Positions 1-64,000 of a DNA stretch of 64,000 bases are shown here, piece by piece. The notes beneath the pieces were generated by a model. That model saw nothing but the letters and a program-made list of their open reading frames with translations, had not been told where the DNA came from and made no database searches. Origin of the DNA: Centroscyllium fabricii (taxonomy: Eukaryota); assembly GCA_051313645.2 (NCBI GenBank), contig JBNRSN020000045.1, forward strand, positions 3,224,001 through 3,288,000, in the 5' to 3' direction. Each line of letters starts with the position of its first letter. Position 1 is the first letter of the stretch. Position numbers and translations under genes: made by a program.

Positions 1-39
1 GAAAGGTGGGCCTTTATTACAAGAGGATTTGAGTGTGTA

Positions 40-380
40 ATATATCCAAGTTTTTTAAATGGTGAGAGTTTGGGAAATGTTGTTGTTCAGAGGGACCTGG
101 GTGTCCTTGTACACAAATCACTGAAAGTTAACAGGCAGGTACAGCAAGCAATTAGGAAAGCAAATGGTATGTTGGCCTTTATTACAAGAGGATTTGAGCA
201 TAAGAGTAAAGATGTCTTACTGCAATTATATAGGGTCCTGGAAGACCACACCTGGAGTATTGTGGACAGTTTGGGTCTCCTGAACTAAGGAAGGATATAC
301 TTGCTACAGAGGGAGTGCAATGAAGGTTCACCAGACTGGTTACTGGGATGAGGGATTGTCCTCTGAGAAATTGAGAAGAA
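40..380 (+). mobile_element. CR1 LINE ORF2 3' fragment (host of the nested CR1 at 381-3091)
   Basis: ORF 70-288 has the CR1 RT C-terminal signature QRDLGVLVH...KANGMLAFITRGFEHKSKDVLLQLYR. The reading resumes at about 3092 (GLYSLEFRRMRGDLIETYK). Confidence 0.85.
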
Positions 381-3091
381 TATATAGAAACATAGAAGAT
401 AGGAGCAGGAGTAGGCCATTCGGCCCTTCGAGCCTGCTCTGCCATTCAATGAGATCATGGCTGATCTTTGGCTGAGATCATGGCTGATCTTTCAAGTTCA
501 GTACCCCGTCCCCGCCTTCTCTCCGTAACCCCTAATCCCTTTAGCCTGAAGAAATATATCCAATTCCTTCTTAAATATATTTAATGAACTGGCCTCCACT
601 GCCCTCTGTGGCAAGGAATTCCACAGGCTCACCACTCTCTGGGTGAAGAAATTCTTCCTCATATCTGTCCTAAATGGTTTACCCCTTATCCTTAGACTGT
701 GGCCCCTGGTTCTGGACTCCCCCGCCATTGAAAACATTCTTTCTGAATCTAACCTGTCCAGGCCTGTCAGAATTTTACATGTTCCGATGAGATACCCTCT
801 CAATCTTCTAAACTCCAGCGAGTACAAGCCCAAACTGCACAGTCTCTCCTCGTAGGTCATTCCTGCCATTCCAGGTATCATCCTGGTGAATCGCCGCTGC
901 ACTCCTTCCATGGCAAGAACATCCTTCCTCAGATGAGGCGACCAAAACTGTGCACAATACTCAAGGTGTGGTCTCACCAGTGCCTTGTACAGCTGTAGTA
1001 AGGTATGCTTATTCCTATACTCGAACCCTCTTGATATGAAGGCCAACATACCATTTGTCTTCTTAACCACCTGTTGCACCTGCATGCTCGCCCTCAGTGA
1101 CTGGTGCACAAGAACACCCAGGTCTCTCTGCACTTCCCCATCTCCCAATCTATTGCCATTTAAATAATAATCTGCCCTCCTGTTTTTGCCCCCAAAGTGG
1201 ATAACCTCACATTTATCCACATTATAGTGCATTTGCCATGTATCTGCCCGTTCCAACTTGTCCAAATCGCACTGGAGCTTCCTGACGTCCTCTTCAGAGC
1301 CGACCCCCCCTCCTAGTTTAGTGTCGTCTGCAAATTTGGAGATGTTGCATACAATTCCCTGGTCCAGATCATTAATATATATTGTGAACAGCTGGGGTCC
1401 CAGGACAGATCCCTGTGGCACCACACTAGTCACCGCCTGCCACTCAGAGAACGAGCCGTGTATTCCAACTCTCTGTTTTCTATCTGCCAGCCAGTTCTCT
1501 ATCCACGTCAATACTTTGCCCCCAATCCCATGAGCCTTAATTTTGCATGCTAATCTTTTATGTGGGACCTTATCGAAGGCTTTCTGGAAGTCAAGGTACA
1601 CCACATCTACTGGCTCTCCCCCATCTATTTTACCAGTTACTTCCTCAAAGAATTCCAATAGATTAGTCAAGCACGATTTACCTTTTGTAAATCTATGTTG
1701 ACTCTGTCCGATCCCGTCCCTATTTGTCAAGTGCTCCGCTATTACATCCTTAATAATCGACTCTAGCATTTTGCCCACTACTGATGTAAGGCTTACTGGT
1801 CTATAATTCCCTGCTTTTTCTCTACCCCCCTTTTTAAATAGTGGGGTAACATTAGCTACCCTCCAATCCATGGGTACTGTTCCCGAGTCTATCGAGTTCC
1901 GGAAAATGATCCTTAAAGCATCTACTATCTCCAGGGCCACCTCCTTAAGTAGCCTAGGATGTAGATTATCAGGCCCTGGGGATTTGTCGGCCTTCAATCC
2001 CTTCAACTTCCCCAACACCATATCCTTAGAAATACTGATTTCTGTCAGCTCCTCCCTTGCATTAGTCACTATGTTTCCCGATATCCCAGGGAGGTTATTT
2101 GTGTCCTCCTTTGTGAAGACAGAACCAAAATATGAATTTAATTGGTCTGCCATTTCCTTATTCCCCATTATATATTCCCCTGAATCAGACTGCAAGGGAC
2201 CGACTTGGGATTTTACCAATCTTTTCCTCCTGATATACCTATAAAAGCTTTTGCAGTCGGTTTTTATGTTTGCCGCAAGCTTACTTTCGTAATCTATTTT
2301 CCCCCTCCTGATTAATCCCTTTGTCTTCCTTTGCTGTATCCTGAACTGCTCCCAATCTTCAGGTCTGGTGCTTTTTTTGGCCAATTGATATGTCCTTTTT
2401 TTGGATTTTATGTTGTCCCTAATTTCCCTTGTTATCCACGGCTGAGTCACCTTTTTAGGTTTATTTTTATGCCAAACCGGTATAAACAAGTTCTGTAATT
2501 CTTCCATTCTATCTTTGAATGCTGCCATTGTCTATCCACCGTCAATCCCCCCAGAAACACCGCCCAATCAATCTTACTTAATTCCCTTCTCATACCATCA
2601 TAATTCCCTTTATTTAAATTCAGGACTTTAGTCTCTGAGTCAATTTCTTCACTCTCCATCTCAAGTGAGAATTCGATCATATCGCTCCGACCCAAGGGGC
2701 CTCGTACAACAAGATTGCCAATTAGTCCCTTCTCATTGCACAATAACCAGTCTAAGATGGCCTGATCCCGAGTTGGTTCCTCGACATATTGGTCCTGGTA
2801 ACCGTCCCGTAAACATTCTAGGAATTCCTCCTCCTCAGTATTTTTACTAATTTGGCTAGTCCAATCTGTATGTAAATTAAAGTCACCTATGATGATAGCT
2901 GTGCCCTTATTGCACGCTTCTCTAATTTTCCTTTTTATGCCTTCCTCCACCTCCATATTACTGTTTGGAGGCCTATATACCACTCCCACTAAAGTTTTCC
3001 GCCCCTTGCAATTTCTCAGTTCTACCCATATAGATTCCGCATCATCCGAGTTAATGTCCTTCCTTTCAATTGCGTTAATCCCTTCTTTCAC
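381..3091 (-). mobile_element. CR1 LINE, 5'-truncated within the endonuclease, with 3' UTR and (TTCTATGT)-like tail
   Basis: APE endonuclease motifs (VGVVYRPPNS, IIGDFN, LGRSD) in ORF 2447-3091 and RT in ORF 498-2528. The CR1 3' UTR (GGCTCGAAGGGCCGAATGGCCTACTCCTGCTCCTATCTTCTATGTTTCTAT) ends at about 381. Confidence 0.95.
498..2528 (-). pseudogene. CR1 ORF2 reverse transcriptase domain (676-aa open segment, frameshifted from the endonuclease part)
   Basis: Motifs [31 protein letters not shown] and KFADD are present. There is a frame break near 2525 and substitutions in conserved positions (QHGF to QHRF, TSGV to TSVV). Confidence 0.9.
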
Positions 3092-3308
3092 CAGGCCTAT
3101 ATTCTCTGGAGTTTAGAAGAATGAGAGGTGATCTCATTGAAACATACAAAGTCCTTACGGGGCTTGACAGGGTAGGTGCTGGGAGGATGTTTCCCCTGGC
3201 TGGGGAGTCTAGAACCAGGGGTCACAGTCTCAGAATAAGGGGTCGGCCATTTAAGACTGAGATGAGGAGAAATGGCCCACGCCTGGTCCTATTTCTTATG
3301 TTCTTATA
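3092..3308 (+). mobile_element. Continuation and 3' end of the + strand CR1 begun at 40-380
   Basis: MRGDLIETYKVLTGLDRV...GESRTRGHSLRIRGRPFKTEMRRN, followed by a TTCTTATGTTCTTAT tail. Confidence 0.85.
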
Positions 3309-3351
3309 AATCAGTGAGTGTAGAACTGAACCCAGCCAGAGTCAGCACCGT

Positions 3352-6300
3352 CATAGAAATATAGAAGATAGGAGCAGGAGTAGACCATTCGGCCCCTCGA
3401 GCCTGCTCCGCCATTCAATGAGATCATGGCTGATCATCCAAACTCAGTACCCTGTCCCTGCCTTCTCCCCATATCCCTTGAGCCTGAAGAAATATATCTA
3501 ACTCCTTCTTGAATATATTTAATGAATCGGCCTCAACTGCCTTCTGTGGCAGAGAACTCCACAGGTTCACCACTCTGGGTGAAGAAATTCCTCCTCATCT
3601 CTGTCCTAAATGGCCTACCACTAATCCTTAGACTGTGACCCCTGGTTCTGGACTCCCCGGCCATCGAGAACATCCTTCCTGCATCTAGTTTATCTAGTTC
3701 TGTTAGAATTTTATAAGTTTCAATGAGATCCCCTCTCATTCTTCTAAACTCCAGCGAATATAAACCCAATCGACCCAATCTGTCCTCATATGTCATTCCT
3801 GCCATCCCAGGTATCAGTCTGGTGAATCTTCGCTGCACTCCCTCCATGGCAAACACATCCTTCCTTAGATAAGGCGACCAAAACTGCACACAATACTCAA
3901 GATGTGGTCTCACCAAGGCCCTGCACAACTGCAGCAAGCCATCCTTGTTCCTGTACTCAAACCCTCTCGCTACGAAGGCCAACATACCATTTGCCTTCTT
4001 AACTGCCTGCTGCACCTGTATGCTAACCTTCAGCGACTGGTGCACAAGGACACCCAGGTCTTGTTGCACTTCCCCTTTTCCCAATCTATTGCCGTTAAGA
4101 TAATCTGCCTTCCTGTTTTTGCCACCAAAATGGATAACCTCGCATTTATCCACATTATACTGCATCTGCCCAATAACCCAACCTGTCCAATTCATACTGG
4201 AGTTTCACTGCATCCTCCTCACAGCACACACGCCCACCCAGCTTTGTATCGTCTGCAAACTTGGAGATATTACATCTAGTTCCCACATCTATATCGCCAA
4301 TATATATTATGAATAGCTGGGGTCCTAAGACAGATCCCTGCGGTACTCCACTAGTCACTGCCTGCCACTCGGAAAAAGACCCGTTTATTCCAACTCTTTG
4401 CTTCCTGTCTGCCAACCAGTTCTGTATCCAAGTCAGTACCTTGCCCCAATCCCGTGTGCCTTAACTTTACACGCTAATCTCTTATGCGGGACCTTATCTA
4501 AAGCCTTCTGAAAGTCCATATACACCACATCCACTGTTTCTCCCTTATCTATGCTACCAGTTACATCCTCAAAAAATTCTAGTCGATTAGTCAAGCACGA
4601 TTTATTTCTTGTAAGTCCATGTTGACTTTGTCCAATCCTGTCACTGTTTTCCAAGTGCTCTGCTATTACATCTTTTATAATGGCCTCTAGCATTTTCCCC
4701 ACGACCAATGTCAGGCTTACAGATCTATAATTCCCCGTTTTCTATCGACCACCTTTTTTGAATAGTGGGGTAACATTAGCTACCCTCCAATCCATGGGAT
4801 CTGTTCCAGCGTCTATAGAATTTTGGAAGATGACCAGCAATGCATTTACTATTTCTAGTGACACTTCCTTCAGTACCCTAGGATGTAGATTATCAGGCCC
4901 TGGGGATTTATCAGCCTTCAATCCCGTCAATTTCCCTAACACCATTTCCCCAAAAATACTGATTTCATTCAGTTCCTCCCCCATTAGACCCTATGTTCCC
5001 CGACATCTCTGGGAGGTTATTTGTGTCCTCCTTTGTGAAGACAGAACTAAAGTATGTATTTAATTGGTCACCCATTTCTTTGTTCCCCATTATAAATTCC
5101 CCTGATTCTGACTGCAAGGGACCTATGCTTGACTTCACCAATCTTTTTCTTTTCACATATCTATAGAAGCTTTTACAGTCAGTTTTTATGATCCCTGCAA
5201 GCTTACTCTCATACTCTATTTTACCCCTCTTAATTAATCCCTTTGTCCTCCTTTGCTGAATCCTAAACTGCTCCCAATCCTCAGGTTTGCTGCTTTTTCT
5301 GGCCATTTATATGTCCTCTCCTTGGATCTTATGTTATCCCTAATTTCCCTTCTTAGCCACGGTTGAGTCACCCTTTTTGTTTTATTTTTAGCCAAACAGG
5401 GATGAATAAATTCTGTAGTTCATCCATGCAATCTTTAAATGTTTGCCATTGCCTATCCACCGTCAACCCTTTGAGTGACATTCCCTAATCAATCATACCC
5501 AACTCGCGCCTCATACCATCGTAGTTTCCTTAATTTAACCAGCAATGCTACCTCACCTCCTTTTCCTTTTTGCCTGTCTTTCCTGAATATTGAATACCCC
5601 TGGATATTGAGTTCCCACCCTTGGTCACCCTGGAGCCATGTTTCCGTAATTTGAATCACATCATATCCATTTACATCTATTTATGCAGCTAATTCATCCA
5701 CCTTATTATGAATGCTCCTCGCATTAAGACACAAAAATCTCCCGCCTTATTTCTTTAACACTCTTAGACCTTTTATAATTACTATTTACTGTGGCCATGT
5801 TTGATTGAAACCCTTAATTTCTCTGATTGCCACTTTTGTTTTTCTCCTTCCTGTCTCTTGCTTCTATCCCGGTTTCCCTTTCCTCTGTCTCCCTCCACAG
5901 GTTCCCAACCCCCTGCCATTTTAGTTTAAACCCTCCCTCACAACACTAGCAAACACTCCCCCAGGACTTTGGTCCCAGTCCTGCCTAGGTGCAAACTGTC
6001 CGTTTTGTACTGGTCCCACCTCCCCCAGAACCAGTTCCAATATCCCAGGAATTTGAATCCCTTCCCCTTGCACCATTACTCTAGCCATGAAATATCCTTC
6101 TATTTCTACTCTGACTAGCACGTGGCACTGGTCGCAATCCTGAGATAACTACCTTTGAGGTCCTATTTTTTAATTTACCTCCTAACTCCCTATATTCACC
6201 TTTTAGGACCTCACCCTGGTTTTTACCTATATCTTTGGTACCTATATGCACCACGACAACTGGCTGTTCACCTTCCCCTTCCAAAATGCTCTGTAGCCGC

Positions 6301-7050
6301 TCCGAGACATCCTTGACCCTTGCATCAGGGAGGCAACACACCATCGTGGAGTCACGTTTGCGGCCGCAGAAACGCCTGTCTCATAGAGTCATACAGTAAT
6401 ACAGCACAGAAAGAGGCCCTTCGGCCCATTGTGTCCATGCCAGCCATCTATTCCCCTTACAATAGAAGCCGCTCACTATAGCTCTCCCACTCTTTTTCCT
6501 CCCGTCCTGCGCAGCAGAACCACCCACGGTGCCAGGAAGTTGGCTGCTGCTGCATTCCCTCGATAAGCCATCTCCCTCACCGTTATCCAAAGTGGTATAT
6601 CTGTTTGAGAGGGGGATCGCCACAGGGGATTCCTGCACTACCTGCCTGCGCCTACTACTCTGTATGGTGGTCACACATTCCCTTCCTGTCTGTGCAGCCT
6701 TTACCTGCGGTGTGACCAATTGATTAAACGTGATATTCATGACATCCTCTGCATCGCGAATGCTCCAGTATGTATCCATTCGCAGCTCCAGCGCCTCAAT
6801 GCGATCTGCCAGTAGCTGCAGCTGGATTCACTTCCCGCACACATGGTCATCAGGGACACAGGAAGTGTCCCTGATTTCCCACACAGCGCAGGAGGAGCAT
6901 ACCACAGCAGTGAGCTGTGCTGCCATGACTTACCCTTTTAATTAATTTAACTTAAATTAAATCAACTGAATCCCACCAATCACACTACAATTAAGTGATA
7001 CACTCAAGGGCCCTTGTTTACCAGCAGACCCCGCTACACAACAGAGACCC
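3352..7050 (-). mobile_element. Near full-length decayed CR1 with ORF1 (Cys-pair zinc-finger-like N-terminus plus SGNH esterase) and ORF2 with an internal endonuclease deletion
   Basis: RT fragments at 3533-5306. ORF1 esterase signature CCLPDARVKDV...VVVHIGTKDIG at 6081-6344. The ORF1 start MAAQLTAVVCSSC reads on - near 6926. ORF2 jumps across most of the APE domain at about 5538. A short 3' end of another CR1 is inserted at about 6381-6448. Confidence 0.88.
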
Positions 7051-7480
7051 TAGAAACTATAAACCACAGAATTTCCTGATCCGAGCTATCTCTGCAAAGC
7101 ACAGATTCTGACCTTGTAACCTGCCCATGTTATTTCTGCAAGGCAAGAATATTTTGTCTTTTCGAGAACCATTTGTAGCTTCACAAACAAGCGACGGCCA
7201 CCGCATCGCTCCGTTCTTATCTATGTTACCTTGTATACGTGCTACCCTGCCTGGCTGCATCTTCCCTCGAGCCAGACTCTGCAGCTGACTCGGCAGTTTT
7301 TAACTTCCCATCATCTCAGTACTTGTCTTTTAGAGTTTAGCTGGATCAATACAATAAATTCAGACCTATCTACCGTTTAACTCAGGGTATGAATTAATTC
7401 GCTACCTCCACCCTGTACACTGGTGCTACCTTATACATATTCTAACATAAACTAAAGTATAATATTAATTTGGTTACTGC

Positions 7481-8714
7481 AGAGATCATGGCTGATCTTC
7501 TGCCTCAATTCCATTCACCGGCCTTCTCGCCATATCCCTTGATGCCCTTACTAGTCAGACGTCTATTGACTTGTGTTTTGAATATACCCAATGACTGAGC
7601 CTCCACAGCCCTCTGGGGTAGAGAATTCCAAAGATTCACCACCCTCTGTGTGAAGAAATTTCTTCTCATCTCAGTCCTGAATGGCCGACTCTTTATCCTG
7701 AAGCTGTGACCCCTGGTTCTAGACTCCCCAGCCAAGGGAAACATTCTCCCAGCATCCACCCTATCAAGCCCTATAATAATTTTGGATGCTTCAATGAGAT
7801 CCCCTCTCATTCTCATGAATTCAAGAGAATACAGGCCTAGTTTACTCAATCTCTTCTCATATGACAGTCCCGCCATCCCAGGAATCAATCTCGTGAACCT
7901 TCGTTGCACTCCCTCTATGGCAAGTATATCCTTCCTTCGGTCAGGAGACCAAAATTGCACACAGTACTCCAGGTGTGGTCTCACCAAGGCCCTATATAAT
8001 TGGAGTAAGACTTCTTTACTCCTGTACTCAAATCCTCTTGGAATGAAGGTCAGCAAACCATTTGCCTTCCTAATGGCTTTCTGCACCTGCACATTCACTT
8101 TCAGTGACTCATGTACAAGGACACCCAGGTCCCTTTGAGCAATCTGCATTCCCCAATCTTTCACCATTTAGGAAATACTCTGCCATTCTTTTTTCTACCA
8201 AAGTGGATAACTTCACATTAATCCACATTATATTCTATCTGCCATGTTCTCGCCCACTCACTGAGCCTGTCGAGATCTTCACATCCTCTTCACAACTGAC
8301 ACAGCCACCTAGCTTTGTGTCATCAGCAAATTTGGAAATGTTATATTTAGTCCCCTCATCCAAATCATTGATATAGATTGTGAATAGCTGGGGCCCAAGC
8401 ACCGATCCTTGCGGTATCCCACTAGTCACAGCCGGCCATCCTGAAAAAGACCCGTTTATTCCAACTCTTTGCTTTCTGTCTGCCAACCAGTTCTCTATCC
8501 AAGTCAATAGAATCATAGAATCCCTACAGTGCAGATAGAGGCCATTTCGGCCCATTGAGCCTGCACCAACACATATCCCACCCTATCCCCGTAACCCCAC
8601 ATATTTAATCCCCCTAACACTAAGGGTCAATTTATCCTGGCCAATCAACCTAACCTGCACATCTTTGGACATCAATACCTTGCCCCAATCCCATGCACCT
8701 TAATTTTACACACT
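7481..8714 (-). mobile_element. CR1 LINE 3' fragment
   Basis: ORFs 7505-8167 and 8235-8555 contain [13 protein letters not shown] and LVRPHLEYCVQFW. Confidence 0.92.
8506..8670 (-). mobile_element. 5'-truncated HE1/V-SINE-type SINE inserted in CR1
   Basis: Reverse of GTCCAAAGATGTGCAGGTTAGGTTGATTGGCCA...TTGACCCTTAGTGTTAGG, which matches the full copies at 34487 and 59543. CR1 resumes afterwards, with TCAATA duplicated. Confidence 0.8.
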
Positions 8715-8940
8715 GGGCCCCAAGCTCTGGAATTACTCCCCTGAACCTCTCTGTCTCTCTCCCTCTCTCTCCTTTAAGATGCTCCTTATAACCGACCTCT
8801 TTGGCCAAGCTTTTGGTCATCTGCTCGAATAGCTCCTGATGTGGTTCGGTGTCAGTTTTTGTTTTCTAACGCTCCTGTGAAGAGCCTTGGGACATTTCAC
8901 TACATTAAAGGCGCTTTATAAATACAAGTGGTTGTTGTTG
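8715..8940 (+). mobile_element. L2-type LINE 3' end
   Basis: CCAAGCTCTGGAATT...CCTTTAAGATGCTCCTT...AAAGGCGCTTTATAAATACAAGTGGTTGTTGTTG tail, homologous to 25360-25540. Confidence 0.7.
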
Positions 8941-9234
8941 TTTCCTGAAACTAATAATAAATTCCCCAGAGGGAGAAAAACTTGTACTTTTACTCCCAAA
9001 TATTAGAAGGTTTGTTCTACAGAAGCACGGGGTTTATCTGCTTTTATTGATGAATTTAAAAAGTCTGTATTAAACCCTGAGCCAGTGTGTTGTGAGCCAA
9101 AGAGCCTTGTGTCCAATGCGGGGAATAAAGGCCCACAGCCTCCCCTGGCCCCGGGCCCTGAACAAGGGACTGGAGAAACTCGGCCAGGATCCGAGGGCGC
9201 AGCTCTGAGTGGGGGGAGGAGAGTTGGTGTCCTC

Positions 9235-9330
9235 TGGGCATGCGCAGTTATTACCCATGGTAACCAGGAGGGGTCGCTGTGCCAACCCAAACCGCCGTCC
9301 CGCGTGCGCATGCGCGGACCCTCGGCTGTC
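9235..9330. promoter_or_regulatory. CpG-rich promoter-like element with NRF1 and RFX-like motifs
   Basis: GCGCATGCGC at about 9306-9315, GCATGCGCA at about 9238-9246 and an X-box-like TTACCCATGGTAAC at 9251-9264. Confidence 0.45.
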
Positions 9331-9367
9331 AATCAACCATCAGCCAGAAGAGGTCACTGGTGAGACC

Positions 9368-10196
9368 AGTGAAGAAATAAAGACTTGCATTTATATAGCG
9401 CCTTTCACCACCACCGGACGACCCAAAGCACTTTACAGCCAATGAAGTACTTTTTGAAGTGTCGTCACTGTTGTAATGTAGGAAACGTTTAAGTCAATAA
9501 TCGCACAGCAAGCTCCCACAAACAGCAATGTGATAATGACCAGATAATCTCTCATTTTGTTTTGTTGATAGAGGGAGAAACATTGGCTGGGACACTGGGG
9601 ATACCTCCCCTGCTCTCTCCCACATTACAACAGTGACTACACCTTAAAAGTACCTCATTGGCTGTAAAGCTCTTCAAGACATCTGGTGGTCATGAAAGGC
9701 ACGTTATAAATGCAAGATTTTCTTTCTCAAAATAGTGACATGGGAACTTTTATATCCCCGAGAGAGCAGACGGGGCCTCAGTTTAACGTCTCATCCAAAA
9801 AACGTCACCTCCGACAGTGCTGCACTCCCTCAGCACTGCACTGGAGTGTCAGCCTGGATTTTTGTGCTCAAGTATAATAATAATAATAATAATTCAACTT
9901 TATTGTCATTATACAATGTACAAGTACATGAACAACGAAATGTGATCTTGCAACCTCCCAAGAGTCCAGCAAAGCCGCTGCGTCTGTGCGCGCCGCCATT
10001 CCATCTTTCCATCATTCCGACAATCTTCAGCCAACCGCCCCTCCCCGGGGCTCCTTTCGTGACCTTCTGCACCTGGTATTCCCTGGTGGTCACCCATCCA
10101 AGTACTAACCAGGCCTGGCTCTGCTTAGCTTCCAAGCCTTGCCAGTGGCCCTGTCCCTAGTCCCTAGTCTCTGGAGTGGGACTTGAACCCACAACT

Positions 10197-10230
<34 letters not shown>

Positions 10231-10244
10231 TCACTGGCTGACAC
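9368..10244 (-). mobile_element. tRNA-headed Deu-domain SINE (SacSINE/AmnSINE-like), split by an inverted copy of its own 3' end (about 9620-9727) and by a 5S-derived SINE
   Basis: Reverse Deu-type 3' region (TACATTACAACAGTGAC...AAAGGCGCTATATAAATGCAAG) and a tRNA head with a B-box (GGTTCAAGTCC) at about 10178-10190. Confidence 0.8.
9874..10165 (-). mobile_element. 5S rRNA-derived SINE (SINE3-type) with (TAT)n tail
   Basis: The minus strand at 10135-10062 reads GGAAGCTAAGCAGAGCCAGGCCTGGTTAGTACTTGGATGGGTGACCACCAGGGAATACCAGGTGCAG, the 3' part of 5S rRNA including boxes A and C. It ends ...TGACAATAAAGTTGAATTATTATTATT. AGT is duplicated at both junctions. Confidence 0.85.
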
Positions 10245-10256
10245 AAAAGAACAAGC

Positions 10257-10293
10257 AGTTCTGACGAAAGGTCATCGACCTGAAACATTAACT
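10257..10293 (+). ncRNA. Minimal type-I hammerhead ribozyme motif in a PLE-derived terminal fragment (10257-10357)
   Basis: AGTT-CTGACGA-A-AGGTC-atc-GACCT-GAAA-ca-TT-AACT. The core, perfect stem II and stem I (AGTT/AACT) are present. The stem III palindrome has one mismatch. Confidence 0.65.
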
Positions 10294-10394
10294 CTGTTTC
10301 TCTCTCCACAGATGCTGCCTGACCTGCTGAGTGTTTCCAGCATTTTCTGTTTTTATTAGAGAAACGAGGGGGTCATTGCTGACAGGAACAATGT

Positions 10395-10680
10395 TGGGTC
10401 GTCCTGCGCGTGCGCACTTCCTCTGCGGCTGAGGCGAAACACCAACGAACCCCCACCTGAGCCGCGCACGCGTACCAGATGTTGCGCTTCCACATATGCG
10501 CCCGATGTTCCAACCGCGGGGTTTTGTGTGCTGAGCATGTGCGTTGTGGACCGATTGGGATGGGCGATTGTGGAGCAGGAGGGTGAGCGCGGGGGCCATG
10601 AGCACATGCGCGGGACTCAGAGTCAACAGAGTGCTTTCTGGAGCGCGGGGGCTTGTGGGTATTACAGCCGCCATTACTGC
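10395..10680 (+). promoter_or_regulatory. CpG-rich putative promoter/5' region of ZNF gene A
   Basis: Many GCGC/CGCG words. The segment 10600-10680 is homologous to 14770-14860 upstream of gene B. Confidence 0.5.
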
Positions 10681-10913
10681 TGATCCTTTCAACCAACCTG
10701 TGCAGCAGCCGGGGCCTGAAAATCAGCTTCACTGCCCCTAGGGTCAGAAAGGGGAAAATTAAACACCAGTTTGCCTCTGATCCTTTTCTGATCTCAATTT
10801 ACAGGGTTATAGAAGTGGAGCAGTTACAGGCGGGAAGCTCAGGCCAAACATCACATCAAGATCTGACAGAGTCGCTCGATTCATCAGGACCTGAATATCA
10901 TCGGCCTTTGCAC

Positions 10914-12803
10914 ATGGAAGGAGAAAGCAGCGATCGCAGCGATGACAAACCGCACACGTGTTCGGTGTGTGGACGCGGATTCAGCCGATTGCCTGACCTC
11001 GCGAGACACGTGCACCGTCACACCAGGGAGAAACCGGGTAAAGGTGGGGACGGCGGGAAGAGATTCAGTTCTCCGTCTACATTGGAAGTTCAACAGCGCA
11101 GTCACACTATGGAGAGACTGTTCACCTGCTCCGTGTGTGGAAAGGGATTTGTTTGTTCATCCCACCTGTTGAGACACCAGCGAGTTCACACTGACGAGAG
11201 ACCCTTCAAATGTTCTGACTGTGGGAAGAGATTTAAAAACTCCTGGGAGCTGAAGCGACACCAACACCTACACACTGGTGAGAGGCCGTTTACCTGCTCC
11301 GTGTGCGGGAAGAGATTCACTCAGTCATCCCACCTGCAGTCACACCAGCGAATTCACACTGACGAGAGACCCTTTAAATGTTCTGACTGTGGGAAGAGCT
11401 TTAAAAGCCCCAAGAATCTGCTGGCACACCAACTTGTTCACACTGATGAGAGACCCTTTAAATGTTCTGACTGTGGAAAGATCTTTAAGAGCCCCGGGGA
11501 TCTGAAGGGACACCAGCTTGTTCACACTGACGAGAGACCATTTCAGTGTTCTGACTGCGGGATGAGCTTTAAAAGGCCCGAGGAACTGAAGAGCCACCAG
11601 CGAATTCACACTGAGGAGGGACCGTTCACCTGCTCCGTGTGTGGGAAGGGATTCGCTCAGCCCTCCAACCTGCAGAGCCACCAGCGAATTCACACTGATG
11701 AGAGACCCTTTAAATGTTCTGACTGTGGGAAAAGCTTTAAAAGCCCCGGGAAACTGAAGGCACACCAGCGCGTTCACACTGACGAGAGACCATTTCAGTG
11801 TCCTGACTGTGGGAAGAGCTTTAAAAGCTCTAGGTATCTGAAGAGCCACCAGCGAGTTCCCACTGGGGAGAGGCCGTTCACCTGCTCCGTGTGTGGGAAG
11901 GGATTCACTGACTCATCCAAACTCCTGTCACACCAGCTTGTTCACACTGACGAAAGACCCTTTAAATGTTCTGACTGTGGGAAGACCTTTAAAAGGTCCG
12001 GGGAGCTAAAGGGACATCAGCGAGTTCACACTGACGAGAGACCCTTTAAATGTTCTGACTGTGGGAAGAGCTTTAAAAGCCCCGGGAAACTGAAGGCACA
12101 CCAGCGCGTTCACACTGACGAGAGACCATTTCAGTGTCCTGACTGTGGGGAGAGCTTTAAAAGCTCTAGGTATCTGAAGAGCCACCAGCGAGTTCACACT
12201 GGGGAGAGACCGTTCACCTGCTCCGTGTGTGGGAAGGGATTCACTGACTCATCCAAACTCCTGTCTCACCAGCTTGTTCACACTGACGAAAGACCCTTTA
12301 AATGTTCTGACTGTGGGAAGTGTTTTAAACGCCCCAGGGATCTGAAGAAACACCATCACCTTCACACTGGTGAGAGGCCATTCACCTGCTCCGTGTGTGG
12401 GAAGGGATTCACTCAGTCATCCAAACTCCTGTCACACCAGCTTGTTCACACTGACGAAAGACCCTTTAAATGTTCTGACTGTGGGAAGACCTTTAAAAGC
12501 TCCGGGGTGCTAAAGGGACATCAGCGAGTTCACACTGACGAGAGACCTTTTAAATGTTCTGACTGTGGGAAGAGCTTTAAAAACCCCGGGGATCTGAAGA
12601 TACACCATCACGTCCACACTGGTGAGTGGCCGTTCATCTGTTCCGTGTGTGGGAAGGGATTCAGTCAGTCATCGAAACTCCTGTCACACCAGCTTGTTCA
12701 CACTGACGAAAGACCCTTTAAATGTTCTGACTGTGGGAAGAGCTTTAAATACTCTAAGAACCTTAAGGGACACCAGCGTGTTCACACTGATCATAGACTC
12801 TAA
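10914..12803 (+). CDS. C2H2 zinc-finger array protein A (22 finger units: 20 intact, 2 degenerate), no KRAB seen
   Basis: Open frame 10653-12803 with CxxC-x12-Hxxx-H repeats and TGERP/TDERP linkers. Splice acceptor TTTTACAG ends at 10804, and ATG 10914 matches the start of the paralogues. The true start may lie in an upstream exon. Confidence 0.92.
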
Positions 12804-14590
12804 CCGCTCAGAAGGAGGTGATTCGGCCCATCGTGTCTGTGCCAGCTCTTTGAAAGAGCTGTCCAATTTAGTCACAAACCCCAGCTTTATCCCCAGTACT
12901 CTGCAAACTAGTCCTCTTCAAGTACATGTCCAATTACCGTTTGAAAGTTCCTGAGGAACCTAATTCCAGCATCCTTTCAGATGGTGCGTTCCAGATCTTA
13001 ACAACCCTCTGTGTGAAATCAATTCTCCTCATTCCCTCTAGTTCTTTTAGCAACTATTTTAAATACTCCGGTTGAGGCCGAACCAGTGTTTTATAAAGGT
13101 TCATCATAACTTCCTTGCTTTTGGACTCTATGGGGTCTATTTTCCTGAAGGTGTAGAGAATTGGTGGGTTTCCCGCGGGTCACGTTTTCTTCCCATTTTC
13201 TGAAGGGTCTGGGAGATCCACGCAATTTTTGCTTAATTGGCCAATTAAATCCCCGTGTGTCGGAAGCCTTCCCACAGGGCTGTTTCCAGACAGAACGCCA
13301 GCAGGTTTTGGCTGTTTAACCAGCAGAGCCGTTAGCCTACTAAACCACAGAGATTGGGTGGCAGCTGCTGTCTGTTTCAATGGATTGTCAAAGAGTCGAT
13401 GACATCACAATGCCTACTTGTAAACCACAGAGATTGAGTGACAGCTGCTGTCTGTTTCAATGACTGCCTGCTCCAGCAGTCCCATTCGATTGAAAACTGC
13501 TGAGGAGCTTTCTGTCAAAACAGCTACAAGGTGAATTTGTGACAGCTTTTCTCCCACTGATCTTGTGCACCCTAGGGATACAGTTAGTCCCGATGCAGGC
13601 TGGAGCCCAGGGACGGCTTCTGCTGCAGCTGCTTGAATGATAGTCAGGAAGTCACTAGTGTCCCCGCCAGGTTTCAGCACCGTGGTTCCCACCAGGCGTG
13701 TTTAGCATGGGAAAAGGCTGAATATTGCAAGGTGTCCTTCAAATGGAATTATACATGCCAATTAAGGGTCCCTAATGAGCCTAACGACCATCCTCGCTGG
13801 TGACGGGCGGGATTGAAGCGGGTCGATCGGACCCGCCGGGCTGAAACTCACAAGCTGCCGGGAAACGGGCGGGAGGGTGGCGACCCCCCGTTTCTGCGAT
13901 TTCTGCCACCCCAGTCGGCGAAAATGCCGCCTGTCGGCTCCAGGAAAATTGACCCCATCGCCTCTATTTATAAAGCCCAGGATCCCGGATGCTTTTTTAA
14001 CCGCTTTCTCAACCTGACCAGCCACCTTCAACGATTTGTGCTCACATACCCCCAGGTCTCTCTGTTCCTGGGCCCACTTTAGAATTGTACCCTTTAGTTT
14101 ATATTGTCTCCTTGTTCTTCCTACCAAAATGTATTACTTCGCATTTTTCTGCGTTAAATTTCATCTGCCACGTGTCCGCCCATTCCACCAGCCTGTCTGT
14201 GTCCTCTTGACGTCTCTCACTATCATCCCCACTGTTCACTATATTTCCAAGTTTTGTATCATCTGCAAATTTTGAAATTGCGGCCTGTACACCCAAGTCT
14301 AAGTCATTAATATATATCAAGAAAAGCAGTGGTCCTAGTACCGACCCCTGGGGAACACCACTGTGTACCTTCCTCCAGTCCGAAGAACAACCGTTCACCA
14401 CTACTCTCTGTTTTCTGTCACTTAGCCAATTCCGTATCCATGCTGCCACTGTCCCTTTTATTCCATGGGCTTCAACTTTGCTGGCAAGATATTATGTGGC
14501 CCTTGTCGAACACCTTTTGGAAATCCATGTACACCTTGTTAACCGCATTGCCCTCATCAACCCTCTCTGTTACCTCATCAAAAACCTCAA
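12790..14590 (-). mobile_element. CR1 LINE fragment whose 3' tail abuts and terminates ZNF gene A
   Basis: RT motifs in ORFs 14099-14449 ([13 protein letters not shown]) and 14472-14672 (YMDFQKVFDK). A CR1 3' end (TCATAGA...GAAGGAGGTGATTCGGCCCATC) begins inside the last ZNF linker. Confidence 0.85.
13132..13956. mobile_element. Non-autonomous TIR element (Harbinger/PIF-like) inserted in CR1
   Basis: Terminal inverted repeats GGGGTCTATTTTCCTG / CAGGAAAATTGACCCC. CR1 sequence is contiguous across it. Confidence 0.7.
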
Positions 14591-14594
14591 TCAG

Positions 14595-14890
14595 AATCAG
14601 AGCGGCCGGGCCCAGCGGACGTGCGGCCAAGGCCCCGGCCCCAGGAAACCCCGGGTGCAGCGCCTCCCCCATCCGAGCCGCCGCTTCCCGGTTTCTTCAG
14701 CCGGTTCCACCGAGTCCGACTCGGACAAAGGATAGGAGCCAAATCCCAGAATGACCCGCGGCCCCGGGGAGCATGCGCACTCTCAGCGGGGAAATCAGCG
14801 CCTTGGATAGAGCGGTTTCTGGGGCGCGGGGAATTGTGGGTGCTGCGGCCCCCATTAATCAGCGGCTGTCGGGAAGAGTTTTATTGCAGG
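14595..14890 (+). promoter_or_regulatory. CpG island-like promoter region of ZNF gene B
   Basis: GC/CpG-rich, with an NRF1-like GCATGCGCA (14771) and GGGGAATTGTGGGT resembling the reverse ZNF143/THAP11 ACTACAnnTCCC motif. Confidence 0.5.
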
Positions 14891-15169
14891 TGATGGAAGT
14901 CGGTCCCTGGCCGCCTGTGCAGGTCTGTTTGTTGCTTCAGTTTGAGCTGGAGTGGAGATGGAGGAGAAGCTGCTGGGTTTAACCCCCAGTACTTCTGAGC
15001 CCAGGAGGGCCCAACAATTCCCAATGTGAGACTGTCAAGGGAGGTGGATTCTGGGGGAGATCAGGTTGTTAAACAGACTCTGTCCACACAATGTAAAAGA
15101 ATATTGTTTTAGGAACAAGTATTTCTGTAGAGGCTTTTAATCCATTTTACATATGCGGATTTTTAAAAT

Positions 15170-15460
15170 TCATTCTTGAGATGTGAGCGTCATTGGTAAG
15201 GCCAGCATTTATTGCCCATCCCTAGTTGCCCTGGAGAAGGTGGTGGTGAGCCGCCTTCTTGAACCGCTGCAGTCCGTGTGGTGAAGGTGCTCCCTGTTAG
15301 AGAAGGAGTTCCAGGATTTTGACTCCGTGACAATGAAGGAACGACGATCCATGTCCAGTCCGGATGGTGCGTGACTTACAGATGATGGCGTTCCCATGCA
15401 CCTGCTGCTCTTTCCCTTCTAGACGGTAGAAGTCGAGGGACAGGTAGGGCGGCAGGTTCC
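15170..15460 (-). mobile_element. Old non-LTR retroelement 3' fragment in the ZNF intron, shared with genes C (about 38370-38510) and D (about 55400-55700)
   Basis: GCCAGCATTTATTGCCCATCCCTAGTTGCCCTGGAGAAGGTGGTGGTGAG...TTCCCATGCACCTGCTGC recurs in the paralogous introns. Confidence 0.6.
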
Positions 15461-15859
15461 CTTCCATAAGAACACAAGAATTAGGAGCAGGAGTGGACCA
15501 TACGGCCCCTCGAGCCCGCTCCGCCATTCAATATGGCTGATCTTCGACCCCAACTTGACTTACCTGCCCGATCCCCATATCCCTGAGGGACATTAGTGAA
15601 CCAGTTGGGATTTTAATGACAATCCATCAGCTTTCATTGTTACTTTTTTTCTAGTACCGGCCCCAGAAATTCCCAGATTCATTGAGCTCAATTTCACAAA
15701 CTGTCTTTGTGTTTTTGTGAGTTCTCTCTCACTCCCTTTTTCTTGTTTCATATTCATTTTACAGGGTATTCGAAGGGCAGGATTTGCAGACAGGAAATTT
15801 AACTCAAGATCTGACCGAATCACTCAATTCATCGGGACCTGAATACCATCAAACATAAC

Positions 15860-16645
15860 ATGGAAGCAAAAAGCACCGTTCACAGCAGGGAGAAACCGTA
15901 CACGTGTTCTGTGTGTAGACGAGGATTCAGTCGATCCTCTGGCCTGACAAAACACAAGCGCAGTCACACCGGGGAGCAACCCTGGAAATGTAGTGATTGT
16001 GGGAAAGGATTCAGTTACCCATCTGAGCTGGAAATTCATCGGCGCAGTCACACCGGGGAGAGACCATTCACCTGCTCCGTATGTGGGAAGGGATTCACTC
16101 AGTCATGTGACCTGCTAACACACCAGCGAGTTCACACTGGGGAGAGGCCATTCACCTGCTCCGTGTGTGGGAAGGGATTCACTTCTTCATCTCACCTGCT
16201 GACACACCAACTTGTTCACACCAATGTGAGACCTTTTAAATGTTTTGACTGTGAGAAGAACTTTAAAACCAAAACGGATCTGCTGAGACACCAGCAAGTT
16301 CACACTGGTGAGAGATCATTCACCTGCTCCAAGTGTGGGAAGGGATTCACTTGTTCATCCACCCTGATGAGACACCAGCTTGTTCACACTGATAAGAGAC
16401 CGTTTAAATGTTCTGACTGTGAGAAGAGCTTTAAAAGCAAGAGGGATCTTTTGGCACACCACCGCACTCACACTGGGGATTGGCCGTTCACCTGTTCCGT
16501 GTGTGGGAACGGATTCAACAGCACTTCCCACCTTCTGACACACCAGCGTGTTCACACTGGGGAGCGGCCGTTCATCTGTTCCGAGTGTGGGAAGGGATTC
16601 ACTCACTCATCCAACCTGCTGAGACACCAGCGAGTTCACAAGTGA
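15860..16645 (+). CDS. C2H2 zinc-finger protein B (9 fingers)
   Basis: [19 protein letters not shown]... with 9 intact fingers ending HQRVHK*. Acceptor TTTTACAG at 15757-15764. Confidence 0.92.
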
Positions 16646-16928
16646 CTGCAGGGTTTGGATTCTGCTGTTATCGCTGCTGTTAATCACATCCAGGACTGAA
16701 CCATGTTCATTCTGACAGTCGGTTCACTCCTGCTGTTAAACCCCACCACTGATCCTGCTGAAGGTTGTAGGCTCAGGGAGTGGGGCCTCCAGGAGTGGAT
16801 GGTAAGAAAGCTGGGTTTTGGTATCCTGACAATTATATGGCGAGGCACCAGAGGAATCCTTACTGAGGAAATGACTGGGGTATCACCGGCCAGCGTAGGT
16901 CTAGGGGTGAATGATGCCTGACTCCATG

Positions 16929-18036
16929 CAGGGCGCGACAAAACCGCTTGCTCGTTACAAGCAAAATGCGCCGTCGGGCAAGCAAAAGAAAATCTCACTT
17001 GCCCAACCGGGCAAGTGCGATGTGCGGACATGACCCGAGTTGCGCCTCCCGGCGCCTGCGCAGTGGCCGGGTCCGGCAGTGGTGCTGAGGGTCTGCGCGC
17101 GCAGCCAGGCGGCGAGCGCCGATGAAGAGGCGGAGATAACAACAGAAAATGCCGGAAAAACTCAGCAGGCCAGGCAGCATCGGTGGAGAGAAATCTGGAG
17201 TCAACGTTTGGGGTTCGGACCCTTTATCAAAACTAAAGCCCGGAAATGAAACACGAGCAGTGAGGCCGGGGGGCCGGGGGGGGAATAAAGAGAAGACAGC
17301 ACAAAGAGAGAAAAGAAACTGTGAGAGGCGGAGAGGCTGCCCGAGATTCCCCCACGGGTCAGTTGCTCATTCGGCCAGGCACCGCTGTCGAATGGCGGCC
17401 CCGGTTACACCTCCCCGAGCGGACAGTGGATGAGGTGAGCCGCCTTTTGCTTCTCTCTCACTCTGTGTCAGCGAGTCTGGAAGGGAAATTGGAGCGAGCG
17501 CAGCAGGAAGTACCTGAAACATCAGGGTCAGGTCACTAAATATAACCGCCCCTTCTCATTGCAAGGCGGATATAAAGAACCTGATGGATCAGTTCCAAAA
17601 AGTTTTATTATTTAACGAAAAAAGGGAAATTGTCGCAACTGGGGAACTGTATTAATAAATGTCAGCAGATTTGGGGGGGAATTAATATTAAGTAGTAGAA
17701 TCCATCATCAAATTGCTTTTTTTTAGTTATCTTGCAATATCTTCGTTTATTGTCGAGCTTCACAAACTACTTTATTTGCTGATCTCCCTTCAAATGATTA
17801 ATTTCCGTTTTCTAAGAAACAGTATTTTTTACATAGCACAAGAGGATTTTATTTTCTCCGCTGACATAACACATTGCAAGCAAACATAAATATAATCACA
17901 ATCTATGGCTTTACATTGAAGCATTTTAATAAAAATGTAAAATCTTCGGGCAAGTGAAATTTGTGTTCGGGCAAGTGTTTTAGAAATCCACTTGCCCGAC
18001 TGGGTTAGTGAAAAATATTTTTTTTGTGGCACCCTG
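16929..18036. mobile_element. hAT-like non-autonomous element
   Basis: TIRs CAGGGCGCGACAAAA / TTTTGTGGCACCCTG with repeated subterminal CGGGCAAG/CTTGCCCG words. No matching 8-bp TSD is seen. It contains a degenerate PLE end at about 17139-17235. Confidence 0.7.
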
Positions 18037-19367
18037 CTTACACTGAACCCAGTTCAGATCAAGAGGAGGAATTCAGTTTACAGGAGAATCGAGAGAAATA
18101 TCACCCACAGTTGAGGGAGACAAAAGCAGCCATTAGAGAAGCTCCGAGATCTTTTGTACAGAAGATGGTGTCAATTGTGGTAATAATGGCAAAATCTTTC
18201 CCAGCTCCGTCAGGAGGCAGAATCCCGTTAAAGATGGTTTCGGGCGGGGCTGGGCAATGATTTGGGCCGGAGGGCCACTGAACAAGTTGTGGTGAGCTGT
18301 TGAGGGCCGCACACCAACGTTGCCCCTAAGGTGCGCGGCTGCCCGCTGGTGTAGCAATGGTGAGGCCCCGCGCAGGCCGCTCACCAGCTCCTGCCACTGG
18401 GAGAGCGGCACATTTAAAGGGACCACGCACGTTGGCGAGAGCAAAGTGTTGAATTGGTGAATCGGAAACAGTCCGACTCTTACTGTTGAGCATCTCACCA
18501 CTTCTACCCTCCCAATAATTTATCAACATCAATTCAGATAGTCGTCAGATACTATCTTAAATACACAGAATGTGGTGTAAGATAGTAAAATCTGCCGTTA
18601 CTAAATGAATGAAATGAGTGATTGACCGATCGATGGATTATATGTTGGACTGAAAGTCCACGTGGCTGTTTGGCCGAGTGGCTCTTGTCTTTTGAAGCAC
18701 AAGTAGCTCTTTGTGGACACGGTTTCTGCTTCAACAAACTGAAGAACGTCAGAAGTCATTAACAGAGACTGGCACAGCATGCCAGCTCAACAAATGGCAC
18801 CAAGGAATGGTGGGATGTGGGTTTATGCCCATTCTCCCTCACACTGCAAATCCTTAATCTCCACTGGACTGTCAGGAAGACGGAGGGGGGTCAACAGAAA
18901 GTGAGCGTGTCCCCACAAGGAAGAACATTTGGAGGGTGGGACCCCACGGGTCACAGTAGAACGGCAGGGTCAGAGCAAGCTGCCCACCTGTTCCCTCAGC
19001 TGAGAATGCTTTGGTTGTGTGCAGGGACCTAAAGAGAAAAAAACACACAACAAAAAGTAAAAGGCGAAAGAATACTTCAAAAGATTTGCTTAATGTTAGA
19101 AAATACTATATTTGTAAAATAAATCCAGGTAGTTCTTTAGCTAAACTCTTACTTAGTCAAACAATCATATTCCAATAAGTGATATTGCAGCTTGCTGTTG
19201 ATGATAATTAGAGATGTACTTTGTTGATAAATAGTGTCCGAGGTTAAAAAGCAGAAAGCTTCCCATTTGGGGATTCGTGTTGCTGCGGCTGCTCAGGCTG
19301 TTTCCATCGTTATTTTATTTCCCCTTTGGCCATTTTTTAGTAGTTGTCCTTCTAGTTCAGATATGCT

Positions 19368-19543
19368 GGGGGTAATTTGAACCTCCCCCACCTGACGGGA
19401 TTGAATTTTCTCCCCGTTTTACACCTTCCCCGATTTTGCTCTCCAATGATTTCAGTCGAAAGTGAAATCGGGCGGGTGTAAAACAAGCGGCCGATCTGAT
19501 GGCATTAGTTTCCCGCCGGGTGCATGAGGTTAAAATCACCCCC
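19368..19543. mobile_element. Palindromic MITE (Harbinger-like)
   Basis: GGGGGTAATTTGAACCTC...GAGGTTAAAATCACCCCC with the inner palindrome GTTTTACACC..CCCGATTT / AAATCGGG..GGTGTAAAAC. Flanked by a TGCT (or CTG) duplication. Confidence 0.75.
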
Positions 19544-20739
19544 TGCTGTTTCCAAACACAAGCCAAGCAAATTTCTCCTGACAATAGTTTGGTTCTGATC
19601 CTTAATAATGTTCCAGCAACTCTTATCACCACAATTGCTTTAATTCTGACATTTGGCCTGTGATCTGACAGCAAAGCAGTGATCTCGTCACCTGCAGTGA
19701 GCCAATGGGAACAAACTGGAGATCCACTGTGCAGGAAGAAACCCAGACACGCGACGACCTTTTCTCTCATTTGAAGATGTGCATCGCTGAAGAGGATAAG
19801 ACAGCTTGTAATGTGGAGGACAATCTAGGGTCAGGCAGTGTGTTTGGAGATGTCCAAATATTCATCATCATCCAGTCTGGTCCTCCGCATTGAAAACTCT
19901 TGGAACATCTCGGATTTGTGAAACGTTGAGGTTGATTTTATTGGAAATATCAAATTCAGCTCTGATTTGCAAACTTTTATCATTGCAATGCTCTTGCCAT
20001 TGAGATGCATCAGCTGAATAAGGTAGATTTGATATTTTCAATAAATACAGGATTCAGTTTCATATTTCCAAATACGATTGGCTTCCCAAGTCCATTAAAC
20101 ACCACAGATCAGATCATTCAGTCAGGCTCATTTTCAAAGAAAGGCTCAATTGCAACTGGCACATGGGCGAGAATGGAACGTCGATCCTTCTCTTGCAGCT
20201 GATCGGGGATCTTGGATGTGTTTGACGTTGCTGAGATTGCTGAGCTTAGACTTCTTGGGGCTGATTTTCACTCTGGGTGGACATCAGGCGAGCGGTGCGA
20301 TGGTGCTGCCTGTCCAATGTCCTCGGCGAGAGGACCCAGCCATTTTGATGGCTGGACTTCATCTGTGTAATATCCAGCTCCAACCGCTAAATCAGGGCTG
20401 ACAGGGAGCTTGCAGATTGGAGGGCGGGGGGTGGGTGAAACTGGAAATCTGCCGGCTCCTCCATGGAACAGAGCCAGACACATTGATGCAGCAAACGGCA
20501 GATTCCATTTGCCCGCCTCTGTTTGTGGTTGTGATTCCCCTGCTGCCTCGGAGACAATGACCCGCCTCCTGGTGTTACGTGGGCTGGGGTCGGGTGTGGT
20601 GGATGTTCGGCCTCGGAGCTAGGCCTTGGCAGGCTGGATTTAATCTATTGGCGGGCTGGAAATGGCCCATGGGCCGTATTTAGCACACCACTGCCCTTGT
20701 CCGTATCTTCAGCAGCTCAACAGAGTCGGGGATTGTACC

Positions 20740-20975
20740 CGAGATTGGAAGGCAGCTCACGTCGTTCCGATTTTCCAAAAAGGGGCAGATCAGAGCCAGG
20801 GAGCTACAGGCCCATCAGTGTGACCTCAACCACAGCGAAGATGGTTGAAGGGATCCTATAAGATGGTGTTTATGATCACCGGGGAGGAGAAGGGACCGTT
20901 AGAGAGACTCAACACGGCCTCTGGAAAAGATGGTCACATCCGACAAACCTGCTTGAGTTTTTTGAAGAAATTTAA
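20740..20975 (+). mobile_element. Decayed CR1-like RT fragment fused to a ZNF relic
   Basis: Translates VPRDWKAAHVVPIFQKG...PGSYRPISVTS...TNLLEFFE. Confidence 0.65.
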
Positions 20976-21019
20976 CCCTTTTACACGGATATAATTCTGG
21001 TGAATCTGCACAACAACTT

Positions 21020-21380
21020 CTGAGACACCAGCGACTTCACACTGGGAAGAGGTCATTCACCTGCTCTATGTGTGGGAAGAGATTCACTGTTATTCACCCT
21101 GCTGACACACCAGCGAGTTCACACTGGGAAGAGGCCGTTCACCTGCTCCGCGTGTGGGATGAGATTCACTCAGTTATTCACCCTGCTGACACACCACCGA
21201 GTTCACACTGGGGAGAGACCGTTCACCTGCTCCGTGTGTGGGATGAGATTCACTCAGTTGTTCACCCTGCTGACACACCACCGAGTTCACACTGGGGAGA
21301 GGCCGTTCACCTGCTCAGAGTGTGAGAAGGGATTTGATCAGTCATCCAACCTGCTGAGACACCAGCGAGATCACAAGTGA
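21020..21380 (+). pseudogene. 5'-truncated C2H2 ZNF pseudogene (about 4 fingers) with the family 3' UTR to about 21630
   Basis: [20 protein letters not shown]... with a frameshift near 21088 and no N-terminus. The 3' UTR matches that of gene B. Confidence 0.8.
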
Positions 21381-21634
21381 CTACAGAGGTTGGATTCTGC
21401 TGTTGTTGCTGCTGTTAATCACATTCAGGACTGAACCATGTTCATTGTGACAGTTGGGGTTTGTATCTGCTGATGTTAGTCACCCCTATAACTGGGCTGG
21501 AGTTTAATAATTCAAATAAATCTGCTTTGTTTCAATCACACTTTGTATCAAGTCCTTGATGTCTCAAAGATAAGAGGAGACTAATTGATATCCTGTTACC
21601 GACTGAACTATTTTGGGCCTTTTCTCCTTTGTTA

Positions 21635-22178
21635 GAGAAAGACTTGTGTTCATACAGCATAATTCACAACTGCAGGACATCCCAAAGTTCTTTACAGCCA
21701 ATGAAGTACTTTTGAAGAGCAGTCACTGTTGTAATGCAGCAAATGCAGCAGTCAATTTGCGCACAGCAAGGTCCCACAGCCAGCACTGTGATAATGACCA
21801 GATAATCCATTTTAGTGATGTTGGTTCAGGGAGAAATGTTGGCCGGGACTCCAGGGAGAACTGCCCTGCTCTTCGAAATAACATCATGGGATCTTCTATA
21901 AAAACAGAAAATGCTGGAAATACTCAGCAGGTCAGGCAGCATCTGTGGGGAGAGAAATCGAGTTAACGTTTCAGGTCACTGACCCCAGCTCTGATGGAAG
22001 ATCATCGACCTGAAACGTTAACTCTGTTTCTCTCTCCACAGATGCTGTCTGACCCTAATATCCGCAGTATTTTGCTTTTGTATCGGATCTTGAGACGGCA
22101 GATGGGGCCTATCTGCCTAGATTTTGTTCTCAAGTCTCTGGAGGTGGACTTGATCCTACAACCTACTGACTCAGAGAC

Positions 22179-22237
<59 letters not shown>

Positions 22238-22262
22238 TGCTCCCACTGAGCCTCGGCTAACA
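21635..22262 (-). mobile_element. Deu-type SINE with an internal PLE palindrome and a (GA)n microsatellite (about 22174-22237)
   Basis: Homologous to 9368-10244. Confidence 0.75.
21899..22084. mobile_element. Palindromic PLE-terminus mini-element with a degenerate hammerhead core
   Basis: Inverted arms GCATCTGTGGGGAGAGAAATCGAGTTAACGTTTCAGGTC / GACCTGAAACGTTAACTCTGTTTCTCTCTCCACAGATGC, with CTGATGG...GAAACGTT at 21991-22019. Confidence 0.65.
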
Positions 22263-22393
22263 CCCGATCATTCCTCTAGATTATTTCAGTTCTCATACCT
22301 TCACTTACTCTCATGGACAAGTTCCAGCTCCCCATACCTTCCAGAGTACCTCTCCTAGCCTTGGTATCCAAGGAAGGTATCGGTAACATGCCC

Positions 22394-23947
22394 CTGTACC
22401 TGCCCTGGGAGTGTTTGATGGGACAGTGTAGAGGGAGCTTTACTCTGTATCTAACCCGTGCTGTACCTGCCCTGGGAGTGTTTGATGGGACAGTGTAGAG
22501 GGAGCTTTACTCTGTATCTAACCCGTGCTGTACCTGCCCTGGGGAGTGTTTGATGGGACAGTGTAGATGGAGCTTTACTCTGTATCTAACCCGTGCTGTA
22601 CCTGCCCTGGGAGTGTTTGATGGGACAGTGTAGAGGGAGCTTTACTCTGTATCTAACCCGTGCTGTACCTGTCCTGGGTGTGTTTGATGGGACAGTGCAG
22701 AGGCAGCTTTACTCTGTATCTAGCCTGTGCTGTACCTGCCCTGGGATTGTTTGGGGACAGTGTAGAGGGAGCTTTACTCTGTATCTAACCTGTACTGTAC
22801 CTGCCCTGGGAGTGTTTGATTGGACAGTGTAGAGGGAGGTTTACTCTCTATCTAACCTGTGCTGTACCTATCCTGGGAGTGTTCGATGGGACAGTATAGA
22901 AGGAGCTTTATCATAGAATCATAGAAATTTTACAGTGCGGATAAGGGCCATTCGGCCCATCCAGTCCGCACCGGCCCAGGAAACTCCTCGCTATACTAAC
23001 CCCATTTGCCCGCACCTGGCCCATAACCCTGTATGTTATGGTCCTTCATGTGCTGGTCCAAATATTTTTTAAATGTTGCGATGGTTTCTGTTTCCACCAC
23101 CCTTACAGGCAGGGAGTTCCAGACTTCCACCACCCTCTGGGTAAAGAAATTTCTCCTTACCTCCCCCCTAAACCTCCCTCCCCTAATCTTGAATCTATGT
23201 CCCCTGGTACTTGACTCTCCCACCAATGGAAACAATGCCCCTTTATCTACCCTATCGTGTCCTCTCATGATCTTGTAGACCTCAATCATGTCACCCCTCC
23301 ACCTTCTCTTCTCTAGGGCAAATAACTCTGTATCTAACCCGTCCTGTACCTGTCCTGGGAGTGTTTGATGGGACAGTGTAGAGGGAGCTTTACTCTGTAT
23401 CTAACCTGTGCTGTACCTGCCCTGGGAGTGTTTGATGGGACAGTTTAGAGGGAGCTTTACTCTGTATCTAGCCTGTGCTGTACCTGCCCTGGGAGTGTTT
23501 GATGGGACAGTGTAGAGGGAGCTTTACTCTGTATCTAACCTGTGCTGTACCTGCCCTGGGAGTGTTTGATTGGACAGTGTAGAGGGAGGTTTACTCTGTA
23601 TCTCACCCGTGCTGGACCTGCCCTGGGAGTGTTTTATGGGACAGTGTCGAGGGAGCTTTACTTTGTATCTAACCCGTGCTGTCCCTGCCCTGGGAGTGTT
23701 TGATGGGACAGTGTAGAGGGAGCTTTACTCTGTATCTAACCGGTGCTGTACCTGTCCTGGGAGTGTTTGATGGGACAGTGTCGAGGGAACTTTACTTTGT
23801 ATCTAACCCGTGCTGTACCTGCTCTGGGAGTGTTTGATGGGACAGTGTAGAGGGAGCTTTGTATCTAACCTGTGCTGTACCTGCCCCTGGAGTGTTTGAT
23901 GGGACAGTGTAGAGGGGGCTTTACTCTGTATCTAACCCGTGCTGTAT
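22394..23947 (+). repeat. 67-bp minisatellite (about 17 units), interrupted by a CR1 3' fragment
   Basis: Unit CTGTACCTGCCCTGGGAGTGTTTGATGGGACAGTGTAGAGGGAGCTTTACTCTGTATCTAACCCGTG, with starts at 22394, 22461 and onward. Confidence 0.95.
22910..23325 (-). mobile_element. CR1 3' end
   Basis: ORF 22996-23289 (IEVYKIMRGHDRVD...RRNFFTQRVVEVWNSLP) and a TCATAGAATCATAGAA tail. Confidence 0.9.
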
Positions 23948-24065
23948 CTTCCTTTGGATTGAGTGATATGGGAGCTTTACTCTCACAGGGCTCCATCTGT
24001 GGTGTGGAGCAAACAACAGAAAGTCCACAAAGCGGCCCCGCGGTAAACTCCAGGATCGGCAGAGA

Positions 24066-24707
24066 GTCAGGGAGCGTCTGTAAATGGAGGAGAAATGGAG
24101 ACTGGTCAGGGAGCGTCTGTAAATAGAGGAGATATGGAGACTTATCAGGGAGCGTCTGTAAATGGAGGAGAAATGGAGACTGGTCAGGGGGCGTCTGTAA
24201 ATGGAGGAGAAATGGAGACTGGTCAGGGAGCATCTGTAAATGGAGGAGAAATGGAAACTAGTCAGGGAGCGTCTGTAAATGGAGGAGAAATGGAAACTGG
24301 TCAGGGAGCGTCTGTAAATGGAGGAGAAATGGAGACTGGTCAGGGAACGTCTGTAAATGGAGAAGAAATGGTGAGTGGTCAGGGAGCGTCTGGAATTGGA
24401 GGAGAAATGGTGAGTGGTCAGGGAGCGTCTGTAAATGAAGGGGAATGGGGAATGGTCAGGGAGTTTCTGTAAATGGCAGAGAAATGGTGAGTGGTCAGGG
24501 AGCATCTGGAATTGGAGGAGAAACGGTCACTGGTCAGGGAGCATCTCTAAATGACGGAGAAATGGTGATTGGTCAGGGAGTGTCTGTAAATGACAGAGAA
24601 ATGGTGATTGGTCAGGGAGTGTCTGTAAATGACGCAGAAATGGTGACTGGTCAGGGAGCAGCTGTAAATGGCGGAGAAATGCTGATTGGTCAGGGAGCAT
24701 CTGTAAA
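24066..24707 (+). repeat. 39-bp minisatellite (about 16 units)
   Basis: Unit GGTCAGGGAGCGTCTGTAAATGGAGGAGAAATGGAGACT. Variants change progressively along the array. Confidence 0.92.
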
Positions 24708-24709
24708 AG

Positions 24710-25200
24710 ATCTCCTGCTGAACCCTCAGCTCTGGCTCTGTTACCCCCAGACTCCACTATTCCAATGCTCCCCTCTGCCATCTCCTGCTGAACCCCTCAG
24801 CTATGGCTCTGTTACCCCCAGACTCCACTATTCCAATGCTCTCCCCCCTCTCATCTCCTGCTGAACTCTCAGCTATGGCTCTGTTACCCCCAGACTCCAC
24901 TATTCCAATGCTCCCCCCCCCCATCTCCTGCTGAACCCTCAGCTATGGCTCTGTTACCCCCAGACTCCACTATTCCAATGCTCCCCTTGCCTCCCATCTC
25001 CTGCTGAACCCTCAGCTGTGGCTCTGTTGCCCCCAGACTCCACTATTCCAATGCTCCCCCCTCTCATCTCCTGCTGAACCCTCAGCTATGGCTCTGTTAC
25101 CCCCAGACTCCACTATTCCAATGCTCCCCTTGCCTCCCATCTCCTGCTGAACACCCAGCTATGGCTCTGTTACCCCAGACTCCACTATTCCAATGCTCTC
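24710..25200 (+). repeat. About 70-bp tandem repeat (7 units) derived from L2 ORF2
   Basis: Unit ATCTCCTGCTGAACCCTCAGCTATGGCTCTGTTACCCCCAGACTCCACTATTCCAATGCTC translates like the L2 motif ..FVTSRLDYSNALL. It runs directly into L2 3' sequence. Confidence 0.8.
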
Positions 25201-25575
25201 CTGGCCACCCATCTTTCACCTTCCAGAAACTTCAGCTCATCCAAATCTCTTCTGCCCTACAACCCTCTGAGATATCTGCGCACCTCCAATTCTGGCCACT
25301 TGAGCATCGCCACTTTTAATCGCTCCACCATTGGCGGCCGTGCTTTCAGCTTCCTGGGACCAAAGCTCTGGAATTCCCTCCCTAAATCTCTCCCACTCTC
25401 TCCTCCTTTAAGATACTCCTGAAAACCTACCTCTTCGACCAAGCTTATGGTCACCTGTCCTAACATCCCCTGATGTGGCTCAGTGACACATTTTGTTTGA
25501 TAACGCACCTGTGAAGCACACTGGGATGTTTCATCACATCCTCGATTTTAAAATTCTCATCCTTGTTTTAAAATC
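25200..25575 (+). mobile_element. L2 LINE 3' fragments
   Basis: GGRAFSFLGPKLWNSLPKSL, the 3' UTR, then DFKILILVLKSLH. Confidence 0.75.
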
Positions 25576-27160
25576 CCTCCATAGCCTCGCCCCTCCCTAT
25601 CTCTGTAACCTCCTCCATAGCCTCGCCCCTCCCTATCTCTGTAACCTCCTCCATAGCCTCGCCCCTCCCTATCTCTGTAACCTCCCCCAGAGCCTCGCCC
25701 CTCCCTATCTCTGTAACCTCCTCCATAGCCTCGCCCCTCCCTATCTCTGTAACCTCCTCCATAGCCTCGCCCCTCCCTATCTCTGTAACCTCCTCCAAAG
25801 CCTCGCCCCTCCCTATCTCTGTAACCTCCTCCATAGCCTCGCCCCTCCCTATCTCTGTAACCTCCTCCATAGCCTCGCCCCTCCCTATCTCTGTAACCTC
25901 CTCCAGAGCCTCGCCCCTCCCTATCTCTGTAACCTCCTCCATAGCCTCGCCCCTCCCTATCTCTGTAACCTCCTCCAGAGCCTCGCCCCTCCCTATCTCT
26001 GTAACCTCCTCCATAGCCTCGCCCCTCCCTATCTCTGTAAACTCCTCCAGAGCCTCGCCCCTCCCTATCTCTGTAACCTCCTCCAGAGCCTCGCCCCTCC
26101 CTATCTCTGTAACCTCCTCCAAGCCTCGCCCCTCCCTATCTCTGTAACCTCCTCCAGAGCCTCGCCCCTCCCTATCTCTGTAACCTCCCCCATAGCCTCG
26201 CCCCTCCCTATCTCTGTAACCTCCTCCATAGCCTCGCCCCTCCCTATCTCTGTAACCTCCTCCATAGCCTCGCCCCTCCTTATCTCTGTAACCTCCTCCA
26301 ACCCTCGCCCCTCCCTATCTCTGTAACCTCCCCCAGAGCCTCGCCCCTCCCTATCTCTGTAACCTCCTCCAACCCTCGCCCCTCCCTATCTCTGTAACCT
26401 CCTCCAGAGCCTCGCCCCTCCCTATCTCTGTAACCTCCTCCAGACCCTCGCCCCTCCCTATCTCTGTAACCCCCTCCAGAGCCTCGCCCCTCCCTATCTC
26501 TGTAACGTCCTCCAGACCCTCGCCCCTCCCTATCTCTGTAACCCACTCCAGAGCCTCGTCCCTCCCTATCTCTGTAACCTCCCCCATAGCCTCGCCCCTC
26601 CCTATCTCTGTAACCTCCTCCATAGCCTCGCCCCTCCCTATCTCTGTAACCTCCTCCAGAGCCTCGCCCCTCCCTATCTCTGTAACCTCCTCCAAGCCTC
26701 GCCCCTCCCTATCTCTGTAACCTCCTCCAAGCCTCGCCCCTCCCTATCTCTGTAACCTCCTCCATAGCCTCGCCCCTCCCTATCTCTGTAACCTCCCCCA
26801 GAGCCTCGCCCCTCCCTATCTCTGTAACCTCCTCCATAGCCTCGCCCCTCCCTATCTCTGTAACCTCCTCCAGAGCCTCGCCCCTCCCTATCTCTGTAAC
26901 CTCCTCCAAGCCTCGCCCCTCCCTATCTCTGTAACCTCCTCCAAGCCTCGCCCCTCCCTATCTCTGTAACCTCCTCCAGAGCCTCGCCCCTCCCTATCTC
27001 TGTAACCTCCTCCAGAGCCTCGCCCCTCCCTATCTCTGTAACCTCCTCCAGAGCCTCGCCCCTCCCTATCTCAGTAACCTCCTCCAGAGCCTCGCCCCTC
27101 CCTATCTCTGTAACCTCCTCCAGAGCCTCGCCCCTCCCTATCTCTGTAACCTCCTCCAGC
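25575..27160 (+). repeat. 36-bp minisatellite (about 44 units) amplified from L2 ORF2 ([12 protein letters not shown])
   Basis: Unit ATAGCCTCGCCCCTCCCTATCTCTGTAACCTCCTCC, flanked by in-register L2 sequence (FKILILVLKSL upstream, QP..NPL downstream). Confidence 0.93.
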
Positions 27161-27184
27161 CCCTCAACCCTCTGAACACTCCTT

Positions 27185-27600
27185 GTTCGTGCTCTGTGTG
27201 CGGGAAGGGATTCACTTGTTCAACCAACCTCACTTCACATCAACTTGTTCATACAGATAAGAGACCTTTTAAATGTTCTGACCAAAGTTCATTGACCTGA
27301 AGTGTTAACTCTGTTTTTCTCTCCACAGATGCTGCCCGACCTGCTGAGTATTTCCAGCAAATTCTGTCTTGATTTCAGATTTCCAGCATCCGCAGTATGT
27401 TGCTTTGGTTTTAACTGATCTGACTGTGAGAAGAGCTTTAAAGCACAAGGCATCTGCTGAATCAGCAGCAACATACTCCCACAGGGGAGGGGCCGCTCAA
27501 TTGGTTTGTGCGTGGGAAAGGATTTAATCCCGAATCCAGCCAGTTGACTCACCAGTGAGTTCACAAGTGACAGCAGCAGCTGGATTCTGTTGTTAATAAC
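27185..27600 (+). pseudogene. Decayed ZNF relic split by a PLE terminal fragment (about 27283-27418)
   Basis: [31 protein letters not shown] | insert | DCEKSFK...VHK* followed by the family 3' UTR start. TCTGAC is repeated around the insert. Confidence 0.75.
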
Positions 27601-27709
27601 ATCCAACAACAACATAAACTTGTATTTATACAGCGCCTTTAAAATAATAAAAGGTCACACAAAATTTGACACAGAGACAAATATGGAGATATTAGGACAG
27701 AGGTAAATA

Positions 27710-28920
27710 AACCCAGGGACCACTTACACTCTGACATAAAACCCAAGGACAACTTACACTGAGACAACAAATACAGGGACCATTTACACAGGGACACCAA
27801 ATCCATAGATCACTTACACTGCGATACCAAACCCAGGGGCCACTTATACTGTGACACCAAATCCAGGGATCACTTTCGCTGTGACGGCAAATTCAGGTGC
27901 TACTTACACTGAGACACCAAATCCAGGAACCACTTACACAGGGACACCAAATCCACAGATCACTTACACTGCGATACCAAACCCAGGGACCACTTATGCT
28001 GTGACACCAAATTCAGGGACCACTTACACAGGGACACCAAATCCACAGATCACTTACACTGCGATACCAAACCCAGGGACCACTTATGCTGTGACACCAA
28101 ATCCAGGGAGCACTTTCGCTGTGACAGCAAATTCAGGTGCTACTTACATTGATACACCAAATCCAGGAACCACTTACACCGCACACCAAACCCAGGGACC
28201 ACTTACACCTAAACAACAAACCCAGGGACCACTTACACTGTGACATCAAATCTAAGGACCACTTACACTGCAACACCAAACGCAGGGACCACTTACATAG
28301 AAACATAGAAACTAGGAGCAGGAGTAGGCCATTCGGCCCTTCGAGCCTGCTCCGCCATTCAATGAGATCATGGCTGATCATCCAAACCCAGTATCCCGCC
28401 CCTGCCCTCTCCCCATATCCCCCGATCCCTATCGAGCCTACATCAACACATACCCCACCCTATCCCCGTAACCCCACATATTTAATCCCCCTAACACTAA
28501 GAGTCAATTTATCCTGGCCAATCAACCTTCCCCGCACTGTGGGAGGAAACCGGAGCACCCGGAGGAAACCCATGCGGACACGGGGAGAATGTGCAAACTC
28601 CACACAGATAGTACCCGAGGCTGGATTTGAACCCGGGTCTCCAGTGCTGTGAGGCAACAATGCTAACCACTGTGCCACCGTGCCACCCACTGAAACACCA
28701 AATCCAGGGACCACTTACACTGCAACACCAAACCCAGGGACCACTTACACAGCGACACCAAATCCAGGGACAACTCACACCGCAACACCAAACCTAGCGA
28801 CCATTTACACTGCAACACCAAACCCAGAGACCACTAACAGTGCAAGAACAAATCCAGGGACCACTTACACAGTGACACCAAACCAAAGGACAACTGACAC
28901 GGTAACACTAAATCCAGTGC
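27710..28920 (+). repeat. 30-bp minisatellite interrupted by a SINE
   Basis: Unit ACACCAAACCCAGGGACCACTTACACTGTG. The TPNPGTTY ORFs are a by-product. Confidence 0.9.
28295..28688 (-). mobile_element. Full-length HE1/V-SINE-type tRNA SINE with CR1-derived tail
   Basis: tRNA head GGCACGGTGGCACAGTGGTTAGC...GGTTCAAATCC, V-domain TGTGTGGAGTTTGCACATTCTCCCCG, and a CR1 3' tail. Confidence 0.9.
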
Positions 28921-29009
28921 CATTTAATACCATCCAACAACAACAAAAACTTTCATTTATATAGTGCCTTCATCATAAGCCACTTCACAGGAGCATTATC
29001 AAACAAAGT

Positions 29010-29649
29010 TATGGAATACGGGTGAGGGCGATGGTTCCTCTGGGGAGTGTAGCCAGGGCCAGGTCCGTGGCACCGTTGGTGTCTCAGCTGTACAAGAGGG
29101 GAGGAGGAAGATCAGGAAAGCAACAGTGATCGGAGATTCGATTGTTCGGGGAACAGACAGGGGTTTCTGCAGCCACAGACGTAATTCCAGGATGGTATGT
29201 TGCCTCCCTGGTGCCAGAGTCAAGGATGTCATCGAGCGGCTGCAGAACATCCTGAGGGGGGGGGAGGGTGAACAGCCAGAGTCCGTGCTCCATATTGGCA
29301 TCAACGACATAGGTAGAAAGAGGGATGAGCTCCTGCGGAAAGATTTTAGGGAGCTGGGAACGTGATTAAAAAGCAGGACTTCAAAGGTAGTAATCTCTGG
29401 ATGAGTCCCAGTGCCACGAACTATGAGTATAGAAATCGAAGGACAGAGCAGATGGATGCAAGGCTGGAGTGCTGGTGCAGGAAGGAAGGTTTTACAATCC
29501 TGGGATATTGGGCATGGTTCTGGGGGAAGTGGGACCTGCACAGGCCAGACAGGTTGCACCACAACAGAGCCAGGGCGAACATTCTCGTGGGGGCGGGGTT
29601 GCTGGTGCTTTTGGGGAGGGTTTAAACTAATTTGGCAGGGGTTGGGTAC
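29010..29649 (+). mobile_element. CR1 ORF1 SGNH-esterase region (decayed); the element continues at about 30670-31490
   Basis: IGDSIVRG, CCLPGARVKDV, HIGINDIG and DRLHHN. The downstream piece has IMGDFNYPNIDW and SDH endonuclease motifs. Confidence 0.85.
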
Positions 29650-29880
29650 TGTAATGATATTGAGACTTCCGGCAGGAAGTCGGATGAACTCTGCTTATGA
29701 ACTTCCAGTGACATCACTTCCTGTACATGTCACTTCCTGTGTAGTAATATAAATTCTGCTGCTATTCAGTCTGAGATAATGCTTCTCCATGTAAATATGT
29801 TAAAACTCTCAACTCTGTAAATAGCTGATTAAAGCTTTGCTAAAAGTATTTGATGTGTTTAAGTCGCTTTTGTCACATCA
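29650..29880 (+). mobile_element. Solo LTR (231 bp, TG...CA, 5-bp TSD GGTAC)
   Basis: TGTAATGAT...GTCACATCA flanked by GGTAC on both sides. TATAAA and ATTAAA lie inside, and there is a near-identical copy at 58897. Confidence 0.85.
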
Positions 29881-29897
29881 GGTACCATAATGTAACA

Positions 29898-32300
29898 TTA
29901 AGAACATAAGAAATAGGAGCAGGAGTCGGCCAATCGGCCCCTCGAGCCCACTCCGCCATTCAACAAGATCATGGCTGATCTGATCCGAACCTCAATTTTA
30001 TTTTTACTCTCCATCCCGCCCAAACCCATGTGATCTCCCGGGTGAGGCGAAAAACCAGATAAAAAACGCAGTGACCAATTTGGGAGAAAAAATCTGGGAA
30101 ATTCCTCTCCGACCCATCTAGGTGATCGAAAACTGGTCCAGGAGATCACATGGCCGATCTGAACCTAGCCTCACGTCCACTTACCTGCCCGCTCACCATA
30201 ACATAAGAACATAAGAAATAGGAGCAGGAGTAGGCCAATCGGCCCCTCGAGCCTGCTCTGCCATTCAACAAGATCATGGCTGATCTGATCCTAACCTCAA
30301 TTTTATTTTTACTCTCCACCCCGCCCAGACCAATGTGATCACCTGGGAGATAAAAAAAACACTAGTCACTGACTGCCAGTCTGAGAACGAACCATTAATC
30401 CCAACTCTCTGTTTTCTGTTAGAAAGCCAATCCTCCACCCATGCCAGAATATTACTACCAACCCCGTGATTTTTTATCTTGAGTAATAATCTTTTGTGTG
30501 GCACCTTGTCAACTGCCTTTTGGAAGTCTAAATACACTACATCGACTGGTTCCCCTTTATCCACCCTGTATGTTATGTCCTCAAAAAACTCTAGCAAATT
30601 TGTCAAACATGACTTCCCCTTTGTAAAACCATGCTGACTTTGTCCCATTAAATTATGTTTATCCAAATGAATGGAGAAACAAAGGATTGGGAGAGACAGG
30701 TAGCATTATAGTAAGACAGAGTAAGGTAATAGGTGGGGTCAGAATAAGAGAGAATATAAGAAGGTCTAAGATTTATTTACCGTTTCAGGGCAGGATTGGG
30801 TCCTAAATATTCCTGGATATTTATTGTTCCGGAAACATAGGAGGTGGGGTTTCAGTATTGATTGAGAATATTACAGTGCTGGAGAAGCGCATGTCCTTAA
30901 TGGGTCAAGGGCACCATCTATTTGGTTAGAGTTCAGAAACATTTGAGGTGCTGTTACAGGACTAGCTGTATTCGACAGGCCACCAACTCGTGCAGAGGAT
31001 ACAAAGGAGCAAATGTTCAGGAAATTACAGAGAGATGCAAGAACTACAGAGTAGTGATAATGGGGGACTTCAACTATCCTAATATAGACTGGGATAGTAA
31101 TAGTGTAAATGGCAGAGAAGGGGAAAATTACTGAAGTGTGTTCAGGAGAATTTTATCCTCAGTACGTTTCTGGCCCAATGAGAAACAAGACATTGCTGGA
31201 TCTGGTTCTGGGGAATGAGGTGGATTCAGTGGACAATTGTCAGTAGGGGAACATTTCGGAAGAGTGATCACAGTATCATAAGTTTCAGATTAGCTATGGA
31301 GCAATCTAGAGTAAAAATACTTAATTGGAGGAGGGCCAATTTCAGTGAGTTGAGAACGGATCTGGCCCAGGTAAATTGGAATCAAAGATTGGTAGGCAAC
31401 AGGGTGCCTTTAAAGAGGAGTTGGTTCCATGATTCCAAATAAAGCCAGAGCTCCCTGGATGATAAAAGAGATAGAAAAGAAAAAAAGATTTGCATTAAAC
31501 TAGTGCCTTTAACGACCATTGGATGTTAAAGGTGCTATGTAAGATATTTTGAAAAAAGAACATAACATAAGAACATAAGAAATAGGAGCAGGAGTAGGCC
31601 AATCGGCCCCTCGAGCCTGCTCTGCCATTCAACAAGATCATGGCTGATCTGATCCTAACCTCAATTTTATTTTTACTCTCCACCCCGCCCAGACCAATGT
31701 GATCACCTGGGAGAGGTGAAAATTCCTCTCCGACCCATCTAGGCGATCGAAAACTGGTCCAGGAGATCACATGGCCGATCTGAACCTAGCCTCACGTCCA
31801 CTTACCAGCCCGTTCACCATAACCCCTAATTCCCTTTAATTCCAGGAAACTGTCTATCTCAGTTTTAAATTTATTCAACGTAGTAGCTTCTACAGCTCTC
31901 TGGGGCAGCAAATTCCACAGCCGCACCACCCTCTGAGTAAAGAAGTTCCCCCTCATCTCAGTTTTGAAATGGGAGCCCCTTATTTTAAGATTATGCCCCC
32001 TAGTCCTAGTCTCACCCACCATTGGGAACATCCTCACCACATCCAACCGATCAAGCCCTCTCACAATCTTATATATTTCAATAAGATCGCCTCTCATTCT
32101 TCTGAACTCCAATGAGTAAGAGGCCCAATCCACTCAGCCTCTCGTCATATGTCAGCCCCCTCATCCCCGGAATTAACCTAGTGAATCTTCTTTGCGCTGC
32201 CTCGAGAGCAAGTATGTCCTTTCTTAAATAGGGACACCAGAACTGCACGCAGTACTCCAGGTGTGGTCTCACCAATACCCTGTACAACTGCAGCAAGACC
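29898..32300 (-). mobile_element. Pile of CR1 pieces: three 3' ends of one subfamily (about 29898-30200, 30200-30360, 31560-32300) plus an RT fragment at 30360-30670
   Basis: Repeated AAGAACATAAGAAATAGGAGCAGGAGT tails and RT ORFs 30274-30666 and 31792-32296. The + strand endonuclease piece 30670-31490 lies within the span. Confidence 0.8.
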
Positions 32301-32670
32301 TCCCGTCGTCACTGTTGTAATGTAGGAAATGCAGCAGCCAATTTGCACTCAGCAAGTTTCCACAAACAGCACTGTGATAATGATCAGAATCTGTTTTTGT
32401 TATGTTGATTGAGGGATAATTATTGCCCGGGACACTGGGGATAACTCCACTGCTCTTCTTCAGAATAGTGCCATGGAATCTTTTATGTTCAACTGAGAGG
32501 CAGACCAGGCCTCGGGTTAACATCCCATCCGGAAGACGGCAGCTCCGACAGTGCTGCACTCCCTCAGCACTGCACTGGTGTGTCAGCCGAGATGCATGTG
32601 TTCAAGTTCCATAGTGGGACTTGAACCCACAACCTTCTGACACAGAGGCGAGTGTGCTGCCCACTGAGAA
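32301..32670 (-). mobile_element. Deu-type SINE
   Basis: Homologous to 9460-9870 and 10166-10244. Confidence 0.75.
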
Positions 32671-32699
32671 GGCAAACTAGGTGAGAATTGATATAGGTT

Positions 32700-32890
32700 A
32701 GAGTAACAAATGGCCCAAAAAAGAAAGTCAGTAACAGAACATCAATTAGTCTCCTCTGATCAAACTGTGTGTTTGAAACGAAGCTGATTTATTCAATATT
32801 TATACAGATTAAACTCCACCCCAGATATAGGGGTTAGTAAGATCAGTAGGAACACACTGTAACTGCCAGAATGAACATGGTTCAGTGATC
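32700..32890 (-). other. Orphan ZNF-family 3' UTR remnant
   Basis: Reverse complement of about 21430-21630 (ACTGAACCATGTTCATTCTG..., GGAGTTTAAT, GAGGAGACTAATTGAT, TTTTGGGCC) with no fingers attached. Confidence 0.6.
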
Positions 32891-33029
32891 AATGCAATCT
32901 CTGTAAATTCAGTTTTATTCACGAATGAGGGATTTCAATGGTGGGGTTTTTACCCAGCATTCCCCACAGGTGTGAATGTGCCGCACCCAGACCACAGGAG
33001 CCCAGTACGCAGACGCCAAAATACAACGG

Positions 33030-33150
33030 GGTTCGGAGCATGCGCAGTGCGTGTAATTAGAACGTGAGATTGTCAAGTGACGCAGTAGAGCAGCTCCTGT
33101 TAATCACTAAAAAGCGGGCGGACGGAGGGGCGGATTGGACCGGTAAGTGG
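33030..33150 (+). promoter_or_regulatory. Promoter-like cluster plus 5' splice site
   Basis: GCATGCGCA (NRF1-like), TGACG (CRE half-site), GGGGCGG (GC box), ATTGG (CCAAT reverse) and the donor CG|GTAAGT at 33143. Confidence 0.5.
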
Positions 33151-33260
33151 GCAGTTAGGCTTTATAAACAATAGTTGCAGGCCGCAAACCCCGAATAATA
33201 ACTTGAAGGTCCCGCGTTTGCAGCGTTTGGGCTTCTCCAGCTCACAGGCCCAGGGTAATA

Positions 33261-33509
33261 TCCCTGAAGCAATATCTGAAGGACGTGTCGGTACAGCGAG
33301 ACTGCTTCCATGTTACAGCCGTGAGGTTACCAGACGAAGTGACCTTCGTTGTCTATGAGTTTTGGGAGAGCGAGGAGCAGTGGAAGAACCATCTTCAAAG
33401 TGCACGATCTAAAGCTTTTCAACATGTGAAAGTGGACACACCGACCCAGCCCGAGACTGTCTCCACTCTGTTTATACCAGCTGCCTGGTGTACTCTGGAT
33501 GGAAAATAG
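33261..33509 (+). pseudogene. NECAB2: Processed, 5'-truncated copy of NECAB2 (C-terminal ABM-like domain)
   Basis: [72 protein letters not shown] matches the NECAB2 C-terminus as I recall it ([48 protein letters not shown]...VPAAWCT). It is contiguous with no introns. There is an in-frame stop at 33204 and no ATG before the domain. Confidence 0.8.
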
Positions 33510-34269
33510 CTCGGAGCCTCCCGGGAGGGATGGACGTGAGGAGCTGCAGGCTTTGGCTGGACAAACAGTTCCAGCTCCCTCACTGAAAGCCAGATCCCAC
33601 AAGTGGTAAACCCTTTGCGTATTTTGTAATGAGTTACTTCCAGGAATACTTGTTAACAATTTTAAGCACGTTAATTATTAAAGAGAATTGGAGTAGTTGA
33701 GCTGCGAGTGTCTGACAGGCCCTAATCGAACCAGGGGGAGAATAGGCTGAAAGATCGTAGTTTAACTCTATTTAATTTTACAGAGAGCTGGAAGATTTTC
33801 ACCCCTTGGGCCCAAACCTGACCCTGCCTGGACACTGCCGTTCACCTCAAACAGGCTTGACCCTGAAGGTGGTCTGGTTGCAGGATAGCCCTGATCCGGA
33901 CTGGCCTGGGTGAGGGGTGATGAAGTGTGGGTACAGTCAACACTGCTCAATCTGGCTTTGCTATTGTTTCGGGCTTTTTCGGAAGGCATGTTGGGAAAGA
34001 AGTCCCCTGTTGCTGCATGGATATTTAGAGATCTTTGAAACAGGTCGGTGGTAGAGATTAGCTGTTGGAATCAGTTAGGTCGCTGTCCAGACTGATGGGC
34101 TCAGGATCTCCACAGAACCTCTAACAGAGAGAGGCAGCCAAATGACGCTAGTTCCTTTGTTATTGTTAATAATAACCGCACATCTCCCTCCGCATCCTCC
34201 CCTGTAGCTCCAATTTATATCCGCTCCTACATTTGGCCCCCGCATATTTCCCAACTGTCTCCTCCAGCA

Positions 34270-34486
34270 TCACCTCCTGTGTCCACTCCTGTGTCCCCTC
34301 CTGTATGAGCCCCCGTGTCTCCCCCCCGTGTCTCCCCCCGTGTCTCTCCCCCCGTGTCTCTCCCCCCGTGTCTCTCCCCCCGTATCTCCCCCCTGTCTCC
34401 TCCTGTGTCTCCCCCCGTGTCTCCCCCCGTGTCTCCTCCTTTGTCTCCCCCCGTGTCTCCCCCCGTGTCTCCTCCTGTATCTCCTT
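34270..34486 (+). repeat. Pyrimidine-rich ~12-bp repeat (TGTCTCCCCCCG)n
   Basis: Direct reading. Confidence 0.85.
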
Positions 34487-34874
34487 GGGCGGCACGGTGG
34501 CGCAGTGGTTAGCACTGTTGCCTCACAGTGCTAGAGACCCGGGTTCAAATCCAGCCTCGGGTACTATCTGTGTGGAGTTTGCACATTCTCCCCGTGTCTG
34601 TGTGGGTTTCCTCCGGGTGCACCGGTTTCCTCCCACAGTCCAAAGATGTGCGGGTTAGGTTGATTGGCCATGATAAATTGACCCTTAGTGTTAGGGGGGA
34701 TTGAATGTGTGGGGTTACGAGGATAGGGTGGGATATGTGTCGATGCAGGCTCGATAGGGATATGGGGAGTGGGCAGGGACGGGATACTGGGTTTGGATGA
34801 TCAGCCATGATCTCATTGAATGGCGGAGCAGGCTCGAAGGGCTGAATGGCCGACTCCTGCTCCTATCTTCTATG
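34487..34874 (+). mobile_element. Full-length HE1/V-SINE-type SINE
   Basis: tRNA head with A and B boxes, V-domain, and the CR1 tail ...CTCCTGCTCCTATCTTCTATG. Confidence 0.92.
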
Positions 34875-34904
34875 ATAACAGCCACCATCATGATTCAGTG
34901 AGTA

Positions 34905-34990
34905 GCAAAGCGCATGCGCAGATATTTTGGTCAGGAACAAGGAGTGGGCGGGGCTTCAGTGTCTGTTTCCAACCGGGTCCTAGTGCCCGG
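34905..34990 (+). promoter_or_regulatory. Putative promoter of ZNF gene C
   Basis: Perfect NRF1 core GCGCATGCGCA (34910-34920) and a GC box GGGCGGGG. Confidence 0.45.
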
Positions 34991-35139
34991 GGAGTGAAAC
35001 ATTAAATCAGTTATTTCACTCTGACTCTCCACACTTCGCATTTCTCACCGTCTCTCCTGAAGGTGCTGGTAAAAGCAGAGCATACGGTAAACATCCCAGA
35101 CAATTGTAACAAAAGAGCCCCAGAGCTGGGACACACTTG

Positions 35140-38100
35140 TAAAGTCCCAGGATAGGAATCGCCATGTACAGTCCTAGGTTTGGAATCGCCATGTACAGTC
35201 CCAGTGTTAGAATCCCCATGTACAGTCCCAGGGTTAGAATCGCCATGTATAGTCTGAAGGTTAGAATCCCCATGTACAATCCCAGGTTTGGAATCCCCAT
35301 GTACAGTCCCAGGGTTAGAATCCCCATGTACAGTCCCAGGGTTAGAATCCCCATGTACAGTCCCAGGGTTAGAATCCCCATGTACAATCGCAGGATAGGA
35401 ATCTCCATGTACAGTCCCAGGGTTGGAATCCCCATGTACAGTCCCAGGGTTGAAATCGCCATGTACAGTCCCAGGATATGAATCCCCATGTACAGTCCCA
35501 GGGTTGGAATCTCCATGTACAGTCCCAGGGTTGGAACCCCCATGTACAGTCCCAGGGATAGAATCCCCATGTACAGTCCCAGGATAGGGATCTCCATGTA
35601 CAGTTCCAAGGTTAGAATCCCCATGTACAGTCCCAGGGTTGGAATCCCCATGTACAGTCCCAGGGTTAACACAGAAACACAGAAGATAGGAGCAGGAGTA
35701 GGCCATTCGGCCCTTTGAGCCTGCTCTGCCATTTTGATGGTATCTAGGCTGATCATCCAAACCCAGCTCCCCCCTCCTACCCTCTCCCCATATCTCTGGA
35801 CACCCCCAACGCTAAGAACTATATCTCACACACATGCTCATGGGCAATTTTTTTCTTTAGTATCTCCAATTCACCTACCCTGGATGTCGTTGGGTGGTGG
35901 GAGGAAACCGAATCCCCGGAGGAAACCCACATGAACAGGGGGAGGACATGCAAACTCCACGCAGAGAGGTCCCGGGCCAAGCAGTATTTAAAACTCAGGA
36001 GCTCCTTATTGCGAGGCCCATGTACAGTCCAGGGTTAGAATGCAATGTAAAGTCCCAGGGTTCGATGCCCCAGGGTTAGAATCCCCATGTTCAGTCCCAG
36101 GGTTAGAATCTCCATGTACAGTCCCAGGATAGGAATCTCCATGTACAGTCCCAGGTTTGGAATCCCCTTGTACAGTCCCAGGGTTAGAAACCCTATGTAC
36201 AGCCCCAGGGTTGGAACCACCATGTGCAGTCCCAAGATAGGAATCTCCATCTACAGTCCCAGGGTTGGAATCCCCATGTACAGTCCCAGGGTTGGAATCC
36301 CCTTGTACAGTCCCAGGGTTGGAATCCCCTTGTACAGTGCCAGGGTTGGAATCCCCATGTACAGTCCCAGGGATAGAATCCCCTTGTACAGTGCCAGGGT
36401 TGGAATCCCCATGTACAGTCCCAGGGTTGGAATCCCCATGTACAGTCCCAGGGTTGGAATCTCCATGTACAGTCCCAGGGTTGGAATCCCCATGTACAGT
36501 CCTAGGGTTGGAATCCCCATGTACAGTCCCAGGGTTGGAATCCCCTTGTACAGTGCCAGGTTTGGAATCCCCATGTACAGTCCCAGGGTTGGAATCCCCA
36601 TGTACAGTCCCAGGGTTGGAATCCCCATGTACAGTCCCAGGGTTGGAATCTCCATGTACAGTCCCAGGGTTGGAAACCCCATGTACAGTCCTAGGGTTGG
36701 AATCCCCATTTACAGTCCCAGGGTTGGAATCCCCATGTACAGTACCACATTTGGAATCCCCATGTACAGCCCCAGGGCTAGAATCTCCATGTACAGTCCC
36801 AGGATAGGAATCTCCATGTGCAGTCCCAGGGTTGGAATCCCCTTGTACAATCCCAGGGTTAGAATCCCTATTTATAGTCCCAGCGTTCGAATCCCCATGT
36901 ACAGTACCAAGGTTAGAAACCCCATCTACATTCCCGGAGTTGGAATCTCAACAGGCAATCGCAGGGTTAGAATCCCCATGTACAGTCCCAGGGTTAGAAT
37001 CTCCATGTACAGTCCCAGGATTAGAATCCTCATGTACAGTCCCAGGGCTGGAATCCCCATGTACAGTCACAGGCTTGGAATCCCCATGTACAGTCGCAGG
37101 GCTGTAAACCCCATATTCAGTCCCAGGTATGGAATCCCGATTTACAGTCCCAGGGTTAGAATCCCCATGTGCAGTCTCAGGGTTGTCATTTCCATGCAGA
37201 GTCGCATGTTTGGCATTGCCATGTCCAATCTCGGGTAGAATCCCCATGTACAGTCCCAGGGTTAAAATCTCCATGTGAATTCCCAGGCTTAGAGTCTTCA
37301 GGTACAGTCCCAGAGTTAGAATCCCCATGTACAGTCCCAGGGCTGGGATCCCCATGTACAGTCCCAGGGTTTGAATCCCCGTGTAGTCCCAGGGTTAGAA
37401 TCGCCATGCACAGTCCCAGGGTTAGAATCCCCATGCACATACCCATGGTTAGAATCTCCATGTACAGTCCCAGGGTTAGAATCGCCATGCACAGTCCCAG
37501 GGTTAGAATCCCCAAGTGCAGTCCCAGGGTTAGAATCCCCATGGTTAGAATCTCCATGTACAGTCCCAGGGTTTGAATCCCCATGTAGTCCCAGGGTTAG
37601 AATCGCCATGCACAGTCCCAGGGTTAGAATCCCCATGAATATTACCAGGGTTGGAATCTCCATGTACAGTCCCAGGGTTGGAATCACCATGCACAGTCCC
37701 AGGGTTGGAATCACCATGCACAGTCCCAGGGTTGGAATCCCCATGTACATGCACATGGGGGTTAAAATCCCCATGTACAGTCCCAGGGTTGGAATCCCCA
37801 TGCACAGTCCCAGGGTTGGAATCTCCATGTACAGTCCCAGGGTTGGAATCCCCATGTACAGTCCCAGGGTTGGAATCCCCATGTAAAGTCCCAGGGTTAA
37901 AATCCCCATGTACAGTCCCAGGGCTGGAATCCCATGTACAGTCCCAGGGTTGGAATCCCCATGTACAGTCCCAGGATTGGAATCGCCATTTACAGTCCCA
38001 GGGTTGGAATCCCCCATGTACAGTCCCAGGGTTGGAATCCCCATGTGCAGTACCAGGGTTGGAATCCCCATGTACAGTTCCAGGTTTGGAATCCCCATGT

Positions 38101-38310
38101 ACAGTCCCACGGCTGGAATCCCCATGTACAGTCCCTGGATTGGAATAGCCATGTACAGTCCCAGGGCTGGAATCCCCATGTACAGTCCCAGGATTGGAAT
38201 CGCCATTTACAGTCCCAGGGTTGGAATCCCCATGTACAGTCCCAGGGTTGGAATCACCATTGACATTTCCAGGGTTGTCATACCCATGCACAGTCCCAGG
38301 GCTGGAACTC
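35140..38310 (+). repeat. 27-bp minisatellite (about 100 units) upstream of ZNF C, with a divergent SINE inserted at about 35668-36010
   Basis: Unit ATGTACAGTCCCAGGGTTGGAATCCCC. Confidence 0.95.
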
Positions 38311-38893
38311 TCAGCAACACCGAGTGTGGTTTTCAGACACCGAGTCAGATCCCCCGGGGCAACACCGAGTAGGAACGGCGATATATGCCCAAGTCAGGAT
38401 AGTGTGTGACTTAGAGGGGAACTCGGAGGTGATGGTCCCATGCACCTGCTACCCTTGTCCTTCTTGGAGATCACGTGTTTGTGAGGTTCTGTCAAAGTTC
38501 CCGTCGAGTTGCAGATATATAATATCTCTCTCCTTCACCCCTCCCATCCCTCATCGCTCTCTCTCCTCCCATAGTGGCCAGAGTCTTGAGTAGGCCCAGA
38601 CTGGGTGGCGGGTTCATTTCCCTGAAGGACATTAGTGAACCAGTTGGGTTTTCTGACAATATGGCAGCTTTCACGTTCACTTCTTCCAGTGTTGGCCCCT
38701 CAAACGTCCAGATTCTTTGCTTAATTTCACATCCTGCCTTTGTGTTTTTCTGGGTTCTCTCTCACCCTCCCTTTTTTCTGTTTGAAATTCATTTTGCAGG
38801 GTGTTAGAAGAGGAGGATTTGCAGACAGGAAACTGAAGCCAAACATCACTTCAAGGTCTGACAGCGTCACTCAATTCATCAGGACCTTTGAAC

Positions 38894-39823
38894 ATGGAAG
38901 CAGAAAGCACTGTTCAGAGCGGGGAGAAGCCGTACACGTGTTCTGTATGTGGACGAGGCTTCAGCCAATCCTCCGGCCTGTCGAGACACAAGCGCAGTCA
39001 CACCAGGAAGAGACCGTTCACCTGCTCTGTGTGTATGAAGGGATTCACATGTTCATCCAGCTTGCTGACACACCAGCGAGTTCACACCGGGGAGAGGCCA
39101 TTCACCTGCTCTGAGTGTGGGAAGGGATTCACTCAGTCATCCAACCTGCTGACACACCAGCGTGTTCACACCGGGGAGAAACCGTTCACCTGCTCCATGT
39201 GTGGGAAGGGATTCACGTGTTCATCTGATCTTCAGAAACACCAGCGCGTTCACACCGGGGAGAGGCCATTCACCTGCTCCATATGTGGGAAGCGATTCAC
39301 TCAGTCATCCACCCTGCTGATGCACCAGCGACGGCACACTGGGGAGAGGGCGTTCACCTGCTCTGAGTGTGGGAAGGGATTCACACAGTTATCCATCCTG
39401 CTGATACACCAGCGAGTTCACACTGGGGAGAGACCATTTACCTGCTCTGAGTGTGGGAATGGATTCATGTGTTCATCCCACCTGCTGATGCACCAGCGAG
39501 TTCACACTGGTGAAAGACCATTTACCTGCTCTGAGTGTGGGAAAGGATTCACTCAGTCATCCCACCTGCTGGCACACCAGCGAGTTCACACTAGGGAGAG
39601 ACCATTCACGTGCTCTGAATGTGGGAAGGGATTCACTCAGTCATCCACCCTGCTGATACACCAGCGACTTCACACGGGGGAGAGACCGTTCATCTGCTCC
39701 GTGTGTGGGAAAGCATTCACTCAGTCATCCACCCTGCTGAGACACCAGGTGTCAAACTGCGATCTGTTCCTGACTGAAAGTGAAACAGCAGGGTTAAGTT
39801 TCCAGTCTAAAAATGACTGCTAA
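38894..39823 (+). CDS. C2H2 zinc-finger protein C (9 intact fingers plus a truncated 10th)
   Basis: [19 protein letters not shown]..., with acceptor TTTTGCAG at about 38792-38799. The last finger breaks at LLRHQ|VSNC. Confidence 0.88.
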
Positions 39824-39849
39824 TTATTCTATGATGGTTTATCGTGTTC

Positions 39850-42800
39850 GTAGAATCATAGAATGGTCACAGCACAGAAGGTGACCATTCGGCCCGTTGA
39901 GCCCGTGCCGGCTCTCTGCAAGATCACTTCAGCTAGTCCCACTCCCCCACCTTTCCCTCGTAGCCCTGCAAATTATTGTCCTTCAGGAACTGATCCAATT
40001 CCCTTTGGAAAGCCAATAGAATCTCCCTCCACCACCCGTTCAGGCCGTGCATTCCCGATCCAAACCACTCGCTGCATAAAACGTTTTTCCCCATTTCACC
40101 TTTGGTTCTTCTGCCAATCACCTTTAATCAATGTCCTCTGGTTCTCGACCCTTCCGCCAATGGGAACAGTTTCTCTCTATCTAATCTGTCCAGACCCCTC
40201 ATGATTTTGAACACCTCTATCAAATCTACTCTCAACTTTCTCTGCTCCACGGAGAACAACCCCAGCTTCTCCAAACTATCTGCGTAACTAAAGTCCCTCA
40301 TCCATGGAACCATTCTTGTAAATCTTTTCCGCACCCTCTCCAACCCTTCACTTCCTTCCTGAAGTGCGGTTCCCAGAATTGGACACAATATTGCAGTTGT
40401 GGGTGAACCAGTGTTTTATAAAGGTTCAGCATAACTTCCTTGCTTTTGTACTCTTTGCCTCTACTTATAAAGCTCACGTTCCCTAAGCTATTTTAACCGC
40501 TTTCTCAACCTGCCCTGCCACAGTCAACGATCTTGGCACATATACCCCCAGGTCTCTCTGTAGTTTATATTGTCTATCCTCGTTCTTCCTACCAAAATGT
40601 ATCACTTTGCATTTTTCTGCATTAAATTTCATCTGCCACGTGTCTGCCCATTCCACCAGCCTGTCCATGTCCTCTTGAAGTCTGTCACTGTCATCCTGAC
40701 TGTTCACTATACTTCCAAGTTTTATGTCATTTGCAAATATTGAAATGTTGCTCTTTACACCCATGTCCAAGTCATTAATATATATATCAAGAAAAGCTCT
40801 GATCCTAGGACTGATCCTTGGGGAACACCACTGTATACATTCCTCCAGTCCGAAAAACCGAAAAACAACCGTTCACCACTGCTCTCTGTGTCCTGCCACT
40901 TAACCAATTTCCTATCCATGCTGCCACTGTTCCTTTTATTCCATGGGCTTCAACTTTGCTGGCTAGCCTATTATGTGGCACTTTATCAAACACCTTTTGG
41001 AAGTCCATGTACACTACATCAACCACATTGCCCACATCAACTGTTTCTGTTACCTCATCAAAAGACTCAATCAAGTTAGTTAAACACGAATTGTCTTTGA
41101 CAAATCCGTGCTGGCTTTCCTTAATTAATCCACACTTGTCCAAGTGACTATTAATTTTGTCCCTGATTACTGTTTCTAAAAGCTTCCCCACCATCGAGGT
41201 TAAACTGACTGGCCTGTAGTTGCTGGGTTTATCCGAACACCCTTTTTTGAACGAGGGTGTAACATTTGCAGTTCTCTAGTCCTCTGGCACCACCCCCATA
41301 TCCAAGTAGGATTGGAAGATTATGGCCAGAACCTCTGCAATTTTCACCATTACCTTCTTCAGCATCCTGGAATGCATCCCATCTGGTCCTGGTGACTTAT
41401 CTACTTCAATGAGCCTTTCTAGTACCTGTTCTTTATCAATTGTTCTCCCATCCAGTATCTCAACTGCCTCCTCTTTCACTGTGACTTTGGCAGCATCTTC
41501 TTCCTTGGTACAGACAGATGCAAAGTACGTATTTAGTACCTCAGCCGTGTCATCTGCCTCCGTGCATAGGTTTCCTGTTGGTCCCTAATCGGCCCCATCC
41601 CTCCTCTTACTACCTGTTTATTAATGATATGCCATAGAAGACTTTAGGATTGTCTTTTATGTTCGCTGCCAGTCCATTCTCATACTCTCTCTCTTTGCCC
41701 CTCTTATTTCCTTTATCACTTCCCCTTTGAACTTTCTATATTCAGCCTGGTTCTCACTTGTATTCTCAACCTGACATCTGTCATACTTCCCCTTTTCTGC
41801 TTCATCTTACTCCCGATCTCTTCCATCATCCAGGAGCTCTGGCTTTGGTTGTCCTGCCTTTCCCCCTCGTGTGAATGTACCTCGACTGTACCCGAGCCAT
41901 CTCTTTAAAGGCAGCCCTCTGTCCCTGCACACTCTTTCAAACTGTGCCATTCAGTGTATATTGCCTCTCCATGTTGCTTCTGCCAAAAGGCATCACCTCA
42001 CACTTCTCTCGATTAAATTCCATCTGCCACTTGTCTGCCCATTCTGCTAGCCTTTCGATGTCCTGTTGCAGTCGATTGGTATCATCCTCACATTGACACC
42101 CCCCCGAGTTTGGTGTCATCGGGAATTTAGAAATTCTACTTAGTATTCCAATATCCCGGTCATTTATATATGTCAAAAAAGCAGTGGCCCCAACACAGAC
42201 CCTTGGGGAACACCACTGTCTACCATCCTCCAGTCTGAAAAACAGCCATTTACCACAACTCGCTGTTTTCTGTCCTTAAGCCAATTCCTTATCCAAGCTG
42301 CAACTGACTCAACTATTCCACGAGCCTCCATTTTGTTAACCAGCCTTCTATGTTGTACTTTGTCAAACTCCTTCCTAAAATCCATGTAGACAACATCCAT
42401 TGCATTCCCTTCATCAATACTCCCTGTAACTTCATCTAAAAATTCAATTGGATTAGTCAAACACAATCTGCCGTTTACAAATCCATGTTGGCTCTCCTCA
42501 ATTGGCTTAAACCTCTCCAAGTGCCCATTATATCCAGGAATATTTAGGACCCAATCCTGCCCTTTTTTGAGCCAGGTCTCCATTATCGCCACGACACCAT
42601 ATTTCCATGTGGCTATCTGCGCCTGCAGCTCACCAACCTTTTTTACCAGGCTTCGTGCGTTTACACACCTGCACTGTAAACCTATCTTAGACCTTCCTGT
42701 ATTCTCTCTTAGTCTGATCCCATCTATTACCTTACTCTGTCTTACTATAATGCTATCTGTCTCTCCCAATCCTTTGTTTCTCCTTTCTAAGGCTACATCC

Positions 42801-42850
42801 TGGTGCCCATCCCCCTGCCAAATTAATTAAAACCCTCCCCAACAGCACTA
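39850..42850 (-). mobile_element. Two to three stacked decayed CR1 fragments
   Basis: RT motifs in ORFs 40128-41479 and 41937-42769, and the endonuclease N-terminus CVNARSL...AIMETWL. Confidence 0.85.
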
Positions 42851-42869
42851 ACTTCTCCACTCTCTATCC

Positions 42870-45860
42870 AGGGGTACAAAATCTCTCCATGCCCCCTCAG
42901 AATCTTATGTTTCAATGAGATCACCTATCATTCTTCTGAATTCCAGAGAGTATCGGCCCAATCTACTCAATCTCTCCTCATAGGACCAGCCACTCATCAC
43001 AGGGATCAGTCTCGTGAACCTTCGTTGCTCCGCCTCTGAGGCCTGTATGTCCTTCCTCAGACACGGAGACAAAAGCTCCAGGTGTGGTCTCACCAAGGCC
43101 CTGTACAATTGGAGTAAGACTTCCTCACTCTTGTACTCCAGGTGTGGTCTCACCAAGGCCCTGTACAATTGGAGCAAGACTTCCTCACTCTTGTACTCCA
43201 GGTGTGGTCTCACCAAGGCCCTGTACAATTGGAGCAAGACTTCCTCACTCTTGTACTCCAGGTGTGGTCTCACCCAGGCCCTGTACAATTGGAGCAAGAC
43301 ATCCTCACTCTTGTACTCCAGGTGTGGTCTCACCAAGGCCCTGTACAATTGGAGCAAGACTTCCTCACTCTTGTACTCCAGGTGTGGTCTCACCGAGGCC
43401 CTGTACAATTGGAGCAAGACTTCCTCACTCTTGTACTCCAGGTGTGGTCTCACCGAGGCCCTGTACAATTGGAGCAAGACTTCCTCACTCTTGTACTCCA
43501 GGTGTGGTCTCACCAAGGCCCTGTACAATTGGAGCAAGACTTCCTCACTCTAGTACTCCAGGTGTGGTCTCACCGAGGCCCTGTACAATTGGAGCAAGAC
43601 TTCCTCACTCTTGTACTCCAGGTGTGGTCTCACCAAGGCCCTGTACAATTGGAGCAAGACTTCCTCACTCTTGTACTCCAGGTGTGGTCTCACCCAGACC
43701 CTGTACAATTGGAGCAAGACTTCCTCACTCTTGTACTCCAGGTGTGGTCTCACCAAGGCCCTGTACAATTGGAGCAAGACATCCTCACTCTTGTACTCCA
43801 GGTGTGGTCTCACCAAGGCCCTGTCCAATTGGAGCAAGACTTCCTCACTCTTGTACTCCAGGTGTGGTCTCACCAAGGCCCTGTACAATTGGAGCAAGAC
43901 TTCCTCACTCTTGTACTCCAGGTGTGGTCTCACCGAGGCCCTGTACAATTGGAGCAAGACTTCCTCACTCTTGTACTCCAGGTGTGGTCTCACCCAGACC
44001 CTGTACAATTGGAGCAAGACTTCCTCACTCTTGTACTCCAGGTGTGGTCTCACCAAGGCCCTGTACAATTGGAGCAAGACATCCTCACTCTTGTACTCCA
44101 GGTGTGGTCTCACCAAGGCCCTGTACAATTGGAGCAAGACTTCCTCACTCTTGTACTCCAGGTGTGGTCTCACCAAGGCCCTGTACAATTGGAGCAAGAC
44201 TTCCTCACTCTTGTACTCCAGGTGTGGTCTCACCGAGGCCCTGTACAATTGGAGCAAGACTTCCTCACTCTTGTACTCCAGGTGTGGTCTCACCGAGGCC
44301 CTGTACAATTGGAGCAAGACTTCCTCACTCTTGTACTCCAGGTGTGGTCTCACCAAGGCCCTGTACAATTGGAGCAAGACTTCCTCACTCTTGTACTCCA
44401 GGTGTGGTCTCACCGAGGCCCTGTACAATTGGAGCAAGACTTCCTCACTCTTGTACTCCAGGTGTGGTCTCACCAAGGCCCTGTACAATTGGAGTAAGAC
44501 TTCCTCACTCTTGTACTCCAGGTGTGGTCTCACCAAGGCCCTGTACAATTGGAGCAAGACTTCCTCACTCTTGTACTCCAGCCCCCTTGAAATAAAGGCC
44601 GACGTGCCATTTGCCTTCCTAATTGCTTGCTGTACCTTCATGCTAACTTTGTGTTTCCTGTACGAGGACACCTAAATCTCTTTGAACTCCAACATGTAAC
44701 AGTTTCTCACTGTATAAAAAATATTCTGTTTTTCTATAGTTCTGACCAAAGTGAATAACCTCACGTTTCCCCACATTGTACTGCATCTGCCATGTTCTTC
44801 CCCACTCACTTAACCTGTCTATATCCCTTTGCACTCTTTGTGTCCTCCTCACAGCTTACTGTCCCACCTAGCTTTGTATCATCAGCAAACTTGGAGACAT
44901 TGCACTCGGTCCCTTCATCAAAGTCATTGATATAGATTGTAAATAGCGGAGGCCCCAGCACTGATCCTTGCGGCACCCCACTAGTTACAGCCTGACAAAG
45001 GGAAAATGACCCATTTATCCCCACTCCCTGATTTCTGCCCGTTAACCAATCCTCTATCCAGGCTACTATATTAACCCCAAACCCATGAGCCCACATCTTG
45101 TGTAATAACCTTTTATGTGGCACCTTATCAAATGCCTTTTGGAAATCCAAATATACTGCATCCACTGGTTCCCCTTTATCTACCCTGCTAGTTACATCCT
45201 CAAAAAACTCTCATAAATTTGTTAACCACGATTTACTTTATAAAACCATGTTGACTCTGCCTATTCGTGTTATTATTTTCTCAGTGTCCTGTTACCACAT
45301 CCTTAACAGTGGATTCCAGCATTTTCCCGACGTCTGATATCAGGTTAACTGGCCTGTGGTTCCCTGTTTTCTCTCTCCCTCCTTTCTTGAATGGCGGTGT
45401 TACATTTGCTACCTTCGAATCGGCTGGGACTGTTCTAGAATCCGGGGAATTTTGGAAGATCACAACCAATGCATCCACTATCGCTGCAGCCACCTCTTGT
45501 AGAACCCGAGGATATAGGTCGTCAGGTTAAGTCATTGGGATTTGTCGGATTTTAGTCCCATTAGTTTTTCAAGTACTTTTTCTCCACTGATATTAATTAC
45601 TTTAATTTCCTCACTCTCATTAGCCCTTTGGTTCCACACTATTTTGTGTCTGCTTTTTGTGTCTTGTACTTTGAAGACAGATATAGAATATTTGTTTAAA
45701 ATCTCTGCCATTTTCTTGTTCCCCAATATAATTTCTCTTGTCTCAGCCTCTACGCGACCAATGTTTACTTCTGCTTCTCTCGTCCTTTTTACTTACTGAC
45801 AGAAGCTCTTACAATCTGTTTTCACATTTCTTGCTAGTTTACTCTCATTCGATTTTCACA
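42870..45860 (-). mobile_element. CR1 ORF2 fragment carrying an internal 60-bp expansion
   Basis: [19 protein letters not shown] and KFADD upstream of the array, RRFTRLIP..YSLEFRRM downstream. Confidence 0.9.
43081..44580 (-). repeat. 25 x 60-bp tandem array (EYKSEEVLLQLYRALVRPHL)n
   Basis: Successive 60-nt lines 43081-44580 are near-identical. Confidence 0.98.
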
Positions 45861-45914
45861 TACTTGAAGAGGACTAATTTGCAATGATATGGGAAAAAGC
45901 TGGCGTGAGGGACT

Positions 45915-46770
45915 ACACAGGATAGGAGCAGGAGTGAGCCATATGGCCCCCGTGATCCTGCTCCGCCATTCAATAAGATCATGGCTGATCATTGAACTCA
46001 ACTCCACTTTCCCACCCGCTCCGCATATCCCTTGAATCCTTTAATATCCAAAAATCTATTGATCTCAGCCATGAATATACTCAACGACTGAGCATCCACG
46101 GCCTTCTGGGGTAGAGAATTCCAAAGATTCACAACCCTCCCATCTCAGTCCTAAATGACCTCCCCTTATCCTGAGATAATTCTCCCTAGTTCTAGACTCT
46201 CCAGCCAGGGGAAGCAGCCTCTCAGCATCTACCCTGTCCAGCCCTCTCAGAATCTTATATGTTTCAATGAGATCACATCTCATTCTTCTAAACTCCAGAG
46301 AGTATCGGCCCAATTTACTCAATCTCTCATCATAGGACAACCCTCTCATCCCAGGAATCAATCTAGTCAACATTTGTTGCACCCTCTCTAAGGCTTGTAT
46401 ATCCTTCATTCGGTACAGAGACCAAAGCTGTACACAAAACTCCAGATGTGGTCTTACCAAGGCCCTGTACAATTGTAGTAAGACTTCCTTGCTCTTGTAT
46501 TCCAACACCCTTGCAGTAAAGGCCAACATGCCATTTGCCTTCCTAATTGCTTGCTGTACCTGCATGCTAACTCTCTGATTTGTGTTTGAGGAAACCCAAA
46601 TCCCTCTGAACAACAACATTTGATAATTTCTCGCCATTCAAAAAATATTCTGTTTTTCTATTCTTCCTACCAAAGTGAATAACCTCACATTTCTCCACAT
46701 TATACTCCATCTGCCACCTTATTGCCCATTCACTGAACCTGTCCATATCCCTTTGCAGCCTCTCTGTGTC
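45915..46770 (-). mobile_element. CR1 3' fragment
   Basis: ORF 46065-46637 is the RT C-terminus, followed by the 3' UTR. Confidence 0.88.
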
Positions 46771-46995
46771 CTGCTGGTGGGTTGCTGTTCATTATCCTGG
46801 GTGGGCAGGAGGCGACAAAACCGCTTGCCCGGGGCAAGCAAAATGTGCCGTCGGGCAAGCAAAAGAAATCAGCACTTGCCCGACCGGGCAAGCGATGTGC
46901 GGACATGACCCTCAGCGCCTCCCGGCGCCTTCGCATTGGCCGGGTCCGGCAATAGCGCTGAGGGTGTGCGTGCGCAGCCGGGCAGCGAGCGGTGA

Positions 46996-47145
46996 TGAAG
47001 AGGCGGGCCGCGGGGTGAAGAGGCGGGCCGCGGGGTGAAGAGGCGGGCCGCGGGGTGAAGAGGCGGGCCGCGGGGTGAAGAGGCGGGCCGCGGGGTGAAG
47101 GGGCGGGCCGCGGGGTGAAGAGGCGGGCCGCGGGGTGAAGAGGCG
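46996..47145 (+). repeat. 20-bp GC-rich tandem repeat (about 7 units) inside the hAT-like left end
   Basis: (AGGCGGGCCGCGGGGTGAAG)n. The copy at about 17120 has only a single GATGAAGAGGCGG. Confidence 0.92.
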
Positions 47146-47687
47146 GCGAGCGGCCTGGGAGCTGGTCTGGCACCTGATTGGTAAGTTCCATTAGCAGAGA
47201 CCAATAGAATCAGTCTTATGGATTCCATATCCCAGGTTTGTAATTGTTATCCACATTTTTCACATTGAGGCTAGTTTAATCTGGTGGCCATCTTGCTTGC
47301 TAGAATAATCCAGAACTAATCTCACTGCTGTGTTATTTCTTCTGTAGCCCTGAATCTTCCTGTTTCAAAATATTTACCTAATTTTCCCTTAAAAGATACA
47401 GTGATCTCTGCCCCAACCAGAGGAAGTCGTATTTCCCTGTTCGCTTGATGAAAAACCTTCATTGTTTAAAAATAACTATTAAATCGTCTTTAGCCGCCTT
47501 TTCTCCAGAGGAGTTAGTTTTAAAATCTCAAATGTACAGCTTTAATGTCCTGTTTATACTGGGGTGCCTAAAACTGCACTCAGTACTAAACTATAGCCTT
47601 GATATGGAGGTGCTGGTGTTGGACTGGGGTGGTCAAATGTAAGAAGTCACACAACACCAGGTTCTCGTCCAACGGTTTTATTTGAAA

Positions 47688-47724
47688 TCACAAGCTTTCG
47701 GAGCGCTGCTCCCACGTCAGGTGA
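47688..47724 (-). ncRNA. Minimal hammerhead motif, core-mutated (CUGACGU)
   Basis: TCAC-CTGACGT-G-GGAGC-agc-GCTCC-GAAA-GC-TT-GTGA on the minus strand. Confidence 0.6.
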
Positions 47725-47849
47725 AGTGAAGAGATGCACATAGGCACAGCCACAGCATATATAGTCAGAAAACAATGCTTGATGATGACAGGTAATTTTT
47801 CAAACTGCCCTTTATCACACCTTGGCAGAGAGATAATCATGGGTGTTTT

Positions 47850-48390
47850 TGGAGCCTGTTCCTCCTGTTAACTGTTTAATTGTCCACCACCACTCACGAC
47901 TGGATGTGGCAGGACTGCAGAGCTTTGATTTGATCCGATGGTTGTGAGGTCGCTTAGCTCTGTCTATCGCATGTTGCTTCTGTTGTTTGGCATGCAAGTA
48001 GTCCTATGTTGTAGCCTCACCAGGTTGACACCTCATTTTTCAGTATGCCTGGTCCTGTTCCCGGCATGCTCTCCTGCACTCTTCGTTAAACCAGGGTTGA
48101 TCTCCCGGCTTGATGGTAATGGTAGAGTGAGGGATATGCTGGGCCATCTGGTTACAGATTGTGGTTGAATACAATTCTGCTGCTGCTGATGGCCCACAGC
48201 GCCTCATGGATGCCCAGTTTTGAGTTGCCAGATCTGTTCGAAATCTGTCCCATTTAGCACGGTGGTAGTGTCACACAACACGTTGGAGGGTATCCTCAAC
48301 ATGAAGACGGGACTTAGTCTCCACAAGGACTGTGCGGTGGTCACTTCCACCAATGGACAGAGGCATCTGCAACAGGTAGATTGGTGAGGA
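47850..48390 (-). mobile_element. Unrelated non-LTR ORF2 fragment inside the PLE
   Basis: AIDRAKRPHNHRIKSKLCSPATSSREWWWTIKQLTG resembles a LINE EN-RT linker, and the clade is uncertain. Confidence 0.6.
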
Positions 48391-49684
48391 CTTCCCTCTA
48401 CCGCAAGACCACGGACAACCTCACGATGCTCCACTTCTCCAGCTTCCACCCTAACCACGTTAAAGAAGCCATCCCCTATGGACAAGCCTTGTGAATACAC
48501 AGGATCTGCTCAGATGAGGAGGAACGCGATGGACACCTACAGACGCTGAAAGACGCCCTCGTAAGAACGGGATATGACACTCGACTCATCGATCGACAGT
48601 TCCGATGAGCCACAGCGAAAAATCGCTTAGACCTCCTCAGAAGACAAACACGGGACACAACCAACAGAGTACCCTATGTCGTCCAGTACTTCCCCGGAGC
48701 GGAGAAACTACGCCATGTTCTTCGCAGCCTTCAACATGTCATCGATGACGACAAACACCTCGCTAAGGCCATCCCCATGCCTCCACTACTCGCCTTCAAA
48801 CAGCCGCTTAACCTCAAACAGACCATCGTTTGCAGCAAATTACCCAGCTTTCAGGAGAACAGCAACCACACCACGCAACCCTGCCACAGAAAACTCTGCA
48901 AGACATGCAAGATCATCAACACAGATACCATCATCACATGTGAGGACACCACCCACCAGGTACATGGTACATACGCATGTGACTCGGCCAACGTTGTCTA
49001 CCTGATACGTTGCAGGAAAGGATGACCTGGAGCATGGTACCTCGGCGAGACCATGCAGACTTTGCGACAACGGATGAACGGACGCCGCACAACAATCGCC
49101 AGGCAGGAGTGTTCCCTACCAGTCGGGGAACACTTCAGCAGTCAAGGACATTCAGCCTCCGATCTTCGGGTAAGCATTCTCCAAGGTGGCCTTCGAGACA
49201 CAGGACAACGCAAAATCGTCGAGCATTAACTGATAGCCAAGTTCCACACTAATGAGGACGGTCTCAACCGGGATCTTGGCTTCATGTCACGCTATATGTA
49301 ACCCCACCTGACGTAGAGTCATCCAGACTCAAGACGTCATCGGTTTGTTCTCTCTACACAGATGCGACTGGACCTGCTGTGATTTCCAGCAAAACGTTTT
49401 TATTTCATTTTATTTTTTTACTGCTTTGTTTGTTTTTTGTTTTTCATACAGCATGTGCAACATTTGACCTCTTGCGACCCCACCTCATTGTTCTTTGATG
49501 GAATGTTTTGCTGGCCTGTTTGGGCACCATTTACACCCAAGATTGTGGTGGACACCATTTACACCCATGATTGCGGTGGTTATCTCTCTACCGAGGTGTG
49601 ATAAAGGGCAGTTAGAAAAATAACAGTAATCATCAAGCATTGTTTTCTGACTATATATGCTGTGCCTATGTGTATCTCTTCACT

Positions 49685-49721
49685 TCACCTGACGAAGGAG
49701 CAGCGCTCCGAAAGCTTGTGA
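49685..49721 (+). ncRNA. Minimal type-I hammerhead ribozyme of the PLE pseudo-LTR
   Basis: TCAC-CTGACGA-A-GGAGC-agc-GCTCC-GAAA-GC-TT-GTGA: intact core, 5-bp stem II, palindromic AAGCTT stem III, stem I TCAC/GTGA. Confidence 0.8.
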
Positions 49722-50128
49722 TTTCAAATAAAACTGTTGGACTATTACCTGGTGTTGTGTGACTTCTTACAACTATAGCCTAACCCATGTTTTGTAAAAA
49801 TTTATTGTATTTACTCTTGTCCTGTATACCTCTTCTATAAAATTTGAAATTCTGTTGGCATTCCTTGTTCTTCCTCACAAACTATATTATCTCATGTTTA
49901 TACATGTTAAATTGGAGCTAGAGTCATAGAGTTATACAGCGCAGAAAGAGGCCCTTCGACCCATTGTGTCCGTGCCGGCCATCAAGCCCTGTCTATTCTA
50001 ATCCCATTTTCCTGCATTTGGTCCATAGCCTTGTATGCTATGGCATTTCAAGTGCTCATCCAAATGCTTCTTGAATGTTGCAAGAAGTCACACAACACCA
50101 GGTTATAGTCCAACAGTTTTATTTTAAA

Positions 50129-50166
50129 TCACAAGCTTTCGGAGCTTCTGCCCCTTCGTCAGGTGA
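50129..50166 (-). ncRNA. Minimal hammerhead motif (left arm)
   Basis: TCAC-CTGACGA-A-GGGGC-agaa-GCTCC-GAAA-GC-TT-GTGA. Stem II has one G-U pair. Confidence 0.75.
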
Positions 50167-50286
50167 AACAGAAGCTGACTTAAAGAACAGCCTTTGTGTG
50201 CTCTGTCTATCTCTGCTAACGTGAGATGTGGGAGATCAGATTTCTCTCTTCCTCCCATATGTGCGTTCTTTACGTCAGCTTCTCTT

Positions 50287-50324
50287 TCACCTGACGAAGG
50301 GACAGATGCTCCGAAAGCTTGTGA
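50287..50324 (+). ncRNA. Minimal hammerhead motif (right arm)
   Basis: TCAC-CTGACGA-A-GGGAC-agat-GCTCC-GAAA-GC-TT-GTGA. Stem II is weakened by one mismatch. Confidence 0.7.
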
Positions 50325-51593
50325 TTTAAAATAAAACTGTTGGACTATAATCTGGTGTTGTGTGACTTCTTGCATTTGTCCACCCCAGTCCAACACCGGC
50401 ACCTCCACTTCTTGAGTGTTGTGAGGGTTCCTGCCTCTACCACCCTTTCAGCCAGTGAGTTCCAGATTCCAAACACCCTCTGGGTTAAAAGGTTCCTCCT
50501 CAAATCCCCTCTAAACCTCCCGCCCCTTACGTTGAAACTATGCCCCCTGGTTATTGATCCCTCTACTAATGGAAAAAGTTCCTTTCTATCTACACTATGC
50601 CCCTCATAATTTTGTACACCTCAATCTGGTCCAATAGTTGTAACAATACATATTCTTCAGTGTATCTGTCTCCAAACTTTTTTAAACTATACCAGATCAG
50701 TAATGGGCAAGATTGATGGCAGACCTAAAAGGTACACTAACTACAATCACAAACTATGGCTTTGTATTGAAGCATTTTGATAAAAATGTAAAATTTTTAT
50801 TTATTTCTTTTAAAATTTTGGGCAAGTGAAATTTATGTTCGGGCAAGTGTTTTAGAAATCCATTTGCCCGACTGGGCAAGTGAAAGAAAACAATTTGTAG
50901 CACCCTGGTGTGATTTAATCCCCTTCCCCACTGAATACTATGGACAGACAGGCTCACCTTGGGAACGGATTGGTCAGTGTGACATTACTTTCTAAACAAG
51001 AGCCCACAAGACAATGGGTTATCAATAAATGTTAAAGGGATTCAATGCTCGGAAGTTACGCTGTGAATAAAGGAGATATAATGCTGATCAATAATGTCTG
51101 AAGATAATGATTTCTCTCTGTGGAATGAGCTTGCACACATTAAGCATGATGAGCTTTGTACACACACAGCAAGAACTTTACGAGGCTCTTTTCAGTTGTT
51201 GCTCTGAACCCGCTGAGACTGGTGCACCCGGTGTGCATTAGGACCCTGCGGCCGCCCATCCAGCGGTGCTGTGAGGTCACGGTTCCAGGCTCTGTCTCAC
51301 CCAATCAGTGGGTCCCGCCAAAGCTCAATAGAAAACACTGCATCAAAATCAATCCTGCCCATTCACAAACTGGGAGCAATCGGCACAGCACAACACAAGT
51401 GTGAATTTTAACACACACAGTGTGTCACTAGTTAGTGCAAAATGCAGGGCACTATTGCTCACCTTCAGTCCTGTCCCTCAATCCCAGCTCATCTCTGGGG
51501 GATTGTTACAAGGTTCACCCTGTCCTTTCAACACAGATATTACCCACATAATCCCACATCAATTAGACATTGCACAGAGCTTCTGACAGTTTA

Positions 51594-52340
51594 TGGCCCA
51601 GAAATTGCACTCATCGCATATCGGGTTTATAGTGCGAGCGCACCAGCGCTTAAACCCGCAGGAAGCTGCCGGTGCGCACGCTTCAGGCTTTCCTGTGCCG
51701 CCCAGCAGGGGGGTCAGTGCTTCCTGCGAGGTCCACCACAGGAAGCTGCGAACTACAGGACCGCCCAGACTTTCCACTTTTTTTTCACTTTTTCTACGAC
51801 CAAGAGGAGAAAAATCAACGCTGGGAAAAAGCAGTCGTTAACACCCGTTTTCATCAGGTAAGTGTATATTTTATTGATTTTAATTGTTGGTTTTTCAGGT
51901 TTTTAACTGTTGATAACTTTAAAGACAGGTAAGTATTTTTTTAGACCTCTTGGAAGTGAAAAAAAATGTCTGTAAATTTTTAGTTTTTCTTTAAAATAGG
52001 TTATCTGTGTTAGTTGGGGTCATGATTAAAAAATGTGGTGTTTGTAAAATTTTATTTTTGTGTTTAGGTGTCTTTTGAGATTCTCCCTTTTCAAAACTCG
52101 CACAGATTTCTCTGTGGAAGTTTTGAACGGAGAATTGCTTCCACTGATTGGCTCCCTGCCAATCAGCTGGTCTCAAAAGCCACCTCGCACTAATTACACC
52201 GTTCAGAACTCGCACGGAGCTCTGACAGCAAGGCTAATGGGAATTTCTCAGTGCAAAAAAGCAAAACTGAATATGGGCAATTAAAGTGCGTTAAGCAGCA
52301 CTGCACCCGCATGAAAGGCTCCACTGCAATTTCTGGGCCA
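51594..52340. mobile_element. Harbinger/PIF non-autonomous element
   Basis: Perfect 16-bp TIRs TGGCCCAGAAATTGCA / TGCAATTTCTGGGCCA with a TTA target duplication. Confidence 0.85.
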
Positions 52341-53084
52341 TTAACAAGACTCGACCAATGCTTCAAACCATTAAATAAATAAATCAATCATCTCATCTCA
52401 TCCTGGTGGATAAAGCCTCAGAAGGTTCCTCAGTAAGGATTCCTCTGGTTCCTCACCATATATGTGTCGGGATACTGAAACCCAGCTTTCTCACAGTCCA
52501 CTCCTGGAGGCCCCACTCCCTGAGCCCACAACCTTCAGCAGGGTCAGTGCTGGAGTTCCCCAACGGGAGTGATCCCAGAGTAACTCTCAGGATCGCACCC
52601 CGTGGATGTTCCAGGTCGTGTATTTTTAGTTATCCTGGTGTCACGCACACATCAATAAAACAGGGAATTCCAAGAAACACGTTGCAGGTCCGTCTTTACC
52701 TGGAGATCAAATGTCTGTTGTATAATTGTACCAGCAGTTAACAGGCTCCTATGAACTCCCTCTGCTATTTTAATGCAGACTTTAACCAATTTATTTTAAA
52801 TGGGTTTATTTTAAATGAGCTAACAGCTGCCTTAAAATGGTAGATTCAAGACTGTCACACAGACATTAAATCTTCATGGAATAATTACCAGTCATTTTTA
52901 GACTGGAAACTCAACCCTGCCATTTCACTTTCAGTCAGGAATGGACAGCACGTTTCCAACATTCACCGTTGTTTTTCCTGACTCTAAACACAGTTGTAAA
53001 GGAGCCTTCGGTTCCGTGCCTAGGAGCTCTAACCCATGGGAGAGCGCAGCTGGGACACATTCCTTACAGGCCTCAAGATTAAAG

Positions 53085-53940
53085 GGATATCGGTCTGCAA
53101 AGGGATATAGATAGACTAAGTGAGTGGACAGTAAGGTGGCAGATGGAGTATAATGTAGGGAAATGTGAGGTTATTCACTTTGGTAGGAAGAATAGAAAAA
53201 CTATTTGTTAAATGGTTAGAAACTTTCAAATGTTGGTGTTGAGAGATTTGGATGTCCTCATGTAAGAAACACAGAAAGCGAGCATGCAGGTACAGCAAGC
53301 AATGAAAGGCAAATGGCATGTTGGCCTTTAGGGCAAGGGGGTTGGAGTATAAGAGTAAGGAAGTCTTGCTACAATTGTACAGGTCCTTGGTGAGACCACA
53401 CCTGGAGTACTGGGCAGTTTTGGTTTCCTTATCTAAGGAAGGATATACATGCCTTGGAGGCGGTGCAACAAAGGTTGACTAGATCGATTCCTGGGATGAG
53501 AGGGCTGTCCTATGATGAGAGATTATGTAGAATGGGCCGATACTCTCTGGAGTTTATAAGAATGAGAGGTGATCTCATTGAAACATACAAGATTCTGAAG
53601 GCGATTGACGGTAGATGCTGAGAGGTTGTTACCCCTGGCTGGAGTGTCTAGAACTATTGGCCACAGTCTCAGGATAAGGGGTCGGCCATTTAAGACAGTG
53701 GGTTGTGAATCTTTGGAATTCAATGGCCCAGAGGGCTGTGAATGCTGAGTCTTTGAGTATATTCAAGGCTGAGATAGATAGATTTTGGACCGTCGGGGAA
53801 TCAAGGGATATAGAGACGAGGCGGGAAACTGGAGTGGAGGTCGATGATCAGCTGTGATCTTGTTGAATGGCAGAGCAGGCTTGAGGGGCCGTGTGACCTA
53901 CTCCTGCTCCTAATTCTTATGATCTTTCTGATGTTCTTAA
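53085..53940 (+). mobile_element. CR1 3' fragment
   Basis: RT C-terminal sequence (LVRPHLEY, MRGDLIETYKIL) and a TTCTTATGATCT tail. Confidence 0.88.
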
Positions 53941-54302
53941 TCTGCCTGGCAACTTTCAGTGAAGAGAAACGAGAAAGACCAAAGTGCCATTTGCCGCTCT
54001 CAGTCTGGCCCTGAAGGACTGTGTCCAGGCTATAGTTCTGATCTTGCTGTACGATCCTCCCCCAGATTGTCCTTTCTGAGCTCCAGCCAGGTGCTGCTAA
54101 ACACTCAGTTGGGAACGACAAATATCCACAACAATCTGTTTAAAGCTAAGCTGATTTATTTGACATATATCCGGAAATTTAAACTCCAGCCCAGTTACAG
54201 GTGTTATTAACATCAGCAGAAACAAACCCCAACTGTCAGAAGGAACATAATTCAGTCCGGGATGTGATTAACAACAGCAACAGCAGAATCCAACTCCTGC
54301 AG

Positions 54303-55007
54303 TCACTTGTGAACTCGCTGGTGTTTCAGCAGGGTGGATGACTGAGTGAATCCCTTCCCACACATGGAGCAGGTGAATGGCCTCTCCCCAGGGTGCTGTC
54401 GCTGGTGTCTCAGCAGGGTAGATGACAGAGTGAATCCCTTCCCACACTCAGTGCATGTGAACGGTCTCTCCCCAGTGTGAATTCGCTGGTGTTTCAGCAG
54501 GTCGGATGAACACACGAATCCCTTCCCACACTCAGAGCAAGTGAACGGTCTCTCCCCAGTGTGAACTCGCTGGTGTGACAGCAGCTGACATGACTGATTG
54601 AATCCCTTCCCACAGTTAGAGCAGGTGAACGGTCTCTCCCCAGTGTGAACTCGCTCGTGTGTCAGCAGGTGGGATGACTGAGTGAATCCCTTCCCACTCT
54701 CAGAGCAGGTGAATGGTCTCTCCCCGGTGTGATGAACTCGCTGGTGTGTCAGCAGGTTGGATGACTGAGTGAATCCTTTCCCACACTTAGAGCAGGTGAA
54801 TGGTCTCTCCCCGGTGTGAACTCGCTGGTGTGTCAGCAGGTGGGATGAAGCAGTGAATCCCTTCCCACACTCGGAGCAGGTGAACGGCCTCCCATCTGTG
54901 TGAATGATCTTGTGTCTCGACAGGTCACAGGGTTGGCTGAAGCCTCGTCCACACTTAGAACACTTGTACAGATTCTCCCCGCTCTGAACGGTGCTTTCTG
55001 CTTCCAT
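54303..55007 (-). CDS. C2H2 zinc-finger protein D (8 units, one Cys-to-Ser), inverted paralogue of C
   Basis: [19 protein letters not shown]...HQRVHK*, with acceptor TTTTTCAG ending at 55102. Confidence 0.88.
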
Positions 55008-56329
55008 GCTCAAAGGCCCTGATGAATTGAGCGACTCAGTCAGGTATTGCAGTGATGTTTAGTTTGAATTTCCCGTCTGCAAATCCTCCCCTTCGAACAC
55101 CCTGAAAAATGAATTTGAAACAGGAAAAAGGGAAGGTGAGAGAGAATCCACAAAACACAAAGGCAGGTTGAATGAGTTCAATGAATCTGAGAATATGTGG
55201 GGTCGGCACTAGAAAAAAATGACCATGAAAGCTGCTGGATTGTAAAAACTCAACTGGTTCACTGATGTCCTTCAGGGAATGGCCCCCGCCACCCGGTCTG
55301 GGCCTACACAAGACTCTGGGCGCTATGGGAGAAGAGAGAGTGAGGTGGGAGGGGGAGAGGTGTAGGAGAGCGACTTTATACTTCTGCAACTCAACTAGAA
55401 CTTTAACAGCACCTCCCAAACACACGACCTCCGCCACCTGGATGGACAAGGGCAGCAGGTGCATGGGAACACCATCACCTCCCAGTTCCCCTCCAAGTCA
55501 CACAGTATCCTGACTTGGCTATATATCGCCGATCCTACAGCGTAGCTGTGAAAATCCTGGAACAGCTCACCTAACAGCATTCTTAGAGTACCTTCACCAC
55601 GCGGACTGCAGAGGTTCAAGAAGGTGGCCCACAATCGCCTTCGCAACGGGCAACTGGGGACTGGCAATATATGCTGGCCTTGCTAGTGACACCCACATCG
55701 AATGAATTAAAAAAATGTGTCTATATAAAATGGACTGAAAGCCTCTACAGAAATACTTGTTCCTAAAATGATAATTTTTTGCACTGGAAAAGTCAGCAGG
55801 CCAGTTGACATCATTGCCAAAGGGATTCAACCTAAAATGTTGACTCTACTTCTCTCTTCACGGATGTTGCCTGGCCTGCTGAGTTTTTCCAGCATTTTCT
55901 GTTGTTATTTGGGATTTGCAGCATCTGAAGTATCTTGCTATCGTACCAATATTTTACACTGTATGGACAGGGCCTGTTTAGCAACTTAAGTTCCCTAGAA
56001 TCCATCTCCCTTCACAATCCCACATTGGAAATTGCTGGGTCCCACTGGGCTCAGTACTGGGGGTTAAACCCAGCAGCTTCTCCCCCCTCTCCACTCCAGC
56101 TCAAACTGATGCAACAAGAAAGCCCTACACAGGAGGCCAGGGACCGAGTTCCACATCCACTGCCCACCCTGGTGCTAACGAACTCCGAGTTGCTCCCTGT
56201 TGTATAAATCCAAGTTGTTGTGCTTCTTGACTGGAGGAGGTGCTGCACCCTGGGGTTAATGGTGCCAGTGTCCTGGTCGCATGTCCACCGGCTCTGATTC
56301 GTGGCCTGAGACCCAAAGTTGGTGTTGCT

Positions 56330-57918
56330 GAGGATTCCAACCCTGGGACTGTACATGGAGATTCCAACCCTGGGACTGTACATGTGGTTTCCAACCCTGG
56401 GACTGTACATGGGGATTCTAACCTTGGGACAGTACATGGAGATTCCAACCCTGGGACTGTACATGGGGATTCTAACCCTGGGACTGTACATGGAGATTCC
56501 AACCCAGGGACTGTACATGTGGTTTCCAACCCTGGGAGTGTGCATTGGGATTCTAACCTTGGGACAGTACATGGAGATTCCAACCCTGGGACTGTACATG
56601 GGGATTCTAACCCTGGGACTGTACATGGAGATTCCAACCCAGGGACTGTACATGGGGATTCTAACCATGGGACAGTAGATGGAGATTCCAACCCAGGGAC
56701 TGTACATGTGGTTTCCAACCCTGGGAGTGTGCATTGGGAATCTAACCTTGGGACAGTACATGGAGATTCCAACACTGGGATGGCACAGGAGGATTCCAAC
56801 CATGGGACTGTGCATGGGGATTCCTTCCCTGGGACTATACATGGGGATTCTAACCTTGGGACAGTACATGGAAATTCCAACCCTGGGACTGCACAGAGGA
56901 TTCCAACCCTGGGACTGTGCATGGGGATTCCAACCCCGGGCCTGTACATGGGGATTCCAACCCTGCGACTGAACTGTCACATTCCAACGCTGGGATTGTA
57001 CATGGGGATTTCAACCCTGGGACTGTACCTGGGGATTCCAGCCCTGGGACTGTACATGGCGATTCCAGCCCTCGGACAGTACATGGGGATTCTACCCCTG
57101 GGACTGTACATGGAGATTCTAACCCTGGGACTCTACATGGAGATTCCAACCCTGGGACTCTACATGGAGATTCCAACACTGGGACTGTACATGGCGATTC
57201 TAACCCTGGGACTGTACATGGCGTATCTAACCCTGGGACTCTACATGGAGATTCCAACACTGGGACTGTACATGGCGATTCTAACCCTGGGACTGTACAT
57301 GGAGATTCTAACCCTGGGACTCTACATGGAGATTCCACCACTGGGACTGTACATGGCGATTCTAACCCTGGGACTCTACACGGAGATTCCAACACTGGGA
57401 CTGTACATGGCGATTCTAACCCTGGGACTGTACATGGGGATTCTAACCCTGGGACTCTACATGGGAATTCCAACACTGGGACTGTACATGGCAATTCTAA
57501 CCCTGGGACTGTACATGGAGATTCTAACCCTGGGACTCTACATGGAGATTCCAACACTGGGACTGTACATGGCGATTCTAACCCTGGGACTGTACATGGG
57601 GATTCCAGCCCTGGGACTGAACATGGGGATTCCAACCCTGGGGCTGTACATGGGGATTTCTATTCTGGGACTGTACCTGGGGATTGCAGCCCTGGGACTG
57701 TGCATGGGGATTCCAACCCTGGTAATTTACATGCGGATTCTAACACTGGGACTGTACATGGAGATTCTAACCCTGGGACTGTACGTGGGGATTCTAACCC
57801 TGTGACTGTACATGAATATTCCTATCCTGAGACTGTACATGGGAATTCCAACTCTGGGACGGTACATGGGGATTCCAACACTGGGATTGTACATGGAGAT
57901 TCTAACCCTGGGACCATG
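56330..57918 (-). repeat. 27-bp minisatellite (about 59 units), reverse orientation of 35140-38310
   Basis: (GGGGATTCCAACCCTGGGACTGTACAT)n with the same exit junction TCAGCAACACC toward the ZNF exon. Confidence 0.95.
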
Positions 57919-57924
57919 AAATAA

Positions 57925-58420
57925 CACTGGCGAGCAAAACAAAGGAAAATCCTAAGGTGTTTTATAAGTATATTAAGGGCAAGAGGACAACTAGAGAAAG
58001 AGTAGGGCCCATTAAGGACCAAAGTGGCAATCTGTGTGTAGAGCCAGAAGATGTAGTTAAGGTTTTAAATGAATTTTTTGCATCTGTGTTCACTATGGAG
58101 AAGGACGATGTAGACATAGAAATCACGCAGGGGGACTGTGATATACTTGAACATATTAGCATCGAGAGGGAGGAGGTACTAGTCCAAAGATGTGTGGGTT
58201 AGGTTGATTAGCCATGATAAATTGACCCTTAGTGTTAGGGGGATTGAATATGTGGGGATAGGGTGGGATATGTGTCAGTGCAGGCTCGATAGGGATCGAG
58301 GGATATGGGGAGAGGGCAGGGGCGGGGTACTGGGTTTGGATGATCAGCCATGATCTCATTGAATGGCGGAGCAGGCTCGAAGGGCCGAATGGCCTACTCC
58401 TGCTCCTAGTTTCTATGTTT
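57925..58420 (+). mobile_element. CR1 ORF2 fragment followed by a 5'-truncated HE1-type SINE (about 58180-58420)
   Basis: FYKYIKGKRTTRERVGPIKD...LNEFFASVFT, then the SINE 3' half. Confidence 0.8.
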
Positions 58421-58896
58421 CTTGCGGTTTTAGCAATCTGTACAGTCAAAGACACCTGCCCCTGTAGATACATTGGGGGGGTGGGGGTGGAATTTCCACT
58501 GGACTTCTCTAGAACACCCAATGTGTAAGCTGTCTATTAGACCCTCCATCGCGCTCCCTAGTCACATCTCTGATTCTGCACATCTTTCTTTCTATATGTA
58601 TCGCTACGTCCCTCTCTCTCCATCGTTCTTTATCTCTTTCTGCAACTTTTAATCTTTGCAGCCCTTCACCTCCCTCTCTACGACATCTTTCTGGATATCT
58701 CTGCCTCTCCATCTCTTTCTCTGAATCACTCTGTCTCTCTCTGGATCTCCAACTCTATTTCTGCATCACTTTCTCCCTAACTCTGCCACTCTCTCTGTCT
58801 TAGTCCATCTGCCGGTCTCTATTTTGAATCTCCGTTTCTCTGCCGTCTGGTCTCTGCTCCTCTCACTGATTGTGGCTCCGTTTGTCTCTTATTCCC

Positions 58897-59125
58897 TGTA
58901 ATGATATTGAGACTTCCGGCAGGAAGTCGGATGAACTCTGCTTATGATCTTCCAGTGACATCACTTCCTGTACATGTCACTTCCTGTGTAGTAGTATAAA
59001 TTCTGCTGCTATTCAGTCTGAGATAATGCTTCTCCATGTAAATATGTTAAAACTCTCAACTCTGTAAATAGCTGATTAAAGCTTTGCTTAAAGTATTTGA
59101 TGTGTAAGTCGCTTTTGTCACATCA
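58897..59125 (+). mobile_element. Solo LTR (229 bp, TG...CA, 5-bp TSD TTCCC)
   Basis: Near-identical to 29650-29880 and flanked by TTCCC on both sides. Confidence 0.85.
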
Positions 59126-59337
59126 TTCCCCATCTAGCGTGATCCCCCTGATAATGAACCGGGATCCTGCGTCACATCTGTCCCGAGGTTGACTTCCATC
59201 AATGTTAAAGCAGGGAGAGATGCGAAACGGCGGGGGGTGGGGGGGTCTGATTCACCATCACCCGCTTTGTTCTGAAGCGCCAAGTCACAACCTACCCCAG
59301 TGTTTCTTTCCTTCTCTGCCTCTCCCATAAATGGAGT

Positions 59338-60985
59338 CGAGCTGCAGATTAGCCACAATCTTACTTTGGTGGGACAGGCTGGAAGGGCTGAATGGCCTCC
59401 TACATCAAGCAATGTTTGTGCATCTCTTCTCTGTTCAGGGACACCCAGCTCAGGTTTTATTTCCCTGTACACTGATGGGGGTTGGGGAACACCTTCCTGC
59501 AGTGAGGAGTACGTCTGGAGCTGGGATCATACTGTGCACAAAGGGCGGCACGATGGCACAGTGGTTAGCATTGTTGTCTCACAGCACTGGAGACCCGGGT
59601 TCAAATCCGGCCTCGGGTACTATGTGTGTGGAGTTTGCACATTCTCCCCGTGTCTGCGTGGGTTTTCTCCAGGTGCTCCGGTTTCCTCCCACAGTCCAAA
59701 GATGTGCGGGTTAGGTTGATTGGCCAATGTAAATTGACCCTTAGTGTTAGGGGGATTGAATAGGTGGGGTTACGGGGATAGGGTGGGATATGTGTCGGTG
59801 CAGGCTCGATGGAAATCGAGGGATATGGGGAGAGGGCAGGGGCGGGGTACTGGGTTTCGATGATCAGCCATGATCTCATTGAATGGCGGAGCAGGCTCGA
59901 AGGGCCGAATGGCCTACTCCTGCTCCTAGTTTCTATGTTGGGAATGCCAGGCAGCCTCTGCATGTCTCCAGCTCTTATTCCACGTCTGCCCCTTTGATCT
60001 CTAACCCCCGCCCCCCACCAATCAGTCTCTCTCTCTCTCCCCCTCCTTTATCCGCAGGCTTCTCAATCTCTGTCCGATTAGGTTCCAGCCACTCATTATG
60101 CAGCCACCGAGGGATCGGTGGGCGGGCGACAGTCATTTTGTGTTTGGTGCAGGGCGGGGTGTGGGGTGGGGAGTGTTTGTGTTTCTCTGGTCATGAATTA
60201 AACTAAATTACAAGGAGTCGTCAGTTGGAGCCACAGCAGGTAAGTGAGTCACACAAGGGGCAAAACAGAGTTTCACCAGCAGTGGGGAGGGAGATTGACA
60301 GGGCTGGGCGGGGGGATTACACATGGATGGAGATATATGGGGAGTTCGCGGGGGGGGGGGGGGGGGGAAGCAGTTCGGGGGGTTGGGGAGCTGCAGATTA
60401 GCCACAATCTAACTTTGGTGGGACAGGCTGGAAGGGCTGAATGGCCTCCTACGTCAACCAATGTTTGTGTGTCTCTTCTCTGTTCAGGAGTCAGGGACGC
60501 CCAGCTCAGGTTTTGTACCCTGTACACTGATGGGGGTTGGGGAACACCTTCCTGCAGTGAGGAGTACGTCTGGAGCTGTGTTCGTACTGTGCGTAAAGGC
60601 TGGGAATGCCAGTCAGCCTCTGCATGTCTTCATCTCTAGCTCCACGTCTGCCCCTCTTGATTTCTCTCCCACCCCCCACCACCTCACTCTCTCTCCCTCC
60701 TGTATCCGCAGGCTTCTCAATCTCTCTCCAATTAGGTTCCAGCCACTCATTATACAGCCAGCGGCGGGCGGGCGACAGCAATTTTGTGCTTGAAGGGGAG
60801 GAGGGGGGGTGGGGGGGGGAGTGTTTTTCAGTGTTTGTTTCTCTGGACATGAATTAAACTTAATTACAAGGAGTCGTCGTTTGGAGCCACACCAGGTAAG
60901 TGAGTCACACACGGGGCAAAATAGAGTTTCACCAGCAGTGGGGAGGGAGATTGACAGGGTGGGGCAGAGATTATACATGGATGGA
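59338..60985 (+). repeat. Diverged ~600-bp tandem duplication (59338-60335 and 60388-60985)
   Basis: Both copies start GAGCTGCAGATTAGCCACAATCT and end ...TTAYACATGGATGGA. The first copy carries an extra SINE. Confidence 0.85.
59543..59939 (+). mobile_element. Full-length HE1/V-SINE-type SINE
   Basis: tRNA head, V-domain and CR1 tail. The empty site is visible at about 60595-60610. Confidence 0.92.
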
Positions 60986-61279
60986 TAAAGAGGGAGGGTG
61001 CGGTCCGAAACAGGGTGGGCACTGTGCAGTTTCACCAAGGTGGAGAGGGGAGGAGTTAGGGGGAGAGATACAGGGAGGAGTGTACAGGGAGACTGGGCCA
61101 TTATAGAAGGGTAGTTATTGAACAGGAGTAGGATATGGGTGGATTATACAGGGGGGACAGGAGTTAGCCACGGGTAATTATACAAGTGGGGAAGTCACAC
61201 GGGGAATAAGCTGGACATTTCAAAGCGGGGGAAACTTTAGGTGAAATTTCAAGGTGGGGGTAACTTCACAAGGTATGCA

Positions 61280-62752
61280 GGGGAGAGCAGTTCGAGGCGG
61301 GGGAGCAGGTCGGGGGGGGAGCAGATCAGTGAGGGGGAGCAGGTCGGGGGAGGAGCAGGTTGGGGGGTGGAAGCAGGTCGGGGGGAGGTTCATGGGAGCA
61401 GGGAGCAGTTCGGGGGGGCGGTTAACGGGGGGAGCAGTTCGGGGGGGTTCACGCGGGGAGCAGTTCGGGGGCCGGTTCACAGGGGGGGAGCAGTTCGAGG
61501 GGGTCAGTTCACGGGGTGGGGGGAACAGTTCGGGGTCCGGTTCACGGGGGGGGGGGAGCAGTTCGGGGGCGGTTCACAGGGGGAGCAGGGAGCAGTTCGG
61601 CGGGGGGGAGCAGTTCGAGGGGGGCGGCTCACGGGGGTGGCGGTTCAGAGGGGGGGCATTTAAGGGGGGGGACCAGTTCGGGGGGTAGCATGTCGGGGGG
61701 GGGGGCGGGGGGAGCATTTCGGGGGGGGCAGCAGTTCATGGGGGGAGCAGTTTGGGGGGGCTGTTCACGGGGGGAGCAGTTGGGGAGGCAGTTCACGGGA
61801 GGAGCAGGGAGCAGTTCGGGGGGGGTCGGTTCACGGGGGTAGCAGTTTGGGGGGGAGCAGCTCGAGGGGGGCACTTCACGGGGGGGAGCAGTTCGGGGGG
61901 GACGGCTCACGGGGGAAGCAGTTCGGGGGGGGCGGTTCACGGGGTGAGCAGGGTGTTCGGGGGCACGGTTCACGGGGGGAGCAGTTCGGCGGGGGCGGTT
62001 CACGGGGGGGGAGCAGTTCACGGGGGGGACGGCTCATGGGGGGAGCAGTTCGGGGGGGGCGGTTCACGGGGCGAGCAGGGTGTTCGGGGGCACGGTTCAC
62101 GGGGGGAGCAGTTCGGCGGGGGCGGTTCACGGGGGGGAGCAGTTCACGGGGGCAGCAGTTCGGGGTGGAGGGGATTCACGGGGGGAGCAGTTCACGGGGG
62201 GAGCAGTTCGGGGGGGGACGGCTCACGGGGGGAGCAGTTCAGGGGGGACGGCTCACGGGGGGAGCGGTTCACGGGGGGAGCAGTTCGGGGGGGCGGGTCC
62301 CGCGGGGAGCAGTTCGGGGGGCGGTTCATGGGAGCAGTTCAGGGGTGGAGGGGATTCACGGGGGGAGCAGTTCAGGGGGGAAGGCTCACTGGGGGAGCAG
62401 TTTGAGGTGGGCGGTTCATGGGGGGAGCGGTTCAGCGGGGGCGGTTCATGGGGGGAGCAGTTGGGGGGGGCGAGCAATTTTGGGGGTGGCGCGGTTCACG
62501 GGGGGAGCAGTTCGGGGAGCGGTTCATGGGGGGAGCAGTTCAGGTGTGGAGGGGATTCACGGTGGGGGAGCAGTTCACAGGGGGAGCAGTTCGGGGGGAC
62601 GGCTCACGGGGGGAGCAGTTTGAGGGGGGAGCGGTTGGGGGGGGCGCGGTTCACCGGGGCGGTTCACGGGAGAGCAGTTCAGCGGGGGCGTTTCACCGGG
62701 GGGGGGGGGGAGTTTTATATGGGGGGGGAGCATTGGGGGGGGGGGGGTTCCT
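61280..62752 (+). repeat. G-rich degenerate repeat (GGGGGGAGCAGTTC / GGGGGCGGTTCAC)
   Basis: Dense G4-G10 runs over about 1.5 kb. Confidence 0.9.
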
Positions 62753-62754
62753 CC

Positions 62755-62905
62755 GGTAGGGAGGCATCGCCGGTCGGGGGGCTGGTGTTTCTGCACTTGT
62801 AGTCCGTGATGGACTGTATGCCTTGCCACATATCTCGAGGGTCCGAGATGTTGTGAAAGTGTTCCTCTATCTTCAGTGTCTGATTTTGTTTGGCATACCT
62901 GATAC
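62755..62905 (-). mobile_element. Rex1/Babar-like non-LTR fragment fused to the end of ZNF E
   Basis: Minus strand translates [36 protein letters not shown]...GDASLP, resembling the Rex1 pre-RT linker (MWQG...ITDYK). Confidence 0.65.
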
Positions 62906-63137
62906 CAGTCTCTCCCCAGTGTGAACTTGCTGGTGTTTCAACAGGTCAGATGACTGAATGAATCCCTGCCCACACACGGAGCAGGTGAACAGCCTCTCCC
63001 CAGAGTGAACTTGCTGGTGTTTCAACAGGTCAGAAGACTGAATGAATCCCTTCCTACACACAGAGCAGGTGAACGGCTTCTCCCCAGTGTGAACTCTCTG
63101 GTGTCTCAGCAGATATTCTTTTCTTTTAAATCTCTTC
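62906..63137 (-). pseudogene. Out-of-frame remainder of ZNF E (about 3 fingers)
   Basis: [28 protein letters not shown]... lies in the shifted frame. GACTGAGAAG here versus GACTGTGAGAAG elsewhere implies a 2-bp deletion. Confidence 0.8.
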
Positions 63138-64000
63138 TCAGTCAGAACATTTAAAAGGTCTCTTATCGGTATGAACAAGCTCGTGTGTCCGCAGTTGGGA
63201 TGAGCGAGTGAATCGCTTCCCACAGACGGAACAGGTGAATGGCCTCTCCCCAGTGTGAGTGCGCTGGTGTACAGTGAGGGCAGATGATCGCCTGAACCCA
63301 GTCCCGCAGTGAGAGCACCGGAAGGGTCTCTCGTCAGTGTGAATTCGCTGGTGTAGTTTCAGCTCCTCGGAGCTTTTAAAGCTCTTCCCACAGTCAGGAC
63401 AGTTAAACGGCCTCTCATCAGTGTGAACAAGCTGGTGTCGCTTCAGCTTTGCATGGCTTTTATAGCTCTTCCCACAGTCAGGACAGATAAACGGTCTATC
63501 ATCAGTGTGAACAATCTGGTGTCGCTTCAGCTCCTCAGGGCTTTTAAAACACTTCCCACAAACAGGGCAGTTAAACGGCCTCTCATCAGTGTGAACAAGC
63601 TGGTGTCGCTTCAGTTCATCAGGGCTTTTAAAACTATTCCCACAGTCAGGACAGTTAAACGGTCTCTCATCAGTGTGAACAAGCTGGTGTCGCTTCAGAT
63701 TCTGGGGGATTTTAAAGCTCTTCCCACAGTTAGGACACTTAAATGGTTTCTCACCAGTGTGAACTCGCTGGTGTGTTTGCAGTTTGGATGAACAAACAAA
63801 TCCCTTTCCACACACGGAGCAGGTGAGCGGACTGTCCCTGGTGTGGCTGCACCGTTGAACTTCTATTGCAGACGGGGAACTGAATCCCTTCCCGCCGTCC
63901 CCACCTTTACCCGGTTTCTCCCCGGTGTGACGGTGCACGTGTCTCGCCAGGTCAGGCAATCGGCTGAATCCGCGTCCACACACTGAACACGTGTGCGGTT
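63138..64000 (-). CDS. C2H2 zinc-finger protein E (start outside the window), paralogue of A; 9 intact fingers before a frameshift stop
   Basis: Finger 1 [18 protein letters not shown] is identical to gene A, with the same GKGGDGGK dead finger. It ends FKCSD*. Confidence 0.8.

What the first reader, a model, noticed from the sequence alone, without database searches (positions are those of the whole stretch)
50081..50407. Tiny palindromic retroelement made of two back-to-back hammerhead ribozymes
Seen: a ~330-bp non-coding insertion in a CR1 with a 14-bp TSD (one mismatch), ~110-bp inverted arms each containing CUGACGA-stemII-GAAA-GCUU-GUGA, a ~75-bp spacer and a ~33-nt tail matching the PLE tail at 47600-47640. 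Known: Penelope-like elements carry minimal type-I hammerheads with palindromic stem III, proposed to cleave as dimers, and often leave inverted pseudo-LTRs. Inference: either a severely truncated PLE insertion product or a self-propagating non-autonomous ribozyme-MITE. Either strand yields one sense hammerhead inside a long hairpin, so the antisense arm could switch cleavage off.
Basis: partly seen in the sequence, partly recalled or inferred. Interest (0 to 1): 0.72.

Follow-up and report, generated by a model that had tools for sequence, protein, structure and literature searches.

The report
Back-to-back Penelope retroelement stump
This is an ordinary one-off stub of a very common jumping gene, made of two cut-short copies of its end laid back to back, each carrying the family's small ribozyme motif, and not a self-copying mini-element; the many such stubs in this genome suggest that the enzyme likely starts copying from both sides of a symmetric DNA cut.

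Summary
The anatomy is real; the ribozyme-MITE reading fails. The 327-bp insert is the last ~220 nt of a ~3.1-kb Penelope-like element (Neptune-type by motif; 87,802 exact tail matches genome-wide) joined head-to-head to a shorter inverted copy lacking the ~35-nt tail. The 'spacer' is ordinary family sequence. Its junction occurs at four places only, all segmental duplicates of one insertion. Sister insertions share the outer ends, but 29 of 30 have different junctions. The motif fits the published minimal type-I hammerhead; cleavage is untested, and the hairpin is predicted to sequester it. Inverted pLTR, one-sided tail, TSD and opposite-strand hammerhead pairs are all published, and this scan noted similar stumps before in other genomes. 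Side result of more value: the insert sits in a hotspot, one site of a LINE that is hit 348 times in one orientation and 377 in the other (about 3 expected). With 12-13-bp TSDs and symmetric flank preferences, this points to a staggered double cut with priming from both ends, followed by end-joining (inferred).

The parts
50067..50080 (+). Left target-site duplication (core 12 nt 50068-50079; terminal C and G are shared with element sequence)
   Evidence: same site duplicated in independent insertions
50079..50188 (-). Inverted, tail-less copy of the PLE end (family positions about -147 to -38 from the tail end)
50129..50166 (-). Minimal type-I hammerhead motif, family-typical stem II; predicted cut between 50133 and 50132
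   Evidence: cleavage untested
50189..50264 (+).
   Evidence: aligns to 22 other family copies from 50190 on; junction found only in 4 segmental duplicates
50190..50408 (+). Direct, 5'-truncated 3' end (pLTR region) of the PLE, including tail
   Evidence: 96-98% identical to dispersed copies
50287..50324 (+). Minimal type-I hammerhead motif with an A.C mismatch in stem II; predicted cut between 50320 and 50321
   Evidence: cleavage untested
50375..50408 (+). One-sided tail; in near-full-length copies it runs directly into the ORF start codon
50408..50421 (+). Right target-site duplication (A>G at 50416 in three of four paralogues)
49919..50630 (-). Host LINE fragment (end of ORF2; CR1-group label is recalled from its C-terminal motif, not tested); the insertion site is a genome-wide hotspot
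   Evidence: ends approximate
47600..49771 (-). Neighbouring insertion of a sister PLE subfamily with the same architecture (tail at 47600 end, inverted tail-less arm ending near 49771, 11/12 TSD at 47588-47599 and 49770-49781)

Best explanation
The insert is a single, doubly truncated insertion of a high-copy Penelope-like retroelement, later copied to four places by segmental duplication, and it was likely made when the element's enzyme cut both target strands 12-14 nt apart, started reverse transcription from both free ends, stopped early on both, and the two short cDNAs were joined head-to-head. Shown: it is a PLE end plus an inverted tail-less copy, with a TSD and a private junction. Inferred: one end primed at the start-codon end of the tail and the other about 35 nt further in (the two RT start sites shown in vitro for an anole PLE, PMC11167929); both read the same source element; the join was made by microhomology/insert-type end-joining. 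The two hammerheads are passengers of the duplicated pLTR; the hairpin is predicted to keep them unfolded, so the stub is most likely inert.
For: One-off: junction at 4 exact places on one contig that share about 9 kb of flank on each side at 91-99.8% identity, in a C2H2 zinc-finger cluster; against 5,506 exact matches of a 28-mer of the arm. Parent: L157 holds a ~3.1-kb unit whose tail runs into the ATG of an RT ORF (RVT_1 E 1.9e-8 on L031); 608 ORF-start matches. Architecture is the family norm: 57 head-to-head pairs, tail-less arm ending at -29 to -45 in 54 of 57; 18 of 39 tails taken in genome order have an inverted arm within 2.6 kb, and the 13 with exact TSDs all differ in length, 97-1052 bp. 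Two priming events: in 12 of 30 pairs the tail-less arm is more than 20 nt longer, so each arm holds sequence the other lacks. Symmetric cut: TSD 12-13 nt in 37 of 58; the same LINE site carries the tail 348 times on one side and 377 on the other (about 3.2 expected; 18 in a neighbouring control window); C before and G after 12-nt TSDs in 19 and 22 of 31. Same source: arms share minority bases at 33 of 7,838 positions against 0.10% in permutations, 0 of 2,000 as high. End-joining: 11 overlaps, 2 blunt, 17 inserts among 30 junctions.
Against: For this copy alone the inverted arm is a subset of the direct arm, so fold-back copying of one cDNA cannot be excluded. 12 of 30 pairs have inner ends within 20 nt (5.3 expected, p 0.0003), which suggests a fold-back step or a shared broken template in many insertions. 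Shared arm variants could also come from later gene conversion inside the palindrome; site -105 is discordant in 6 of 40 pairs. The flank motif held in the small validation set only at the first position (6 of 10, p 0.018; other positions p 0.07-0.21). The copy number of the control anchor was not counted. GIY-YIG was read by eye; Pfam and PDB searches gave no hit. All mechanism steps are inferred from genomic scars.
Confidence: 0.9

Rival explanations
1. Self-propagating non-autonomous palindromic ribozyme element (MITE- or retrozyme-like), mobilised as a unit by the PLE protein.
For: It retains the cis end (tail, stem-loop, hammerhead). One other small palindrome junction occurs twice, at two sites 7.5 Mb apart with different TSDs (L074, L117), which could be a single re-mobilisation.
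Against: This junction has no copy outside the segmental duplication; 29 of 30 sister junctions differ; the L074/L117 junction has only those 2 copies genome-wide; hammerheads are on opposite strands, so no transcript carries the tandem pair needed for dimer cleavage and circularisation; the + strand stem II is damaged.
Confidence: 0.03
2. Same identity (truncated PLE), but the inversion arose by fold-back: one cDNA snapped back and copied itself or annealed to the other, or self-priming on an antisense template as proposed for Adineta Penelope elements.
For: Excess of near-symmetric junctions, 12 of 30 within 20 nt, with the tail-less arm equal or slightly longer in all 12; palindromes at inverted junctions are reported in PMC3846280 (passages); here the inverted arm is wholly contained in the direct arm.
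Against: Pure fold-back cannot give the 12 of 30 cases in which each arm holds unique sequence and does not by itself explain the fixed outer end 29-45 nt in from the tail end or the near-equal use of both orientations at the hotspot. At this junction the microhomology is at most 0-2 nt.
Confidence: 0.3
3. The hairpin has been kept by the host as a regulatory double-stranded RNA or ribozyme switch in a zinc-finger gene cluster.
For: Very stable predicted hairpin; lies among C2H2 zinc-finger ORFs; present in four paralogues.
Against: The paralogues differ from the window copy at 2-5 of 370 positions, not clearly less than neighbouring flank in the closest copy; such stubs are a large share of all insertions; no usable RNA evidence.
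Confidence: 0.04

Closest known systems
Canonical EN+ Penelope-like element insertions with an inverted 5'-truncated copy, one-sided 30-40 bp tail and TSD (PMC8557442, PMC3846280; passages read)
   Same: Inverted pLTR about 37 bp shorter than the direct one, tail on one side that extends into the ORF start, TSD, heavy 5' truncation.
   Different: Both arms are cut to 110 and 220 nt, so no ORF is left; TSDs here are mostly 12-13 bp (9-10 and 8 bp in the Adineta examples).
Minimal type-I hammerheads of metazoan PLEs (Cervera and De la Pena 2014, PMC4209133; parts 1-2 of 4 read)
   Same: Short helix I, extra base between positions 9 and 10.1, G10.1-C11.1, palindromic helix III stub; the paper already reports dual motifs about 100-700 bp apart on opposite strands.
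   Different: Helix II is 5 bp here, not 7-8 as in Schistosoma; the cleavage-site base is U; this family's activity is untested.
Anole Poseidon element PAc in vitro (Frangieh et al. 2024, PMC11167929; parts 1-2 of 4 read)
   Same: Two RT start sites that bound the tail, cutting and extension of both strands, predicted dimer, uncut RNA as main template (here 40 of 69 ORF-start copies keep both hammerhead halves).
   Different: Neptune-type linker here; the hammerhead lies about 90 nt upstream of the start codon instead of overlapping it; genomic scars here show a fixed stagger, a LINE hotspot and hints of short primer-template pairing, which that paper does not report in the parts read.
Non-LTR retrozymes (bioRxiv 10.64898/2026.07.22.740005; part 1 of 5 and passages read)
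   Same: Short non-coding PLE-derived sequence with type-I hammerheads.
   Different: Retrozymes are direct tandem repeats with at least two consecutive hammerhead units; this is an inverted single insertion.

Membership tests
EN+ Penelope-like element (parent family) | Single ORF with RT domain | tested here: met
   RVT_1 E 1.9e-8 on L031; long ORFs in L157, L115, L120
EN+ Penelope-like element (parent family) | C-terminal GIY-YIG endonuclease with CCHH motif | tested here: inconclusive
   VVYLIRCRKGCPRAWYIGE seen by eye after the RT, fitting the description in PMC8557442; no Pfam or PDB hit
EN+ Penelope-like element (parent family) | pLTR with hammerhead, tail contiguous with ORF start | tested here: met
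EN+ Penelope-like element (this insert) | Inverted 5'-truncated copy, one-sided 30-40 bp tail, TSD | tested here: met
Neptune clade | CX2-5CxxC linker between RT and EN | tested here: met
   C-X4-CxxC (PCHSNLCKTC) read by eye in L031, L102, L120; definition from PMC8557442
Neptune clade | RT phylogeny | not tested
   no reference PLE proteins were fetched
Minimal type-I hammerhead | Core CUGANGA / GAAA, G10.1-C11.1, extra base at 9/10.1, helix I of 4-5 bp, palindromic 15.2-16.2 | tested here: met
Minimal type-I hammerhead | Two-sided covariation in helices | tested here: inconclusive
   only one-sided G.U/A-U exchange in stem II and loop II length change seen; no formal pair count run
Minimal type-I hammerhead | Match to an Rfam hammerhead model | tested here: not met
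   no hammerhead family among 5 matches at E<=5
Minimal type-I hammerhead | Self-cleavage as a dimer | not testable with these tools
   needs a bench assay; 5' ends of ORF-start copies do not pile up at the predicted cut (3 of about 24 ending at or 3' of it lie within 3 nt)
MITE / non-autonomous family | Many dispersed copies with the same ends and interior and different TSDs | tested here: not met
Non-LTR retrozyme | Direct tandem units each with a hammerhead | tested here: not met
   arms are inverted, one sense hammerhead per strand
Non-LTR retrozyme | Circular RNA product | not testable with these tools
   only assembled contigs were on offer

The most novel reading that the evidence does not exclude
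The insertion scars of this family record how Penelope-like elements make their inverted structure and tail: a two-fold symmetric enzyme cuts a dyad-like target (C-N12-G, with further symmetric preferences outside) leaving 12-14-nt 3' overhangs, each end primes reverse transcription at one of the two start sites bounding the tail, the sides are assigned at random, and the two cDNAs are joined in the middle. One site in a LINE is a roughly 100-fold hotspot and gives a ready substrate to test this.
Probability: 0.5. Interest if true: 0.55.

Novelty: new member of a known kind. Interest (0 to 1): 0.24.

Why it matters
The stub itself matters little: it is one of a very large number of like insertions and warns that such palindromes can be mistaken for MITEs or ribozyme switches. 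The family matters more. How PLEs form tandem/inverted repeats and the one-sided tail is described as unresolved in PMC8557442 (passages). A genome with about 88,000 tails and several hundred independent insertions into one defined site supplies both the statistics and a natural target sequence for a reconstitution assay.

Tried and rejected
Rfam scan: no hammerhead hit. Idea that the three 99% BLAST hits are transposed copies: rejected, flanks shared. Idea that position 50190 is a natural element boundary: rejected, family sequence continues upstream in most copies; the BLAST cut-off there is made by this junction. Idea that the arm differences at -110 and -139 show two source templates: not usable, because loci L009-L030 were selected for likeness to this arm, and the C at 50273 is private to the window copy. 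Search for the full-length parent with the first tail-extension pattern gave 25 long-tailed stubs; none of the 20 fetched ran on into an ORF. Hypothesis that hammerhead cleavage sets the 5' end of full-length copies: not supported; the apparent pile-up at -104 is an artefact of a 1-nt loop indel. Microhomology at the primed ends (means 2.0 and 0.97 nt against 0.39 simulated) is only a hint: the set includes 20 loci chosen for long tails, one duplicate and some mis-paired rows. Expression: only assembled contigs were available; the two possibly-RNA runs have no cover over 50188-50283 and are labelled as another organism than the best DNA holders, so they say nothing on this locus. EN domain profile searches were blank and the Atlas was unavailable. 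Rows dropped before counts: 7 duplicate loci; 14 of 57 pairs and 27 of 57 (identity, end or sampling filters); hotspot rows were left out of the flank motif.

Full report
Observation. The described anatomy is in the sequence. Inverted arms lie at 50079-50188 and 50265-50374 (110 nt, 95%), a 14-nt direct repeat with one mismatch flanks the insert, and each strand carries one hammerhead-like motif. The fold is far beyond chance (z -26.3). Contigs from other copies of the host LINE join across the insert, skipping 341-344 nt, which shows the empty site. Rfam did not recognise the motif.

What it is. A search of the own genome (7.2 Gb) returned three 99% copies on the same contig and many 96-98% matches to positions 110-327 only (only 40 of 1,458 candidates were scored). 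The three near-identical copies share about 9 kb of flank on each side, and the window is a C2H2 zinc-finger cluster: one insertion, duplicated with its surroundings. The junction 24-mer is found at these 4 places exactly, plus one 2-mismatch hit against one control hit, whereas a 28-mer from the arm has 5,506 exact matches and the tail 19-mer, shared by sister subfamilies, 87,802. Alignment with 22 copies shows that the 'spacer' is plain family sequence and that the family continues upstream of 50190. Longer copies lead into an ORF with an RT (RVT_1), a C-X4-CxxC linker and a GIY-YIG-like motif with two internal cysteines (read by eye); by the definitions in PMC8557442 (passages) this is Neptune-type, though no tree was built and profile searches for the endonuclease were blank. 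L157 holds a near-full-length unit of about 3.1 kb in which the tail runs straight into the start codon; 608 places match that tail-ORF junction.

The MITE test. I analysed L001, L005-L030 and 90 loci from the first 100 pattern hits on contig C1, less 7 duplicates. There were 57 head-to-head pairs; the tail-less arm ended 29-45 nt short of the tail end in 54 of 57. In the 30 pairs from C1 that passed identity and end filters, 29 junctions were different and 16 inserts were 400 bp or shorter. In a fresh set of 40 loci taken in genome order, 18 of 39 tails (1 ORF-start copy set aside) had an inverted arm within 2.6 kb; the 13 with an exact TSD were all of different length. The one repeated junction (L074, L117) exists at only those two places.

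The ribozyme. The motif has the features listed for minimal PLE hammerheads in PMC4209133 (parts 1-2 of 4 read): short helix I, an extra base before G10.1, G10.1-C11.1, a palindromic AGCU in place of helix III. That paper also reports dual motifs about 100-700 bp apart on opposite strands and low activity even in dimers. Across 302 anchored copies the free position 7 varies while the other non-CpG core positions hardly do (partly circular). The - strand motif is family-typical; the + strand motif has a stem II mismatch (modelled dimer -9.3 against -19.9 kcal/mol). In a transcript of either strand the antisense arm comes first and the ribozyme helices have negligible predicted probability. Of 69 ORF-start copies, 46 span the predicted cut and 40 keep both halves of the ribozyme, with no clear pile-up of 5' ends at the cut, in line with the in vitro finding that uncut RNA is the main template (PMC11167929, parts 1-2 of 4 read). 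Cleavage itself is untested.

How it was likely made. PMC11167929 shows that an anole PLE protein cuts and extends both strands, is predicted to be a dimer, and starts RT at two sites that bound the tail. The scars here fit a double-ended version of target-primed reverse transcription (inference). TSDs are 12-13 nt in 37 of 58 cases. The site of this insertion is a hotspot: the tail abuts it 348 times in one orientation and 377 in the other, with 35,263 exact copies of the site 20-mer and about 3.2 hits expected per orientation; a neighbouring control window gave 18 (its anchor was not counted). The 12 hotspot loci inspected all had different interiors or no resolvable partner arm, so they are independent events. 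Outside the hotspot, 12-nt TSDs are preceded by C in 19 and followed by G in 22 of 31 cases, with weaker symmetric preferences further out; only the first position was supported in the 5 validation cases. In 12 of 30 pairs the tail-less arm is more than 20 nt longer, so each arm has sequence the other lacks and both must have been copied from RNA. Arms of one insertion share minority bases about four times more often than permuted pairs, pointing to one source element, or to later conversion. Junctions show overlaps or short inserts in 28 of 30, several inserts repeating nearby sequence, as end-joining would leave (polymerase-theta likeness is recalled, not tested). Against a pure version of this model: 12 of 30 pairs are nearly symmetric (5.3 expected), which suggests a fold-back step in many events, as PMC3846280 proposes self-priming (passages); and for this particular copy fold-back cannot be excluded. 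Confidence: about 0.9 or more for a one-off truncated PLE insertion, about 0.55 for double priming as its origin.

Comparison and novelty. Inverted truncated copy, one-sided tail and TSD are described as typical (PMC8557442, PMC3846280). It is not a non-LTR retrozyme, which needs direct tandem units (bioRxiv 10.64898/2026.07.22.740005, part 1 of 5 and passages). Two earlier notes of this scan reached the same 'ordinary stump' reading in other genomes (AI notes, not independent evidence); the sequence look-up found nothing. Paper searches did not return a description of a double-priming model, a symmetric target or a LINE hotspot for PLEs, but only listings were seen for most hits, subscription papers (for example the 2005-2006 PLE reviews and the 2016 dimer-cleavage paper, recalled, not read) are outside what I read, and no supplementary files were opened; supplements of PMC11167929 and PMC4209133 may bear on target preference and on families from this group of animals. 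The CR1 label for the host LINE and the likeness of these repeats to those of cartilaginous fishes are recalled and come from no call.

Verdict. Real feature, known kind, ordinary as an object (interest about 0.15); raised to 0.24 because the family statistics and the hotspot make the open question of PLE inversion and tail formation directly testable.

Noticed in passing
window 50067-50080 / 50408-50421; L236-L247, L251-L262: One site near the end of a LINE ORF is a PLE insertion hotspot: 348 plus 377 exact tail junctions in the two orientations against about 3 expected each; junctions fall in a few discrete registers.
   Followed up: yes
L074:1040-1070 and L117:2520-2560: Two small palindromic insertions 7.5 Mb apart on one contig share an identical junction with a 3-nt insert but have different TSDs; no third copy in the genome. 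Local re-mobilisation, gene conversion or recurrent end-joining.
   Followed up: partly
flanks of 12-nt TSDs in loci L005-L302: Symmetric target preference outside the TSD, roughly C-W-C-W-G-W-C [12 nt] G-W-C-W-G-W-G; strong in discovery, only the innermost position supported in a small validation set.
   Followed up: partly
C1 pairs: Among near-symmetric palindromes the tail-less arm is longer in 10 of 12 and equal in 2, never shorter: a possible ordered fold-back step.
   Followed up: partly
window 47600-49771: Neighbouring insertion of a sister PLE subfamily with the same head-to-head architecture, a broken RT-EN 3' part and an 11/12 TSD.
   Followed up: partly
L157:900-7100 (reverse strand numbering 888-7095): Near-full-length PLE unit inside a palindrome of about 6 kb centred 75 nt upstream of the start codon.
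   Followed up: partly
L069/L081 and L013/L120: Other pairs of independent insertions appear to share target sites within other repeats, suggesting further hotspots.
   Followed up: no
window 10602-12803, 15815-16645, 38837-39823, 54303-55058, 62873-63358: Several C2H2 zinc-finger ORFs on both strands: a duplicated zinc-finger gene cluster.
   Followed up: no
window 42905-44675: A 60-bp piece of LINE ORF2 has expanded into a tandem array of about 25 units that stays in frame (20-aa repeat).
   Followed up: no
window 46980-47185: GC-rich 20-bp minisatellite followed by a GGTAAG splice-donor-like site; possibly a first exon, which would put both PLE insertions in an intron.
   Followed up: no
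window 35000-38400 and 56000-57900: Long 27-bp minisatellite arrays with open frames on both strands.
   Followed up: no
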